From Isurus oxyrinchus (taxonomy: Eukaryota), in assembly GCA_026770705.1 (NCBI GenBank), contig JANJGN010000053.1, positions 3,162,001-3,226,000 of the forward strand: 64,000 nt of DNA. The letters are read 5' to 3'. The notes under the pieces were generated by a model. It saw only the letters and a program-made list of their open reading frames with translations. It was not told the origin of the DNA and did not search any database. Made by a program: the position numbers and the translations under genes. Shown one piece after another: positions 1 through 64,000 of this stretch. Position 1 is the stretch's first letter; each line of letters begins with the position of its first letter.

Positions 1-3000
1 GGAACCAATGGGTGACCCTCTCTCTCTGTCTCTCACCAAATATCGATCGTTACCTGCCCTTCTCTCTTACACATTTTCACAATTGCACTTTGTGGTTTTA
101 TACATAATTGATTGTTTTTACAATTATTCTCGTTTGAGTGATTCGGATTTATGAGAACACTATATACAATAAAAAATACGATGAATAATTGTGTATTATA
201 GTTATGTAGATGAAAGTTGCTTACAGTATTCCAGATGTGATTAATTTTGAGCGCGATATCTGTGTCAGGAGGGTGCAGAACACATTTGTATGACGGGCTG
301 TCGGCGAGCTCCAGTCCAATGTTTGTGGTAGAAACTCTTTGTAGGGACTTCAGTCTGGCTCGAATTGTTTAGATAACAATTTACTTTTGAATTATTGGAA
401 ATACTAATCCAGTTGCATTATGCCATCCAATTGGCATAAGTCCTGGTCTCTCTGATCCACTGCTTGTGTGCATGCTCACGGGAATATCAAGGATGAGGGC
501 GTGATGTGACCTCTCAGTGTGACCTAAGTTCACATTATGGAGAGAGAGCTCCACAAGTACTCACCCCCTTTTTACCTTCAGGCCTGCTGTCGGAGGCCCC
601 ATTACCCTTCAAGGGAGCAAGAACTGCAGCTTTCCAGGATTCACAGCTTCAATAGAAAGAGTAAAGTCACAGATTAATGTCAACCCAGAGGAATCGAAGG
701 GCTATAAATTCAGCAGTTATGGGGTGGGGATGGCTAAAGAGGGGGCAGGGGCGATACACATTAATTGAACGATATCCAAGTGCAAACCTCTACCTGGGTT
801 AAGGGTGGTCAGTTCCAAGTTTACAGAACACCGTTTACAGGTGCCTGAAACAATATGTCCTTGCCCAACTGTTCAATTCAGCCCGCCGCCTCTCCTGCAC
901 TGTATGCGGGTGACGATTGTCCTGTCTCAGGGCTTCCATTTCACCCAACGTCCCTCGTAGGGCCAAGTGTGCTTGTACATCTGCCACACCTCGCAGTCTG
1001 ACCCCTATTATGTATGGAGGTGGGTAAAGTGGTATTGGATCTGTGATGCTGGGCAGGCCTTTTCCATTTAGCACCCATGTACGTTCAGTTGTTACCCAGT
1101 GATGCTCAGCCTTTTGTGGCTGCGAATGCAGCTGGTGAGCTTCTCTGTATCTCATTGCCTGCTGTGGCTGTTTTCATTCTGACTGGGGGTAAACGTTGAG
1201 CCTCAGCCTCGTGCTGCCTTGTCCCCTTCCCTCTGGCTGGCTCATTCAGCTCCTTTCTGCTGGCACTGTGTGCAGTGCCCGTTATCATCAATGCTGATCA
1301 TTGCTCAGTTCCTCTGGTGGGGGTTGACACAGTTCTGGCTGTAGGTGGTTCCTCCTCCTCCTCATCCTCCAGCTTGGCCATTATCCCTGCACACAGCATT
1401 CGGCTAGTCTCCAACCTAGGCCCGAGTGAATGGCACTGTTTTCCCTTTCCCTCTGGAGGGCCACTCCCAGTGCCATGCAGTCCAGTGGCAGGAGGCTGCA
1501 CACTGCCCTTGGTCATCACATTCTTCACCTACAGTGCGCTCGCTCCTGTAGCACAGTGAGCAGCAGTGTCCAGCTGCAGTTCAACAGCTCCTTCCTTAAC
1601 TCTGCAAAATTAATATTGGAATGTCTCGGAAATCAATCACCTCATAATGAATAAGATTGACTAAAAGATTCTTTGCATCACGCTTATCACAGATATTAAT
1701 ATCTGAATCTGTAACAGTGCAATGGTCACTGCCTTGGGCTGCGCTTTGCAGACAAAACATATATCATGTCCCTGAGTTCATTACCAAATGATCAACTTTG
1801 ACCTGTAGACACTCACTAAACGGAAGTATTGTAAAAAACAATTGTGCAGGCAGAATAGTAAACATTTTTCTGTCCAGTTTTAACCTGTTTGGCATGTTCC
1901 CAGGCCTATTCATTTGTTTAGTTTCATCCTGTCAAATGGGCTCAAGTTCACCTTCTATGTGCTACAACAGAAGAAAATAAAAATCCTACCACTTACTTTC
2001 AAAATTGTCCTGAAGTAATTCCCTCTTCTCTGCCAGTTGCCAGGCCCGTCCAACCTTCCTCTCGATCCTTCTGCTCGCTCATGACAGACACAGCACAATC
2101 CTGGTCAGCAGCTCCGCGATCCAGAGAACCAAACATAACTGTTGGGTCGCTGCGGCTGGATCTACCGGGGGTGCCGAGTGCTCAGCAGCACTAAAGTCAC
2201 TGATGTCCATACAAGAGGTCCTGATATGGCCAAAAAGCATGATAACAAAAGCGGAAAAGTCTGGTAAGAACCAGCTGATAGAGTAAGAATAGTTAATGAC
2301 ACAAAGGACTGAAAATTAGTGGCGGGAAGCAAAAACATCTGGGAACACTTAATGACAAGAATTGGGGTGACTGGACCATATTTTGTGATCTCTATTTGAA
2401 CGTAAATGTTTCTAGGCCATTTTTAGCTGGATGTAATTATTAGACTTCAAGCGGGTGAAAACAGTCTGTCTACTCTTGACTGGGAAACAGTCTGTCCACT
2501 CTAAACTTAATTGAAGAAAACATCTCTCTATGTCTGGAGATAATACTGAGAAATGTTGCAAAATTTGATAATGTTTGATCAAATTTCGAGCACTATTTGA
2601 AGAGGTTCCTACAGTTGAGATAAAAAGATGTAGCGAGGATCATCTCCGGAATGTGCTGGAGGTTTTGCAGGCCGCTTTGTGGTGAGGACTGGCCTGTAGT
2701 CATTTTTTTTTTCTTGCTCTGCATCCAGAAAGCAGGGAGTCCAATTTCTAGCCGAGGATGCATCATGCAGGCTGATTTAGCAAAGGGCCGAGTGCTGCAT
2801 TACTAGCGGCCTCATCATGTGGAGGAGGTTTCAAATTGTAGTAGCCATGCCCCCGCCTCCTTAAAGATCACATTCCAAGTTAAAAGCAGAGAATTATCTT
2901 ACCTTTACATATCAGGTTAACGGACCATTTATTTCAAAGAAAATCCGAAAAAAACACGATGTTTGCCTCAAGCCAGCTCTTCCTGCCACCCCCTCACCGC

Positions 3001-3619
3001 TCACCCCCTGCCCCCACAACCCCGCCGCCGCCGGGCCCTCTAAACCAACTCCATGCTGGCCTTGCTTCCATTCTCCCACCCCATATATACATGCTGGCCT
3101 GGCTCCCCCCTCCCCATTTCCATGCTAGCCTCCCCACCCCTTCCCCAGAAGCTCCAATATAGGCCTCAATCTCTCGCATTCTCGGCCCCACTCACTCTCG
3201 ATCCACATGGAGCAGCTCCACTTACTGATCAGAAGCAGAAATGTGGCACACACCAGCACAGGAAGTGGAAATGCCCCTTGAAGCAACAAGTTCTGAGGGA
3301 GTGGCTTCTGGATCACGCAAAGGATTTTTAATGTGACCACCTTTGTGCGGCTGGGCGAAGCAGAGGCCATTAGCCATCTTCCAAGGTATAGGCTGCATTC
3401 CCACTGCTTGTCCCGATGCAAGAGGGGATGAGATGATGGTTAGAAAACTATCAATGCGCAGGGATGCGGGCAGAAGGCAGAAGAATGGACCTTGTTCAAA
3501 TGTTTATGTTTTAAAATCCTTTCTTGTTTGTGATTCACCCTTTGATCACTTTCAAACTTTACCGGGCAGGAATAACTTCCCATTCACAACAATCCCTGAG
3601 CCGAAACATTTCTAAAAGC

Positions 3620-3880
3620 GACAGATGAAACTTGAACAACCGTCAGAGTAGATGGGGAAGTAAGGATCACACAAACGGAGGTAAGAAAATTAGTTGTGAA
3701 GGGGACGGAAGGATGTAGATCTGTTACATGATTGGACAAAGAGATGGCAAACGGGGTGTAAAGTAGGAAAATGTGAGTTTGACCATTTTGGCAGGGCAAA
3801 CAAAAAAGGGGCACATATTATAAACGGTGAGAGGTTGCAGAGCTCGGATTTACAGAGGGATCTGGGTGTCCTACTACATG
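3620..3880 (+). mobile_element. CR1-type LINE ORF2 fragment
   Basis: Decayed reverse-transcriptase C-terminal motifs (AAAATGTGAGTTTGACCATTTTGGCAGG; CAGAGGGATCTGGGTGTCCT), matching the better preserved CR1 copies at 16.4 and 24 kb. Confidence 0.65.
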
Positions 3881-5281
3881 AAAGATTTTGTTCCTTTCTG
3901 CTGTTAAATTTTCGAAAGCCATTGAAATTCGCACAGTCCCGAGTGCCAGAATGATTGCTCTTGAGAAGGGTCACATTCGCTGAAAAAGCCTCAGTTTCGT
4001 TTTAAACCTCTTTCACTTCTGCAGTGGTCACGCGGTCTTATCCATTCACTGACCTGCTCTCTTCTTTTCGACTAAAATCTCAAATACAACTCAATCTTCC
4101 CGTTTTATTGTCACTTCAGAGCTGGCAGCAGAGTGATCCTTTAACAGGGAAATCATTTTGCTTCACACAAGATGGGCACAGAAATCAGGCGTTGAGAGCG
4201 GACACAGAAACACAGGAACATCATTTTAACCCGCCAGCCCATTTCACACACTGTCTTGCATAATGTTCACATCTGCACATTCACAGGACAAATTTCCCCC
4301 AGATTGACAATTCTCGGGATAGGCTTCCTATTCCACTCGGCCTCTGCTGTGGATTCTCCGGAGTTATTTGTAGTTTCGCAGCTCTGCTCAAAGTGTCTGG
4401 TCCCCAGATTCAGGGGCTGAAACGCATCACAGCTCTGGCTGGATTAACACAGGTCTAATTTTACATTATTAGATTATTCACAGCCAGCAATATGTTTAGT
4501 TAATATGAAAATACAAATGTTGTGCTCTGGCCCTTCAGTAAGCGTATCCCACGTTGTTTTATAGGGCAAGGGAGAAAAGTGAGAGAGGGCGGAGTGAAAG
4601 TCAAAGTCAGGGTGAGTTCAGGCAGTGAGACACAGACAGTCAGGCAAAGTATCTGTTGCAGAATACGTTGTTGAATCCAGTTTTACGAATATACAATTGG
4701 AAAGGTAGAAGACGCTGTCTCATTTCTCATTGATATTTTACCAGAGAAAAATACATTATTAATCACACACTCAGGGTCAGTGCCAGAGAGTGACCTAAAG
4801 CCTCATAGTTAATCCCGTTTTCCCTGTTGTAATCTCTGCAGTCTTGCAGGTGAGAGTTGCTGGGTATTGCTCTCAGTGACGGAGTGTTTCACTTCGATTA
4901 ACTGAATCTTGGGGTCTCCCTGTCAGATATTAACTATTTCACCGTTCCAGCAAATCACTACCTCTGTAATTCCTCCCATGTTTCTGCAGGATTGCTTTGT
5001 GAAGATGGGCTCGTGAACAGCAAATCCCCTGCAGGGAATGATGCCAAACTGGAGTTCGTAAATTGACAAGCCCCTCACTTTTCAATGTACTGTGATCTTT
5101 TCCCTTTCCCAATACTTTTGCTCAGATAGTGATCTAAGTGAATTGCAGAAAATGTTGATTTTACTTGCTGATTTACAGCAGACATCCACACGTGAGGTAC
5201 TTGGTGCCACCCGAACGCTGATTGTTCGTGAGTCAGAGACTGACAGACGCAGAATCAATGCCACACTCACGGGTAGTAAGT

Positions 5282-5400
5282 GAGACTGATATTTACACAT
5301 CTAATCCAACAATCATAGATAGTACCAGAGACTGATATTTACAGAATTAATTCCACAATCACAGATAGTGCCAGAGATTGATATTGATAGAATGAATAGT
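5282..5400 (+). repeat. short tandem repeat, about 46-bp unit, about 3 copies
   Basis: GAGACTGATATTTACA...ACAATCA(T/C)AGATAGT(A/G)CCA recurs head to tail. Confidence 0.7.
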
Positions 5401-6028
5401 GAAACTTTGCAGGATTACAGGGAGCGGCATTCGGTGAATTGCACCTTCAGAGGGCCAGCACAGATTTGACAGCCCGAATTGCCTCTTTCTGTGTTGTAAC
5501 TATTCCATGATTCAAATGGAAAAATACTGGAAGAACTTAGTAGCTCTGGAAATTTTGACGTTTCGATAGCAGATATTTTCGTTGAAAGTTCAATCGACTT
5601 GAAATGTGAATCCTCCCTTCATTTCTCCACAGATGCTGTCGGAGCACAGATGAGTGTTTCAGCAAATACTGTCATTATTTCAGATTCCCAAATTGAGCAG
5701 TGTCTCGCTTTTTGAACAATAAAACAACCCCTGTGCAGGAATCCATATTCAAATAATAAATGGGAAGCAACAGACGGGAAAATTTCAGATAATTGGCGAA
5801 TTTTACTAAATCAGAGTAATTCTATTCCTGCTAAAGGCTGCAGTTCAGGGAAGGTCTTCATTATCAGCAACAAGGAATAAGCCTGAGTTACACTGTAAAT
5901 GGATGAGAAGTTTGGAAATATTTTTTTATAAAAATTGAACCGGCTCGTATTTTTGGAACAGAATTTCACCGAAACAGATCAAATTCAGCTGCGAACTCCA
6001 TATGTGAGGGGTATAGAAACTAAGAGAC

Positions 6029-6100
6029 TGCGGCGGCCGAGAATCAAACCCGTCTGAATTACTTACAAGGGTGTTATGCTTACCACTATACCAACATCAC
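6029..6100 (-). pseudogene. degenerate tRNA-Gly(TCC)-derived pseudogene
   Basis: The 72-nt reverse complement aligns without gaps to vertebrate tRNA-Gly(TCC) (GGTATAGTGGTAAGCATA D-arm; GGGTTTGATTCTCGGCC T-arm). The anticodon now reads TGT, and the T-loop and stems are mutated. Confidence 0.7.
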
Positions 6101-6939
6101 TAGCTGCCAAGGGCAAAATGGACTGGAAAGTTCCAAGCCTCTGAACAAGGGCGTTATCATTAAAAAAAAAGCAATGTTAACGTTGAGCCACTGAAGGAGG
6201 TATCACATCGATCATAAAAACTGGATCCTCCCCCTCCCATTGCAGGTTCCTCTCCAGCTTTAAAGCGGGCATTTTGCGGGCAGCAGGACTTTCAGCTCTT
6301 AGCTCAAACTGCAAAGATTAGTATCTATACGCCTGACTATGCAGTTCTTTTCTACATAAAATTTCAATTCTTTCCTTTGCCTACTTGAATGAGACCCTTT
6401 AGGACTGCCTTCATCCACGGTGTAGTCACTGATCTCTTTTACGTAAGCTGCAAGCAATTACTTCCTGTTGGACAAGCGCAAGCATTGAGGCTCGTGCATT
6501 GCTACTTGCTGGATCCAGTTACTTGCCTCACTGGTAGTCACTCCCTCCTGTCTTTGACCGCACAACAATTCTGAAGTACATACAGTCATGATCCTTAATG
6601 TTCTAATCCTGTCACATGAAGCGAATGTGCCAGTTATAAGTGAGAGGTTCTGTTATTAGTTGCGGGAATGGTGGTACATTATTATTAAGCATATAAATGA
6701 ATTGGTTTCCACCCATGTGGATGGAAGGAAAATTAAGTTTGTGTCTCTGTTCTCTGGGTTTTGTGACTAAACCAATGTTAAGAAAGACTGGCTCCATATT
6801 CCTCCTTTACTCAGGGAATGAGTATCAAATTGCACCATGGTTCCAGAGAATGAACGTCGAGCTATAGTGGCTGTAAGCTGACTAAGCATTCTTTGTATCT
6901 ATTTCTGACAGAGGTATTGCTCCAGGAAATCTCTGGTGA

Positions 6940-7520
6940 AAAATGGCTGAAGCCAGAAGCAAATTTTTACCCTTTGTTTGCAATTCTTTTCAGTAACCTG
7001 AACCGTAGAAGCAGTGGAAAATGAGGTGGAAATGTGTACTTGAGTTCCCTCGTTTTCCAGGAGGAAGAAGGGCACTGCTTTGAATTCGGCAGCACCAGGA
7101 AACAATAAGGTTAGGAGTCAATTATTTTTGGAGCTGGTTTGGGCACTGAGGAGGGACTAACTTTTCTATGGCAACTGTTGGATAGGTTTTATATTGAAGG
7201 TGATTTGTTAGAAGTCTACGGAGCATGGTCAACATTTGATGAATTTGTGATGACAGACCATCAGTCCATGGAAGAGTATATTCTGGAATTTAATAAATGT
7301 TAGCAGAGATTGACAAAGTTTGTCCTAAATGTTTCGAGTCTGTGTTTCTATTTAAGTTATGAGATTGTACCCAAATTTCACATATTTCTAGCAATGACGG
7401 GGTTTCCCTTACATGGAGCAGACTCTTTTAGAACAAATGGCTACTTTCCTGAAAAAAACGGGAATTCATTCACTTCTGACCATTTTCAGTTTAATTGCAA
7501 ATACCTCTGCATTGATTAAA
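6940..7520 (+). mobile_element. Ty1/Copia-like LTR retrotransposon gag relic
   Basis: Translation with stops reads KQWKNEVEMCT*VPSFSRRKKGTAL...DLLEVYGAWSTFDEF...SMEEYILEFNKC*QRLTKF, resembling the gag N-terminus of fish and shark Copia-like elements (recalled similarity). Confidence 0.5.
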
Positions 7521-7944
7521 AGTATGGAGGCCTCCATGATTGCTGAATTTCGAGATCGACTGAAGCTAGGTGCTGGCATCAGTGCAACTACAGAGTTACT
7601 GATAGGCAGAATGAAGATGGCTGCACTTTTAGCCACTTTTGGAATTCTGAGCAAAAGTGGGCCTGGAATGGCAGTGGAGACGCTTTAACCCTAGAAGTTC
7701 ATGAGGAATGATAAACAGTTGTTTGTTGTGATTCCCAATATATTGTCCAAAGCACAAAAATCGAGTATTTTAGGCAACATGTGAAATGGAGAAGACCGAC
7801 GTTGAGTATGATGATGATTAGCCTGAGAATTTGTATTGGTTGATAGAAGCTTGAGGCAGAGATGAGCATTTTGGTAGATGTGCAGTGCTGCAGGGCGATA
7901 CCAGATTCTGCCTCGCCTATTCATATGTTTTGCGGTATAGAGAC

Positions 7945-9715
7945 AGAATCACAGAAATATTACAGTGTAAGAATTAGGCCTTTCGGCTCATCGTGTCTGC
8001 AGCGGCTCTGTGAATGAGCACCTCATCTAATGTCATTTCCCTGCCTTCTCCTCGTAAAAGTGAAAATGTTTGTTTTCGAAAAAAAAACACCCAATTCACT
8101 CTTAAATGCCTCGATGGAACCTGCCTCCAACAGACCTTCAGGCAGTGCATTCCACACCCATCCACTCATTGGTTAAAAAAGTTATTACCTCATGTTACTT
8201 TTGTTTTGTTTTACCAATTATCATAAATCTTTGGTCTCTTTTTGTTAATATTCCTTCCACCAATGGAAGTTATCCCTAACTTCCCTCTCCAGTCTCCTCA
8301 GGGTTTTGGATACTTCTATCAAAGCTCCTCCCAGCTTCTTTTATCCAAAGAAGAGTGTTTCAATTTCTCCTACCTCTCGTCATAACTAATGAATCCTACA
8401 CCTTAATCCCGTAAATATCTACTGCTCTCTCTCTCTCCAATGACTTAAATCCTTCCTAAAATTTGAGGCCCAAGACTGACCGCAGAACTCTAGTTGAGGT
8501 CTTACAGGAGCTCAACATAACCTCATTGATTTTGTACTCTATGTTCTTATTAATAATGGCGAAGAAACTTTATACTTTATTAACTGCCCTCTCAACCTAT
8601 CCTGCCACTTTTAACTATATTTACACATATACACCTATATCCCTTCGCTCCAGAACCTCCCTTGCACTTGTATACTTTACTTTATATGCTCTTTTTACCA
8701 AAATGTACCGGCTCACATTTCTCTACTTTGAATTCATCTGCCACTTATAAACCAATTCCAACAACTTGTATGTGTCCTTTTGCAGCTCTAAACTGTACTC
8801 CCCACAAGGCTTTCAAGTTTTGCATCGTCCGAAAATTTTGAAATTGTTCCCTGTGCACCAAGGTGTAGATCATTACTATTGTTCAGGCGAAAGCAAGGGT
8901 GCCATGCGGACGTGTGGGGAAATCCAGCATAAGCCATCCTCCAGCCTCAAAAACATGCATAAACCATTACTATCTGCTCCCTGTCACTCAGCCAATTTTG
9001 TAAACATGTTGCTACTGTTCCATTTATTTCATTAGCTACATTTGTTCTCTCACATGCCTGTTGTGTGGCACTGTATCAAATGTGTTCAGGAGTCCATGTA
9101 CATCAACAACTTTGCCTTTATCGACCCTGTGTGTTACTTTAAAAAAAACTTCAGTATGTTAGTTAAATATGATTTCGCCATCAGAAGTCTATGCTGCTTT
9201 CCTTAAATAACTCTCATTTGTCTACCTCTATTATTTCTGCCGCTAATTCTACTTTCTGGAAGTTTCTGATCAGCAAATTTAAACTGACAAAACTGTAGCT
9301 TAATCCCTTGACACTTCTTTGAACAAGGGTGCATTGTTTGCAACTTTCCAGTCATCTAGGGCGTTCCTTGAATCTACATAAGACTGAAACTTTATAGCCA
9401 GTGCCCCAAAATTTTTACTCTCGCTTCCCTCAGTGTCCTTAGATGCACCTCAAACTGTCACGGTGCTTTGATGACTTTCAATGCAGTTAAACTATCCAAT
9501 ACTCCCCCCTTATCAATTTTAAGCCGTTTAGTGACTTTTTTTCCTCTCCCGTTTCACTATGGCCTAGCCAGCATATTCTTCCTTCGTAAAGTCAGGTGCA
9601 AAGCATTCATTTATTATATCAGAAGCCCTGCCCTCCCTGCAATCCTTGGCCCCGCGTGTAAATCCACTTTCTGGTCCCTAATCAGCGCTGCCCTCCTTCC
9701 ACAGAGTAACAATTT
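7945..9715 (-). mobile_element. decayed CR1-type LINE (3' half of ORF2 plus tail)
   Basis: The reverse-strand tail (ACAGAATCACAGAA...GGCCTTTCGGCTCATCGTGTCTGC) and RT-region segments are collinear with the CR1 copy at 23739-24895. Many stops. Confidence 0.75.
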
Positions 9716-10164
9716 ATGATGGATCAAGTGTTAGTTGTCGATAGAAAATGTTGTCAAAAACGTGTCAGGACGTCTGCACAGTTTGGGATGTGTAACAGCA
9801 ACTTAACTTCACTGCAGTGGACATTGCAATTTTTGGGACCTTAGCTGTTTACTAAACTGGCGCTTTTTATTGCAATTCCTGCTGTGCAACGGAGTTAAAG
9901 CCAAAACAGAGAGGTTTTGCCAACTGTTGTAACATGTTAATGACTGTTTTCCATGTACCCTGAGTGGCAAGTGCGCTGCTATAGGAAGAAACAATTCTAA
10001 TCCCCGTGGAAAATCAGCAAACATGAAACACATGATACAAAGTGGGACAATGTTTATGATATAATTTAAATAAAACAACATATTGTCGTGGCTGCAGAAA
10101 GGGCACATTCAAACCTGCCACACTGGCGAAAATTTAACTATGGTCAGAATAGGAAGAGTTGGTT

Positions 10165-11069
10165 TCATTTTGCATTTGTTTTTATCAGTATCAGAATAAT
10201 TGTCCAAGGAGATTTCACTATCTTCTTCAGCTCTTCCCTGAATTTAGTTTGTGTAGCTGCATAAATAAACGCGTTTGTGCAGGAACTCAAATACATGAGC
10301 ATTTGTCCAGTTTGAGTGGCGATGTATGCAGGAGATGAATCCGGTCGTACATGAATGACCATACCACTGACTAATGTACAAACGACTGTTGTCAGCCACA
10401 ACAGTATAAAAGTGCCCGACAAACTGAACAGTAATATAATCGATTTTCTTCTGTTGTGTATTTCCGGATCACTGTGATTCTCGCTGCTGTGACCCCGGAG
10501 CTCCTTACGGGCTCGACTGGCGACTAAAATCTGTCTAACTGTCAAACAATTGAACAGTAATATCAAAGTGAAAGGAATCCAACTCAATAAAATACTTTGT
10601 AGCCAAGTAAATGTTACACCAAAAGGAGATGTATAAAACTCTAGGCTGGGTTGGAAACCCCAGTGAACATTGTCAATTATTCGCTTAGGTTCAAATGCAA
10701 ACCAAATCGGGACGCACTGTAAACATGAGAGGACAGAGATTGCTGTTAGAACTGTCACCGCAGTTCTCATTGTGCAATATCTTGTCTTAAACGTGTGAAT
10801 ACAGATAGATACAAAGCGGTCAAATGTGAAGCAAATTGTAAACCAGACCGATAAATACAGGTTGACATTATTTGTGTACATTATGAACTTGCAAATGGGT
10901 GTATGGGACAGGAATATATGTGGAAAATGCTTACTCAGGATGTTATACACGAGAACATTATTGAGCATGACCAGTAAATCAGCTACTGCCATGGACACCA
11001 TATAGAAATAAATACATTTTGAAAGGCCGCAATTTCCTCTGAAGAGTATCACGATTGTCATCACGTTCG
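10165..11069 (-). CDS. GPCR coding exon 2 (TM1 second half to C-terminus)
   Basis: Acceptor CTCTCCCTTTTTCCCACAG|CG at 11070/11069; open to TGA at 10167-10165. Confidence 0.93.
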
Positions 11070-13357
11070 CTGTGGGAAAAAGGGAGAGACAGAAGTTAAC
11101 ATGGAAAGTCACAAACATTTCACAGAATATTATAGGAAATAGTACTGTGCATTTCTGCCTAGCGTTATATGCATGTTTCGATTTATAATATTGTAAAGTG
11201 TGCACGAAATTCCTAAAATAAATAAACGAAAATGCACTCTATTGTGCTCATTTTCAGGAGCAGTATTTTTGAGACGGCCCCTAGCTGAAGAAGGGACCGG
11301 AACCAGGTATCTGGCGGTGGGAATACAAATTGGACATTAGACTTCTGAGGAATGAACCTTTGCATGTAATTGGTAAGGAAATGGAAACTAATTAGGAAGT
11401 CTAAACAGATTGGGAGATAGGATTTCAGTCTGTGGTCAAAACAAGCAGGAGTCTAAAAAATGCTATTGATTTTCAGCAGAAGCGATGCAGACCCAGGCGC
11501 TCTCGCTGAATCTGTGAATAGGAGCAATCTTAAAACCTGAGACAATCTGTGAGCCAACCAGGCAAGCGGAAGAGGTGGGAGTTATTCTTTTTAACCAGAG
11601 CTGATCATACTGTGTACCAGAGAGCCATTGAATGTTGGAGTGACAGTGCCTCTGGGAAAACTCTGCCATCAGGAGCGTTGTGACCCGAGTGAAAGATGCT
11701 GCACAGAAGTGTGCCTCGTTGATGAACATCATACCCGTGGAGCTTGGATGGATTCAAGTGGCTGTTGGAGACAACTTGAGAATCAGACGTTGCGGGAAGA
11801 TGAGTAGTTGAGCACTGCAGGAGCAAGGTGGAGTTGTGAGAGACATTGGGACTGCGCACCGATCCAGATATGTGCTGAGGACCAGCCGAGAAATCCATCA
11901 GGCTTACCATTGTAAAAGGTACTTCAACTATCATAAACGCGTTCTACTGAATACAATTATCAATTAATTATATGTTTTTGTGTATGGTTTGATTTTTTTA
12001 CAGTAAATGTTAAAAGAAGTGAAATCTTGCCCATTTTTTCCGTCCATCGGAGTCCTTTAAGAAGTTATTTTCCATCAGGTAATTGATTCTCAAGTGGACT
12101 GTAACACTGTGTACAGGGATTGGGACTCTGTCGTCCTCCCGGTAAGTTTCAGTCTGATGTATTCATGGTGCTGAGAGAAGGGTCACTAGAATCCAGTTCA
12201 CACGATGGCAACGGAGAGTCGCTCCAAGCTGCTCCTACTCCCACCGACACTTATGCATTGATGCCTCAACTGGAGCTAATGTTAACTTCGGTTAATAGTG
12301 TAAAACTGGCAAAATCTGATCAACCGTCCGTCAAACATCTCTCCCGATTTCCTTCCAAAGACCTTCGCCACTGGCATTGGATTGAGGCTCAATTTACATT
12401 TAAACTGTACAGTGCAAATGACCCGTGAGTACCTCATGGAGACAGTCCACTTACCGATAATAGGTTTCGTAAGGGGAAAATGGGATATTACTATAAATTG
12501 TTCTATTTAAACGGTCAAATAATGAACACATTTCCTGACATATAACCTACCTGTCATCAGGCCGTTCCCGTGTGATACACCGAGTGAATTTGCTAAATTG
12601 CCACTGAGGCTCCATGTTACACTAAAGAGAATTTTACAAACGGCTCCTCCTGATTATTTGGCGATGGGAATCTCGGGAAGGACATCAGATGCCAGCGGTG
12701 GTCAATATAATGTCCAATCCATTACAGGAAGCAATAAATTCAAATAAAATATTCAGCTGAACAAAACAACTATCCAATTGAATACAGCACATCGCTCTGT
12801 GACATTTTATAATCGCTTTGAAGGACCCGGTCAGGAACTGAATAAGAACAGATGGATCCGCAAAGATTCTTTGCGAGGGAGGAATGAGGACAGCTTCCTC
12901 TTCCTCAAAATATCTTCTTGTTCCCTGCTGGGTGGAGGACGCTGCAGTACTTGGAATTATCACTGCAATGTCGACAATGGGCAACGGGACATATGAAATT
13001 GTTAATATAGACATTAAGCAACACATTCTTTAATGATCTATGAACTGTTGGAGTGGCGGCAATTCAAACCCCCTCTCCTTCAGGGTGAGGAGGAAAATTA
13101 AACTCCAGGTGCCCACAATCTGCCAAGCATACCCACGGCTCACAGGCCCTGTGAACAGCTATATTTCCCGTTGATATTCAGCAATTCATCCCGATACGAT
13201 ATGACTGGGCAGTGAGACATTCCCGCAATCAGCCACATAATCACTAGCAGTGAAATACTCAGCAGTTACCAGGCAACAATGACTTACCGGGAATACCAAA
13301 GGCTGCTAAAATTGGGTAGTAAATTTGCTTTACTTGTAGAATCGTTGGCAGGATCAT
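10165..13357 (-). CDS. orphan class A GPCR, GPR139/GPR142-like (shark-expanded type), two coding exons, 324 aa
   Basis: join(13357-13288, 11069-10165) = 975 nt in frame with a canonical GT..AG phase-1 intron. The protein MILPTILQVKQIYYPILAAFGIP-ANVMTIVILFRGNCGLSKCI...MAVADLLV...FTFDRFVSIC...RRKSIILLF...SSCTNAFIYAATQTKFREE has 7 hydrophobic helices and family-typical motifs. Confidence 0.92.
11245..12105 (+). mobile_element. possible solo-LTR-like insertion in the GPCR intron
   Basis: Non-coding block ending ...GGACTGTAACA, preceded by an AT-rich polyA-signal-like segment (AGTAAA). The left boundary is uncertain. Confidence 0.3.
13288..13357 (-). CDS. GPCR coding exon 1 (MILPTILQVKQIYYPILAAFGIP)
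   Basis: ATG at 13357-13355, donor CCCG|GTAAGT at 13288/13287. YYP..A.FGIP is the typical start of TM1. This exon is missed by the ORF track. Confidence 0.88.
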
Positions 13358-13425
13358 TGTTTTCGAAGAATGCGATGGATCACTCAGTTTTCTGAGTTGC
13401 ATTAAAGATCCGTAAATGTTTCCCG

Positions 13426-13490
13426 TTTATAGGCCAATTGATGTCGCGGTGAGGAAGTCAGCTTGCGCAATAATTTGTGTTATTTATAGT
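13426..13490 (-). promoter_or_regulatory. putative GPCR promoter: TATA-like boxes, C/EBP and PU.1/ETS sites
   Basis: TATAAA on the minus strand at 13431-13426 and at about 13488-13483; perfect C/EBP palindrome TTGCGCAA(T) at 13463-13471; GAGGAAGT at 13451-13458. All lie 70-130 nt upstream of the ATG. Confidence 0.55.
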
Positions 13491-13819
13491 CACTTAACAA
13501 ACTAGCGAGTAATTTTCCTCTTCAGAGACCCCGGTCCGTCAATGGGGAAATTGACCAGCTCAGTTCCAGAAACTTCGTCATTTAAATTAATGATCGGGAA
13601 GCAACCCCAAGTGGAATGTGTTCTGCGCATGCCCGCCTTGAATGTGGAAAGGGATACCTCTCTGTACAGTGTTGGATTCCTGGGGCTTCATATTATTCTT
13701 TTACGATCCTGACTCATCCATTGCAGAATGTAAACGTGTTATGGACTGTAATTCTTAAACTTCAAATTCCTGTCTTCTATGGCGAAACCTCACGCTGACT
13801 CGGCATTTTTATTATCCCT

Positions 13820-14325
13820 TCTCTGTCTTTAACATAGAGAGAGATCCCTTCTCATTCTATAACATGGAGGGAGATCCCTTCTCCATCTTTAAAATGGAGG
13901 GAGATCCCTTCTCCATCTTTAACATGGAGGGAAATCCCTTCTCCATCTTTAAGATGGAGGGAGATCCCTTCCCCATCTTTAAATTGAAGGGAGATCCCTT
14001 CTCTATCTTTAAAAAGGAGGGAGATCCCTTTTCCATCTTTGAAATGGAGGGAGATCCCTTTTCCATCATTAAAATGGAGGGCAATCCTTTTTACATCTTT
14101 AAAATGGAGGGAGATCCCTTTCCCATCTTTAAAATGGAGGGAGATCCCTTCTCCATCTTCAAAATGGAGGGAGATCCCGTTTCCATCTTTAGTTTGGAGG
14201 GAAATCCCTTCTCCATCTTTAACATGGAGGGAGATCCCTTTTCCATCTTTAAAATGGAGGGAGATCCCTTTTCCATCTTTAAAATGGAGGGAGATCCCTT
14301 CTCCAATTTTAAAATGGAGGGAGAT
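13820..14325. repeat. 30-bp quasi-palindromic minisatellite (AAAATGGAGGGAGATCCCTTCTCCATCTTT)n
   Basis: About 16 head-to-tail units. They produce the spurious ORFs (MEGDPFSIFK)n and (MEKGSPSILK)n. Confidence 0.95.
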
Positions 14326-15089
14326 ACCTGTGTCTCTGTCACGTTGAAAGTACTAATGTCCTATTTGTGAGGAGTCAACTCTGTCATAAATGTCCCAGTG
14401 CTGTGGGAACATAAAATGGCCACTGTGAACAAACCTAAAATGGCTGCCTGGTGTTTGGGGATTTTTCTTAGAGAATCTGAGAGAGAGAGGGAGAGAAAGA
14501 GAGAGGAAGAGAAGATGCAGAGCGAGGGAATGTTAAAGAGAGAGACACAGAGTGAGAGGGGATGAAGAGGCAGACGATGAAAGATTGATAATGGTCATAG
14601 CTTTGGGATATTTATGACTGAGTTGAATTATAGCAAACTTGTGACATTCTATCCTATTATCTTAAACAGTTAATAAATCCCGTGAAACAGACACAGACAC
14701 GGGCTTTGCAGCAGCAGAAAGAATGTGAATAATTCCATCCTGGGGGTTTTTAATTCCATATTCAGTTTTAGAAAATTCAGAATTCAAATTCACAACAGCA
14801 AATTGTGGGACTGAATGCACGGATCCATCAATATTCCAGGGAATTTATGTCTCCATACCTGTGTCTCTGTCACATTTAAAATACTAATGTTACATGAGTA
14901 ACTGTCCCAGTGCTGCTGGGACATGAAATGGCCACTGTGAACAAACTTAAAATGGCTGCCTGGTGTTTGTAGACTAGATTCACAGAGGAAGAGAGGCAGG
15001 GAGAGAAGACACAGCTCAAGTGAATGAGAAGTAGAGACTCTCAGACCAAGTGGGTGACTGAGAGCCAGAGAGTGAATAAAGGATATTGG

Positions 15090-16830
15090 TCATAGCACAT
15101 GGAAAGAGAAAGAGGCCATTTCTCCCTCCAACGGTTTTCTGACATTCAATAAGATCTGGCTGATCTGTGATCGAACCCCTTTGTCTCATATCTCTGCACC
15201 GTGTTAGGTAACAGAAATCCATCAGCATCAGTTTTAAACATGGACTAGTGGCTCAGCATCAATTTCCGTTCAGGTGAGAGAGATCCAAACTAATACCGCA
15301 CTTGGTATTTTAAAGTGTTTCTTAGTTTCTCTCCTGAAATTCTAAAATTCTTAACATAGTTGAAAAACCATGGCCCCAAGTCCCAGACTCCCCAAACCGG
15401 CGGAAATACATTCTCTTTTTCAACCCTCTACTTGCATTATGATCCTGAAATATTTAATCAAATCACCTCCTCAGCTAAATTCCAATGTAAAGATTCATCC
15501 ACACTGTTCAACAAACACACCCAAACCAAATACACAATGGGGTTGGATTGAGAGTAAAATTCCCTCTTCTCTGTCCCATCAGACAGGCCCAGAGAAGGGG
15601 CAACACAGAGTTAGATACCAAGTAAAGACAGGGACTACTGTGTGATAAACAGAGAAATGGTCGTGTGCAGTCCAAACAGAGGCCGGTGAAGTATAGCATT
15701 CGCAGAGACAGGGCCACGTGTTATATCGACTTAGAGAATGTCTAGTGCAGTAATAACTGAGGCAGGGTCCAGTGTAATAGAAGCAGAGGTCTGGTCTAGA
15801 GCATTCAGAATGGAAACAGGTTGTTGCTCAGAAACCAATGAAGACAAGGAAGAGGCCAATTGTGTGAGGCATTTCTCATCATCTCTGATCTTATGAGGAA
15901 AGGATTCTGAGTTTCGTATGGGGAAAGGTTGGACAGGCTGGGCCGGTATCCATCGGAGTTTAGAATTTGGAGAGGTGATCTTAGTGAAACATGTAAGATC
16001 CTGAGGGGACTTGACAGTGTGGATGTGGAGAAGATGTTTCCCCTTGTGGGAGAGTTTGGAGCTCAGGGCCAAAGTTTAAAAATATTTTCAAACAACTTTT
16101 AAAATGGATGCTAAGCTCCAATTCACACTCAGTGATGCAGTCTATCAAAAAAGGGAAATATTTACAAAGATCTGAAAATGTATACAAAACATTGCACACC
16201 ACAAATGAAGATGATTCCAATATCAAACACAGAAGGGGTGTAAATTTCAATTCCATCCCACCTAATCACACTGTCCCGGGAATCACATCCTTCCTATAGT
16301 TTGGCTCCCAGGACTGTACACAATACTGCAGCTGAGGTCTAACCAGCGTCTTATATACATTCAGCATAACCTCCCTGCTCTTGTAATCTATGCTCCTATT
16401 AATAAATCCCAGGATATGCTTTATTAACTATTCACTCAACCTGTCCTGCAACCTTGAATGATCTATGCACATCTCCACCCAGGCCTTTCTGCTCCTGCAC
16501 CCCCTTCAAAATTTCACCCCTAATTTTATTTTTCCCGTCCATGTTCCTCCAACCAAAATGCATCACCTCACACGTCTCCACATTGAACATCATTGGCCAC
16601 CTAGCTGCCCACTCTACCAACTTGTCAATGTCCTTTTGATGCTCTACACTGTCCTCCTCTCGGTTTACAATTCTCCCAACTTTTGTGCCATCCGCAAACT
16701 CTGAAATTGTCCCCTGCACACCAAGATATTAATCATTTATATACATCAGGGAAATCCTAGCTTCCAATACTGACCCCTGTGGAACTCCACTACAATCCTA
16801 CATCCAGCCAGAAAAATATCCGTGAACAAT
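15090..16830. mobile_element. cluster of CR1 LINE fragments (15090-15430 minus tail; 15920-16075 plus; 16270-16830 minus RT)
   Basis: ORF 16432-16719 reads ISEFADGTKVGRIVN..DIDKLVEWAARWPMMFNVETCEVMHFG, i.e. the CR1 RT FADD region and thumb. Confidence 0.85.
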
Positions 16831-17469
16831 TACTCTCTGTTTTCGTGGGAGAGAAAGGGAGAGAGAGAGATAGACGGAGAGATAGATGGGATGAAAGAGG
16901 TACAGAGATAGAAAGAGAGCAACAGAGAGACAAGGCGAAAAAAGAGATATGGGGGCGACAGAGAGAGGAGCTGAACAACGGAGCTAAGTAACGAGTGAGA
17001 GAGAGAGAGAAAGATGGAACGACAGATAAGAGAGACAGAGCGGCAGAGAGACAGGGTGAGAGGGAAAGAGAGCTGTGTAAGCGAGTGAGATAGAGAGAGG
17101 AGATCGAGAGAAAGAAAAAGGGATGAGTTGAGAGAGACAGAGATGAAGAGAGGGGAGCGAGTGTAGGGTAAAGATTTGGGGTGAGAGAGAGAAACAGAGA
17201 AATGTATAGAGTGGCAGACAGATGGGGTAGGAGAGGGAGAGAAGGAACGAGACGGAGTGAGAGAAAGAGAAAGTGTAGGGGCAAACTGAAAGTGCTCAAA
17301 AATCTGTTAACATTATTGAGTTCAAAGAACCATATCCTGTGAGATATCCCTTTTGCATCTTTAAATAAGAGGGATATCCCTTCCCCATCTTAAAAATGGC
17401 GGGAGAGCCTTTAACCAACTTTTAAATTGGGGGAGGCCTCTCCCTCAACTTGAGATGTGGAAGGTGCTG

Positions 17470-18590
17470 GATTCTAATCTAGGGGTTCGGGGTGGTTTAT
17501 TTATAGAATAACAGATACCCGGGAGTGAGTTAGAGACTGGAATCAAAGCGAGGGGTTCAGGGTGGTTTATATGAAGAATAACATATACCCGGGAGTGAGT
17601 TACAGACTGGAATCAAATCGAGCGGTTCAGTCGGTTTATATATAGAATAATAGATACCGGGGAGGGAGTTACAGACTGGAATCTAATTGAGGGGTTTGGA
17701 GAGTTTACATATAGGCTACAAGATACCAGGGAGGGAGTTACAGACTGGAATCTAATTGAGGGGTTTGGAGGGTTTATATATAGGCTAAAAGATACCCGGG
17801 AGTGAGTTACAGACTGGAATCTATTCGAGCGGTTCGGGATGGTTTATATATAGAGTAACAAATACCCAGGAGTGAGTAACAGACTGGAATCTAATCGAGG
17901 TGTTTGGGGTGGTTTATATATCGAATAACAGATACCCGGGAGTGAGTTACAGACTGGAATTTAATCGAGGCGATCGGCGTGGTTAATATTTTGGAATAAC
18001 AGATACCCGGGAGTGAGTTACAGACTGGAATCTAATCGAGGGGTTCAGGGTGGTTCATATATAGATAAACAGATACCCGGAATTGAGTTACTGACTGGAA
18101 TCTAATTGAGGGGTTTGGGGGGTATATATATAGATTAATAGATACCCGGGACTGAGTTAGAGACTGGAATCTAATCGAGGGTTTCAGGGTGGTTTATGTA
18201 TAGATAAATAGATACTCGGGATTGAGTTACAGACTGGAATCTAACTGAGGGGTTTGGGGGGTTTATATATATGGAATAATAGATACCCAGGAGTGCGTTA
18301 CAGACTGGAATCTAATTGAGGGGTTTGTGGGGTTTATATATAGAATAATAGATACCAGGGAGTGAATTACAGACTGGAATCTAATCGAGGGGTTTGTGGG
18401 GTTTATATATAGAATAATAGATACCCGGGAGTGAGTTACAGACTGGAATCTAATTGAGGGGTTTGTGGGGTTTATGTATAGAATAATAGATACCCGGGAG
18501 TGAATTACAAACTGGAATCTAATCGAGGGGTTTGTGGGGCTTATATATAGAATAACAGTTACCCGGGAGTGAGTTACAGACCGGAATCAT
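17470..18590. repeat. 69-70-bp satellite A (ATAGAATAACAGATACCCGGGAGTGAGTTACAGACTGGAATCTAATCGAGGGG...)
   Basis: About 16 tandem copies, directly visible. Confidence 0.95.
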
Positions 18591-19499
18591 GAACAGTTGA
18601 ACATATCATTTTTTTTGTGATGTGCTGAAATGCAGGTTACAGAGGCTGATTCATGGAATGTGTAGTGTGAGTTTTTAACCAGCTTTCTCCCAAATATCAA
18701 ATTTAATTTCTCATTGGAACTATTTGATGTTTTCTTAGTCCTGACACAAATGGATAGAGAATCTTTGTACCCTCACTGTTTGCAGCTTTCCACCATTTAT
18801 AATGTAATATTTTCCATCAATTTCAAAGTGAGGATCCACACATTTGCCTACAATGAAATCCATCTTTCACTATTTAACCCATTCACTTAAGGCGTTCATA
18901 TCTCTTTGGAATTTGAAGTGCAGGTTACAGATTGGATTGGAACTTTCTGCTTTCTGAATCATTAACCAAGGCTCACAGAGTAAAACATTAAAACTGACTT
19001 TCTGAAACAGGAGAGGCCCCACAACTTCAATTCTGTGATTCTCTGGCATCTCATGATCTGTATCATACAATATCTCTGCCCCTTTCATGTCTCTGAAGAC
19101 TTGGAAAATGATTCAGACAGCGGGGAACCAGTTCATTCTCTCGGGGCATTTCCTCTGAAGCATTTCTGTCTTTGGATATTTACAGTACACGGCTCCTTCA
19201 AAGTACGTCATTAAAATTCTTTCTTCAATCGTCCAAAACCTGTTGTCCATTCAGACTCCCAGGCCCTACATCCTATTGTTTGAAAGGTAACTTACATTTC
19301 AAAATGTAAGAGTGTGTGAATGCAAACACTTTCTTCACACGTTTCCACAATACTAAAGCCTCACACAATTCAGGATGAAATTTTTAACGCTACATTCATT
19401 AACTGACAGATTTCAGGCTCCAATTGGAAGCTTCAGGGTACAGAAAGTGACACATAGATGAAACATCCGATTTATCTGAATCTGCATCCGTTATTGCAC

Positions 19500-21795
19500 A
19501 GTGCAGGGTTAGATAGGAAGTAAAGTTGTTCTTAAATTGTCCCCATCAAACACGCCTAGAACAGGTACAGCACGGGGTTAGCTACAAAGTAAATCTCCCT
19601 CTACACTTTTCCCATCAAACAATGCCAGGACAGGCACAGCACAGGGTTAGATACAGAGTAAATCTCACTCGACACCATCCCCATCAAACACTCTCAGGAC
19701 AGGTACAGCACGGGGTTAGATACTGAGTAAGGATTCCTCTACTCCATCCCCATCAAACACGTCTAGAAAAGGTACAGCGCAGGGTTAGGTACAGAGTAAA
19801 TCTCCCTCTACACTGTCCCCATCAAACACTATCAGGAAAGTTACAGCACGGGGTTAGATACTGAGTAAATCTCCCTCTACACTGTCCCCATCAAACACTA
19901 TCAGGACAGGTACAGCACAGGGTTAGATACAGAGTAAATCTCCCTCTACACTGTCCCCATCAAACACTATCAGGACAGGTACAGCACAGGGTTAGATACA
20001 GAGTAAATCTCCACCTACACTGTCCCCATCAAACACTATCAGGACAGGTACAGCACGGGGTTAGATACAGAGTAAATCCCCTCAACACTGTCCCCATCAA
20101 ACACTATCAGGAAAGTTACAGCACGGGGTTAGATACTGAGTAAAAATCCCTCTACACCATCCTCAACCAGCACTCCTAGGACAGGTACAGCACGGGTTTA
20201 GATACAGAGTAAATCTCCCTCTACACCGTCCCCATCAAACACTCCCAGGACAGGTACAGCATGGGGTTAGATACAGAGTAAAGCTCCCTCTACACCATCC
20301 CCATCAAACACTCCCAGGACAGGTACAGCATGGGGTTAGACACAGAGTAAAGCTCCCTCTACACCATCCCCATCAAACACTCCCAGGGCAGGTACAGCAC
20401 AGGGTTGAATGCAGAGTAAATCTTCCTTTACACCATCCCCATCGGCACTCCCAGGACAGGTACAGCACAGGGTAAAATACAGAGTAAAACTCCCTCAACA
20501 CCATCCCCATCAAACAATCCCAGGGCAGGTACAGCACGGGGTTAGATACAGATTAAAGCTCCCTCTACACTGTCTCCATCATACACTCCCAGGGCAGCTA
20601 CAGAACGGGGTTAGAAACAGGACAGGTGCAGCATGGGGTTAGATAGAGAGTAAAGCTCCTTCTACATTGTCCCTATCAGAGACTCACTGGACAGGTACAG
20701 CACGGGGTTAGATACAGAGTAAAGCTCCCTCTACACTTCTCCGACCAAACAATCCCACAACAGGTACAGCATGGGGTTAGATACAGAGTAAGGCTCCCTC
20801 TACACTGTCCCCATCAAACACTCCCAGGACAGGCACAGAACAGGGTCAGATAAAGAGTACATCTTCCTCTACACTGTTCCCAACAAACACTCCCAGGACA
20901 GGTACAGCATTGGGTTAGATACAGAGTAAAGCTCCCTCTACACTGTCCCCATCAAACACTCACAGGGCGGGTACAGCACGCGGTTAGATACAGAGTAAAG
21001 CTCCCTCTACACTCTCCCCATGAAACACTCCCAGGACAGGTACAGCACGGCGTTAGATACAGAGTAAAGCTCTCTCTACACTGTACCCATCAAACACTCC
21101 CAGGGCAGGTACAGCACGGGGTTAGATACAGAGTAAAGCTCCCTCTACACTCTCCCCTTCAAACACTCATAGAACAGGTACAACACGGGGTTAGATACAG
21201 AGTATAGCTCGCTCTACACTGTCCCCATCAAACACTCCCAGGACAGGTACAGCATGGGGTTAGATACAGAGAAAAGCTCCCTCGATACTGTCCCCATCAA
21301 ATGCTCCGAGGGCAGATACAGCACGGGGTTAGATGCACAGTAAATCTCCCTTTACACTCTCCCCATCAAACACTCACAGAACAGGTACAACACGGGGTTA
21401 CATACAGAGTAAAGCTCCCTTTGCACTGTCCCCATCAAACACTCCCAGGACAGGTAGAGCACGGGGTTAGATACAGAGTAAAGCTCCCTCTACACTGTCC
21501 CCATCAAGCACTCACAGGGCAGGTGTAACATGGGGTTAGATACAGAGTAAAGCTCCCTCTACACTGTTCCCACCAAACACTCCCAGGGCAGGTACAGCAC
21601 GGGGTCAGATACAGAGTAAAGCTCCCTCTACACTGTTCCCACCAAACACTCCCAGGGCAGGTACAGCACGGGGTCAGATACAGAGTAAAGCTCCCTCTAC
21701 ACTGTCCCCATCAAACACTTGCAGGACAGGTACAACACGGAGTTATGATCAGAGTCAATCTTCCTCTACACCGTCCCCATCAAACACTCCCAGAG
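19500..21795. repeat. 69-bp satellite B (CCCCATCAAACACTCCCAGGACAGGTACAGCACGGGGTTAGATACAGAGTAAAGCTCCCTCTACACTGT)
   Basis: About 33 tandem copies; a degenerate orphan copy lies at about 15500-15640. Confidence 0.95.
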
Positions 21796-21954
21796 AGAAA
21801 GAGCAACTGAGAACTGGGTTGAGAAGGCATCTCCATCCTCTCTCAGCATCTCTCTCATCCAAAAATAGAGAGAGCATGGGAAAGATTTTTCAGTGTGGCG
21901 AGGAGGAGTGGGTGCATGCACAGAGAGTTTGAGGGATGGAAGAGAGAGAGAGAT

Positions 21955-23440
21955 GGTGTTTGTTGTGAGAGATTGTGTGTGAGAGGGATTGTGTGTAAGG
22001 GATTGTGTGTGAGATGGATTGTGTGTAATAGATTGTGTGTGAGAGGGATTGCGAGTGAGAGGGATTGCGTGTGAGAGGGACTGTGTGTGAGCGGTAATGT
22101 GTATGATATCGATTGTGTGTGAGAGGGATTGTGAGTGAGAAGGATTGTGTGTGAGCGGGATTGTGTGTGAGAGGGATTGTGTGTGAGAGGGAATGGGTGT
22201 GAGAGGAAGGTGTGTGAGATTGTGTGGGAGACTGTGTGTGAAAAATTGCAGGAGTAAATTTGAGAGAGAGAGAGTGTATGGGTTTGTGTTTCAGAACGTA
22301 TGTTCTTGTGAGAGTGTGTGCTACTGTGTGTGAGAGTGAGAGTGAGAGAAAATGTGTGTGTGTTTGAAGGAGAGAAATATCTGTGAGTGTGAATGTGTGT
22401 GTGAGGGTATGTGTGTGTTTTTATGTGTTTGTGTGCCTGTGTGTATGAGAAAGTATATATCTGTGCAAGCGTGTGCATGTGTTTGTGTGTATATGAGAGA
22501 GAGAATGTATATTTATATGTGTTTGTGTGTGTGTGAGTGCGTGTATGTGTGTGAGTTGGTGTATGTGTGTGTGTGTCTTTGTGTGTGCCTACGAGATTGA
22601 ATATATCTGTGTGGGTGTTTGTGTGAGAGAAAATGTATGTGGTATGTGATTTGTGTGAGTAAGAATAGATGTGCGTGTGAATGTGTGTGTGAGGTTGTGT
22701 GTGTTTGCGTCCAAGAGAAAGAATATATCTGTGAGTGTGTGTGTGAATTGGTGAGATAGAGAATCAGTGTCTGTAAGAGAGAGGATGTGTGTGTGTTTGA
22801 GAATGCATCTGTGTGATTGTGGCTATGTCTGTGTGAGCATGTGTATGAGAAAGAATATGTCTTTGTGAGTGTGTGTGAGAGAGAGAGTGTGTGTATGAGA
22901 AATAATATATCTGTGTGGTGTCACTGTGAGAGAGAATGTGTGTGAGTGTGTGTGTGTGTGTGAGAGAGAGAGACTGTGTGTATGAGAAATAATATATCTG
23001 TGTGGTATCAGTGTGAGAGACAATGTGTGTGTATGTGTGTGTGTATGTGAGTGTGTGTGAGAGAGAGAGTGTGTATGAGAAATAATATATCTGTGTGGTG
23101 TGAGTGTGAGAGAGAATGTGTATGTGTGTGTGAGTGTGAGTGAGAGAGAGAGTTTGTGTATGAGAATTAATATATCTGTGTGGTGTGAGTGTGAGAGAGA
23201 ATGTGTATGTGTGTGTGTGTGTGAATGTGTGTGAGAGAGAGAGAGTGTATGTATGAGAATTAATATATCTGTGTGGTGTCAGTGTGAGAGAGAATGTGTA
23301 TGTGTGTGTGTGTGAAACAGAGAATTGATGTGCATGAGTGTGTCTGTGTGTGAAAGTATATGTGTGTATGTCTGCGTGCATGAGAAAGAATATATCTGTG
23401 CAATTGTGTGTTGGTGTGTTTGAGAGTGTTTGTGTCCAAA
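21955..23440. repeat. TG/GA-rich compound microsatellite and minisatellite
   Basis: (GATTGTGTGTGAGAGG)n followed by higher-order units containing GAGAAATAATATATCTGTGTGGTG. Confidence 0.9.
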
Positions 23441-23444
23441 TTGA

Positions 23445-23722
23445 AATGTAGGGAGATCCCTTCCCCATCTTTAAAATGGAGGGCGATCACTTCCCCGTCT
23501 TTAAACTGGAGGGAGATCCTTTCAAATCTTTAAAATGGAGAGAGATCATTTCTCAATCTGTAAAATGGAGGTAGATCTCTTCTCCGTCCTTATAATGGAG
23601 GGAGATCATTTCTCAATCTTTAAAATGGAGGTAGATCCCATCTCCATCTTTTAAATGGAGGGAGATCCTATTTCAATCTTTAAAATGAAGGGAGATCCCT
23701 TCTGCATCTTTTAATGGAGGGA
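23445..23722. repeat. 30-bp quasi-palindromic minisatellite, left of the CR1 copy
   Basis: AAAATGGAGGGAGATC...TCTTT units. Confidence 0.9.
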
Positions 23723-23738
23723 TATGTCTGTCACAGAG

Positions 23739-24895
23739 TCAGAGAGAGCGACAGCACAGTAAAAGTCCATTTGGTCCACCAAGTCTGTGTCGATCGATCA
23801 AGAACCTAACAATTCTCATCCTATTTTCCAGCACTAGGCCCACAGCTTTATATGCCAAGGTATCGCAAGTGCACATCCAAATATTCTGAAATGTTATGAG
23901 GGTTTCTGCCTCTAAACCCCTTTCAGGCAGTGAGTTCCAGATTCCCACCACCCTCTGGGTGAAAAAATGCTTCCCCACTTCCCCTCTAAACCTCATGCTC
24001 CCTGCCTTAAATCTATGCCCCCTGGTTATTGTTCCCTCCACCAAGGGGAAAAGTTCCTTGCTGTCTACCCTATCAATGCCCCTTATAATTTTATTCACCT
24101 CAGTCATGTCCTTCCTCAATCTCCTCTGCTCCCGGGAAAATAATCCAAGTCTATCCAATCTCTCCTCATATGTAAAATTCTCCAGCCCAGGCAACATCCT
24201 GGTAAATCTCCTCTGCTCTCTCTCTAGTACAATCACATCCTTCCTATAATGTGGATTCCAGAACTGCACACAATACTCTAGCTGTGGCCTAACCAGCGTT
24301 TTATACAGTTCCAGCATGACATCCCTGCCCTTATATTCTATGTCTTGGCTAATAAAGGAAATAACTCATATGCCTTCTTAACCACCTTATTATCCTGTCC
24401 CGCTACCTTAAGGGACCGGTGGACATGCACACCAAGGTCCCTCTAATGCTCATTACATCCCAGGGTCCTACCATTCAGCATGTATTCCCGTGCCTTGTTT
24501 GTCCTGCCCAAGTGCATCACCTCACACTTATCCGGATTAAAGTCCATTTGCCACTGACCGGCCCATCTATATCCTCCTGTAATCTAAGGCTCTTCTCCTC
24601 ACTGTTTACCACCTCACGTATTATCGTGTCATCCGCAAACTTGCTGATCAACCCTCCAACATTGAAGTCAAAATCGTTTATACACACCACACACAGCAAG
24701 GGACCCAACCCCGATCCCTGTGGAACCCACTGGACACAGGAATCCAGTCACAAAAACACCCCTTGACCATCACCCTCTGCTTCCTGCCACTCAGCCAATT
24801 CTGGATCCAATGTGTAAAATTGCCTTGGATCCCATGGGCTCTTACCTTCACTTTCAGTCTCCCTTGTGGGACCTTATCAAAAGCCTTGCTGATGT
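23739..24895 (-). mobile_element. 5'-truncated CR1 LINE (ORF2 RT C-terminal part plus 3' tail)
   Basis: ORFs read GPLL...ISKFADDT and LELYKTLVRPQLEYCVQFWNPHYRKD...RRFTRMLPGL...FFTQRVVGIWNSLP, the diagnostic CR1 ORF2 C-terminus. Confidence 0.93.
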
Positions 24896-24904
24896 CCCAC
24901 TAGG

Positions 24905-25145
24905 CTACGTCTTCTCCATATTTGAAATGGAGGGAGATCCATTCCCATCTTTAAAATGGAGGGAGATCCATTCCCGTCTTTAAAATAGGGGGAGATCCAT
25001 TCCCAACTTTAAAATGGAGGGAGATCCATTCCCGTCTTAAAATGGAGGGAGATTCATTCCCCTCATTAAAATGGAGGGAGATCCATTCCCATCTTTAAAA
25101 TGGAGGAGATCCATTCCCATCTTTAAAATGGAGGGAGATCCATTG
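24905..25145. repeat. 28-30-bp variant of the palindromic minisatellite, right of the CR1 copy
   Basis: (AAAATGGAGGGAGATCCATTCCCATCTTT)n. Confidence 0.9.
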
Positions 25146-26029
25146 TCCAACTTGTATTGTGGAAGTCCTGGAACCTACAATGGAGGAAAGAGTAAAGCTT
25201 ATTCGAGAATGAAAAGTTAACGTGCGTGTGTATCACTGAACGGTTACAACACAGAAGGAGGCCATTCAGCCCATCAATCTACTTTTCACACTCTGCAAGG
25301 AAAGTTTCACTGGTCTCACTCGTCCGCCCTTTCCCTGAAACCCTGAAAATATTTTCCCTTCAGCTTCACACCCAAATCTTCCTCAAAAGGGAGACTGGGG
25401 ATGGTGGGGAGAGGGGGTGAGGGGGAGACTGATGGAGTAAGAGAGAGAAAGAGAGAGAGAGGGAAACGAGAAAGATGGCGAGAGAGACACAGAGTGAGAT
25501 GGAGATAGAGAGACAAAACTCACCAAGAGATATAGTGACAGGGTGAGAGAGAGAGAGAAGGGCAGAGAGTGGCAGAGCAATGGAGTGAAAGAGACAGAGA
25601 CAAGTGAGGTGTGAGAGAGAGAGACAGGCAAGAGAGAGACTGAGTGTGTCAGAGAGACAGTGGCAGAGCGAGGCAGAGAGAGAGTGACAGAGAGACGTGG
25701 CGATGGGTAGAGAGGTGGGTTGATAGAGAGAGGGTCAGAGAGTGACAGAGAGATAGAGAGAGAGACAGAGACAGAAAGAGAGTGAGAGGCAGAGGGATGG
25801 GGAGAGAGAGAGAGAGAGATGGATATAGCCACAGTGAAATGGAGTGTGAGTGAAAGAGAGAGGGTGAGAGAGAGATAGAGAGAGGCGAATGAGTGAAAGA
25901 AAAATGGATGGGTTGTGAGAGAGTGTCAGAGAGAGGGGACTGAGTCTCCGAAATAAGGATGGGGTGAGAGATAGAATCAGAGAGACGAGTCAAGGAAAGG
26001 CAAAGGTAGTAGGGAGAGGGAGAGCAGAT

Positions 26030-26435
26030 GAAATGGAGGGAGAACCATCCAAAATATTTAAAATGGAGGCAAATATCTTCCCAATCTTAAAAACGGATGG
26101 AGATCCCTTTACCATCATTAAAGTGGAGGGTAAACACTTCTCCGTATTTAAAATGGAGGAAGATCCCTTCTCCAAATTCAAAATGGAGGGAGATCCCTTC
26201 TCTGTCTTTAGAATAGAGGAAGATCCCGGCACCATCCTGTAAATGGAGGGAGATCCCTTCCCCATCTTTAAAAAGGAGGGAAATCACTTCTCTGTCTTTA
26301 AAACGGAGGGAGATCCCTTCTCCATCTTTAAAATGGAGGGAGATCCTTTCCCCATCTTTAAAAAAGAGGGAGATCCCTTCTGCATCTTTAAAAAGGAGGG
26401 AGATCCCTTGTCCATCTTTAAATTGGAGGGAGGAA
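26030..26435. repeat. 30-bp quasi-palindromic minisatellite (duplicate of the 13.8-kb array)
   Basis: Same unit, followed by the same unique flank as at 14326-14720. Confidence 0.92.
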
Positions 26436-26829
26436 CCTGTGCCTCTGTCACGTTGAAAGTACTAATGTCCCATTCGTGAGGAGTCAACTCTGTCATAAAT
26501 GTCCCAGTGCTGTGGGGACATAAAATGGCCTCTGTGAACAAACCTAAAATGGTTGCCTAGTGTTTGGAGATTTTTCTTACAGAATCTGAGAGAGAGAGAG
26601 AGAGAGAGAGAGAGGAAGAGAAGATGCAGAATGAGGGAATGTTAAAGAGAGATACAGAGTGAGAGGGGGTGAAGAGGCAGATGATGAAAGATTGATATCA
26701 ATCATAGCCTTGGGACAGTTATGACTGAGATGATTTATGGCAAACTTGTGTCATTTTAACTTTAGCAGTTAATAAATCCCAAGATACTGACACAGACACG
26801 GGCTTTGCAGCAACAGAAAGATTGAGAAT

Positions 26830-27690
26830 CATAGATACCCGGGAGAGAGTTACAGACTGGAATCTAATCGAGGGGTTGGGGGTGGTTTATATACAGAATA
26901 ACAGATACCCGGGAGTGAGTTACAGACTGGAATCTAATCGAGGGGTTTGTGGGGTTTATATATAGAATAACAGATACCCCGGAGTGAGTTACAAACTGGA
27001 ATCTAATTGAGAAGTTCAGGAGGTTTATATATAGCATAACAGATACCTGGGAGTGAGTTACAGACTGGAATCTAATCGAGGGGTTTGTGGGGTTTATATA
27101 TGGAATAATAGACACCTGGGAGTGAGTTACAGACTGTAATCTAATCGAGGGGTTTGTGGGGTTTATATATAGAAAGTAGATACACGGGAGTGAGTTACAG
27201 ACTGGAATCTAATCGAGCGGTTTGTGGGGTTTATATATGGAATAATAGACACCTGGGAGTGAGTTACAGACTGTAATCTAATCGAGCGGTTTGTGGGGTT
27301 TATATATAGAATAATAGATACCCGGGAGCGAGTTACAGACTGGAATCTAATCGAGGGGTTTGTGGGGTTTATATATAGAATAATAGATACCTGGGAGTGA
27401 GTTTCAGACTGGAATCTAATCGAGGGGTTTGTGGGGTTTATATATAGAATAATAGATACCTGGGAGTGAGTTTCAGACTGGAATCTAATCGAGGGGTTTG
27501 TGGGGTTTATATATAGAATAATAGGTACCTGGGAGTGAGTTTCAGACTGGAATCTAATCGAGGGGTTTGTGGGGTTTATATATAGAATAATAGATACCCG
27601 GGAGTGAGTTACAGACTGGAATCTAATCGAGGGGTTCAGGGGGTTTATGTATAGAATAATAGATATCTGGGAATGAGTTAAGACTGGAAT
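26830..27690. repeat. 69-bp satellite A, second array
   Basis: About 12 tandem copies; the right flank (27705-27880) matches 18603-18780. Confidence 0.95.
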
Positions 27691-28099
27691 CCCGAACCGT
27701 TGAAAATATCATTTTTCTTGTCATGTGCTGAAGTGCAGGTTACAGAGGCTGATTCATGGAATGCGTAGTGTGAGTTTTTAACCAGCTTTATCCCAAATAT
27801 CAAATTGAATTTCTCCTTGGAACTATTTAGTGTTTTCTTAGACTTGACACAAATGGATAGGGATCTTTGGACACTCACTGTTCAGGGGCATTTTGTGTTG
27901 GGGAGGGAGGGAACAGAGGGGATGGCTCCAGACTGGGGCATTCACACGGGGAAGGTGGGGAGAGAGAGGCTTTCACAGCAGGTGTGGAGATAGGGAAAGT
28001 CACGGGATCCTGCTGTGTAAAACAATAAAACCCAGAGGCTGTCAGCTTTTCCTGAACTGCATCAGTGACCACACTTGGTAGAAATGGGGTAATGGAGGG

Positions 28100-28519
28100 N
28101 NNNNNNNNNNNNNNNNNNNNNNNNNNNNNNNNNNNNNNNNNNNNNNNNNNNNNNNNNNNNNNNNNNNNNNNNNNNNNNNNNNNNNNNNNNNNNNNNNNNN
28201 NNNNNNNNNNNNNNNNNNNNNNNNNNNNNNNNNNNNNNNNNNNNNNNNNNNNNNNNNNNNNNNNNNNNNNNNNNNNNNNNNNNNNNNNNNNNNNNNNNNN
28301 NNNNNNNNNNNNNNNNNNNNNNNNNNNNNNNNNNNNNNNNNNNNNNNNNNNNNNNNNNNNNNNNNNNNNNNNNNNNNNNNNNNNNNNNNNNNNNNNNNNN
28401 NNNNNNNNNNNNNNNNNNNNNNNNNNNNNNNNNNNNNNNNNNNNNNNNNNNNNNNNNNNNNNNNNNNNNNNNNNNNNNNNNNNNNNNNNNNNNNNNNNNN
28501 NNNNNNNNNNNNNNNNNNN
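28100..28519. other. assembly gap
   Basis: Run of N. Confidence 1.
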
Positions 28520-30754
28520 GGGAGAAAGGGTGAGAGGGAGAGGGAGAGAGGGAGAGGGCCTGAAATGAGAACCCGGAGCCTGTGTGAAGGTTTATTCTTC
28601 ACCCCCAGAACCATGTCGCTGTGTGTTAGACAGGCCGGGCCACGGGCTTTCCTGGGTTAAATGGAAGGGGCAGCAGCCATTTTTATGGAGTTTAATGTAG
28701 ATGTGAGGGTGCAGACTGGTGGTGAGGGTGGGGAGAGAGCAGCCCCCCAGTCTCTGTCTCTCCAGCTTGTTCTCTCTCTCTCTCTCTCTCTCCAGCCAAT
28801 TCTCTCCATATTTCATCTTCCAATAAAATGTCTAAAAACACCAATGTGATTTGTCGTTACTTTAATTGGGGGTGGCGGAGGGTGTTTGGGGGGGAGAGAG
28901 GGGGTGGGGCCCATTCCCCACTCACTGTCCCAAAATCCTCAGCTAATACATTTATAACTGGTCACCAGCAGGTGAGGAGTGGGATCTTGCTGTGTACACA
29001 TGGTCTCCACTCCCCCAACCCACCACCCCCCCCCCCCCCCCCGCCCTGATGGGGGCAGAGAGAGAGAGAAAGAGAAAAAGAATGAGGAGACAGTTTGACA
29101 GAGAGGGGGTGGGGGAGTTGGGGTCTCAGGGGCTGGGGAAGGAGACACAGGATCTGGGGGTGTCCCCCTCCATTGTGGGAGCGCTCGTGGGATCCTGCTG
29201 TGCAGAATTGCCTTAACAGTCTCTCAGTCTGTTTTAGCCTCTGGTTTATAACTGAGATAAACTGTATTTGGATGTTGCTAAGAGATTGTGTAACGGTGAA
29301 GGGCTCTGCACTGTCTTAGTCTCTCTCCAACTTTCTCCTCTCTCTCTCTCTCTCTCTCTCTCTGTGTTGAAACACTTCCCCATTTAAAAAGTGCCTGGCA
29401 GAGCTGGCTGCACCCTGTGGGATCTTGCTTTGCACAAATTGCCTGCAGTGTTCCATACTGTGCCACGAGTTAATTTATTAAAAATGTGCTGATTGGACTA
29501 ATTTCCTGTCCCTCAGGAGCCTTTTCCCAAATCCAAACTGTGAGAGTGTGTAAAAGATTGTGCTAATTCCTGAATAATGCTGGGGGTTTCAGGCAGGGAG
29601 GGCCATGAATTAGGAGATGGAGCAGCCATTTTGAATTCAGTCTCTCTAGGATGTGTCCCTACGTTACAACAGAGAGAGAGGAGAGAGAGAGCGGGTAGAG
29701 TGAGGGAAACAGGAAAAGACAGTGAAACAGAGGCAGGGGGCTGGGGCTGAGGAAGAGACACAGGGTCTGGGGGGGGGGGGGGGGTGGGTTTTAGGGGAGG
29801 GGGCCTCCAGTGTGGAGTCAGTGCCCAGCTCCCGGTCTCTGCAGAAAAAGCCTCAGTCACAGCCTCCTGGGGACGCCTGGTTTGTAAAAATCGATGCTGG
29901 GACAGAGATTTCAAAAAGTCTCACCCAGGAAGCAGCAGCTTGTTCCCGGTTTGAAGAGAGAGAGTTTAGGCCTTTCTGAGGATGTGTCCAGACTCAGAGC
30001 ACACACGGTGCACGGGGGGGTGGGGGGAGAAACAGGGGAAGAGGGAGGATTACAGCAGGCATGAGGCTGGGGAAGGAAATGTGTCTTCCTGTTCCCATCC
30101 AGATAGCATCACATTGCTGCCTGTGGGATCCCCCTGTGCTGAAACGGCCTGCAGCTTTTCCTGAACTGCAACAGGGACCACTCGACGTTAAACAGAAACC
30201 AGTTCATTGACTGTCATTCAAACGAAAAAGCCCTGATCCTGGGTCAAGGGCTTGTTCTAAACTCCAGGATTGTCTTTGTGGGAGTTTGAGGGTTTCTGGG
30301 GGAGGGAGTGGAACTTCCTCTCTCTGTCACTCCAGCTTTCTCTCTCCCTCTCTCTTTCCAGACATTTATTTTCTCTGCTTCATCTTGTAGTAAACTGACA
30401 GGAAACTCATAATGTGATTTGTCATTATTTGAATTGGGGGGTTAAGGGTTAGTGGGTTCCCATTTCCCTCTCACTCCTTCCAGCCCTGTCTGGAGGTTTG
30501 GGCTGAGCTGTGGAGGGAGAGCAATGTTGTGTAGACTGGGGCCTGTTCCTGTCCCTGAGCGTTAATGCAGCCTCTGTGACTAGGCCCAATTGACCCGGCC
30601 TCATTTCAGGCCCCCTCGGGAGGGGCTGTGCATTGTCTGAACTTTCCAATAAGGCCTGTGTTTTTAGGCCATGAATGTGACGGTGAAAACGAATGTGACG
30701 GTGAAACAAAATGTGCAGCAGCCTCTGGAATTCATTTGATCTGAGGATGTGATT

Positions 30755-31334
30755 GTGCATTTTCCTGCTGTCTCTCTCTCTCTCTCTCTCGATTGTGAGT
30801 TATCAGGGAGGGAGGGAGAGAGAAAGGGGAGAGGGAGGGAAACAGGGAGAGAGAGGTCAGGGAGGGAAGAGACGAGGATCTGGGGGTCTCCGGCGTGCAG
30901 TCACTGCCCAGCTCCCAGCCTCTGGAGAGTAGACCCTCACTACCTGCCTGTCAGAATGCTGGATCTGTGAAAAGAAACTGTGTCACTGAGGGCCAGTTTG
31001 TGCTGTTTTATTGAAAGTTAAGTCCCTGCTTTCAATTTTTCATCTTTTCTCAAGTTAAAACACTTGGACCTGACTGTGAGAAGGATGCAGTGTGTGTGGG
31101 ATCTTTCTGTACGCAAATACTACCAGGGTTTCCTGAATGACCAGCAGGGAGCACACTTTGTAAATTAATTCTCTGACTGGTGAAGCAGGTGGGAGGGCCT
31201 GAAGTGAAACTTGTTCACGTGAGGCTGTTTCCCCGAATAATGCTGCTGTTTTAGACACTGCGATGAATTGAGACTTGAATGAAATGTGCAGGAACCATTT
31301 TGAATTGAGTTTATTGAGGCCCTGACTGTGGTTT

Positions 31335-31375
<41 letters not shown>

Positions 31376-32030
31376 CTCCATATTCTGGCATGTGAGAAAC
31401 AGAGAGAGAGGGAGGTGGGAAAGAGGATAGATTGAGGGAAATATTGAGTGGGGAGGTAACAGATGGAAGGAGGGGCCGTTATGAGGGAGACACAAAATCT
31501 GGGTTTTCTCCAGTGTGGTCATGTCCTTCGTAGAGCTGTTTGTGGGATCCTGCTGTGCACTGCAATTGTAAACATTGATGTATTGATTCTCTAATGTTTG
31601 AGCCCCTTGAATTGAATGTCTAAATGTGATGCTGTGCTTGTTAGTTTGATATTGTTTAGAGGTAGATTAGCCTTTTCTGGGAGTGAGGAGCAGGGTAGGA
31701 TACGGCTAACATTACCTGGCTTGTGGGATCTTGCTGTGCTTCTCTGGCCTGCAGCCTGCAACCATGGTTACCCTCCGCGAGTTCAGTTCAGTGACGGGCT
31801 GATTGAGGATTGTTCCCATTTCTCCCCCGCCATTTCTCTCGGTAAATCATGGATAAATATAAAAGATGGCCACAGTGCATTATTATTTCAAATGGTCAGA
31901 CAGAAGCTTTTCAGAGGGCCTTTCAATCAAGTTCCATCCTGAGGAAGGGAAAAAGAACAGAGATAGCGACAGATTATCAAGTGGGAGAGAGAGAGAGGGA
32001 AAGATGGGCAGGGATGGGCTGGGCTGGAAC
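30755..32030 (+). repeat. segmental duplication, copy 1 (copy 2 at 34735-36155)
   Basis: Long collinear near-identity starting TTTTCCTGCT..(TC)n..GATTGTGAGTTATCAGGGAGGG. Copy 2 has about 180 extra bp near 35625-35805. Confidence 0.9.
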
Positions 32031-32145
32031 CTGGAGCTGGAGTCTGTATACAGCTCACTCAGGATAAATGTGGATCAGGATATTCCCAAACCAGTCCCAA
32101 ACCAACAAACCCCCTGTACCCTCTCTCTCTGGAGAGAGTGACCAG

Positions 32146-32327
32146 NNNNNNNNNNNNNNNNNNNNNNNNNNNNNNNNNNNNNNNNNNNNNNNNNNNNNNN
32201 NNNNNNNNNNNNNNNNNNNNNNNNNNNNNNNNNNNNNNNNNNNNNNNNNNNNNNNNNNNNNNNNNNNNNNNNNNNNNNNNNNNNNNNNNNNNNNNNNNNN
32301 NNNNNNNNNNNNNNNNNNNNNNNNNNN
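32146..32327. other. assembly gap
   Basis: Run of N. Confidence 1.
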
Positions 32328-34734
32328 TTTCAAACTGTGATTTGTTTGTGTTGGAAAGTTGCTGAGAAATTGACTTGAGAGTGGGAAACTCTGGGATCTT
32401 GCTGTGCTATTTTGTTTTATTTAAAAATGTCCTTGCTTTTGTCTTTTTGAACAATTTTATCTCTTTTTCTCCTGAGAAATTTGTATTCTGTAAACTGGAC
32501 GGTGAGGATCCAAATAGGGAAAGTCTGGGACAAGGACAAGGAGCTTCTTCCAGAGAGGGATAGACTGAGGCCTGGTCCACAGGCTTCACCCACCTGTGTT
32601 GTGTCTGTTTATTTACCCAACCGAGGTTTAATTTCCATATCTGAGAGACAGAGAGTGAGTGAGTGAGGGGGACACAGATGTGAGTGAGATGTGAAGTGAG
32701 ATACAGAGAGAAACACAGGGGGCGGGGAAGGTCTCTCAATCTGTTTTAGCCTCGGGTTTATATCTGGGATATTTTTGTATTTGGATGTTGCTAAGAGATT
32801 GTGTAACTGTGAAGCTGGTGGGGGTGTGGGGCGGGGAGGTGGGGGGTGGAATCCTGGGCTCTTGCTGTGCTATTTTGTTTAGAAATGTTCTTGCTTTGTG
32901 TTTGAATCAATTCTTTTCCCTCTCTCTTTTCCCCAGGAATTTGGAGTTTAAAGACTGCAATGTGACTATGAATCCATGGGCAGGAGCTTTTCCCCAGCTT
33001 GGATGGATGGACTCAGGCCCGTTCCACACCCCCCACCCACCCACGTGAGTTGTGTCTCTTTATGGCCCCGAGGTTTAATTTTAATCTCGGCGGAACCCTA
33101 TTTTTTGGGTCATCGATGAAGCGGTTTCTGGTAGATGATGGGCTGCTGGAATTTGAAACCCTGGGGTTAAAATATCCCGGCTTGCAATTAGTCACAAACA
33201 CATTAACCCTTTGGTGTGTGACAAAGAGGAGATTAAAAATCTGAAATCTGAAGCTGTCTAAAAGCTTGTTATAATTCCAAAATAAGACAGGTGGGGAGAC
33301 AATGCGATGAAGCAGACTGTTCAAGCAGATTCACATTGGTCTTTACAGTTCAGTTTACTGAGGTTCTGACTTTAGATTTACCTTCTCTCTCTCTCTCTCT
33401 CCAGCATTGTTTCTCTCTGTCTATCCCTCTCTCTCTCTCAGGGGATGTGGGAAAGAGAGACAGGGTCTGAGTGTCTCCAGTGTGTACTCACTGGCCACCT
33501 CCACTCACACCCTCTGAGGTAGAATGAGATGTAAAAATAAATCCTGGGACGGTAATTTTAAATACTATCCCAAAGGAATGAGCAGCCCCTTCCCAAACTG
33601 AAAGAGGGAGTTTAGCACCTTCTGGAGACTGATGGGGGTGAACGGGGGAACCATTTTAATCAGTGTTTACAGCTTCTGTATGTGGGTTTGTCTCTCTCTC
33701 TCTCTCCCTCTCTCCATCCCCCCGAATGGACGGAGAGAGATAGTGATGGAGAGAGGGAGGGAGAGCAAAACAGGAACAGTTCAGGGTGTGGAGTTGGGGT
33801 AGGGAGGGGAGGGGGGTGGTGAAGAGACACAGGGACAAAGTGGGTTTGGGGGAGGAGTCTCCAGTGTAAGGTCACTGCCCAGCTCCCACTCAGATCCTTG
33901 CAGAAAGTGTGACGTTCAGAGAGAAATCCCTGCTTGGTGATCAGTTTAAAAAGCTTCCTCCGTTTCGAGAGGGAGTTTAACCCTTGCTGGGGACTGAAGG
34001 GGATGTCTCCAGACTTGGGAGGAGGGGTGGGGTATCCACACCCACATGGTGGGCTGGGGGGGGTGGTGGGGGGTTTGGTGGGGAGAAGAAGGGGGTTTGC
34101 AGTAGGTGTGGTGGAAGGGGTGAGGGGGTAGGTGGTGTGGGGAGGGAGAAGGGCTGTTTCCCATCTGGAAATGTTTAGATTGCTGGTAATGGGATCTTGC
34201 TGTGCACACAGTGGTCTGGGCCTCTGCCCACACAACACTTTTTGTTTGAAACTATTAATTTACGGACAACGAAACAGGTGCCAAGGGCTCGAATTAAACA
34301 TCTTAAACTTGAAAGTGGCGAGGGGGAGGGTGTGTGGGCAGAGTAGAAGGGGGGGGGGGGTGGTGGATAATGAATCCTTTCCACAGGCCACTGGGTGCAT
34401 TGTCAGCTTTTATCACATTGCCGCTTGTGGGATCGCACTGTGCAGCCAATGGGCTGCTGTCAGTGTCACAACAATCGTGCAGAGAGAGAGAGAGAAACCC
34501 ACATTCAGAAACTCCCGGAGAACTCCATTTCAAAAGTGCCACCATTTTGGGATCTTCCTGTGTACAATTCACCCCCCCCCCCCCTCCCCAAAACGACAGC
34601 ACTTTAAAAAATGAATCCGTGCCTGTGAAGCATTCTCGATGGGCGGGAATGGAAGTCCTTAACTTGGAGCCGGGTGTGATGGGGGAATAAAGCTTGTGTT
34701 GGAGGCAGAGGGATGAACGTGAGGGTGAAATAAG

Positions 34735-36155
34735 ATGCGTTTTCCTGCTTTCTCTCTCTCTCTCTCTCTCTCTCTCGATTGTGAGTTATCAGGGAGGGAG
34801 GGAGAGAGAAAGGGGAGAGGGAGGGAAACAGGGAGAGAGAGGTCAGGGAGGGAAGAGACGAGGATCTGGGGGTCTCCGGCGTGCAGTCACTGCCCAGCTC
34901 CCAGCCTCTGGAGAGTAGACCCTCACTACCTGACTGTCAGAATGTTGGATCTGGGAAAAGAAACTCTGTCACTGAGGGCCGGTCTGTGCTGTTTTATTGA
35001 AAGGTAAGTCCCTGCTTTAAATTTTTCATCAGTTCTCAACCTAAAACACTTGGCACTGACTGTGAGAAGGATGCAGAGTGTGTGGGATCTTTCTGTGTGC
35101 AAATACCAAACAGGGTTTCCTGAATAACCAGCAGGGAGCACACTTTGTAAATTTATTCCCCGACTGGTGAAGCAGGCGGGAGGGCCTGAAGTGAAACTTG
35201 TTCACGTGAGGCTGTTTCCCCGAATAATGCTGCTGTTTTAGACACTGCGATGAATTGAGGCTTGAATGAAATGTTCGGGAACCATTTTGAATTGAGTTTA
35301 TTGAGGCCCTGACTGTGGTTTTCTCTATCTCTCTCTCTCTGCCTATCCATATTCTGGCATGTGAGAAACAGAAAGAGTGAGAGGGAGAGGTGGGAAAGAG
35401 GGGAGATGGAGGGAAATAGAGTGTGGAGGGAGAACAGATTGGGAGAGGGGTCATTATGAGAGAGAGAGACCGGCAGACAGACAGGATCTGGGGTTTCTCC
35501 AGTGTGGCGTTGTCCCTCGTGGGGCTGTTTGTGGGATCCTGCTGTGCACTGCTATTGTAAACATTGATGTGTTGACTTTCCAATGTTTCTGAGGCCCTGG
35601 AATTGACCTTCTAAATGTGACATGGTGTAAAGATTTGTTATTTGTAGATTATTTATTTATTATTATATTTGCTGTGTTGAAGGCCAGATGGTGAATTGGA
35701 CGGTCAGGGGTTGGGAGCAGAGGGGTTGAATTCCACTCACTGATTTCTCTGAAGGCTTCAAACACTTTGCAAAATAATCAGCTCCCACCCCTGCTCCCAG
35801 TTTTAAAGAGGGAGATTAGCCTTTTCTGGGGGAGGGGAGTAAGGGGAGCTGACTGACATCACCTTGCTTGTGGGATCTTGCTGTGCGTAATTGGCCTGCA
35901 GCCTGTCCTGCACTGCGACCGTGGCTGCCCTCCCCAAATTCAGTTCACTGACGGGCTGATTGAGGATTGCTCCCATTTCCTCTCCCCATCATTTCTGTGT
36001 GTAAATCATCGATAAATATTAAACATGACCACAGTGCATCATTATTTAAAAAGGTGAGACAGAAACTTTCCAGAGTGTATTTCAATCAAGATCGATCCCG
36101 AGGAAGAGAAGGGAAACAGAGATAGAGACGGGTTATTGAGCAGGAGAGCGGGAAA
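34735..36155 (+). repeat. segmental duplication, copy 2
   Basis: See 30755-32030. Confidence 0.9.
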
Positions 36156-37254
36156 GATGGAGCAGAGTTGAGGGGAGGCTAGATAGGTACACGGAGAGGG
36201 ACAGAGAAACAGAGCGAGAGAGAGAGGGAGAGAGGGGGAGAGCAACAGAGCGAGAGAGAGAGGGAGAGAGAACCAGAGCGAGAGAGAGCGAGAGAGAGGT
36301 AGAGAGGGGGAGAGGTGACAGTGTTAGAAGTGGAAAGTTCAATATGAATATTTAGTGTGCAAACAGCAGCAGCCCTGGAGTGAGCAGGTGGAGGGGGTGG
36401 GGGCAGTGAATGGGAGAGGGGCAGTGAGGTGAGAATGATCAGTGTTTGTGCATCTTCATCTGATTTGGAATCTTTTGCCCCCAGTGTCTGGGTTTAATAA
36501 CAGGAGATGTGTGTATAAAATGTTTCCCTCACTTCACCCCACTAACCGAGATTGTGGAGGTGAGTGAGAGGAGTCCTGGGATCTTGCTGTGTTTTTTTTG
36601 TTTCAATAATCTTTGCTTTATTTTATTCAATTTCCATTCCTCTCTCTCTCTCTCCCCCAGGGAGAATGGATTTGGAAGCTGCAGCTTCAGACGATGCAGA
36701 GAGGGAATCATTTCACAGTCAGGAGTCCTCGGACAGGAGCTATATCCAGAGAGAAAAATAAATACCAATGTATCTGTGTTTTTATCCCTCATTCTTCTAC
36801 CCAGAGAAGGGACGTGTGGAACGTTCACACCGACGACTGGGGTCAGTGTCGCGTGGTTGGGGAATGGGGGTGTTACTCAGGGGGATCCAGGATGAGACAC
36901 GGTGCTGCAGAGAGTCTAATATAATCCCATCGAGTCCAATCCCTCCACCTCTTCCTGCCCCTCTATCTCTGCTCCTCCCTCCATGTTCCTCACTCTAACC
37001 CCACATCTCTCTTTCCACCCCCATCTCTCCGTGCGCTTCGTACCTCGGCCTCTCTGAATTGTGACAAGTTTCCCTTTATATCTCTTCCTACAAATCTCTC
37101 TGTATCTCTCTCTCCGAAACTTTGTCACTCTGTTCTTTCCAATCTCCCACCCCCACCGTGTCCTCTATTTCTCTCTACATCTCACGCTGTCTCTCAGCCT
37201 CTCAATCTCTTTCTGTCTCTGCGTGGATCTTTCTTTTCATCTACATCACAGCAG

Positions 37255-37745
37255 CCTCTCTGTCTGCCAATCTCTCACTCTCTCTGTCTGCCAATCTCTC
37301 ACTCTCTCTGTCTGCCCATCTCTCTCGCTCTCTCTGTCTGCCCATCTCTCTCACTCTCTCTGTCTGCCCATCTCTCTCGCTCTCTCTGTCTGCCCATCTC
37401 TCTCGCTCTCTCTGTCTGCCCATCTCTCTCACTCTCTCTGTCTGCCCATCTCTCTCGCACTCTCTGTCTGCCCACCTCTCACTCTCTCTGTCTGCCCATC
37501 TCTCTCGCTCTCTCTGTCTGCCCATCTCTCTCGCACTCTCTGTCTGCCCATCTCTCTCACTCTCTCTGTCTGCCCATCTCTCTCGCTCTCTCTGTCTGCC
37601 CATCTCTCTCGCTCTCTCTGTCTGCCCATCTCTCTCACTCTCTGTCTGCCCAGCTCTCTCGCTCTTTCTGTCTACCCATCTCTCTCGCTCTCTCTGTCTG
37701 CCCATCTCTCTCACACTCTCTGTCTGCCCACCTCTCGCTCTGTCT
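37255..37745. repeat. pyrimidine-rich minisatellite (CTCTCTGTCTGCCCATCTCTCTCG/A)n
   Basis: About 19 copies of a 24-28-bp unit. Confidence 0.95.
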
Positions 37746-38469
37746 GAATTAGAGAGAGAGGGGGGGAATTAGCGAGAAAGAGGGGGAATTAGCTAGAGAG
37801 AGGGGAAAACTTGAGGGAGTAATTAAGAGAGAGGGGGGAAATTTGAGGGAGTAATTAGACAGGGGGAAATTAGACATGGAAGGGGGAATTAGAGGTGGAA
37901 ATGTAGGGAAGGGTTTAAAGAGATGGTGGTGGGAGTCAGACAGAGAGAAGGCAATTAGACAGAGAGAGTAGGATGGAAGCGACAGGGGAGATGGACTGGA
38001 GGGTGGGGAAAGAGATAGACAGGGAGAGAGGAGGAGACAGGAAGAGGGGGGGTTGGACTGATAGGGGAGTTTGGCAGAGAGAGGTGAGTAATTAAACAGA
38101 GAGGGGGAATTAGAGGGAGAGGGAGGTGGAGTTAGGCAGAGAGGTGGGAGTTAGGCAGAGAGGAGGTAATTAGAAAGGGGGAGTTAGATGGGGTTATAGA
38201 CAGGGTGTGGGAGTCAGAGAGAGAGGGTGGGGGCAAAATAGACAGAGAGAGGAGGCAGATGGGAAAGAGAGGGCAGAGATAGACTGAGGGGAGGGGGGGG
38301 GGGAGAGAAGGACAGAGAGGGAAGCGCTGGAGAGAGATGGGGCAGTCCGACAAGAGGAGAGTTGGTGGAGTTAGGGAGAGGGGAGTTAGGAGGCAGGATT
38401 AGGGAACGAGAGGGTGGGAGGGAGATGGACAGAGAGAGAGGAAATTGTGTGGAAGGGGAAAAGGCAAAA

Positions 38470-39685
38470 AGTTCAGGTGGGTAATTTTGGGGGAAAATTT
38501 GTTGGGGGGGGGAGTGCAGAGGAAATTCTGGGGGGGGACTAAATTTGTTGGGGCGGGAAAAATTGCTGTGGAAATTTTTTGAGGGGGGTGTGGGCTGTGA
38601 TTTGGAGGGGGATAATTTGCAGGGCTGAATAATTTGCAGGGGAGGGAGAACATTTTTTGGGGGGGAGGAAGTTTGCAGGTGGAATAACCTGTGATGGGGC
38701 TTAATTTGCAGGGGGGAAATAAACTGTGCAGGGAAAAATTTGATGGGGGGGGGGAAATTGCGGGTGTTGGGTGGAGAATTCCTGGGGGGGGGGGAGAAAT
38801 ATTTGCGGGCCCGATATCTGCAGGGGGAACAATTTGCAAGGGGGGAAATTTGCGGGGTGGAAAATTTCAGGGGGGGGCGAACTTGCATGGGGGGAGAAAT
38901 ATTTGCAAGGCAGGGATGAACAGGGGGAACAATTTGCGGGAGGAACAATGCGCAGAGGGGAAAATTTGCGGGGGTAAATTACGGGGGGGAATTCATGGGG
39001 GGGATTTGCGGGGGGGAAAATTTGTGGTGGGGGAAATTTGTGGGGGAGCGGGAAATTGTGGGGGAAATTTGCAGTGGGGGGAAATTTGCGGGGGGAAGGT
39101 TTGTGGGGGGAACTTGCAGGGGTGGGAATTTGCAAGGCGGAAATTTGCGGCGGGGAGAAATTTGTGGGGGGAATGATTTTGGGTGGGAAATTTGCGTGGG
39201 AAAAATTTGCGGGGGGAAATTTGCTTTGGGGACAATTTACGGGGGGGATTTGCGGGGGGAATTGGGGGGGAATTTGTGGGGAGGGAATTTGCGGGGGAGG
39301 AATTTGCGGGGGAGAAAACTGTGGGGGGAAATATGCGGGGGAGAAACTTGCAGGGCAGAAATTTGCAGGGGGGGAAATTTACGAGGGGGATAATATGCGG
39401 GGGGGGGAAATTTGCAGAGGGAAAATTTTGCGGGGGGATTTTTGCGGTGGGGAATTTTGCGGGGAGGGGAATATGCAGGGTGAAAATTTGCGGTGGGAGA
39501 ATTTGCGGGGTGGAAAATTTGCAGGGGGAAATATTTGTGGCGGGAAAATTTGTGGGGGGGAATTTGCGGCAGGGAGAAATTTGCAGGGGGGGAGAAAATT
39601 GCAGGGGGGAGAAATTTGCAGGGGGGAAATCTGCGGGGGGAAATTTGCAGGGGGAATTTGCGGGGGGGCCAAATTTAGGGGGAGG
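38470..39685 (+). repeat. G-rich degenerate array (G3-8 AAATTTGC)n
   Basis: Dozens of GGGGGGAAATTTGC(A/G) units with extreme G skew on the plus strand. Confidence 0.9.
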
Positions 39686-40152
39686 AATCTACCCTCTGCT
39701 GGACAATGTCAGAATCACACACATAACTTTACCAATCTACCCTCTGCTGGACAATGTCAGAATCACACACACACCTTTACCAATCTACCCTCTGCTGGAC
39801 ACTGTCAGAATCACACACACACATTTACCAATCTACCCTCTGCTGGACACTGTCAAAATCACACACATACCTTTACCAATCTACCCTCTGCTGGACAATG
39901 TCAAAATCACACACACACCTTTACCAATCTCGTTCTGTCGAAGGGTCATGAGGACTCGAAACGTCAACTCTTTTCTTCTCCGCCGATGCTGCCAGACCTA
40001 CTGAGTTTTTCCAGGTAATTCTGTTTTTGTTTTACCAATCTACCCTCTGCTGGACACTGTCAGAATCACACACACATCTTTAGCAATCTACCCTCTGCTG
40101 GACACTGTCAGAATCACACACACACCTTTATCAATCTGTCCTCTGCTGGACC
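39686..40152. repeat. 48-bp minisatellite (ACCAATCTACCCTCTGCTGGACACTGTCAGAATCACACACACACCTTT)n, interrupted by an insertion
   Basis: About 5 units, a 100-bp insertion, then about 2.5 units. Confidence 0.92.
39931..40030 (+). mobile_element. short interspersed element remnant (Penelope-like terminal repeat fragment)
   Basis: GAAGGGTCATGAGGACTCGAAACGTCAACTCTTTTCTTCTCCGCCGATGCTGCCAGACC..., nearly identical to 62430-62520, flanked by a TTTACCAATCT duplication. The family name is recalled, not searched. Confidence 0.7.
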
Positions 40153-42024
40153 ATGTTGTATCCGTCTGAAAATTGCTTCTCCGACCATTTTTGTGTCATC
40201 TTCAAATTTGGAAATATTTTCATTAATCCCCAGTTCGCAATAATTGATATGGGTGGTAAATAATTGGATCCCAGTGAACTAAGCTTGCAGCTTCTTGGGA
40301 GTTTTGGGAATTTGGAAGGATTTGGAAGAAACTTGAGTAGATTGTTGCATGTGGGGGAATTAGGGTGTTCTGTTCATAAATTCACAGTACATTGCGCCCC
40401 GTGAGTTTCGGGGAAGAATGGCTTGATATCAACTGTTGGTGTCTCGCTACAGATGAACACAGGGCGAAATGCCACACTGCTGGTGATTAGGATCCACCAG
40501 CTGGAAGGTTGGCAACAAACTTCAAATGCGATTATTTTTCCACCAGCCTTACTGACAAGGAAGAGTTATGGCCCTGAGTGGACAGAGCGCAGCAAGTTCA
40601 CATAAACAGTGCCAGTGCTGCGGATTTACTAAGTCACTCCAGCCCTTGACCCTGTCACAAACAGACATGATAAGCACTGTATCACTCTCAGTCTATGTTT
40701 CATCATTTGTTGAACATTTTTTCTATTTTTTTGTGTTTTGATTTATTATAATGGTGGCTCTCATTTGTGGTTATGCCAGATTCAATCGTCGACCTCATGG
40801 AACTACAATAAGAGCTGCTGGGTGATACTGCACGTGAATGGTTTCTCCTGAATCAGTCAACTGCTAGCTCCAATGATGGATAACTGATTATTTATCTTGT
40901 AGAAAAAAAACGTTGGAGACTTATTGAATGTGGAATGTTTTCATGCCTCCCTCCACACTCAATAACCAGAGAGTTAGGTGTAGTGCTGTAAAGCAACATG
41001 GTGATGTGGTGAGCTGCTGCAAGAATACAGCTCTCTGTGTCCCCTGTATGTGGCAGTCTAGAGAGAATGAACACTAAATGGATGTAAAACAGTTATTCCA
41101 TTTATTTCCACGATTTAATCCTTCTTTAAAGGCATTTGAAAAATTACACAATGAAGCTGATATAAACTTGTAATGGATGCTCATCGGTCTTCAATTCTCT
41201 TGATGGGTTGTACTGTGGAAACAGCGGAGTGTGGTACCATTTTATTATATACAAGGAAATGCAGGGAAAAATCCCTTTTTCCTTCATTTCTGATTAGACC
41301 GTATTCATATTTTAAAAGATAAGTTATGGGTTAAAATACGAAACTAGATGTCTCAACACAAGGTAAAGTGTGATGTTTTTCAAAACACGTTTATATCAGA
41401 AAGTGATGCAACTTCGAGAGGGACACATAATTGGAAAGGTTAAGGGTATTCCCTCAGATTTTACACAGTGAGTCACACACCTGGGGCATCGCATCATGGT
41501 TTTGTCGATATCTTTTACCTGAAATATGGGCAAAAAATATTACATGAGAGAGAGGGTTGAAACTATTGCCACCATCATCTAAATAAATGCCAAGCATTCT
41601 TTTTTTTGATTGGAATACTTCAAAATCACTTAGTTTTGTCTTTCTTTGTTTCTCATGAAAAAAAATCAACCCGTTACTATTGATAGTTTCAGTATCATTA
41701 AAAGCATCAGAACAATTCTAGCTAATGATATTGTAAAAACTAGAGAGGGCTGAATACTCCCCAACTGTGCAGAAGAAGCTTGGAACATTGAATCGAACAT
41801 TGGTTTTTCCAGTTTCATGTATATGTTCTAAAGCAGGAGCAACACGCTCACGCCTTTCTGCTGACAGAATGTGCGGGCTTGTGATTTTTTCATGGAGGAC
41901 ATTCTCATTCATTTCAGGGATGGGATGAACCGATACGGCATGCTCAAAAATGTCCTGAGTGTTATGCACTTGGGGTGAACATATTATCGGTGAATAATGG
42001 GCTGAGAGCGGATGCATTTCCAAC

Positions 42025-42068
42025 GTCTGTGCGTGTGTATGTGTGGGTGTATATGTGCATGTGTGTGC

Positions 42069-42107
<39 letters not shown>

Positions 42108-42795
42108 TGTGTGTGTGCACATGCGAGTGAGTGTGTGTGTGTGTGCACAAGCGAGTGTCGGTGAGTGTGCGTGTGTGCACAAGCGAGTGTGTGTGTGTGC
42201 ACAAGCGAGTGAGTGTGTGTGTGCACAAGCGAGTGAGTGTGTGTGTGTGCACAAGCGAGTGAGTGTGTGTGTGTATGTGTGTGCACAAGCGAGTGAGTGT
42301 GTGTGTGCACAAGCGAGTGAATGTGTGTGTATGTGTGTGCACAAGCGAGTGAGTGTGTGTGTGTGTGCACAAACGAGTGAGTGTGTGTGCACAAGCGAGT
42401 GAGTGTGTGTGTGTATGTGTGTGCATAAGCGAGTGAGTGTGTGTGTGTGCGCACAAGCGAGTGAGTGTGTGTGTGTGCACAGGTGAGTGAGTATGTGTGT
42501 GCACAAGCGAGTGAGTGTGTGTGTGTGCATGCACAAGCGAGTGAGTGTGTGTGTACACAAGTGAGTGAGTCTGTGTGTGCACAAGCGACTGAGTGTGTAT
42601 GTGTGAGTGCACAAGCGAGTGAGTGTGTGTGTGTGCACAAGCGATTGTGTGCGCGTGTGTGCACAAGCGAGTGAGTGTGTTTGTGTGTGTGTGTGTGCAC
42701 AAGCGAGTGAGTGTGTTTGTGTGTGTGTGCACAAGCGAGTGAGTGTGTGCGGGTGTGTGCACAAGCGAGTGAGTGTGTGTGTGGGTGTGTGAGAG
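42025..42795. repeat. (TG)n-derived minisatellite (GTGTGTGCACAAGCGAGTGA)n
   Basis: Directly visible; source of the His/Thr-rich spurious ORFs. Confidence 0.95.
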
Positions 42796-42984
42796 CAGCA
42801 TGAAGAGGTTAGAATTTGTTTATTTTGAGTGAAAGAGAAGAAATGGTGTTTATTATTGCCCGGGCTGTGTTGTGTCGCTGTGAGGCAACAGATGACGTAC
42901 TGGAAAGTCGGATGTTTCATTTTGAGCACTGGAGGTATTCCCGCATGGGGTCTAAACAAGTGAGACAAATCACAGCGAGCAGCA

Positions 42985-43390
42985 TTAATTGTAGTAATGA
43001 TTGAAGCCAACTCCCGCTGAATCAGTCTACTCTCCAGCATCAGTAAAATGATGGAAGGTTTAATCCAAAGCGACACATGCTTAGCAAGCACCTGGTCAGC
43101 GACAGTCAGTTTGGGTTTTGCCGGGGTCACTATTCATTTCGGTCTTGGCTCAAACATCGGAATGGAAGCTAAACTCCCGAGGTGAGGTGACAGTGACAGC
43201 CTTTGACATCAATGTGCTATGTGACCGAGTGCGGCATCAATGATCACGGAGCCAAACTGATGACTTTGGGATCCAAGGGAATGAGAAAACAAAACTGGCC
43301 GTTGTTTGGAGTCACATACAGCACACAGCAAGATCGCTGTGGTTATTGAGGCCATGTATCGTCAACACTGTGGCTACAAGAGCATGAACT
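42985..43390 (+). mobile_element. decayed LINE RT fragment (same family as 48600-49835)
   Basis: CAGTTTGGGTTTTGCCGGGGTCAC...GCCTTTGACATCAAT...TGACCGAGTGCGGCATCAA corresponds to the QFGF...ALDI.A.DRV.H RT motifs. Confidence 0.6.
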
Positions 43391-43805
43391 TTCACACAGA
43401 CCCAGTTCATTCGGTGGGCAGGTGAGTGAAGGATAAATACAGAATAATCATTATTGGCGGGAGCTGGTGTAGGTTGGGGTCTCCCAGGAGGAGAAGGAAA
43501 AACAATTCAGGGATGACGCCAACACTCCCCTGAAGAGACACAGCCATCCCCTCGACTTATTTGAGACCGCGGTTGGCCGGAGTCAACCAAACACAAACCT
43601 GCATAAACTCAGTGGTGATGATGGATGGTGTGCACAACCCTCCCAACAATCTCTGTACCCCACCATTCAATGCGCAGGTGTCCCGTTAGTGACAGACTCT
43701 GAAGATGGTCCAGTTCAGAACAGATATGAATATAGAGGAAGAAAGTCACCAACAATGCAGATCGACAGCTTGAGAAAGGAAATGAATCTCTATCTCACCC
43801 AGAGT

Positions 43806-43924
43806 TCACACATCACCGCCGGCACTTTCCGGTCTGAAGAAATCACCAGCAACACCTTCCAGCAGCAAGTGATCGCCCTGAGAATCATTGTCTCTAGTCT
43901 CAGCATCGTCGTAATGGCCGAGAT
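43806..43924 (-). CDS. cytoplasmic exon 3 ([39 protein letters not shown])
   Basis: TTTGTTCCTCGCAG|AT; YDDAE motif typical of WC1-type tails; TGA at 43808-43806. Confidence 0.75.
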
Positions 43925-46900
43925 CTGCGAGGAACAAACCATCTTCATTGACAGTAATTGCTAACAATGAATAGTTAGAGTCAACCAATCAGAGGGGATG
44001 ACAGAGATTCTATTGCGCATGTCGGGGAGGGAGATAAAACGTGGAGAATTTTTGGAACAAATCGCCTCTCAGTATTTTTATTTTTTGTTTTGTTGTCCCG
44101 TCTCTCACTGACTCAATGATCTCACCAGCCTGCATGCACATTTCACATTTCATAAAATACTGGGCCTTGTGATGAAACGTATAACATGATATGTTCTCTA
44201 AATAAAACTATTTCACTCTTTTATATTATTGACTGCATTCACCTGAAAATAGATCAGCTTGAAAGTATTTTAGAAGCGTTTTTATCTAACGTCACTGTAA
44301 TAGCTGATCTCATAGTCCGTGCAACTTAATGGTACATTCGTCCTTGTTAATAGTTCATATTCGAGTGTAGATATTACTGAGTGTGAAGGATGAAAACCTG
44401 ATGGCCGGAGCAAAAGGTTTACCCACCCTGAACACTGGAGGAGTTCTCGTCAGGATTTTCTGATCCACGACCTTTGTCATCCAAAATGTGGCTGGTGTAG
44501 TATTCGATATGGTTGTGAGAGTCAATGGAAGCAGAAACTGTTAAAGAGAGGGGGGAATAAAATCTCTGGTTCTTGGAGCAAGTAGGTATGTCATTATAGC
44601 GTCATCACGCTGCAGAAACATTCAGCCCATCGGAGCAGAGGTCAAAATAATTCATGGTCCGTGTCGCAATGTCCGGGTGTTTATTACATTACGTCAACTT
44701 TTCCAGAACATTCGCCCAATGTACTGGAGTGTTTCAATAGGAAAAACAATTATCAGCTGATCACGGCATCCAGGGATGAACATTAAATCTTCCGGGTGAC
44801 CTCGCGAAGGCAATTTTACCCTCAGTGGGTCACTGGGTATAGTTTCCTTATCCACAATCCCCCTCCCCCACCCCCTCCACAAAACCACCATTCTCTTTCA
44901 TTTGCATAGGCTTTAAATCCATCCCTTTTGACGGAAGAGAAAGGAACTCATGGGCAATAGAATCAAAAAGAGGCCAAAAAGCATTTTATGATCATTCTTT
45001 TCAGCATGTTTGGATAACTTTCGTTCGTAATATAGTGTCCATCCTTGTGAGGTGCAGTGACCCTCATCAACTACTCCTACATATCTTTTAAAATTTGCTG
45101 AACTGGACTGTAAATTCTAAACCAGATTCCCTCTAACTAATGTTCGATCGAGGTTCACCAGGCTAATATTGTTATTTAAATCCATCTATCAAGAACCAGA
45201 TTATACTGTTTGGTTTGGCTTTTGACATTCTGATCATTCTGCATCGATTGTCGTGTTTTATTTGTTTCCCTGAACTCCTGTAGCCCACAACTTTAATATT
45301 CAATTCCTATTCAGCGTTACAGATGGAAAATTCATTCTTAGTTTACATACCTGATTGTAATTCCCTGTAATTAATTAAGTGGAGATTCATTTGCAAATCG
45401 TATGTCCAGTGACGGAAATTTATTAATGGGTGTTTTTAAAACACTTTCACTACCTCCCAGCGCATCACAATTTGGTCAGTCGTTACAGTTAGAAAAATAT
45501 ACCATTTTTATCCAAAGTCTAAATCGTTCAGACAAGTTTTGAACAACAGTGATATTAGCAGGGAAACGTCTTGAAAGCCCATTCCCACTTTATTTCCTCT
45601 ACATAACTACCTTGTATTCCACACTTTGTTTTCTGTCTTGTAGGCAGCAGGCTACACATTCTCATAGGTGACTCCATTTAAAAGTAACGAATAAGACCAA
45701 CCAGTGCTTTTCATGATCTCCAGATGTCCAAAGCTGTTTGCAGCTAATGGATACAACTGATGTATCGTCACCATTGAAATATGGGAAACACGGCAGGCAA
45801 TTTGGCCACAGCAATCTTCCAGGGGCAATCGCAGCGATGTGCTAATTAGGAGATAATCTGGCTTTGTGATTTTGATCAAGTGATACATACTTGTCAGTAT
45901 ACCAAGGGCAACACTCAAATCTCCATGTGAAGACATTTTGGTCACCACTTAAACAACGCCTCTGAAAGAAAACCCTGCCAAGAGGGCATCAGCCGCTCAT
46001 TGCAGCACCAGAGTCTCAGCCTTGATATTTCTCTCCAAGTACTGGAGTGGAACTGAATCCCGAAAGGGATTGATTCAGAAGCAATACTCACACCTACTGG
46101 GCAATAGCTGAGTGGTACGCACTTGCCTTATCCATCTGTATATTAAGTGGACATTTCTGAAAAAATTATGTATCCACAGAATTTATGTCCTCACTGCTAA
46201 GCTTATCTATGCTGCTAACTTTTTGAAGGTTTTGGTGAGGTTCTGAAAGTGAGAGATCTCATTATGAAGTATTTGCTGACTGTGCTTTACTTGGTTTGAT
46301 GCAAATGTGTACTCTTTTCCTCATTCGTATCAATTACACTCGTTTTTCTCCCCCCAACGTTCAGAAAACGGATCTTTCTTCCCGGGATATTTTCAACCTT
46401 CCTATGAAACTGTGGATTTAATGACAGTTATCCGCCAGGATCGTGGCACAACCACCGCTTGAAATGAATTGGTTAATCACTGTAAATGTGCCTCTGCTAT
46501 CTTATAATATTTGTCTGTAATGAATGAAAGCAAACTGTGCTGTTGTTGGTGAGTGTTTTATAATTTTATTATTAAATTAATTTTAAATGTAATTTTGTCA
46601 TTCCTATCCTTATTTCCCAACGTCATGTCCTCTTACATTTTACCCCTGGCAGATACTAAAAGAAAAATTTTGATTAATGTTTCTGATGTTTCATGAATGC
46701 TGGATATTATTCTTTCAGTTCCTTTTGGAATACGGTCACGTAATTCTGAACCGCATGTCCATTTTAACTATAAACATTGTGCTAACTTACTAGACAATCC
46801 AAGATCATTTCATTGATTAGTTGTAATTATCACCATAATTACATTGGTCGTCTTTTTTCATATTCTCCCCTTTCCTGCTTTGCCAACCCGCCGCTTCCCA

Positions 46901-49900
46901 CCATTGTTATTCTTCCCTATGTTATCGTCATTTCTTTGTTTTTTCTTTGTTGTTCCCCACAGTTTTCCATAGTGTTTAACATATCCTTGTTAGTTATTGA
47001 AACATATTCCCTTGGACTCGGTTTGATTTTTTTTTCTCCAATACAGATATACATAATATTGGATAAAATATTCCCAAATTTCAATCTCTGCCCCTGAGAA
47101 CAGGGGTCCTTCAAGCTGTCATAGTTGGTGTGAGTGGTTTGCAATGTCTATTCAGTAATCCTCTCTCTGTATAATTTATTCAGTCAGCTTTCTAATGGAG
47201 CCAGGGAGCATTCTGTTTGTAAGTTGGAAACAGCGATCTGCTTGCTATTTTCAAATAAACGGCAAAACACCTTTTGAGCAACGCAGAATTTTGAGAATTT
47301 TGAGAAGCTCATTACTCTTCACATATAACAGACACACACGGATATAGGGCGCTTTCACATGAGGAAAGTGAGCTGAATGCCAGTCGTGCCCATTCATTGT
47401 ACTGACTTAGAAAGCAGGTAAACGGAAACAGAATTTCCCAGTGTAGAATGGAGGTGCAAAGGGAGTTACAAACCTGAGCCACGGGTCAGAGCAGGATCCT
47501 TGACCGGCGGAATATCTTGAATTTCTTCATAAATTGCTTGGTACATAGCTGTCGGTGAACCCCAACTGCCAGTGACAGAACCTGATGGAGGAAAGGCAGA
47601 GAGATTAACAATTTGTTGTGTTTTACCATTGTTTAATAATGAAACGTTTGCAAATAATAACACAAAGAAGATGGTGAAAGTGAATGCAGATAGTCAGTGA
47701 GCTGGTTAAGAAGGATCTTTTGTTAAGTATGTGTTTTTTTAAGAGAGAGTGCGTATCCATATATCTGTGTGTGAGAGAGACTGAGAGGCAGAGAGAGATA
47801 GATGGTATGTGCGTGTGACTGTGTCTCTCTGTGTATGTGTGTGTGTGAGTGTGTGTGTGAGTGTGTGTGCGTAACTGCATATATGTGTGTGTGAGAGAGA
47901 GAGAGACTGAGAGGCAGAGAGAGATAGACGGTATGTGTGTGTGACTGTGTCTGTGTGTGTGTGTGTGTGTTTGTGTGTGTGAGAGAGAGAGACTGAGAGC
48001 CAGAGAGAGATAGACGGTATGTGCGTGTGACTGTGTCTCTGTGTGTGTAACTGCATGGACACGTGTTCAACTCCACTAGACTACGGCCCAGTTTAATTAA
48101 TGTTAGAAAAGACGAAAAGAGGCTTTTTCGGGAGAAATCAATTCCAGCTGATCACTCGGGGATTTCAGCTGAAGAGAAGCAGGGGAAAAATCGCTGAATT
48201 CTGATGACATCATTAGGTTGGAAAGACCCGCGAGGAGCTCACGCTTCCTTTCTGTATCACATCAGAGTTAAAATTAATTTGAAGTGCGCATCGAACATTT
48301 GCGCGAATATTGTTCAGATCGGAGCAGTTAGTTATGTAAGGGTACAGAATATTGATAAATGGGTGCCGAAGATCCTATAAAAGTTTCACGTCTCAAAACC
48401 TTGGATCGATGCTGGCTAGAGAGCTCAAAGTTGGCCATCTGGACAAGGAAACGGAAACAGTGGACAGACACTGATTGGATAGACGTCGATTGCCTGATAC
48501 AAAATTACAGGGCATCATGTGTAAATTGCTTCCGAGAACCTTCTGATCTATGGCTACAACAATTAGTTTCACCTTGAGCCACAGTAGCGGTGGATCTAGT
48601 AGGACTGAGAATATGGACAGTCAATGACTCTTCCATTTAAATGTCACATTGTACTGTTCCACCAAGTGCTTTGAACTAGAATGCTGGCTAAAGTTGGCTA
48701 ATATTGGTTTCCACCGTGACAAGTGACAACGTGTGGAAAAAGTTAATAAAGTGAATCCTCACCAAGATATGAAGCATGAAAAGGCCCGAAAGAATTCGAG
48801 CCAATAGGATTCGGGAGGAAACTCTTCGCTGCTTGGAGTTGGAGTGCGCACAAAACAAGGGAGTTTTCGCTGATGCAGGTAAATCATCTTTCAGTCCTGG
48901 GAAATTAATACAGGAGCACCTCAGCCAAGGGTGCTAGGCCCATCGATCATAATCTGTTTCATTATTGACCATGTCTTCTTCTGACGGTCATGAGTGCGAA
49001 TGTTCGCTGATGATGGAACAATGTTCAGCTCAACTTCTGCAGCAGGCTGTGTCCACATGCAGACAGACATGGACCATACACAGGCTGACATTCAAAGTGG
49101 CGAGTACAATCTGTGACACAAGTGCTAGGGAATGACCATCTCTAACATGATATAATCTAACTGTCAGCCTTTGAGTTTCAGTGGCACTGCCGTCCGTGAA
49201 TCCCCAGCTAACAACATCCTGGGGGATTCCATTGAACAGAAACTGAACTGGGCTTGTGAAATAAATGAGGTAGTGACAAAGGTTCAGAGGTAACTCAACT
49301 TTTGACTTGGCAAAACCTTTAAACGATCTACAAGGGACACTCAGGAGCGTTAGTGAATACACACCAAAATGCCTGTTTGAGTGCAGCTACAACAAAACTC
49401 AAGAAGTTTGCCACCATCCAGAGTACAGCCTTCCACTTTATTGGCACCATATCCACAAGCAATCATTCCCTCCACCACCGACGTACAGTGGCATCAGTGT
49501 GTAAAATTTACAAGTTACAAATGAAGAATTCAGCAAGGCTGCTTAGACAGGGCCTTCCAAAACCACATAAACAAACATCGAGAAGTACAATGGAAGCAGA
49601 CACATTGGAAAACCACGTCCTGGAAGTCACCCTTCAAGCTTCTCACATCATTATTTGGATATATGTCGCCATTACTGCCCGATCGCTGGGTCAATCATTA
49701 AACTCCATCCCTAATAGCACTGTGGGGTTACCTACGCAACATGGACTGCAACGTTTCAAGAAGGCAGCTCATCATCACTTTCTCAAGGGCAATTATGGAT
49801 GGACAATGAACGCAGGGCTGCCAGTGAGGCTGTAATCTCATTCATGAATTTGAACGAAAAATAAAAATATCAGAGATTTAATGTGAAGTCAGTGGTTAGA

Positions 49901-52900
49901 TTTGAGTCTCACCTTTCCTTGATGATTGTCTCTGCATTAGCACAATTAGTGCGATGAACTCACAGATCAACAGGATCCCGAGTGTTATACCGATCACAAG
50001 AGAGATGGAAGTAATTTCATCTTCATGACCTTAATGAAATGTTAGAAACAGATACAAAAGAGACACTGAATGCTTTGTATTTTTAAACGGTCCATCAGTC
50101 TGAAACACTCAGATTAACTTCAAATTTAAAAAAAACACAAAAATGTTAACAATAGCAGTCCATTCGGTGCATTAGCCTCGACAGGATTATTACTTTTTAG
50201 TGAGACCTATCTGTGGGTGTGTAAGGAGAACCAGGCGACGACAAATCAGGACCTTGGGGTATTATGCAAAAAAACGATAAAGCATTAATTTAGAAATACA
50301 TCTGTTGTTCATAATTTACGAATTCATCAGTTATCTTCAGCGAACAATAAACAACCACTACTATCCCGGCCCCAGACCACACCGTTAAGAACTACCCCTA
50401 CCTGAACAAATCACACTGGCAACCTCCTTGTGATCACAGTCAGATTGAGCAGATGCTGAGGAAGGACAATCGGGGAGAAAGGACTCGCTTCCGGTACACC
50501 TCACCTCATCGAGCCAGATATCACCTTCACCCTGGCCAAAAGCGCCCCCCCCAATGGCCAATAGAGCAGATCCACAATTCAGCTGCCTGCAGACAACATT
50601 GGCATCGGCCATATCCCAGGAGTCATCACAAACCGTGCCCCAGGTATTATTGCACGTTATCTCCACTCGCCCGGAGCAGTTGGTGTTACCTCCAACCAGA
50701 CGCAAACCTGCACCCGAATCTGTCAAAGAGAATCAATCACTATTATTTCAGCGGAAAAATACAGGGATACAATTCGGCTAATTGGTGTAAGAAAGCGGAG
50801 TAATCACCTGATTTTCGACCGCAATCCTTCTCACTGTCCGGTTGTCCCTTCGTTGTCTTTCCTACTGTGAGTAAGGAAACGTGCTGACTCATTTGGACAT
50901 CAATGTGTGAAATACTACCCGCACATTCGATGGTTTATTTTGATACCTGAACAGGAAACTCCTGCATCTTCTCTGTGATAACAGTTGTGTTGTCCCCACG
51001 GGTCTGTCCGACACTGCCAAATGGCCGACTCGTGAAAATTACATTCCATCTCATCGAGCCAAATAGGTCCGGATCCTTCTCCGAATGACCGAGCGGTATA
51101 GTCTATAGTAACCAGGGGGCCACACTGTAACTGTTTACAGATCACCTCAGCATCATGGGAATCCAATGATTCCGAGCACACTGTTCCCCAGATCCCATTG
51201 TAGAACACTTCCGCCCTCCCCTCACAGTGATGCTTTCCATTCACCAGCCGCAGATCTTTGTGTTGTATCAACGAAAGAAGAAATCTCCAGATATTTTCAG
51301 TGATAAATGGAATCATGTCAACAGTGCCCCCTCCACCCACGTTGTGCCAGATGTGTTTACTGAATAGAGATAATTATTTCAGAAAAGTAACAGAGGCACA
51401 TTTAGCATTCAATTATACAATCAAGGATAATCAACACAGATTTCGAAAGAGCGAATTATACATTTTCCAATTCATTGCTTTACTTGAAGAAGTTTCAGAA
51501 ACATTATACAGAGATAATCATGTGTATGTAAACCGCATGGATTTTGAAAAAAAAACAATAACTTTCGAAAATTTATTCCTCAGCTGAATTAAGGCTGAGA
51601 TCAGGGAATATGAAATTTAGTGACACGGTAGAAAAAGAAGATCCAACAGGGAACAATGCAGGATATCACTTATAACAGTAGAAGTCGGGGCGTGGTGTGC
51701 ACATGAAATGCTGCTGGGGGTCACTTTTGCTTAAGATTAACAAATAACATTTGCTAATTGGAATTGAAGTACATATTCAAAATGAACTACGGCTTGCAGT
51801 TAACACCAAGACAAATTCCACTCACTGCATGCACACGTTCAGAGACTGCAGGATAGGCGTGTCAATGACGAAATTATTTCACTACTGATTAGCATAAATT
51901 CATGTACGTTTGGTGGGTTCAATTGTACCGATGCCTTGACTGTGATATTTGATAAAAACACGAAGGGAATAACAGAGTTGAACTCAGCTCGGGCCAGGTG
52001 AAATCATATAAGACTCATGAGCAGATTAAGCAGCAGTCAGACGCGTTGAGCCGAATGGACAGTTCATGCGCGGTTTCTGCGCCATTCAGTAAAATGCCAT
52101 CTGCGTGAAACTTCGCTTATAAAGGAAATGAGTTCATTGAGGTCACCCTTACCTGAGCACATGATCTTCACATCTTCTATGTGAGTACAGTCGTGCGAAC
52201 CCCAATATGCCGAGGGGCATTGCCAGAGAAACGATTCCTCCCCTGAACAGTTCAAGCCTTCCAGCCAAACTGGACCTGAGCCTGGTCCCCAAGTGGCAGG
52301 AAGTGTCACGTCCAGAGCCTTTCCGCAATGCAGCTGTTTGCAAACTACGTCAGCGTCTGTCCGATCCCAGGAATTATCACAAACTGAGCCCCAGGTCCCG
52401 CTGTAATAAATCTCCACTCGGCCTGCACATGGGCTTCCACCGTCTGACAGTCTTAACTGTTTGTGTTCTGGTCCAGAAAATACAGTATTTATCATGATTC
52501 TTTGATTACGCATTTATCTCAAAACTCAATTTAAATTATTCGTTATTATCCAGCAAATGTAATAAAGAAAATAGCTTGAATGTGACAGGTAACTGACTCT
52601 ATGGTTGAAAATATGTATCTCAAATTACTTGAAGTAAATAATGTGGAGTGCACAAATAATTCAGATATTCCGACACCTGACTCCTACGATATTCTGGCTT
52701 GCAGTTCACCTATTGTGTGATCAATGCTGTGTGCGCTGTTTCAACGTCAATTGAACTTTTTGTATTCACCGTTCTAACCAAACTACTTATGAACATGAAT
52801 TGTACACGGTTCTTTTTCTCCCTGCACGCATCTCAAACTCTTATTTCACTCGATTTCTGAATATCTCGCTGTTTTATATTGATAACATGGAAAAAATGCT

Positions 52901-55900
52901 GTAATTCCTCAGGGGTCTGGCAGCATCAGTGGAAAAAGAAACCAAGTTGGCGTTTTAGAGAGACATTTCGGAGATGGTCAGCATTCTGCTGCTGAAAGGC
53001 CTGTAAGTGCCTCGGTATTTCAAGGATGGAATAATCCATGTGCGGCCTGTCACCCTGATCAGTTCATGAACTGCAATTCTGTGAAAACATTGTTAATGTA
53101 ACACACAAATTCGCACCAAGCTGTAAGGGCCCTCCCGACACCACCGCGCCTCCCCCTCAACACATCCCCTGACCCCGCGCCAACAACTGGAACACACACT
53201 CCCAACCGCGCAGGCAGAATTTCCTGTCTGATAGAAAATTGAAAATTCCGCCGGTAATAAATGCGCAGCAAAAATGCATGTCCTGCTTGTTGATCAGTTC
53301 TGTCGGTGCCCACCCTCTACGTGTTAAACCCCCAATGTTAAGCAGTTAGATTAAAAGCACTCGAGGAACAAGTGAAGTACATTCACACATTCCTCCTTAT
53401 TAGATATTTCTATTTAAATTTCTATAAAAGTGAACTATTTATTCACCTGAACACAGTACCCCGACACCGATACTCTCATTGAGAGACGAATTCATTGCAA
53501 ATGAGCTGCAGTTGTGGAGATGAAATTCGTTTCCTCCACACTGGACATCATTCACCCACACAGGCCCTTCACTCTCTCCATACTTTGCAAAGGTATAAGC
53601 GGCAATTGCGACACCACATCCTAGTTGCCTGCAGACCACGGTAGCATCATTGAGGTCCCAGAGGCTGTCCTGTACTCTGCCCCAGCGACCGTTGTGGTAA
53701 ATATCCACCCGACCATCACAGCGGCTTCCCCCATTCGTCAATCTCAGTGACCAGCTTTCATCCACAAAAAGAAAACCATTGAGAGCAACGATTAAAGTTC
53801 AGCAAAATAATGCACATTTTATTCAGTGTAACCTGGGCAATAATTGGTCAATTAAATGTTCCCTTCCTGTTGCTAAGTTGAAGCATATCACTGGGAGCCT
53901 GAATAGCTCTCTGGGCCGGGACGGTGAGCAGCCAGCATTCGTGCTCCGTTACTGGCGCAAAGACCGAGGTAGAATGAAGGATGTACTCCTGCAGATGAAG
54001 TTTAATGATGCTGCCTACATTCTAGCAAGTTGCTGTTAGCGGAGGAATATATTGATAATATTAAAATAACGCAGCACAACGTTCTAGGGATAGAACTGAT
54101 GATTTCGTGGTGGAAATGCTGCTTGAGAAGGCTACTCAAGTTCATGTGACTCTGTGATCTGTTGTCATGGACTTATAGACTCAGTTCTGTGAAGAAAGGA
54201 CAAATGAGCGTTTTCATGTTTTTCACATGAAAAAATCCGGGGGTGATGTCGTCTGGTTTATTTGTTGGGTAGTCTGAACGAATTTGTCAGGGATTTTGGA
54301 ACGGGCCGATAGTGTTAAAGAGACAAACCAAAGTGTTCAGGAAACTAGAAACGAAATATGCATTAACGGAGGAAATAGTGCAGTCTTATTCAAGAAAAGG
54401 GTAACAGGGATTGTAACAGAGCCTCAGGTGTCATTGTGCTGAATAAATTTCTTGACGAGCAGACGCAGGTATCCACCTCTGAAAATGATTCACGATCGAA
54501 ATGGACAATTGGCTTAGACAAGTGCAGGAATATGCAAAAACTCCAAAGCTCCCTGGGTGTTAAAATAGATGGGAGTAAGATGAAGCAGAAAAAAGTGCAT
54601 GTAATATTGAATTTGGATAATGCAAGTGTTATCCACCATTAATATACAATATCCAGAGTGTATAAAAGAGTCCCAATAACATTAAAGCGGATCTTACAGT
54701 CTTATAATGAAGCTCAATGATGGTCAAAGAGTAGGCAGATGAAACAATGGAATTGTTAATTATTTATAACGAGGACGAATTAGCTTGCGTAACTGATGTT
54801 GCACTTAAGGGGACACCTGGAATTTCTGAGATGTACTCAAGGAGCATGACCAATGTCAGAGCCGAAATCGGCAGATAATGGCGATAATCTTCCAATCCAA
54901 AAATCAATGCCGATAGCTGTAGTTTCCAAATATTAAACCCTTGCTCAAGAAAGGGGGTAAAGTTAAACGTAGTAAGAACAGACCAGAAAGTTTAATTTTG
55001 ACTTTGGGAAAGCTTTTTTTCTTGGAAAGATACCTTGGGGCAGAGGTAAGAGACCATTGAAACATTCTGGGTTAATTAACAATCCAGGCCGAATTACTTA
55101 AGAGACAATGGCATTGGCCGGAGGAATTGGAGTATTTTGATGATGTTACTGAGAGTGTTAATCAGGTTAATGCGTTGGATATTTTTTTGATGAACTTTTA
55201 AATGAACTTTGTCAAAGAGCCACGAAATATCCTTGTCAGAAATGCTAGCGCCTGTGGAATAAAAGAAAAATGGCTGCTTGGAGAAGGAATTGCTGTTTGA
55301 AAGGGGACATAATGTCACGTCCAACGTTTCGTTTCTCCAGGCCGGAGAAACAGAAGATTCCAGCTGGCGGGAAACTCTGATTTTTGGTTAATATATTTTC
55401 CTCACCCAGACTTGATTGTAAGGGGAACAATTTCAATTTTGTTTCATATTACACGGCAGGTTGAATTGTTGTAAAATATGAAAAGGATCAATTTCAATCG
55501 GACACTGAGAAGCAGTTAGAACGGGCGGGGAAGTGCCAGATGAAATTCAGTTCAGGGAAGTCTCGGTTGTCCACTTTTGACGGAAGTAAAGAAATTCATA
55601 TTTTAATTAGATAACTTTTTTTTTTCAAAACTACCTGACGTCACAACGCAAGTTACAGTCATTTAATTCCATTGTTAATTGTCGTCACTGCTGCAATGTA
55701 AGTAACGCCGAAGCAATAATAGGCGCAGTAAAATTGCACAAACAGTCGTCTGATAATGACCAGATGAGCTGCATTGTTTGCTGTTGTTCGAGGGCTAATA
55801 TTGGATAGGACACCGGGAAGACTCCCGGGTTTCCCTCAAAGTAGAGTCATTGTTAATATTTTTAGCAACCTTCACTAAAGAATGCAGACATGGCATCGAT

Positions 55901-58900
55901 TTTACCTCTCATCTGGAGCACGACAAATTTTATATGAGAGCATTCCCTCAGCACTGCACTTCATTCTTAGACTGGACTTCTCTGTTAAATAACTTGAGTC
56001 GGGCTTGTACCTGGCCTTGAGCTTGAGAAGTGAGACTGTCATCAAGTGAAGCAAGATTGTCACACGAAGGACGAATAGAAGGAAAAATAAAGAACGGGAT
56101 CATTTCTAAAGGAATGTCAATAGCTGAGGAACCTCGGGTACAAGTCATTGTAGTTTACAGCGCAGGTTGCGAAAAGGCTATTAAATTTACAATCTCTTTG
56201 GTTTATAATTAAGGCACGGAGTACACTGCTGGGGAGTTTAGATGATTCACTTCGGCCTCAACTGGAGTAATCCGTCCATTTATGGACTATACACTTTAGG
56301 GAGGGTTTGAAGACATTAGAAAAGAAGCAGAGATGCTTCAAAAGGTGTGTCCAGAGATTATAACCTTACTTTTTCACCTTAGTTTGGAGAAGCTGCGAAT
56401 ATTCCATTTGGAGAAGGAATGCAAAAAACCTCAGGTCTCTGAACAAAATGATACTGACAAAATGGTCCCATTGTCAGAAGGATCAAGAACGACCAGTACA
56501 GAGTTATTGTAATAGGCAAAGGAAATGGTGACGTAAGGATGTTTATTTTGCATGGCGTCAGTAATTAGGTTCTGCAATGCACTGCCTGATAATGTGGTGG
56601 ATGAGGATCTGCAATGCATGCCTGAAATTGTCGTGAATAAGGATCTGCAGTGCACTGTCTGAGAATGTGCTGTATTAAGATCTGCAATGTTCTGTCTGAA
56701 ATTATGATGGATGAGAATCTGTAATGCATTGACTGAGAATGTGAGTGATGAGGACCTGGTATGCAAAGTATGGAATGTGCTGGACGACGATCTGCAATAC
56801 ACTGTCTGATATTGTGGTGGGTGAGGATCTGCAATTGCCCTGTCTGAGAATGTGACAGGTGAGGATCTGCTGCACGCTATCTGACAAAGTGTTGGATGAG
56901 GATTTCAAATGCACTTTCCGAGATTGTTGGTGACGAGGATCTGAAATACACTATCTGAGAATGTGGCTGGTGTGGATCTGCAATGAACTGCTTGAGAACG
57001 TGGTGGATGTGGAATGCAATGCAATGCTTGAAAATATGGTTGGTGAGGATCTGCAATGCACTGCCTGAGAATTTGGTGATGTGAATCTGTGATGCACTGC
57101 CTGAGAATGTTGTGGATGTGGATTGTAATGCACTGCTTGAGAATGTAGTGGGTGAGGATCTGCAACGCACTGTCTGAGAATATTGGTGACGAGGATCTGG
57201 AAAGCACATGGATGAGAATATCTGGATGGCGATCTGCAATGCACTTTTGTGAAATGTGTTGGATGAGGATACGGAATGCACGTTCTGAGAAAGCAATGGA
57301 TGAAGATGTGAAATACACTGTCTGAGACTGAGGTGAATGTGGACCTGCAATGCACTGTCTGAAAATGTGGCGCATGTAGATCTGCGAAGCACTGTTTAAG
57401 ATTGTGGTGTTTGAGGATCTGCAATTTATTGTTGGACAATGTGAAGGACGAGGGTCTGCAATGCCTTCTCTTAAAATGATGGTGATGACGACCTGCTTTT
57501 CATTGCCGGGGAATATGATGGATGAAGATTTGAAGAGGACCATCCAAGAAATTGGCTGCGAGGATGTGAAATGGACTGCCTGAAAATCTGGTGGATGAAC
57601 ATGGATCGTATATTTAAAAATATAAACGTCAGATATTTGAATGCAAAATAATGCAGGATTATTGTAAATTATCAGGTGTGTGACTGGGTGAGATAATTTT
57701 GCAGAGAAACTGCACAGACTGGACTGGCCAAAAGGTTGCTTTCTGTGCTGCAAAGATTATCTTGTTCCATGATTGAATAGAATAAGAGGACTCACCCGAA
57801 CACATGACACTCGCGTCATTTCCATGTGAGCAGTTAAAATTTTCCCCGGATGTAACCGGACACTCCGACAATTGGGATTCGTTCCCGCGGCACCTGTAAT
57901 TTTCCTTCCACACCAGGCCGGTTCCCTTCCCAAAGGGAGAGATTCTCGGGATTCTCTTTACCGCCCCGCATTGAAGCTGCTCACACACCACACTGGCGTC
58001 CTCTAAAGCAAAGTGAACATCACACAGCGTCCCCCACTGCTCTCCGTGCAGCACTTCTACCCGGCCGGAACACCGGTCCTCACCACCAACCAAACGGTTT
58101 TCGTAGTTCCCTGTTTTGGATAGAAATACAGCCCAAAGCAATTTGAAAATCACCATGAGAATATTTAAATGGAAAAAACGTAACAAAAAAAAAAGAAAAT
58201 TAATAAAACCATTTTGCACTGCACTGTTTTCACATCTTACCATTTGCAACCAACTGAAATGCTAAATGCTCTCAAAAGAACGTGTCTATTTGCTCAGTGT
58301 TCACTTCTTACTTGTAGTTTATCATTTTAGTCATGGATGTTGTCCTGGATTTGTTCTGTGTGTTCCTGGGTTACTTCCTAATTTGATGAATTGTGAATAG
58401 AGATGACCACTGAGCAAGCATGATCAAACAACTCCTCTTCTGAACATAGAATGTAAAGTGGGACGTCAGTGAAACAGTTGAAGATTGTTCGTCATTGATC
58501 AGTAACTTAGAAAGTGGGATTTCCGTTTAATCTCCCTTTAGTTTAGTTTCAAAAGACTTATACAGTTTTACAATTGCTGCGTTTGCAATAGAATCCAACA
58601 ATGTGGAAAATTGCTAATGAATCGGTTCTGATGATGACCAGGCGAAGTCCATGTGTCCGGATTTCTTGGAGGCGGGTTTGGAGAATTCTCCGCTATTCAT
58701 CCAGCAACATAACGCTGTTAAGATTAGTCACTGCAATTGTGTCGTGAACTGCACTTAACATATTTGTTTAAAATCATTTGCTTCTTTCGATCTCAATATC
58801 GATTACATTTTGAAACGAATGGTATGTGCAGTTAACATCGGGATGCTGTTTGCAGCTAATCCCCGTGCTGCCCCGTGACTTAGACTCTTTCCTATGCACA

Positions 58901-60642
58901 GAAAGCTTCGTCCCCAATTCCCATTGCTCAACGTGTAAAATATCAGCCCAAATATTCCGTCCTACGGCCTCTAGGATACCAGAGGTACGGCAGACATGAG
59001 CATGCCGTCCCTGCAGAAATATTGGCGCCTTGATCTATATGTGAACAGCCCGGGAATTTTCAACTTCTTTTGGGGAAATCCCCTGCTCCCTGGGAGAGTT
59101 CACACAAGAGCTTGGATCAAATACTGCGGCGTACTGTCAAGTTCTCCCGGATTCGTTAGCAGGGGAATTTATAAAGGGAGGGAGAAAAAAACAATACACT
59201 AAGAGCCGGGAACTGAACAACCGGGCTCCACAATCGCTCTCACTGAATCCCGCAACAGCATCCCTAACCATCCGTGTGACTGGGGAGGGAGAGGGTAATT
59301 GCTTGCGGGATTTTCCCAACATTATTCTCCCTCCTCGGAAGGTCACAGCAGGAAACCAGCAGCCATACAAAGCATACGTGCCAGTGCGATGTGATGTTAT
59401 TTTTTAAATTAACACAATTTTTGAAATGAATTTATTTTACTCATAATTTCTAATTGAATAAACATTAAGTCCAAAATGGACTGTCCTGTCTTAACTATCA
59501 TTTTTCAGCTATGAGCAGTCCCAAAATAGCATTTCCACCATTACTCCAAGGCAAATAAATCAGACCCGACTTGCGATGAGAGCAGAAAATATATTTGTAC
59601 CTGAGCAGATCACGCTGGCATCAGCTCTGTGTGACCAGGAATAATGAGCCCAGCGATCTGATCTACACTCCCGCAGGGCGGCCTCGTTCCCGCTGCACTG
59701 AACATTATCCATCACAATAGGCCCAGAACCTTCACCAAAGTGAGCCCTGACCGGTGCAGAGACCGCGGTCCCGCAGCCCAGCTCCCGACACACGACAGCG
59801 GCGTCCTGCAGATCCCAGCTGTCATCATCCACAGTCCCCCACTGCCCCCTGTAGTGAATCTCCACTCTCCCTGCACACCGACTGCTCCCATTCGCCAGTC
59901 TCAGTTTCACTGCCTCTGTAAAATACAATAAAATGAGCAGAATTATAACCTATTAAATCCACGAGCCCCAACTAACTGGTCTCCACTTTCTACAGGGCAG
60001 AGCAGGAGAATTTGCTTTATTGACCTGCGCACAATTTCCCATTGAATTATATCAAAAGTGTCAAACGCAAGGTTACAATTGTATTCAACCCTTTAAACGA
60101 ATCGGTAATAAGTGGGAGAGATGCCCCTTCTGGGACAGTCGTTCGATATGTTCAGAGTATATTCCAGCCCCCAGAGACCAGGAGATGGACGTGACTGTAA
60201 GCGCTCACTGACTGAGATGCAACCGGGGGGCAACTTGGAAGCTCCTTCTGAAAGACAGCCCCACCCTCCCCCAAATACAGGAACTGTAACGTCACGTGAC
60301 CTACATCTCTGGCCGGATGGAATTCGCGAATTGGCAGCCCATTTGGGATTCGCTAGCAGTATCAGTTGTTATTGCGCTTCACCTCCCCAGTCATGGTCGC
60401 TCTTCATTCGGCAGCAATTGCCCCTCAACAGTGTTTAATTATGAAAGATTACCGGAGTGCAGGAAACTTTCCATTCCTCCCTGAAAGGCACTGGGAGAGT
60501 GAGTTAATCGTTGATCAAATTGGTACTTGAATTGTCTCTGACTGTTAGTTTTATTTGACGTTGAGTGGACAGGAAGATGTCAAATAATACGAAAATTCAA
60601 AGTTATTACCTGATGGCTCAGCCTGACCGCTCCCAGTTCTGC
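43806..60642 (-). CDS. WC1/CD163 (M130)-family group B SRCR type I membrane receptor with 6 SRCR domains, TM and tyrosine-motif tail; possibly a young pseudogene; leader exon not securely identified
   Basis: 13 exons joined in phase 1 (the last ends in the stop codon): 60642-60610, 59915-59601, 58110-57796, 53761-53447, 52467-52153, 51264(or 51255)-50947, 50864-50808, 50719-50402, 50252-50211, 50029-49913, 47581-47474, 44537-44427, 43924-43806. About 830 codons with no internal stops; three splice sites are non-canonical. Confidence 0.88.
44427..44537 (-). CDS. cytoplasmic exon 2 ([37 protein letters not shown])
   Basis: Strong acceptor CCCCCCTCTCTTTAACAG|TT, donor CAGG|GTGGGT; 111 nt, phase 1-1, open. 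Confidence 0.75.
44940..45670 (-). mobile_element. old CR1-type LINE relic
   Basis: Faint collinearity with the other minus-strand CR1 copies (e.g. TCCAAAGTCTAAATCGTT; TTCCACACTTTGTTTTCTGTCT). Confidence 0.45.
45690..46115 (-). mobile_element. tRNA-derived Deu-type SINE relic (SacSINE1/AmnSINE-like)
   Basis: The reverse strand has a tRNA-like head (CACTCAGCTATTGCCCAGTAGGT...GATTCAGTTCCACTCCAG) and the core GATTGCTGTGGCCAAATTGCCTGCCGTGTTTCC. Confidence 0.6.
47474..47581 (-). CDS. cytoplasmic exon 1 ([36 protein letters not shown])
   Basis: CCTTTCCTCCATCAG|GT...TCAG|GTTTGT; 108 nt; YEEI motif, like the WC1 YEEL. Confidence 0.85.
47755..48060. repeat. compound (TG)/(GA) repeat, about 3 higher-order units
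   Basis: GAGACTGAGAGGCAGAGAGAGATAGA(T/C)GGTATGTG recurs three times. Confidence 0.85.
48600..49835 (+). mobile_element. decayed non-LTR retrotransposon 3' end (CR1/L2-group)
   Basis: MFADD motif (ATGTTCGCTGATGAT at about 49000); ORF 49353-49835 reads [11 protein letters not shown]...[17 protein letters not shown]...[11 protein letters not shown]...[16 protein letters not shown]. Confidence 0.8.
49913..50029 (-). CDS. transmembrane exon ([39 protein letters not shown])
   Basis: TTTCATTAAG|GT...AAAG|GTGAGA; 117 nt; hydrophobic helix followed by a basic stop-transfer. Absent from the ORF track. Confidence 0.88.
50211..50252 (-). CDS. candidate Pro/Ser/Thr stalk exon ([14 protein letters not shown]) with defective donor
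   Basis: CCCCAAG|GT...ACAG|ATAGGT (GT replaced by AT); 42 nt, phase 1-1, in the expected position between the last SRCR and the TM. Confidence 0.45.
50402..50719 (-). CDS. SRCR domain 6 exon (membrane-proximal, d'-like)
   Basis: [46 protein letters not shown]...ASVICS; canonical AG/GT; 318 nt. Confidence 0.95.
50808..50864 (-). CDS. inter-domain linker exon ([19 protein letters not shown])
   Basis: TTTCCTTACTCACAG|TA...TCAG|GTGATT; 57 nt, phase 1-1, open. Confidence 0.75.
50947..51264 (-). CDS. SRCR domain 5 exon (expected acceptor reads AC; in-frame cryptic AAG gives start 51255)
   Basis: [29 protein letters not shown]...DAGVSCS; donor GTATC. Confidence 0.9.
52153..52467 (-). CDS. SRCR domain 4 exon
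   Basis: [34 protein letters not shown]...KIMCS; CCAG|AA..TCAG|GTAAG; 315 nt. Confidence 0.95.
53447..53761 (-). CDS. SRCR domain 3 exon (lacks Cys2 and Cys7; acceptor reads GG)
   Basis: [46 protein letters not shown]...VGVLCS; donor GTGAAT is canonical, acceptor is TTTTCTTTTTGTGG|AT; 315 nt. Confidence 0.88.
54600..56570 (+). mobile_element. old CR1 LINE relic, interrupted by a Deu-type SINE
   Basis: Decayed motifs (AAAGGGGGTAAAG..AGACCAGAAAGTTTAA; CGGCCTCAACTGGAGTA; AGTTTGGAGAAGCTG) collinear with CR1 ORF2. Confidence 0.6.
55630..56065 (-). mobile_element. Deu-type SINE relic
   Basis: Collinear with 45690-46115 (GAGCATTCCCTCAGCACTGCACT; GTCGTCACTGCTGCAATGTAAGTAACGC). Confidence 0.55.
56570..57600. 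repeat. 36-37-bp minisatellite (GAGGATCTGCAATGCACTGTCTGAGAATGTGGTGGAT)n
   Basis: About 28 degenerate tandem units. Confidence 0.92.
57796..58110 (-). CDS. SRCR domain 2 exon (CD163 SRCR5 / WC1 b-like)
   Basis: [44 protein letters not shown]...; canonical AG/GT; 315 nt. Confidence 0.95.
59052..59316. promoter_or_regulatory. intronic cluster of NF-kB-like sites
   Basis: GGGGAAATCCCC at 59072-59083 and GGGATTTTCC at 59307-59316 match GGGRNWYYCC; near-matches GGGAATTTTC at 59052 and GGGGAATTTA at 59162. Confidence 0.4.
59601..59915 (-). CDS. SRCR domain 1 exon (lacks Cys2 and Cys7)
   Basis: [49 protein letters not shown]...ASVICS; TACAG|AG..TCAG|GTAC; 315 nt. Confidence 0.95.
60610..60642 (-). 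CDS. SRCR receptor short N-terminal linker exon ([11 protein letters not shown])
   Basis: TTTCATTTCAG|GC...TCAG|GTAAT, 33 nt, phase 1-1. Confidence 0.7.
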
Positions 60643-62349
60643 CTGAAATGAAATGAAATGAAATGTTGAGAATTAAAGTTTCATGGGGTAAGAAAACAAT
60701 GAAACGGCCAGAAAAGTTATTTCTCAAAAGCAACAGCGAGAAGATTTTGTCCTTTTTTGTACATAAGGTTTGCAGAAACTTGATGCTAAAATATTTCACA
60801 AACACTCAAGTTTGCATCATTATCTGAAGGTAGATTTCCCGTCCAGTTTCGGAAGAAATAATCCCGCGGTTTGTGATTTCATCTGTTTTCCAATCCTAAT
60901 GAAGCATCCAGTACTGGCTCAGCAGCAAGTTCATGTTATTAACTGGTCACCGTTTACCCAGGAGATCCCGAGAATACCCCATTACACGGATCACCTTCTC
61001 ACCATTTAAAGTCCCTCTAACATACTATCGATGATATCTTCATATCACCAACCTTCGGCGCCCGATGACATTGTGACCTGCATGTTTCTTGGTCACTTTC
61101 CATTTGCTGGTTTCACACAATTGACTGAGCGTTAAAATGGGTTCGGGTTTTTACTTTAACCAGGAGGATTTTCGACCATATTTATATTCCCTGCTAAAAA
61201 TGTTATAGAACATTTCACATTGATTCCCGCCCTCAGTTGGATTTCTGCAAACACTTGCATGATTTCTGTAATCCTTGCACAAAGCCAGCGCCTACCTAGC
61301 CTATATAACTCAGGATTTTTTTGGAGTAGTCTTTGATTGACTTGGTAATGGCAATGGCAAAAACACTAAAGAAGCTGCGCACCAGCTAGGTCATAGCAAC
61401 CCCCTTGATCGGCAGTCCAAACATCTCCTCATTAAGTAACTCATGTATAACATGCACAAGACATGAATGCGTCCTAAACCCTGGTATAAAGCAACATAAA
61501 AGGAAACGAGTTTGTGAATTCAGATCTGATATTTCATTAACTACAACAAGATCCTGTGTAAAAATAAATATGTAGCATCTGGGAATGGCTGACATTCATG
61601 TTCAACTAAATAATATTCGCATATTCAAATGTCTGCCTCAGTAAACTTGATTTTAATTTCAAAATATTTGACCCTCCACCCCGCAATAAAAAACAAATAA
61701 TCAGTTATGTTCACAGGTTAATTCCTGGGAAAATGTGGGATCTTGTGCTCTCCTCAGCTTTCAGTGTGCAATTAATATTCATTAGAACCATAATTATCCT
61801 ATCACAAACAACATTGATCGATTTCAATTTACAATTTAACTTTGCAAAATTACCCGTCATTGTGCATAAGTCTATTTTATAGCACACAGCATTCAGAAAT
61901 CTCTGCTACCGATAAACATCTTTTTGAAAGATGCGTGTGCGGGTTCAGATGGGAGGAACCGCAAATTAAAAAGGCTTTGACCGTTCAGCCAGTGAACTAA
62001 CATCCCAAAATATTATACATGCTTCTCTAAGAGTAAAGGCGTTCGGCTTCCAGCAAACTGGGTTTTGAAACATTTGCACTTGACACTTCGTTGCCTGTGC
62101 AAGAGCAGCAGGGGTGAAATTAAAACTAACTGACCCGGTATTTGAGTTGTATTCTGGATTAAATCGAAATATGATATGTACTTGGTCGCGTATTCAAAGT
62201 TTTTGTTAAGCACATGCAAGTTACTATTTAGATATTGCAGTTATTAAGATTGGATTTATTAATTTCCCTGTTTGATGTCCAATGAACGGAAATTAAAACA
62301 GTCCGTAATATGCATTCAATGAAATTTCTACAAGTTAAATAAACCGTTT

Positions 62350-62560
62350 AAAATCTCAGCAGGTCCGGCTGCTTTGGAGAAGAAAAAAAGACGACTTTTC
62401 AAGTCCTCATGACCTTTCAACCGAAGTTTGAAGGGTCATGAGTACTCGAAACGTCAACTCTTTTCTTCTCCGCCGATGCTACCAGATCTACTGAGTTTTT
62501 CCAGGTAATTCTGTTTTTGTTCAGGATTTCCAGTATCCGCAGTTTTTTTTTGTTTTATCT
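62350..62560. mobile_element. palindromic Penelope-like terminal remnant (inverted repeat hairpin)
   Basis: The left arm CTCAGCAGGTCCGGC..GGAGAAGAAAA..GTCCTCATGACCTTTC is the reverse complement of the right arm GAAGGGTCATGAGTAC..TTTTCTTCTCC..CCAGATCTACTGAG. An older copy lies at about 5520-5710. Confidence 0.7.
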
Positions 62561-64000
62561 CTTTAAAATCTCGCTCCGTCTAATCCCACATATTCCAAAG
62601 TTGAACACAATAGGACCCCTTTTGGGGAATTGAACCTGATCAGCGCTTGGTTTGTGAAAATTATTCTGGATAATAGAATTTTCATCTTCTGCCTCCTTTC
62701 TGCGCTGTGCAGGAAAACTTCGTTAAATTAGTGAAACAATTAGGATTTTAAAATTAAAGCTTCTTTATGATTTGTTTTGTTAAATTTAAAGTAAATAACC
62801 AATATAAATGTTTTTCAGAAAATGAAAAATGTATCTGATAACAATATTCGAAGTTATTCCCTGTCAGTAAATCAAAATTTATTTTCGTGCCTTCCACCGA
62901 CAAAGCAGCAAAAAAAAATCCTCGCCCCGGTGCAAAGTAATTGGGAAAAAAAAAAAAATCCCAAGATCCCCTTAATTCTATATCAAAGTTATCGGGAACG
63001 TGGAAGGAGGAGGAGAGAACTTAATAATTTATTGACTCTCTACATGCAAAAAGTATGAAGTAGAAACATCTTCTTCAGATCAAAAGTTCATTGTTTATGA
63101 GAAAATAAAAGCTAACCAAAACTCAGAGAAAATACGTAAAAATAAGAACATTTTTTGCTATGTAACTGTTTGGAGATTGGATTGAACAATTGTACTCATG
63201 ACAAAAGCTAATGCAAGCAATATTAATGCTGACAATGATTAATATTTTATTACATTCTGTTCAAAAGTCGTGTCCAGCCCGCAAATGCTGGAAAAAAAAA
63301 ACATTTGCATCCTTCTTATTTCACTTGATCACAAGTAGGTTTGACCGTATTTCAAGTGAGGAAATTGAGTTAATGAAATATGTGCATTGGGTCATTCATC
63401 AGTGAGTTCAGCCCTGACTCGGATTCTGCACTCATTGAGTTAATTTACATTCCAGACAATGATACGTTCCATTCGAAGAGCGTCAGTCTCCGCTACTTCT
63501 CCGCTGAATTTCAGTTACCAGGTTAGAGTTGTATTTCGAATCTGTTCTTTCTGTACAAGAGGCACTGAGGTCAAGATAAAAGTTAAATGCTGGGAGTGTG
63601 ATAGGTTTCGACTTTTTGTCATCCAAGTCTCAGTTTCATATGGAATTAAGTTAATTAGCTGTAAAAAAAAAAATACCTAGTTTCCGGTCTCCAAAAGCAA
63701 TGAGGAAAATGTGGCCGGTTGATCTTGATGGATTTAAAAGTAGACACATGCGCAAAGTGTCTACAAGCTCAGATTTCATCACAATTAAATTCACTCTTCA
63801 TAATTCACCTCCACAACCCTAACTATTCAAGCATTTAGGGAAAACTAATCCAGTTTTCGACAAAACATTTTGTTTAGTCCTGGATATGTGAAGATAATTT
63901 CTGGAGCAATATCTAAAACAAGCCTCCAGCAGTCCTTTGATTTAAAAGACATGTTCCTCAAAAAATTACAATATCTGGCATATAGAGTCAATGATTTATT

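What the first reader, a model, noticed from the sequence alone, without database searches (positions are those of the whole stretch)
43806..60642. Six-domain WC1/SCART-like co-receptor architecture in a cartilaginous fish
Seen: six SRCR exons, a TM exon and three cytoplasmic exons with IYEEI, EYYTS and YDDAE. Established: ruminant WC1 (a gamma-delta T-cell co-receptor) and the CD163 family share a membrane-proximal b-c-d-e-d' cassette, and WC1 signals through a YEEL motif with further YDD motifs. Domain 2 resembles CD163 SRCR5 (HG..WG..CD..F.LE.ASV.C..LQCG), domain 5 shares EVFYNG.WGTV with SRCR8/e, and domain 6 resembles d'. Inference: this is a WC1-like signalling receptor (x-b-c-d-e-d'), not DMBT1, suggesting the design dates to the origin of jawed vertebrates.
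Basis: partly seen in the sequence, partly recalled or inferred. Interest (0 to 1): 0.7.

Follow-up and report, generated by a model that had tools for sequence, protein, structure and literature searches.

The report
Shark WC1/SCART-type immune receptor gene family
This shark gene belongs to the same family as the cattle T-cell co-receptor WC1 and mammalian SCART1, and it is one of about a hundred copies whose outermost domain changes fast where it likely binds ligands, so sharks likely carry a large inherited set of microbe-sensing receptors whose cell type is still untested.

Summary
The exons are real. The gene is a shark member of the CD163/WC1/SCART family, not DMBT1, although most databases label its relatives DMBT1-like.

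The proposed layout needs correcting. Domain 3 is the SCART-type n domain, not c (tree 97/99; AU p=0.002 against c). Domain 2 is b/c-type and domain 1 cannot be assigned. The layout is x-b-n-d-e-spacer-d', closer to SCART1 and the bird/turtle hybrids than to WC1.

Spliced contigs from a related organism join the SRCR, membrane and tail exons. The YEEI, YYT and YDDAE motifs recur in bony-vertebrate relatives, so the design predates the shark/bony-fish split.

Two points were missed. This copy has three damaged splice sites and may be decaying. It is one of at least 104 copies in this assembly, and domain 1 shows diversifying selection (omega about 5) on the predicted ligand face.

Expression on gamma-delta T cells is untested. 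I found no paper on shark members, but one relevant paper was unreadable. This scan noted the family before in three other genomes.

The parts
60610..60642 (-). 33-nt leader exon. The signal-peptide exon before it lies 1.6 kb beyond the window end (G000:C53:3227596-3227641, in L011).
   Evidence: AG/GT ends; same peptide in shark relatives, and signal exon 14 of 17 identical to a relative's leader; open frame when joined; joint to domain 1 in spliced contigs of runs X1 and X11
59601..59915 (-). SRCR domain 1: N-terminal, lacks Cys2 and Cys7, class unresolved (a-position), hypervariable among copies
   Evidence: Pfam; trees and AU tests; selection tests
57796..58110 (-). SRCR domain 2: b/c superclade, nearer b in sequence
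   Evidence: best CD163 match is SRCR5, 107.1 bits vs 89.5 next and 81.3 for SRCR6; b+c clade 100/99, with b 91/87 and 85/66
53447..53761 (-). SRCR domain 3: n type (lacks Cys2 and Cys7); acceptor damaged (GG)
   Evidence: clade with devil SCART1 domain 5, 97/99; grouping with c alone rejected, p=0.0019; acceptor AG in 28 of 30 copies
52153..52467 (-). SRCR domain 4: d type by position and profile
   Evidence: d is the top class, 157.7 vs 132.6 bits; never starred with d in the trees
50947..51264 (-). SRCR domain 5: e type; usual acceptor at 51264 damaged (AC), in-frame AG at 51255
   Evidence: with e 99/97 and 100/96; acceptor comparison
50808..50864 (-).
   Evidence: tblastn; AG/GT; 54 letters between domains 5 and 6 in spliced contigs
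50402..50719 (-). SRCR domain 6: d' type
   Evidence: with d' 96/84; not one clade with d' in the second tree; top standardised class d'
50211..50252 (-). Stalk exon with damaged donor (AT)
   Evidence: GT in 5 of 10 loci; 42 letters between domain 6 and TM in spliced contigs
49913..50029 (-). Transmembrane exon, with a glutamate inside the helix
   Evidence: sequence; acid at this place in 30 of 43 chondrichthyan vs 0 of 124 bony-vertebrate WC1-like helices
47474..47581 (-). Tail exon 1, AIYEEI (matches the Y-[QE]-[DCE]-[IL] motif of WC1/SCART)
   Evidence: motif defined in PMC2906472
44427..44537 (-). Tail exon 2, EYYTS (YYT-type motif also in turtle and camel WC1-like tails)
   Evidence: spliced joints
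43806..43924 (-). Tail exon 3, YDDAE and stop codon
   Evidence: spliced joints

Best explanation
This is one copy of a large shark family of CD163/WC1/SCART-type receptors (x-b-n-d-e-spacer-d', membrane anchor, three-tyrosine-motif tail) that likely bind microbial or other foreign surfaces through a variable first domain and likely amplify antigen-receptor signals on lymphocytes, as WC1 does on cattle gamma-delta T cells. Shown: gene anatomy, family membership, tail conservation, splicing of family members, at least 104 copies, and excess amino-acid change in domain 1 at positions matching the SRCR cation/ligand site. Inferred from WC1: ligand binding by domain 1, Src-family phosphorylation of the YEEI tyrosine, co-clustering with the T-cell receptor, and different copies on different cells. 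This copy itself is likely crippled or shortened by three splice-site changes.
For: Trees: domain 2 in b+c (100/99), domain 3 with n (100/99, and 97/99 with devil SCART1), domain 5 with e (99/97, 100/96), domain 6 with d' (96/84); none of the six falls inside the DMBT1 clade. Standardised profiles built from bony-vertebrate domains only peak at a, b, b, n, d, e, d' for the seven positions of 16 shark and ray proteins. The Herzig tail motif is in 38 of 48 chondrichthyan tails, 0 of 4 CD163 and 0 of 7 other SRCR-TM proteins. A shark-only tail profile without the TM hits 52 of 164 bony-vertebrate proteins at E<1e-3, including camel WC1, and no CD163, DMBT1 or SSC5D-like protein. One contig of run X7 spans domain 5, spacer, domain 6, stalk, TM and tail; the joints laid are absent from two DNA-like runs. 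104 of 110 domain-5 loci have domains 1 and 3 upstream in order, and 5 of the 104 have a stop in one of these exons. Domain 1: M2a vs M1a 2dL=69.8, omega 5.4 on 16% of sites; domain 3 none, domain 4 marginal. A tree-free count gives a ligand-face replacement rate 1.87 times the silent rate (p=0.007), against 0.25 and 0.33 in domains 3 and 4. WC1 diversity sits in its first domain and signalling needs the YEEL tyrosine (PMC2906472; PMC8356672). Cod TCRg/TCRd cells express a CD163-like group B SRCR gene (PMC9276791 passages).
Against: No expression data by cell type, and no transcript of this copy (the contigs are about 87-98% alike, from a related organism). Domain 1 scores as well against DMBT1 as against a (129 bits vs 122.5 for the best CD163 domain; 147.8 vs 144.1), and AU tests reject neither grouping (p=0.188 and 0.287). 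Raw best hits of domains 3 and 5 are CD163 SRCR7, not c or e, and FastTree put domain 5 beside d'. Domain 4 is never starred with d, and domain 6 is not one clade with d' in the second tree. The window's tail alone is not significant against bony-vertebrate proteins (best E 2300). The shark tail profile misses deer WC1, echidna, ostrich and coelacanth. The bony-vertebrate set was partly collected with a tail profile, so its motif counts are inflated. The selection tests use my own code, the 30 nearest copies and mosaic genes, and the 'face' set was fixed after I had seen the variable sites. CD163 itself is a macrophage receptor, so the cassette does not fix the cell type. The TM glutamate is not found in WC1.
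Confidence: 0.58

Rival explanations
1. Same family and same variable ligand-binding tip, but the receptors work on granulocytes, macrophages or barrier epithelia as stand-alone pattern-recognition or uptake receptors, possibly pairing in the membrane through the conserved glutamate, and have no tie to T-cell receptors.
For: CD163 uses the same b-c-d-e-d' cassette on macrophages (PMC2906472). The TM acid occurs in 30 of 43 chondrichthyan and 0 of 124 bony WC1-like helices. A repertoire of about 100 copies is far above WC1's 13 (PMC3511184). No shark T-cell marker evidence was found.
Against: The tail is of the WC1/SCART type and not the CD163 type (0 of 4 CD163 tails carry the motif). WC1, bovine CD163c-alpha and mouse SCART2 are all on or enriched in gamma-delta T cells.
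Confidence: 0.27
2. This copy is a decaying duplicate, and the high copy number is largely a by-product of segmental duplication (and partly uncollapsed haplotypes) in a region that also multiplied a GPCR family; only a few copies matter.
For: Three damaged splice sites. Using the next AG at domain 3 gives a stop at residue 239, and the next GT at the stalk exon a stop at residue 691. A twin copy is 99.55% identical over 40.8 kb and shares all three changes. Copies sit on 53 contigs at a median spacing of 315 kb, many of the contigs shared with at least 127 GPCR copies.
Against: All damaged exons are symmetric; skipping domain 3 leaves an open 720-residue frame. Only 5 of 104 loci have stops in the three exons checked. 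Domains 3 and 4 are under purifying selection (pN/pS 0.42 and 0.33) while domain 1 diversifies. 57 of the gaps are between copies on the same contig, and 26 of the 30 nearest domain-1 exons differ. About 0.45 that this one copy makes no useful protein; much lower for the family.
Confidence: 0.13
3. It is a membrane-anchored DMBT1/SSC5D-like gene, as most database labels of its shark relatives say.
For: 56 of 65 chondrichthyan hits are named DMBT1-like. Domain 1 scores highest against DMBT1 and that grouping is not rejected.
Against: Domains 2, 3 and 5 lie in starred b/c, n and e clades away from DMBT1. The domains are directly abutted, not separated by long spacers. There is a TM and a WC1-type tail straight after the last SRCR, where the DMBT1 references carry Pfam PF00431 and PF00100 (CUB and ZP; names recalled).
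Confidence: 0.02

Closest known systems
CD163c-alpha / SCART1 (m-l-b-c-n-d-e-d') and the chicken WC1/CD163c hybrids (a ... c-n-d-e-d') of PMC2906472
   Same: n domain lacking Cys2/Cys7 in front of d-e-spacer-d'; TM; Y-[QE]-[DCE]-[IL] tail motif and later YDD motif (devil SCART1 P0339; ostrich and turtle a-b-c-n-d-e-d')
   Different: No m or l domain; no clear c (the seven-domain shark type has two b-leaning domains, and this copy kept one); glutamate in the TM; about 100 copies instead of 1-2 (mammals) or at least 18 (chicken)
WC1 (SCARI) of ruminants, a-[b-c-d-e-d]-[b-c-d-e-d'], and six-domain WC1-11 (a-b-c-d-e-d')
   Same: Multigene array with diversity concentrated in the first domain; first domain lacks Cys2/Cys7 as in deer WC1; tail with YEE[IL], YY[TI] (camel P0195) and YDDAE; spacer between e and d'
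   Different: Has n, which WC1 lacks, and no c; orthology of domain 1 to a is not shown (bird, turtle and echidna first domains keep Cys2/Cys7, so the loss may be convergent); cell type unknown
CD163 (M130), h-i-j-k-b-c-d-e-d'
   Same: b/c, d, e and d' domain types
   Different: No h-i-j-k domains (the haptoglobin-binding part); CD163 tails lack all three motifs (0 of 4)
DMBT1 / SALSA
   Same: Group B SRCR repeats; domain 1 is generic enough to score as DMBT1-like
   Different: Type I membrane protein with tyrosine tail; distinct b, n and e domains; no long spacers, no CUB/ZP end

Membership tests
CD163 family (CD163/CD163c/WC1), as defined in PMC2906472 | Group B SRCR domains that cluster with CD163-family classes rather than DMBT1, CD5 or CD6 | tested here: met
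   Domains 2, 3 and 5 starred with b/c, n and e in both careful trees, domain 6 with d' in one; none inside DMBT1. CD5 and CD6 were not in the trees; they appear only as weaker PDB hits.
CD163 family (CD163/CD163c/WC1), as defined in PMC2906472 | Membrane-proximal e and d' domains followed by a TM | tested here: met
   e 99/97 and 100/96; d' 96/84, unresolved; TM exon follows and is spliced on in family transcripts
WC1/CD163c-alpha subgroup | Y-(Q/E)-(D/C/E)-(I/L) tail motif | tested here: met
   YEEI at 47520-47531; 38 of 48 chondrichthyan tails; shark-only tail profile hits 52 of 164 bony-vertebrate proteins
CD163c-alpha / SCART | Diagnostic n domain (lacks Cys2 and Cys7) | tested here: met
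   Domain 3 has 6 Cys and groups with devil SCART1 domain 5 at 97/99
CD163c-alpha / SCART | N-terminal m and l domains and a c domain (m-l-b-c-n-d-e-d') | tested here: not met
   Only two domains precede n; neither groups with devil m, l or c; no further SRCR exon before the signal-peptide exon
WC1 | N-terminal a domain (diagnostic) | tested here: inconclusive
   Unresolved in trees; AU p=0.287 for a, 0.188 for DMBT1; shark position 1 peaks at a on average, the window's domain at DMBT1 then a
WC1 | b-c-d-e cassette without n | tested here: not met
   Domain 3 is n; grouping with c alone rejected, p=0.0019
WC1 | Multigene family with diversity concentrated in domain 1 | tested here: met
   104 loci; 10 sites with four or more residues in domain 1, vs 0 and 2 in domains 3 and 4; selection tests
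WC1 | Expression on gamma-delta T cells; tyrosine-dependent co-receptor activity; binding of bacteria | not testable with these tools
   Runs are coded, without tissue or cell type; no family name found in shark single-cell papers or their held supplements
CD163 (CD163A) | h-i-j-k domains (k diagnostic) and CD163-type tail | tested here: not met
   No domain groups with k; tail of the other type
DMBT1 | Near-identical SRCR repeats with long spacers, then CUB and ZP domains; secreted (features partly recalled) | tested here: not met
   Six different domain classes, spacers of 1-2 residues except one short spacer exon, TM straight after domain 6

The most novel reading that the evidence does not exclude
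Sharks carry a germline repertoire of about a hundred WC1/SCART-type receptors, diversified at the ligand face of the first domain and shuffled by gene conversion. They are expressed in combinations on gamma-delta-type T cells and docked to the T-cell receptor or another basic-helix partner through a membrane glutamate. That would be an ancestral third co-receptor system of jawed vertebrates, in a group where CD4 has been hard to find, which humans and mice reduced to one or two SCART genes.
Probability: 0.25. Interest if true: 0.8.

Novelty: new member of a known kind. Interest (0 to 1): 0.52.

Why it matters
The published account traces WC1/CD163c-type receptors back about 315 million years, to the bird/mammal split (PMC2906472). 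The same cassette and tail occur here in sharks and rays, and also in named sturgeon, gar, tarpon, carp, coelacanth and amphibian proteins. This moves the design to the last common ancestor of living jawed vertebrates. The ancestral form looks like x-b-c-n-d-e-d', with ruminant WC1 and CD163 derived from it. About a hundred copies with a fast-changing ligand face would be one of the larger germline immune-receptor repertoires in a vertebrate, currently hidden under the label 'DMBT1-like'. It makes a standing hypothesis testable with existing shark single-cell data: that WC1-type arrays go with gamma-delta T-cell-rich immunity.

Tried and rejected
Best-hit scoring against CD163 domains misassigns the fast-evolving classes: domains 1, 3 and 5 all hit SRCR7 first. 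Raw class profiles have the same bias. I therefore relied on standardised scores and trees.

An AU test of domain 3 + n + c as one clade was not rejected (p=0.141), so only direct orthology to c is excluded.

The search for more SRCR exons upstream found none in 60 kb. No remnant of the missing second domain was seen between domains 1 and 2 (output partly cut).

No run on record as RNA held the stretch, which says nothing about expression. The laid contigs come from a related organism.

The ESM Atlas gave only SRCR clusters at scores of 0.81 or less, so leads only. A tail search with the divergent subfamily found only lamniform sharks (4 proteins among 81 candidates).

Literature searches for shark members found none. 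Term searches in shark single-cell and genome papers were blank; supplements may list the genes under other ids. Redmond et al. 2018 (J Immunol, haptoglobin and CD163) is not held and may already treat CD163-like genes of cartilaginous fish. The figures and supplementary table of PMC2906472 were not seen.

No structure or complex was predicted. Jawless fish and chimaeras were not tested: none was among the named hits, but only 20 of the about 140 unnamed representatives were looked up.
Full report
1. What is in the sequence. The gene lies on the minus strand. All six domains pass Pfam SRCR. Comparison with shark relatives added a signal-peptide exon 1.6 kb beyond the window end, a 57-nt spacer exon between domains 5 and 6, and a 42-nt stalk exon. 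Joined without the stalk exon, the frame is open for 825 residues. No other SRCR exon lies in the next 60 kb, so six domains is the full count.

2. Are the parts joined? No run on record as RNA held this stretch. Contigs of a related organism (about 87-98% alike) were laid at relaxed identity. Runs X7 and X11 cover exons and, apart from repeats, not introns. They show joints from leader to domain 1, 2 to 3, 3 to 4, 4 to 5, 5 to spacer to 6, 6 to stalk to TM, TM to tail 1, and tail 1 to 2 to 3. One 1050-nt contig runs from domain 5 through the TM into the tail. Two DNA-like runs lack the joints in the stretch laid there, domain 3 to TM. So the family is spliced as modelled. This copy itself was not seen as RNA.

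3. This copy is damaged. The domain-3 acceptor is GG; 28 of the 30 nearest copies have AG, and the two exceptions are the window and its twin. The domain-5 acceptor is AC against AG in 8 of 10 loci, with an in-frame AG 9 nt on. The stalk donor is AT against GT in 5 of 10 loci. The twin shares all three changes, so random sequencing error is unlikely. Skipping domain 3 leaves an open frame of 720 residues. Using the next AG gives a stop at residue 239, and using the next GT at the stalk a stop at 691. The copy therefore makes a shorter receptor or is decaying; I put about 0.45 on no useful protein.

4. Which family, which domains? A search with domain 3 gave 164 proteins, 120 listed, 65 of them from sharks and rays; 56 of those 65 are labelled DMBT1-like. 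Against human CD163 in the PDB, domain 2 prefers SRCR5 (b; 107 vs 89.5 bits). Domains 1, 3 and 5 prefer the generic SRCR7, so best hits are not enough.

A careful maximum-likelihood tree of 109 selected domains (of about 1600 cut) places domain 2 in b+c (100/99; with b 91/87). Domain 3 goes with the domain that precedes d in coelacanth, turtle and birds (100/99), domain 5 with e (99/97) and domain 6 with d' (96/84). Domains 1 and 4 are open, and none lies in the DMBT1 clade. A tail-profile search of 50%-identity representatives and name look-ups for 20 of them supplied Tasmanian devil SCART1. In a second tree of 95 domains, domain 3 groups with its fifth domain, n (97/99), and domain 5 with e (100/96); domain 6 is not one clade with d' there. 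Holding domain 3 with c alone is rejected (AU p=0.0019); holding it with n and c together is not (p=0.141). Domain 1 is rejected neither with a (0.287) nor with DMBT1 (0.188).

Profiles built from bony-vertebrate domains only, standardised for generic score, peak at a, b, b, n, d, e, d' over the seven positions of 16 shark and ray proteins. The window's gene has lost position 2, as have its near copies. Other copies keep it. The layout is therefore x-b-n-d-e-spacer-d'. By position domain 2 stands where c stands in other vertebrates, and b versus c is only weakly resolved. PMC2906472 (read: abstract and parts 1-5 of 7 of the main section; figures not seen) defines n as diagnostic of CD163c-alpha/SCART and lacking Cys2 and Cys7, a as diagnostic of WC1, and describes chicken hybrids with both.

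5. The tail. That paper names Y-(Q/E)-(D/C/E)-(I/L) as the shared WC1/CD163c motif whose tyrosine is needed for WC1's boost of T-cell activation. It is present in 38 of 48 chondrichthyan tails, 125 of 127 bony WC1-like tails (a set partly chosen by a tail search), 0 of 4 CD163 and 0 of 7 other SRCR-TM proteins. YY[TN] occurs in 26 of 48 and 83 of 127; camel WC1 carries all three motif types. A profile of shark tails alone, without the TM, hits 52 of 164 bony-vertebrate proteins at E<1e-3 for a 5.8-billion database. Most top hits are turtle proteins, plus camel WC1. It misses deer WC1, echidna, ostrich and coelacanth, and the window's single tail is not significant. Named relatives found by the tail include sturgeon, gar, tarpon, mormyrid, carp, characin, coelacanth, caecilian and toad. 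The design was thus present in the last common ancestor of living jawed vertebrates. Chimaeras and jawless fish were not tested.

6. The family in this genome. Domain 5 has 110 near-full-length matches at 72% or more. 104 of these have domains 1 and 3 upstream in order, 5 of the 104 have a stop in one of the three exons, and they lie on 53 contigs at a median spacing of 315 kb. Further divergent clusters lie on C17 and C2. Counts are lower bounds from capped searches, but haplotype duplicates could inflate them up to twofold.

Among the 30 nearest copies, domain 1 has 10 sites with four or more residues, domain 3 none and domain 4 two; pN/pS is 0.67, 0.42 and 0.33. My own codon site models give 2dL=69.8 with omega 5.4 on 16% of sites for domain 1, nothing for domain 3 and p=0.05 for domain 4. 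PMC7043408 (passages) lists six residues that hold the exposed, ligand-bridging cations in DMBT1 SRCR8. Mapped by motif at a constant offset (my reading; no direct alignment was shown), four of the six are among the 14 selected sites (p=0.003). Because copies are mosaic, I added a tree-free count: replacement changes on that face run at 1.87 times the silent rate (p=0.007), against 0.25 and 0.33 in domains 3 and 4. The face was fixed after I had seen the variable sites, so this p is optimistic. This mirrors WC1, where most diversity is in the first domain.

7. How it likely works. Shown: a type I membrane protein family with a variable tip, a conserved stem and a conserved tyrosine tail. Inferred from WC1 (PMC8356672 passages): the tip binds microbial surfaces, the receptor clusters with an antigen receptor, and Src-family kinases phosphorylate the YEEI tyrosine, raising the response. 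Different copies would give cells different specificities. The cell type is the weak step. [quoted passage not shown] But CD163 is myeloid, and no shark data were found (PMC11372145 and PMC10529500: term searches in text and held supplements). The membrane glutamate (30 of 43 vs 0 of 124) is a shark-specific difference that could mean a partner in the membrane; this is untested.

8. What is known. Nine literature searches for shark members found none. PMC12235456 (first part of text) treats WC1 only in mammals. Term searches in PMC2681482, PMC13346766, PMC6238376, PMC9207270 and PMC8455134 gave nothing relevant. Redmond et al. 2018 could not be read and may cover CD163-like genes in cartilaginous fish. 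This scan has noted the same family in three other genomes. I took the leads on the membrane acid and on selection from those notes and tested both here.

9. Verdict. It is a new member of a known kind. Its interest lies in the age of the design and in the size and selective signature of the shark repertoire.

Noticed in passing
window 10168-11106 (-): Single-exon rhodopsin-family GPCR (Pfam 7tm_1) with at least 127 copies in this genome, many on the same contigs as the SRCR genes. Earlier scan notes call the family GPR139-like.
   Followed up: partly
G000:C2:236.4-237.5 Mb (L095-L097): A second, divergent shark subfamily (about 10 loci, 50-56% identical in domain 5) with layout x-b-c?-n-d-e-d' and tail motifs YEDI, EYYT and YDDV. 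It looks closer to the ancestral form.
   Followed up: partly
G000:C53:951001-991844 (L017-L021): Twin of window 40406-64000 and beyond, 99.55% identical over 40.8 kb, sharing all three damaged splice sites. It is a very recent duplication or a second haplotype.
   Followed up: partly
G000:C79:591343-600332; G000:C105:1462782-1475251: Mosaic copies. One has domain 1 identical to the window's but domain 5 at 94%. Another has domain 3 at 99% and TM and first tail exon at 100%, but domain 1 at 86%. This suggests gene conversion or exon swapping.
   Followed up: no
window 49913-50029 (-): Glutamate in the membrane helix, found in 30 of 43 chondrichthyan and 0 of 124 bony-vertebrate relatives (a pattern match, so a lower bound).
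   Followed up: partly
window 43915-47474: Spliced contigs of runs X7 and X11 include a form that joins tail exon 1 to tail exon 3 and so lacks the YYT exon: an alternative splice or another copy, like the short and long WC1 tails.
   Followed up: no
window 13814-14325, 17467-21793, 26825-27691, 38957-39930: Tandem repeats of 30, 69, 15 and 48 bp units, and a LINE-like open stretch at 23742-24365 (-) (class recalled, not tested).
   Followed up: no
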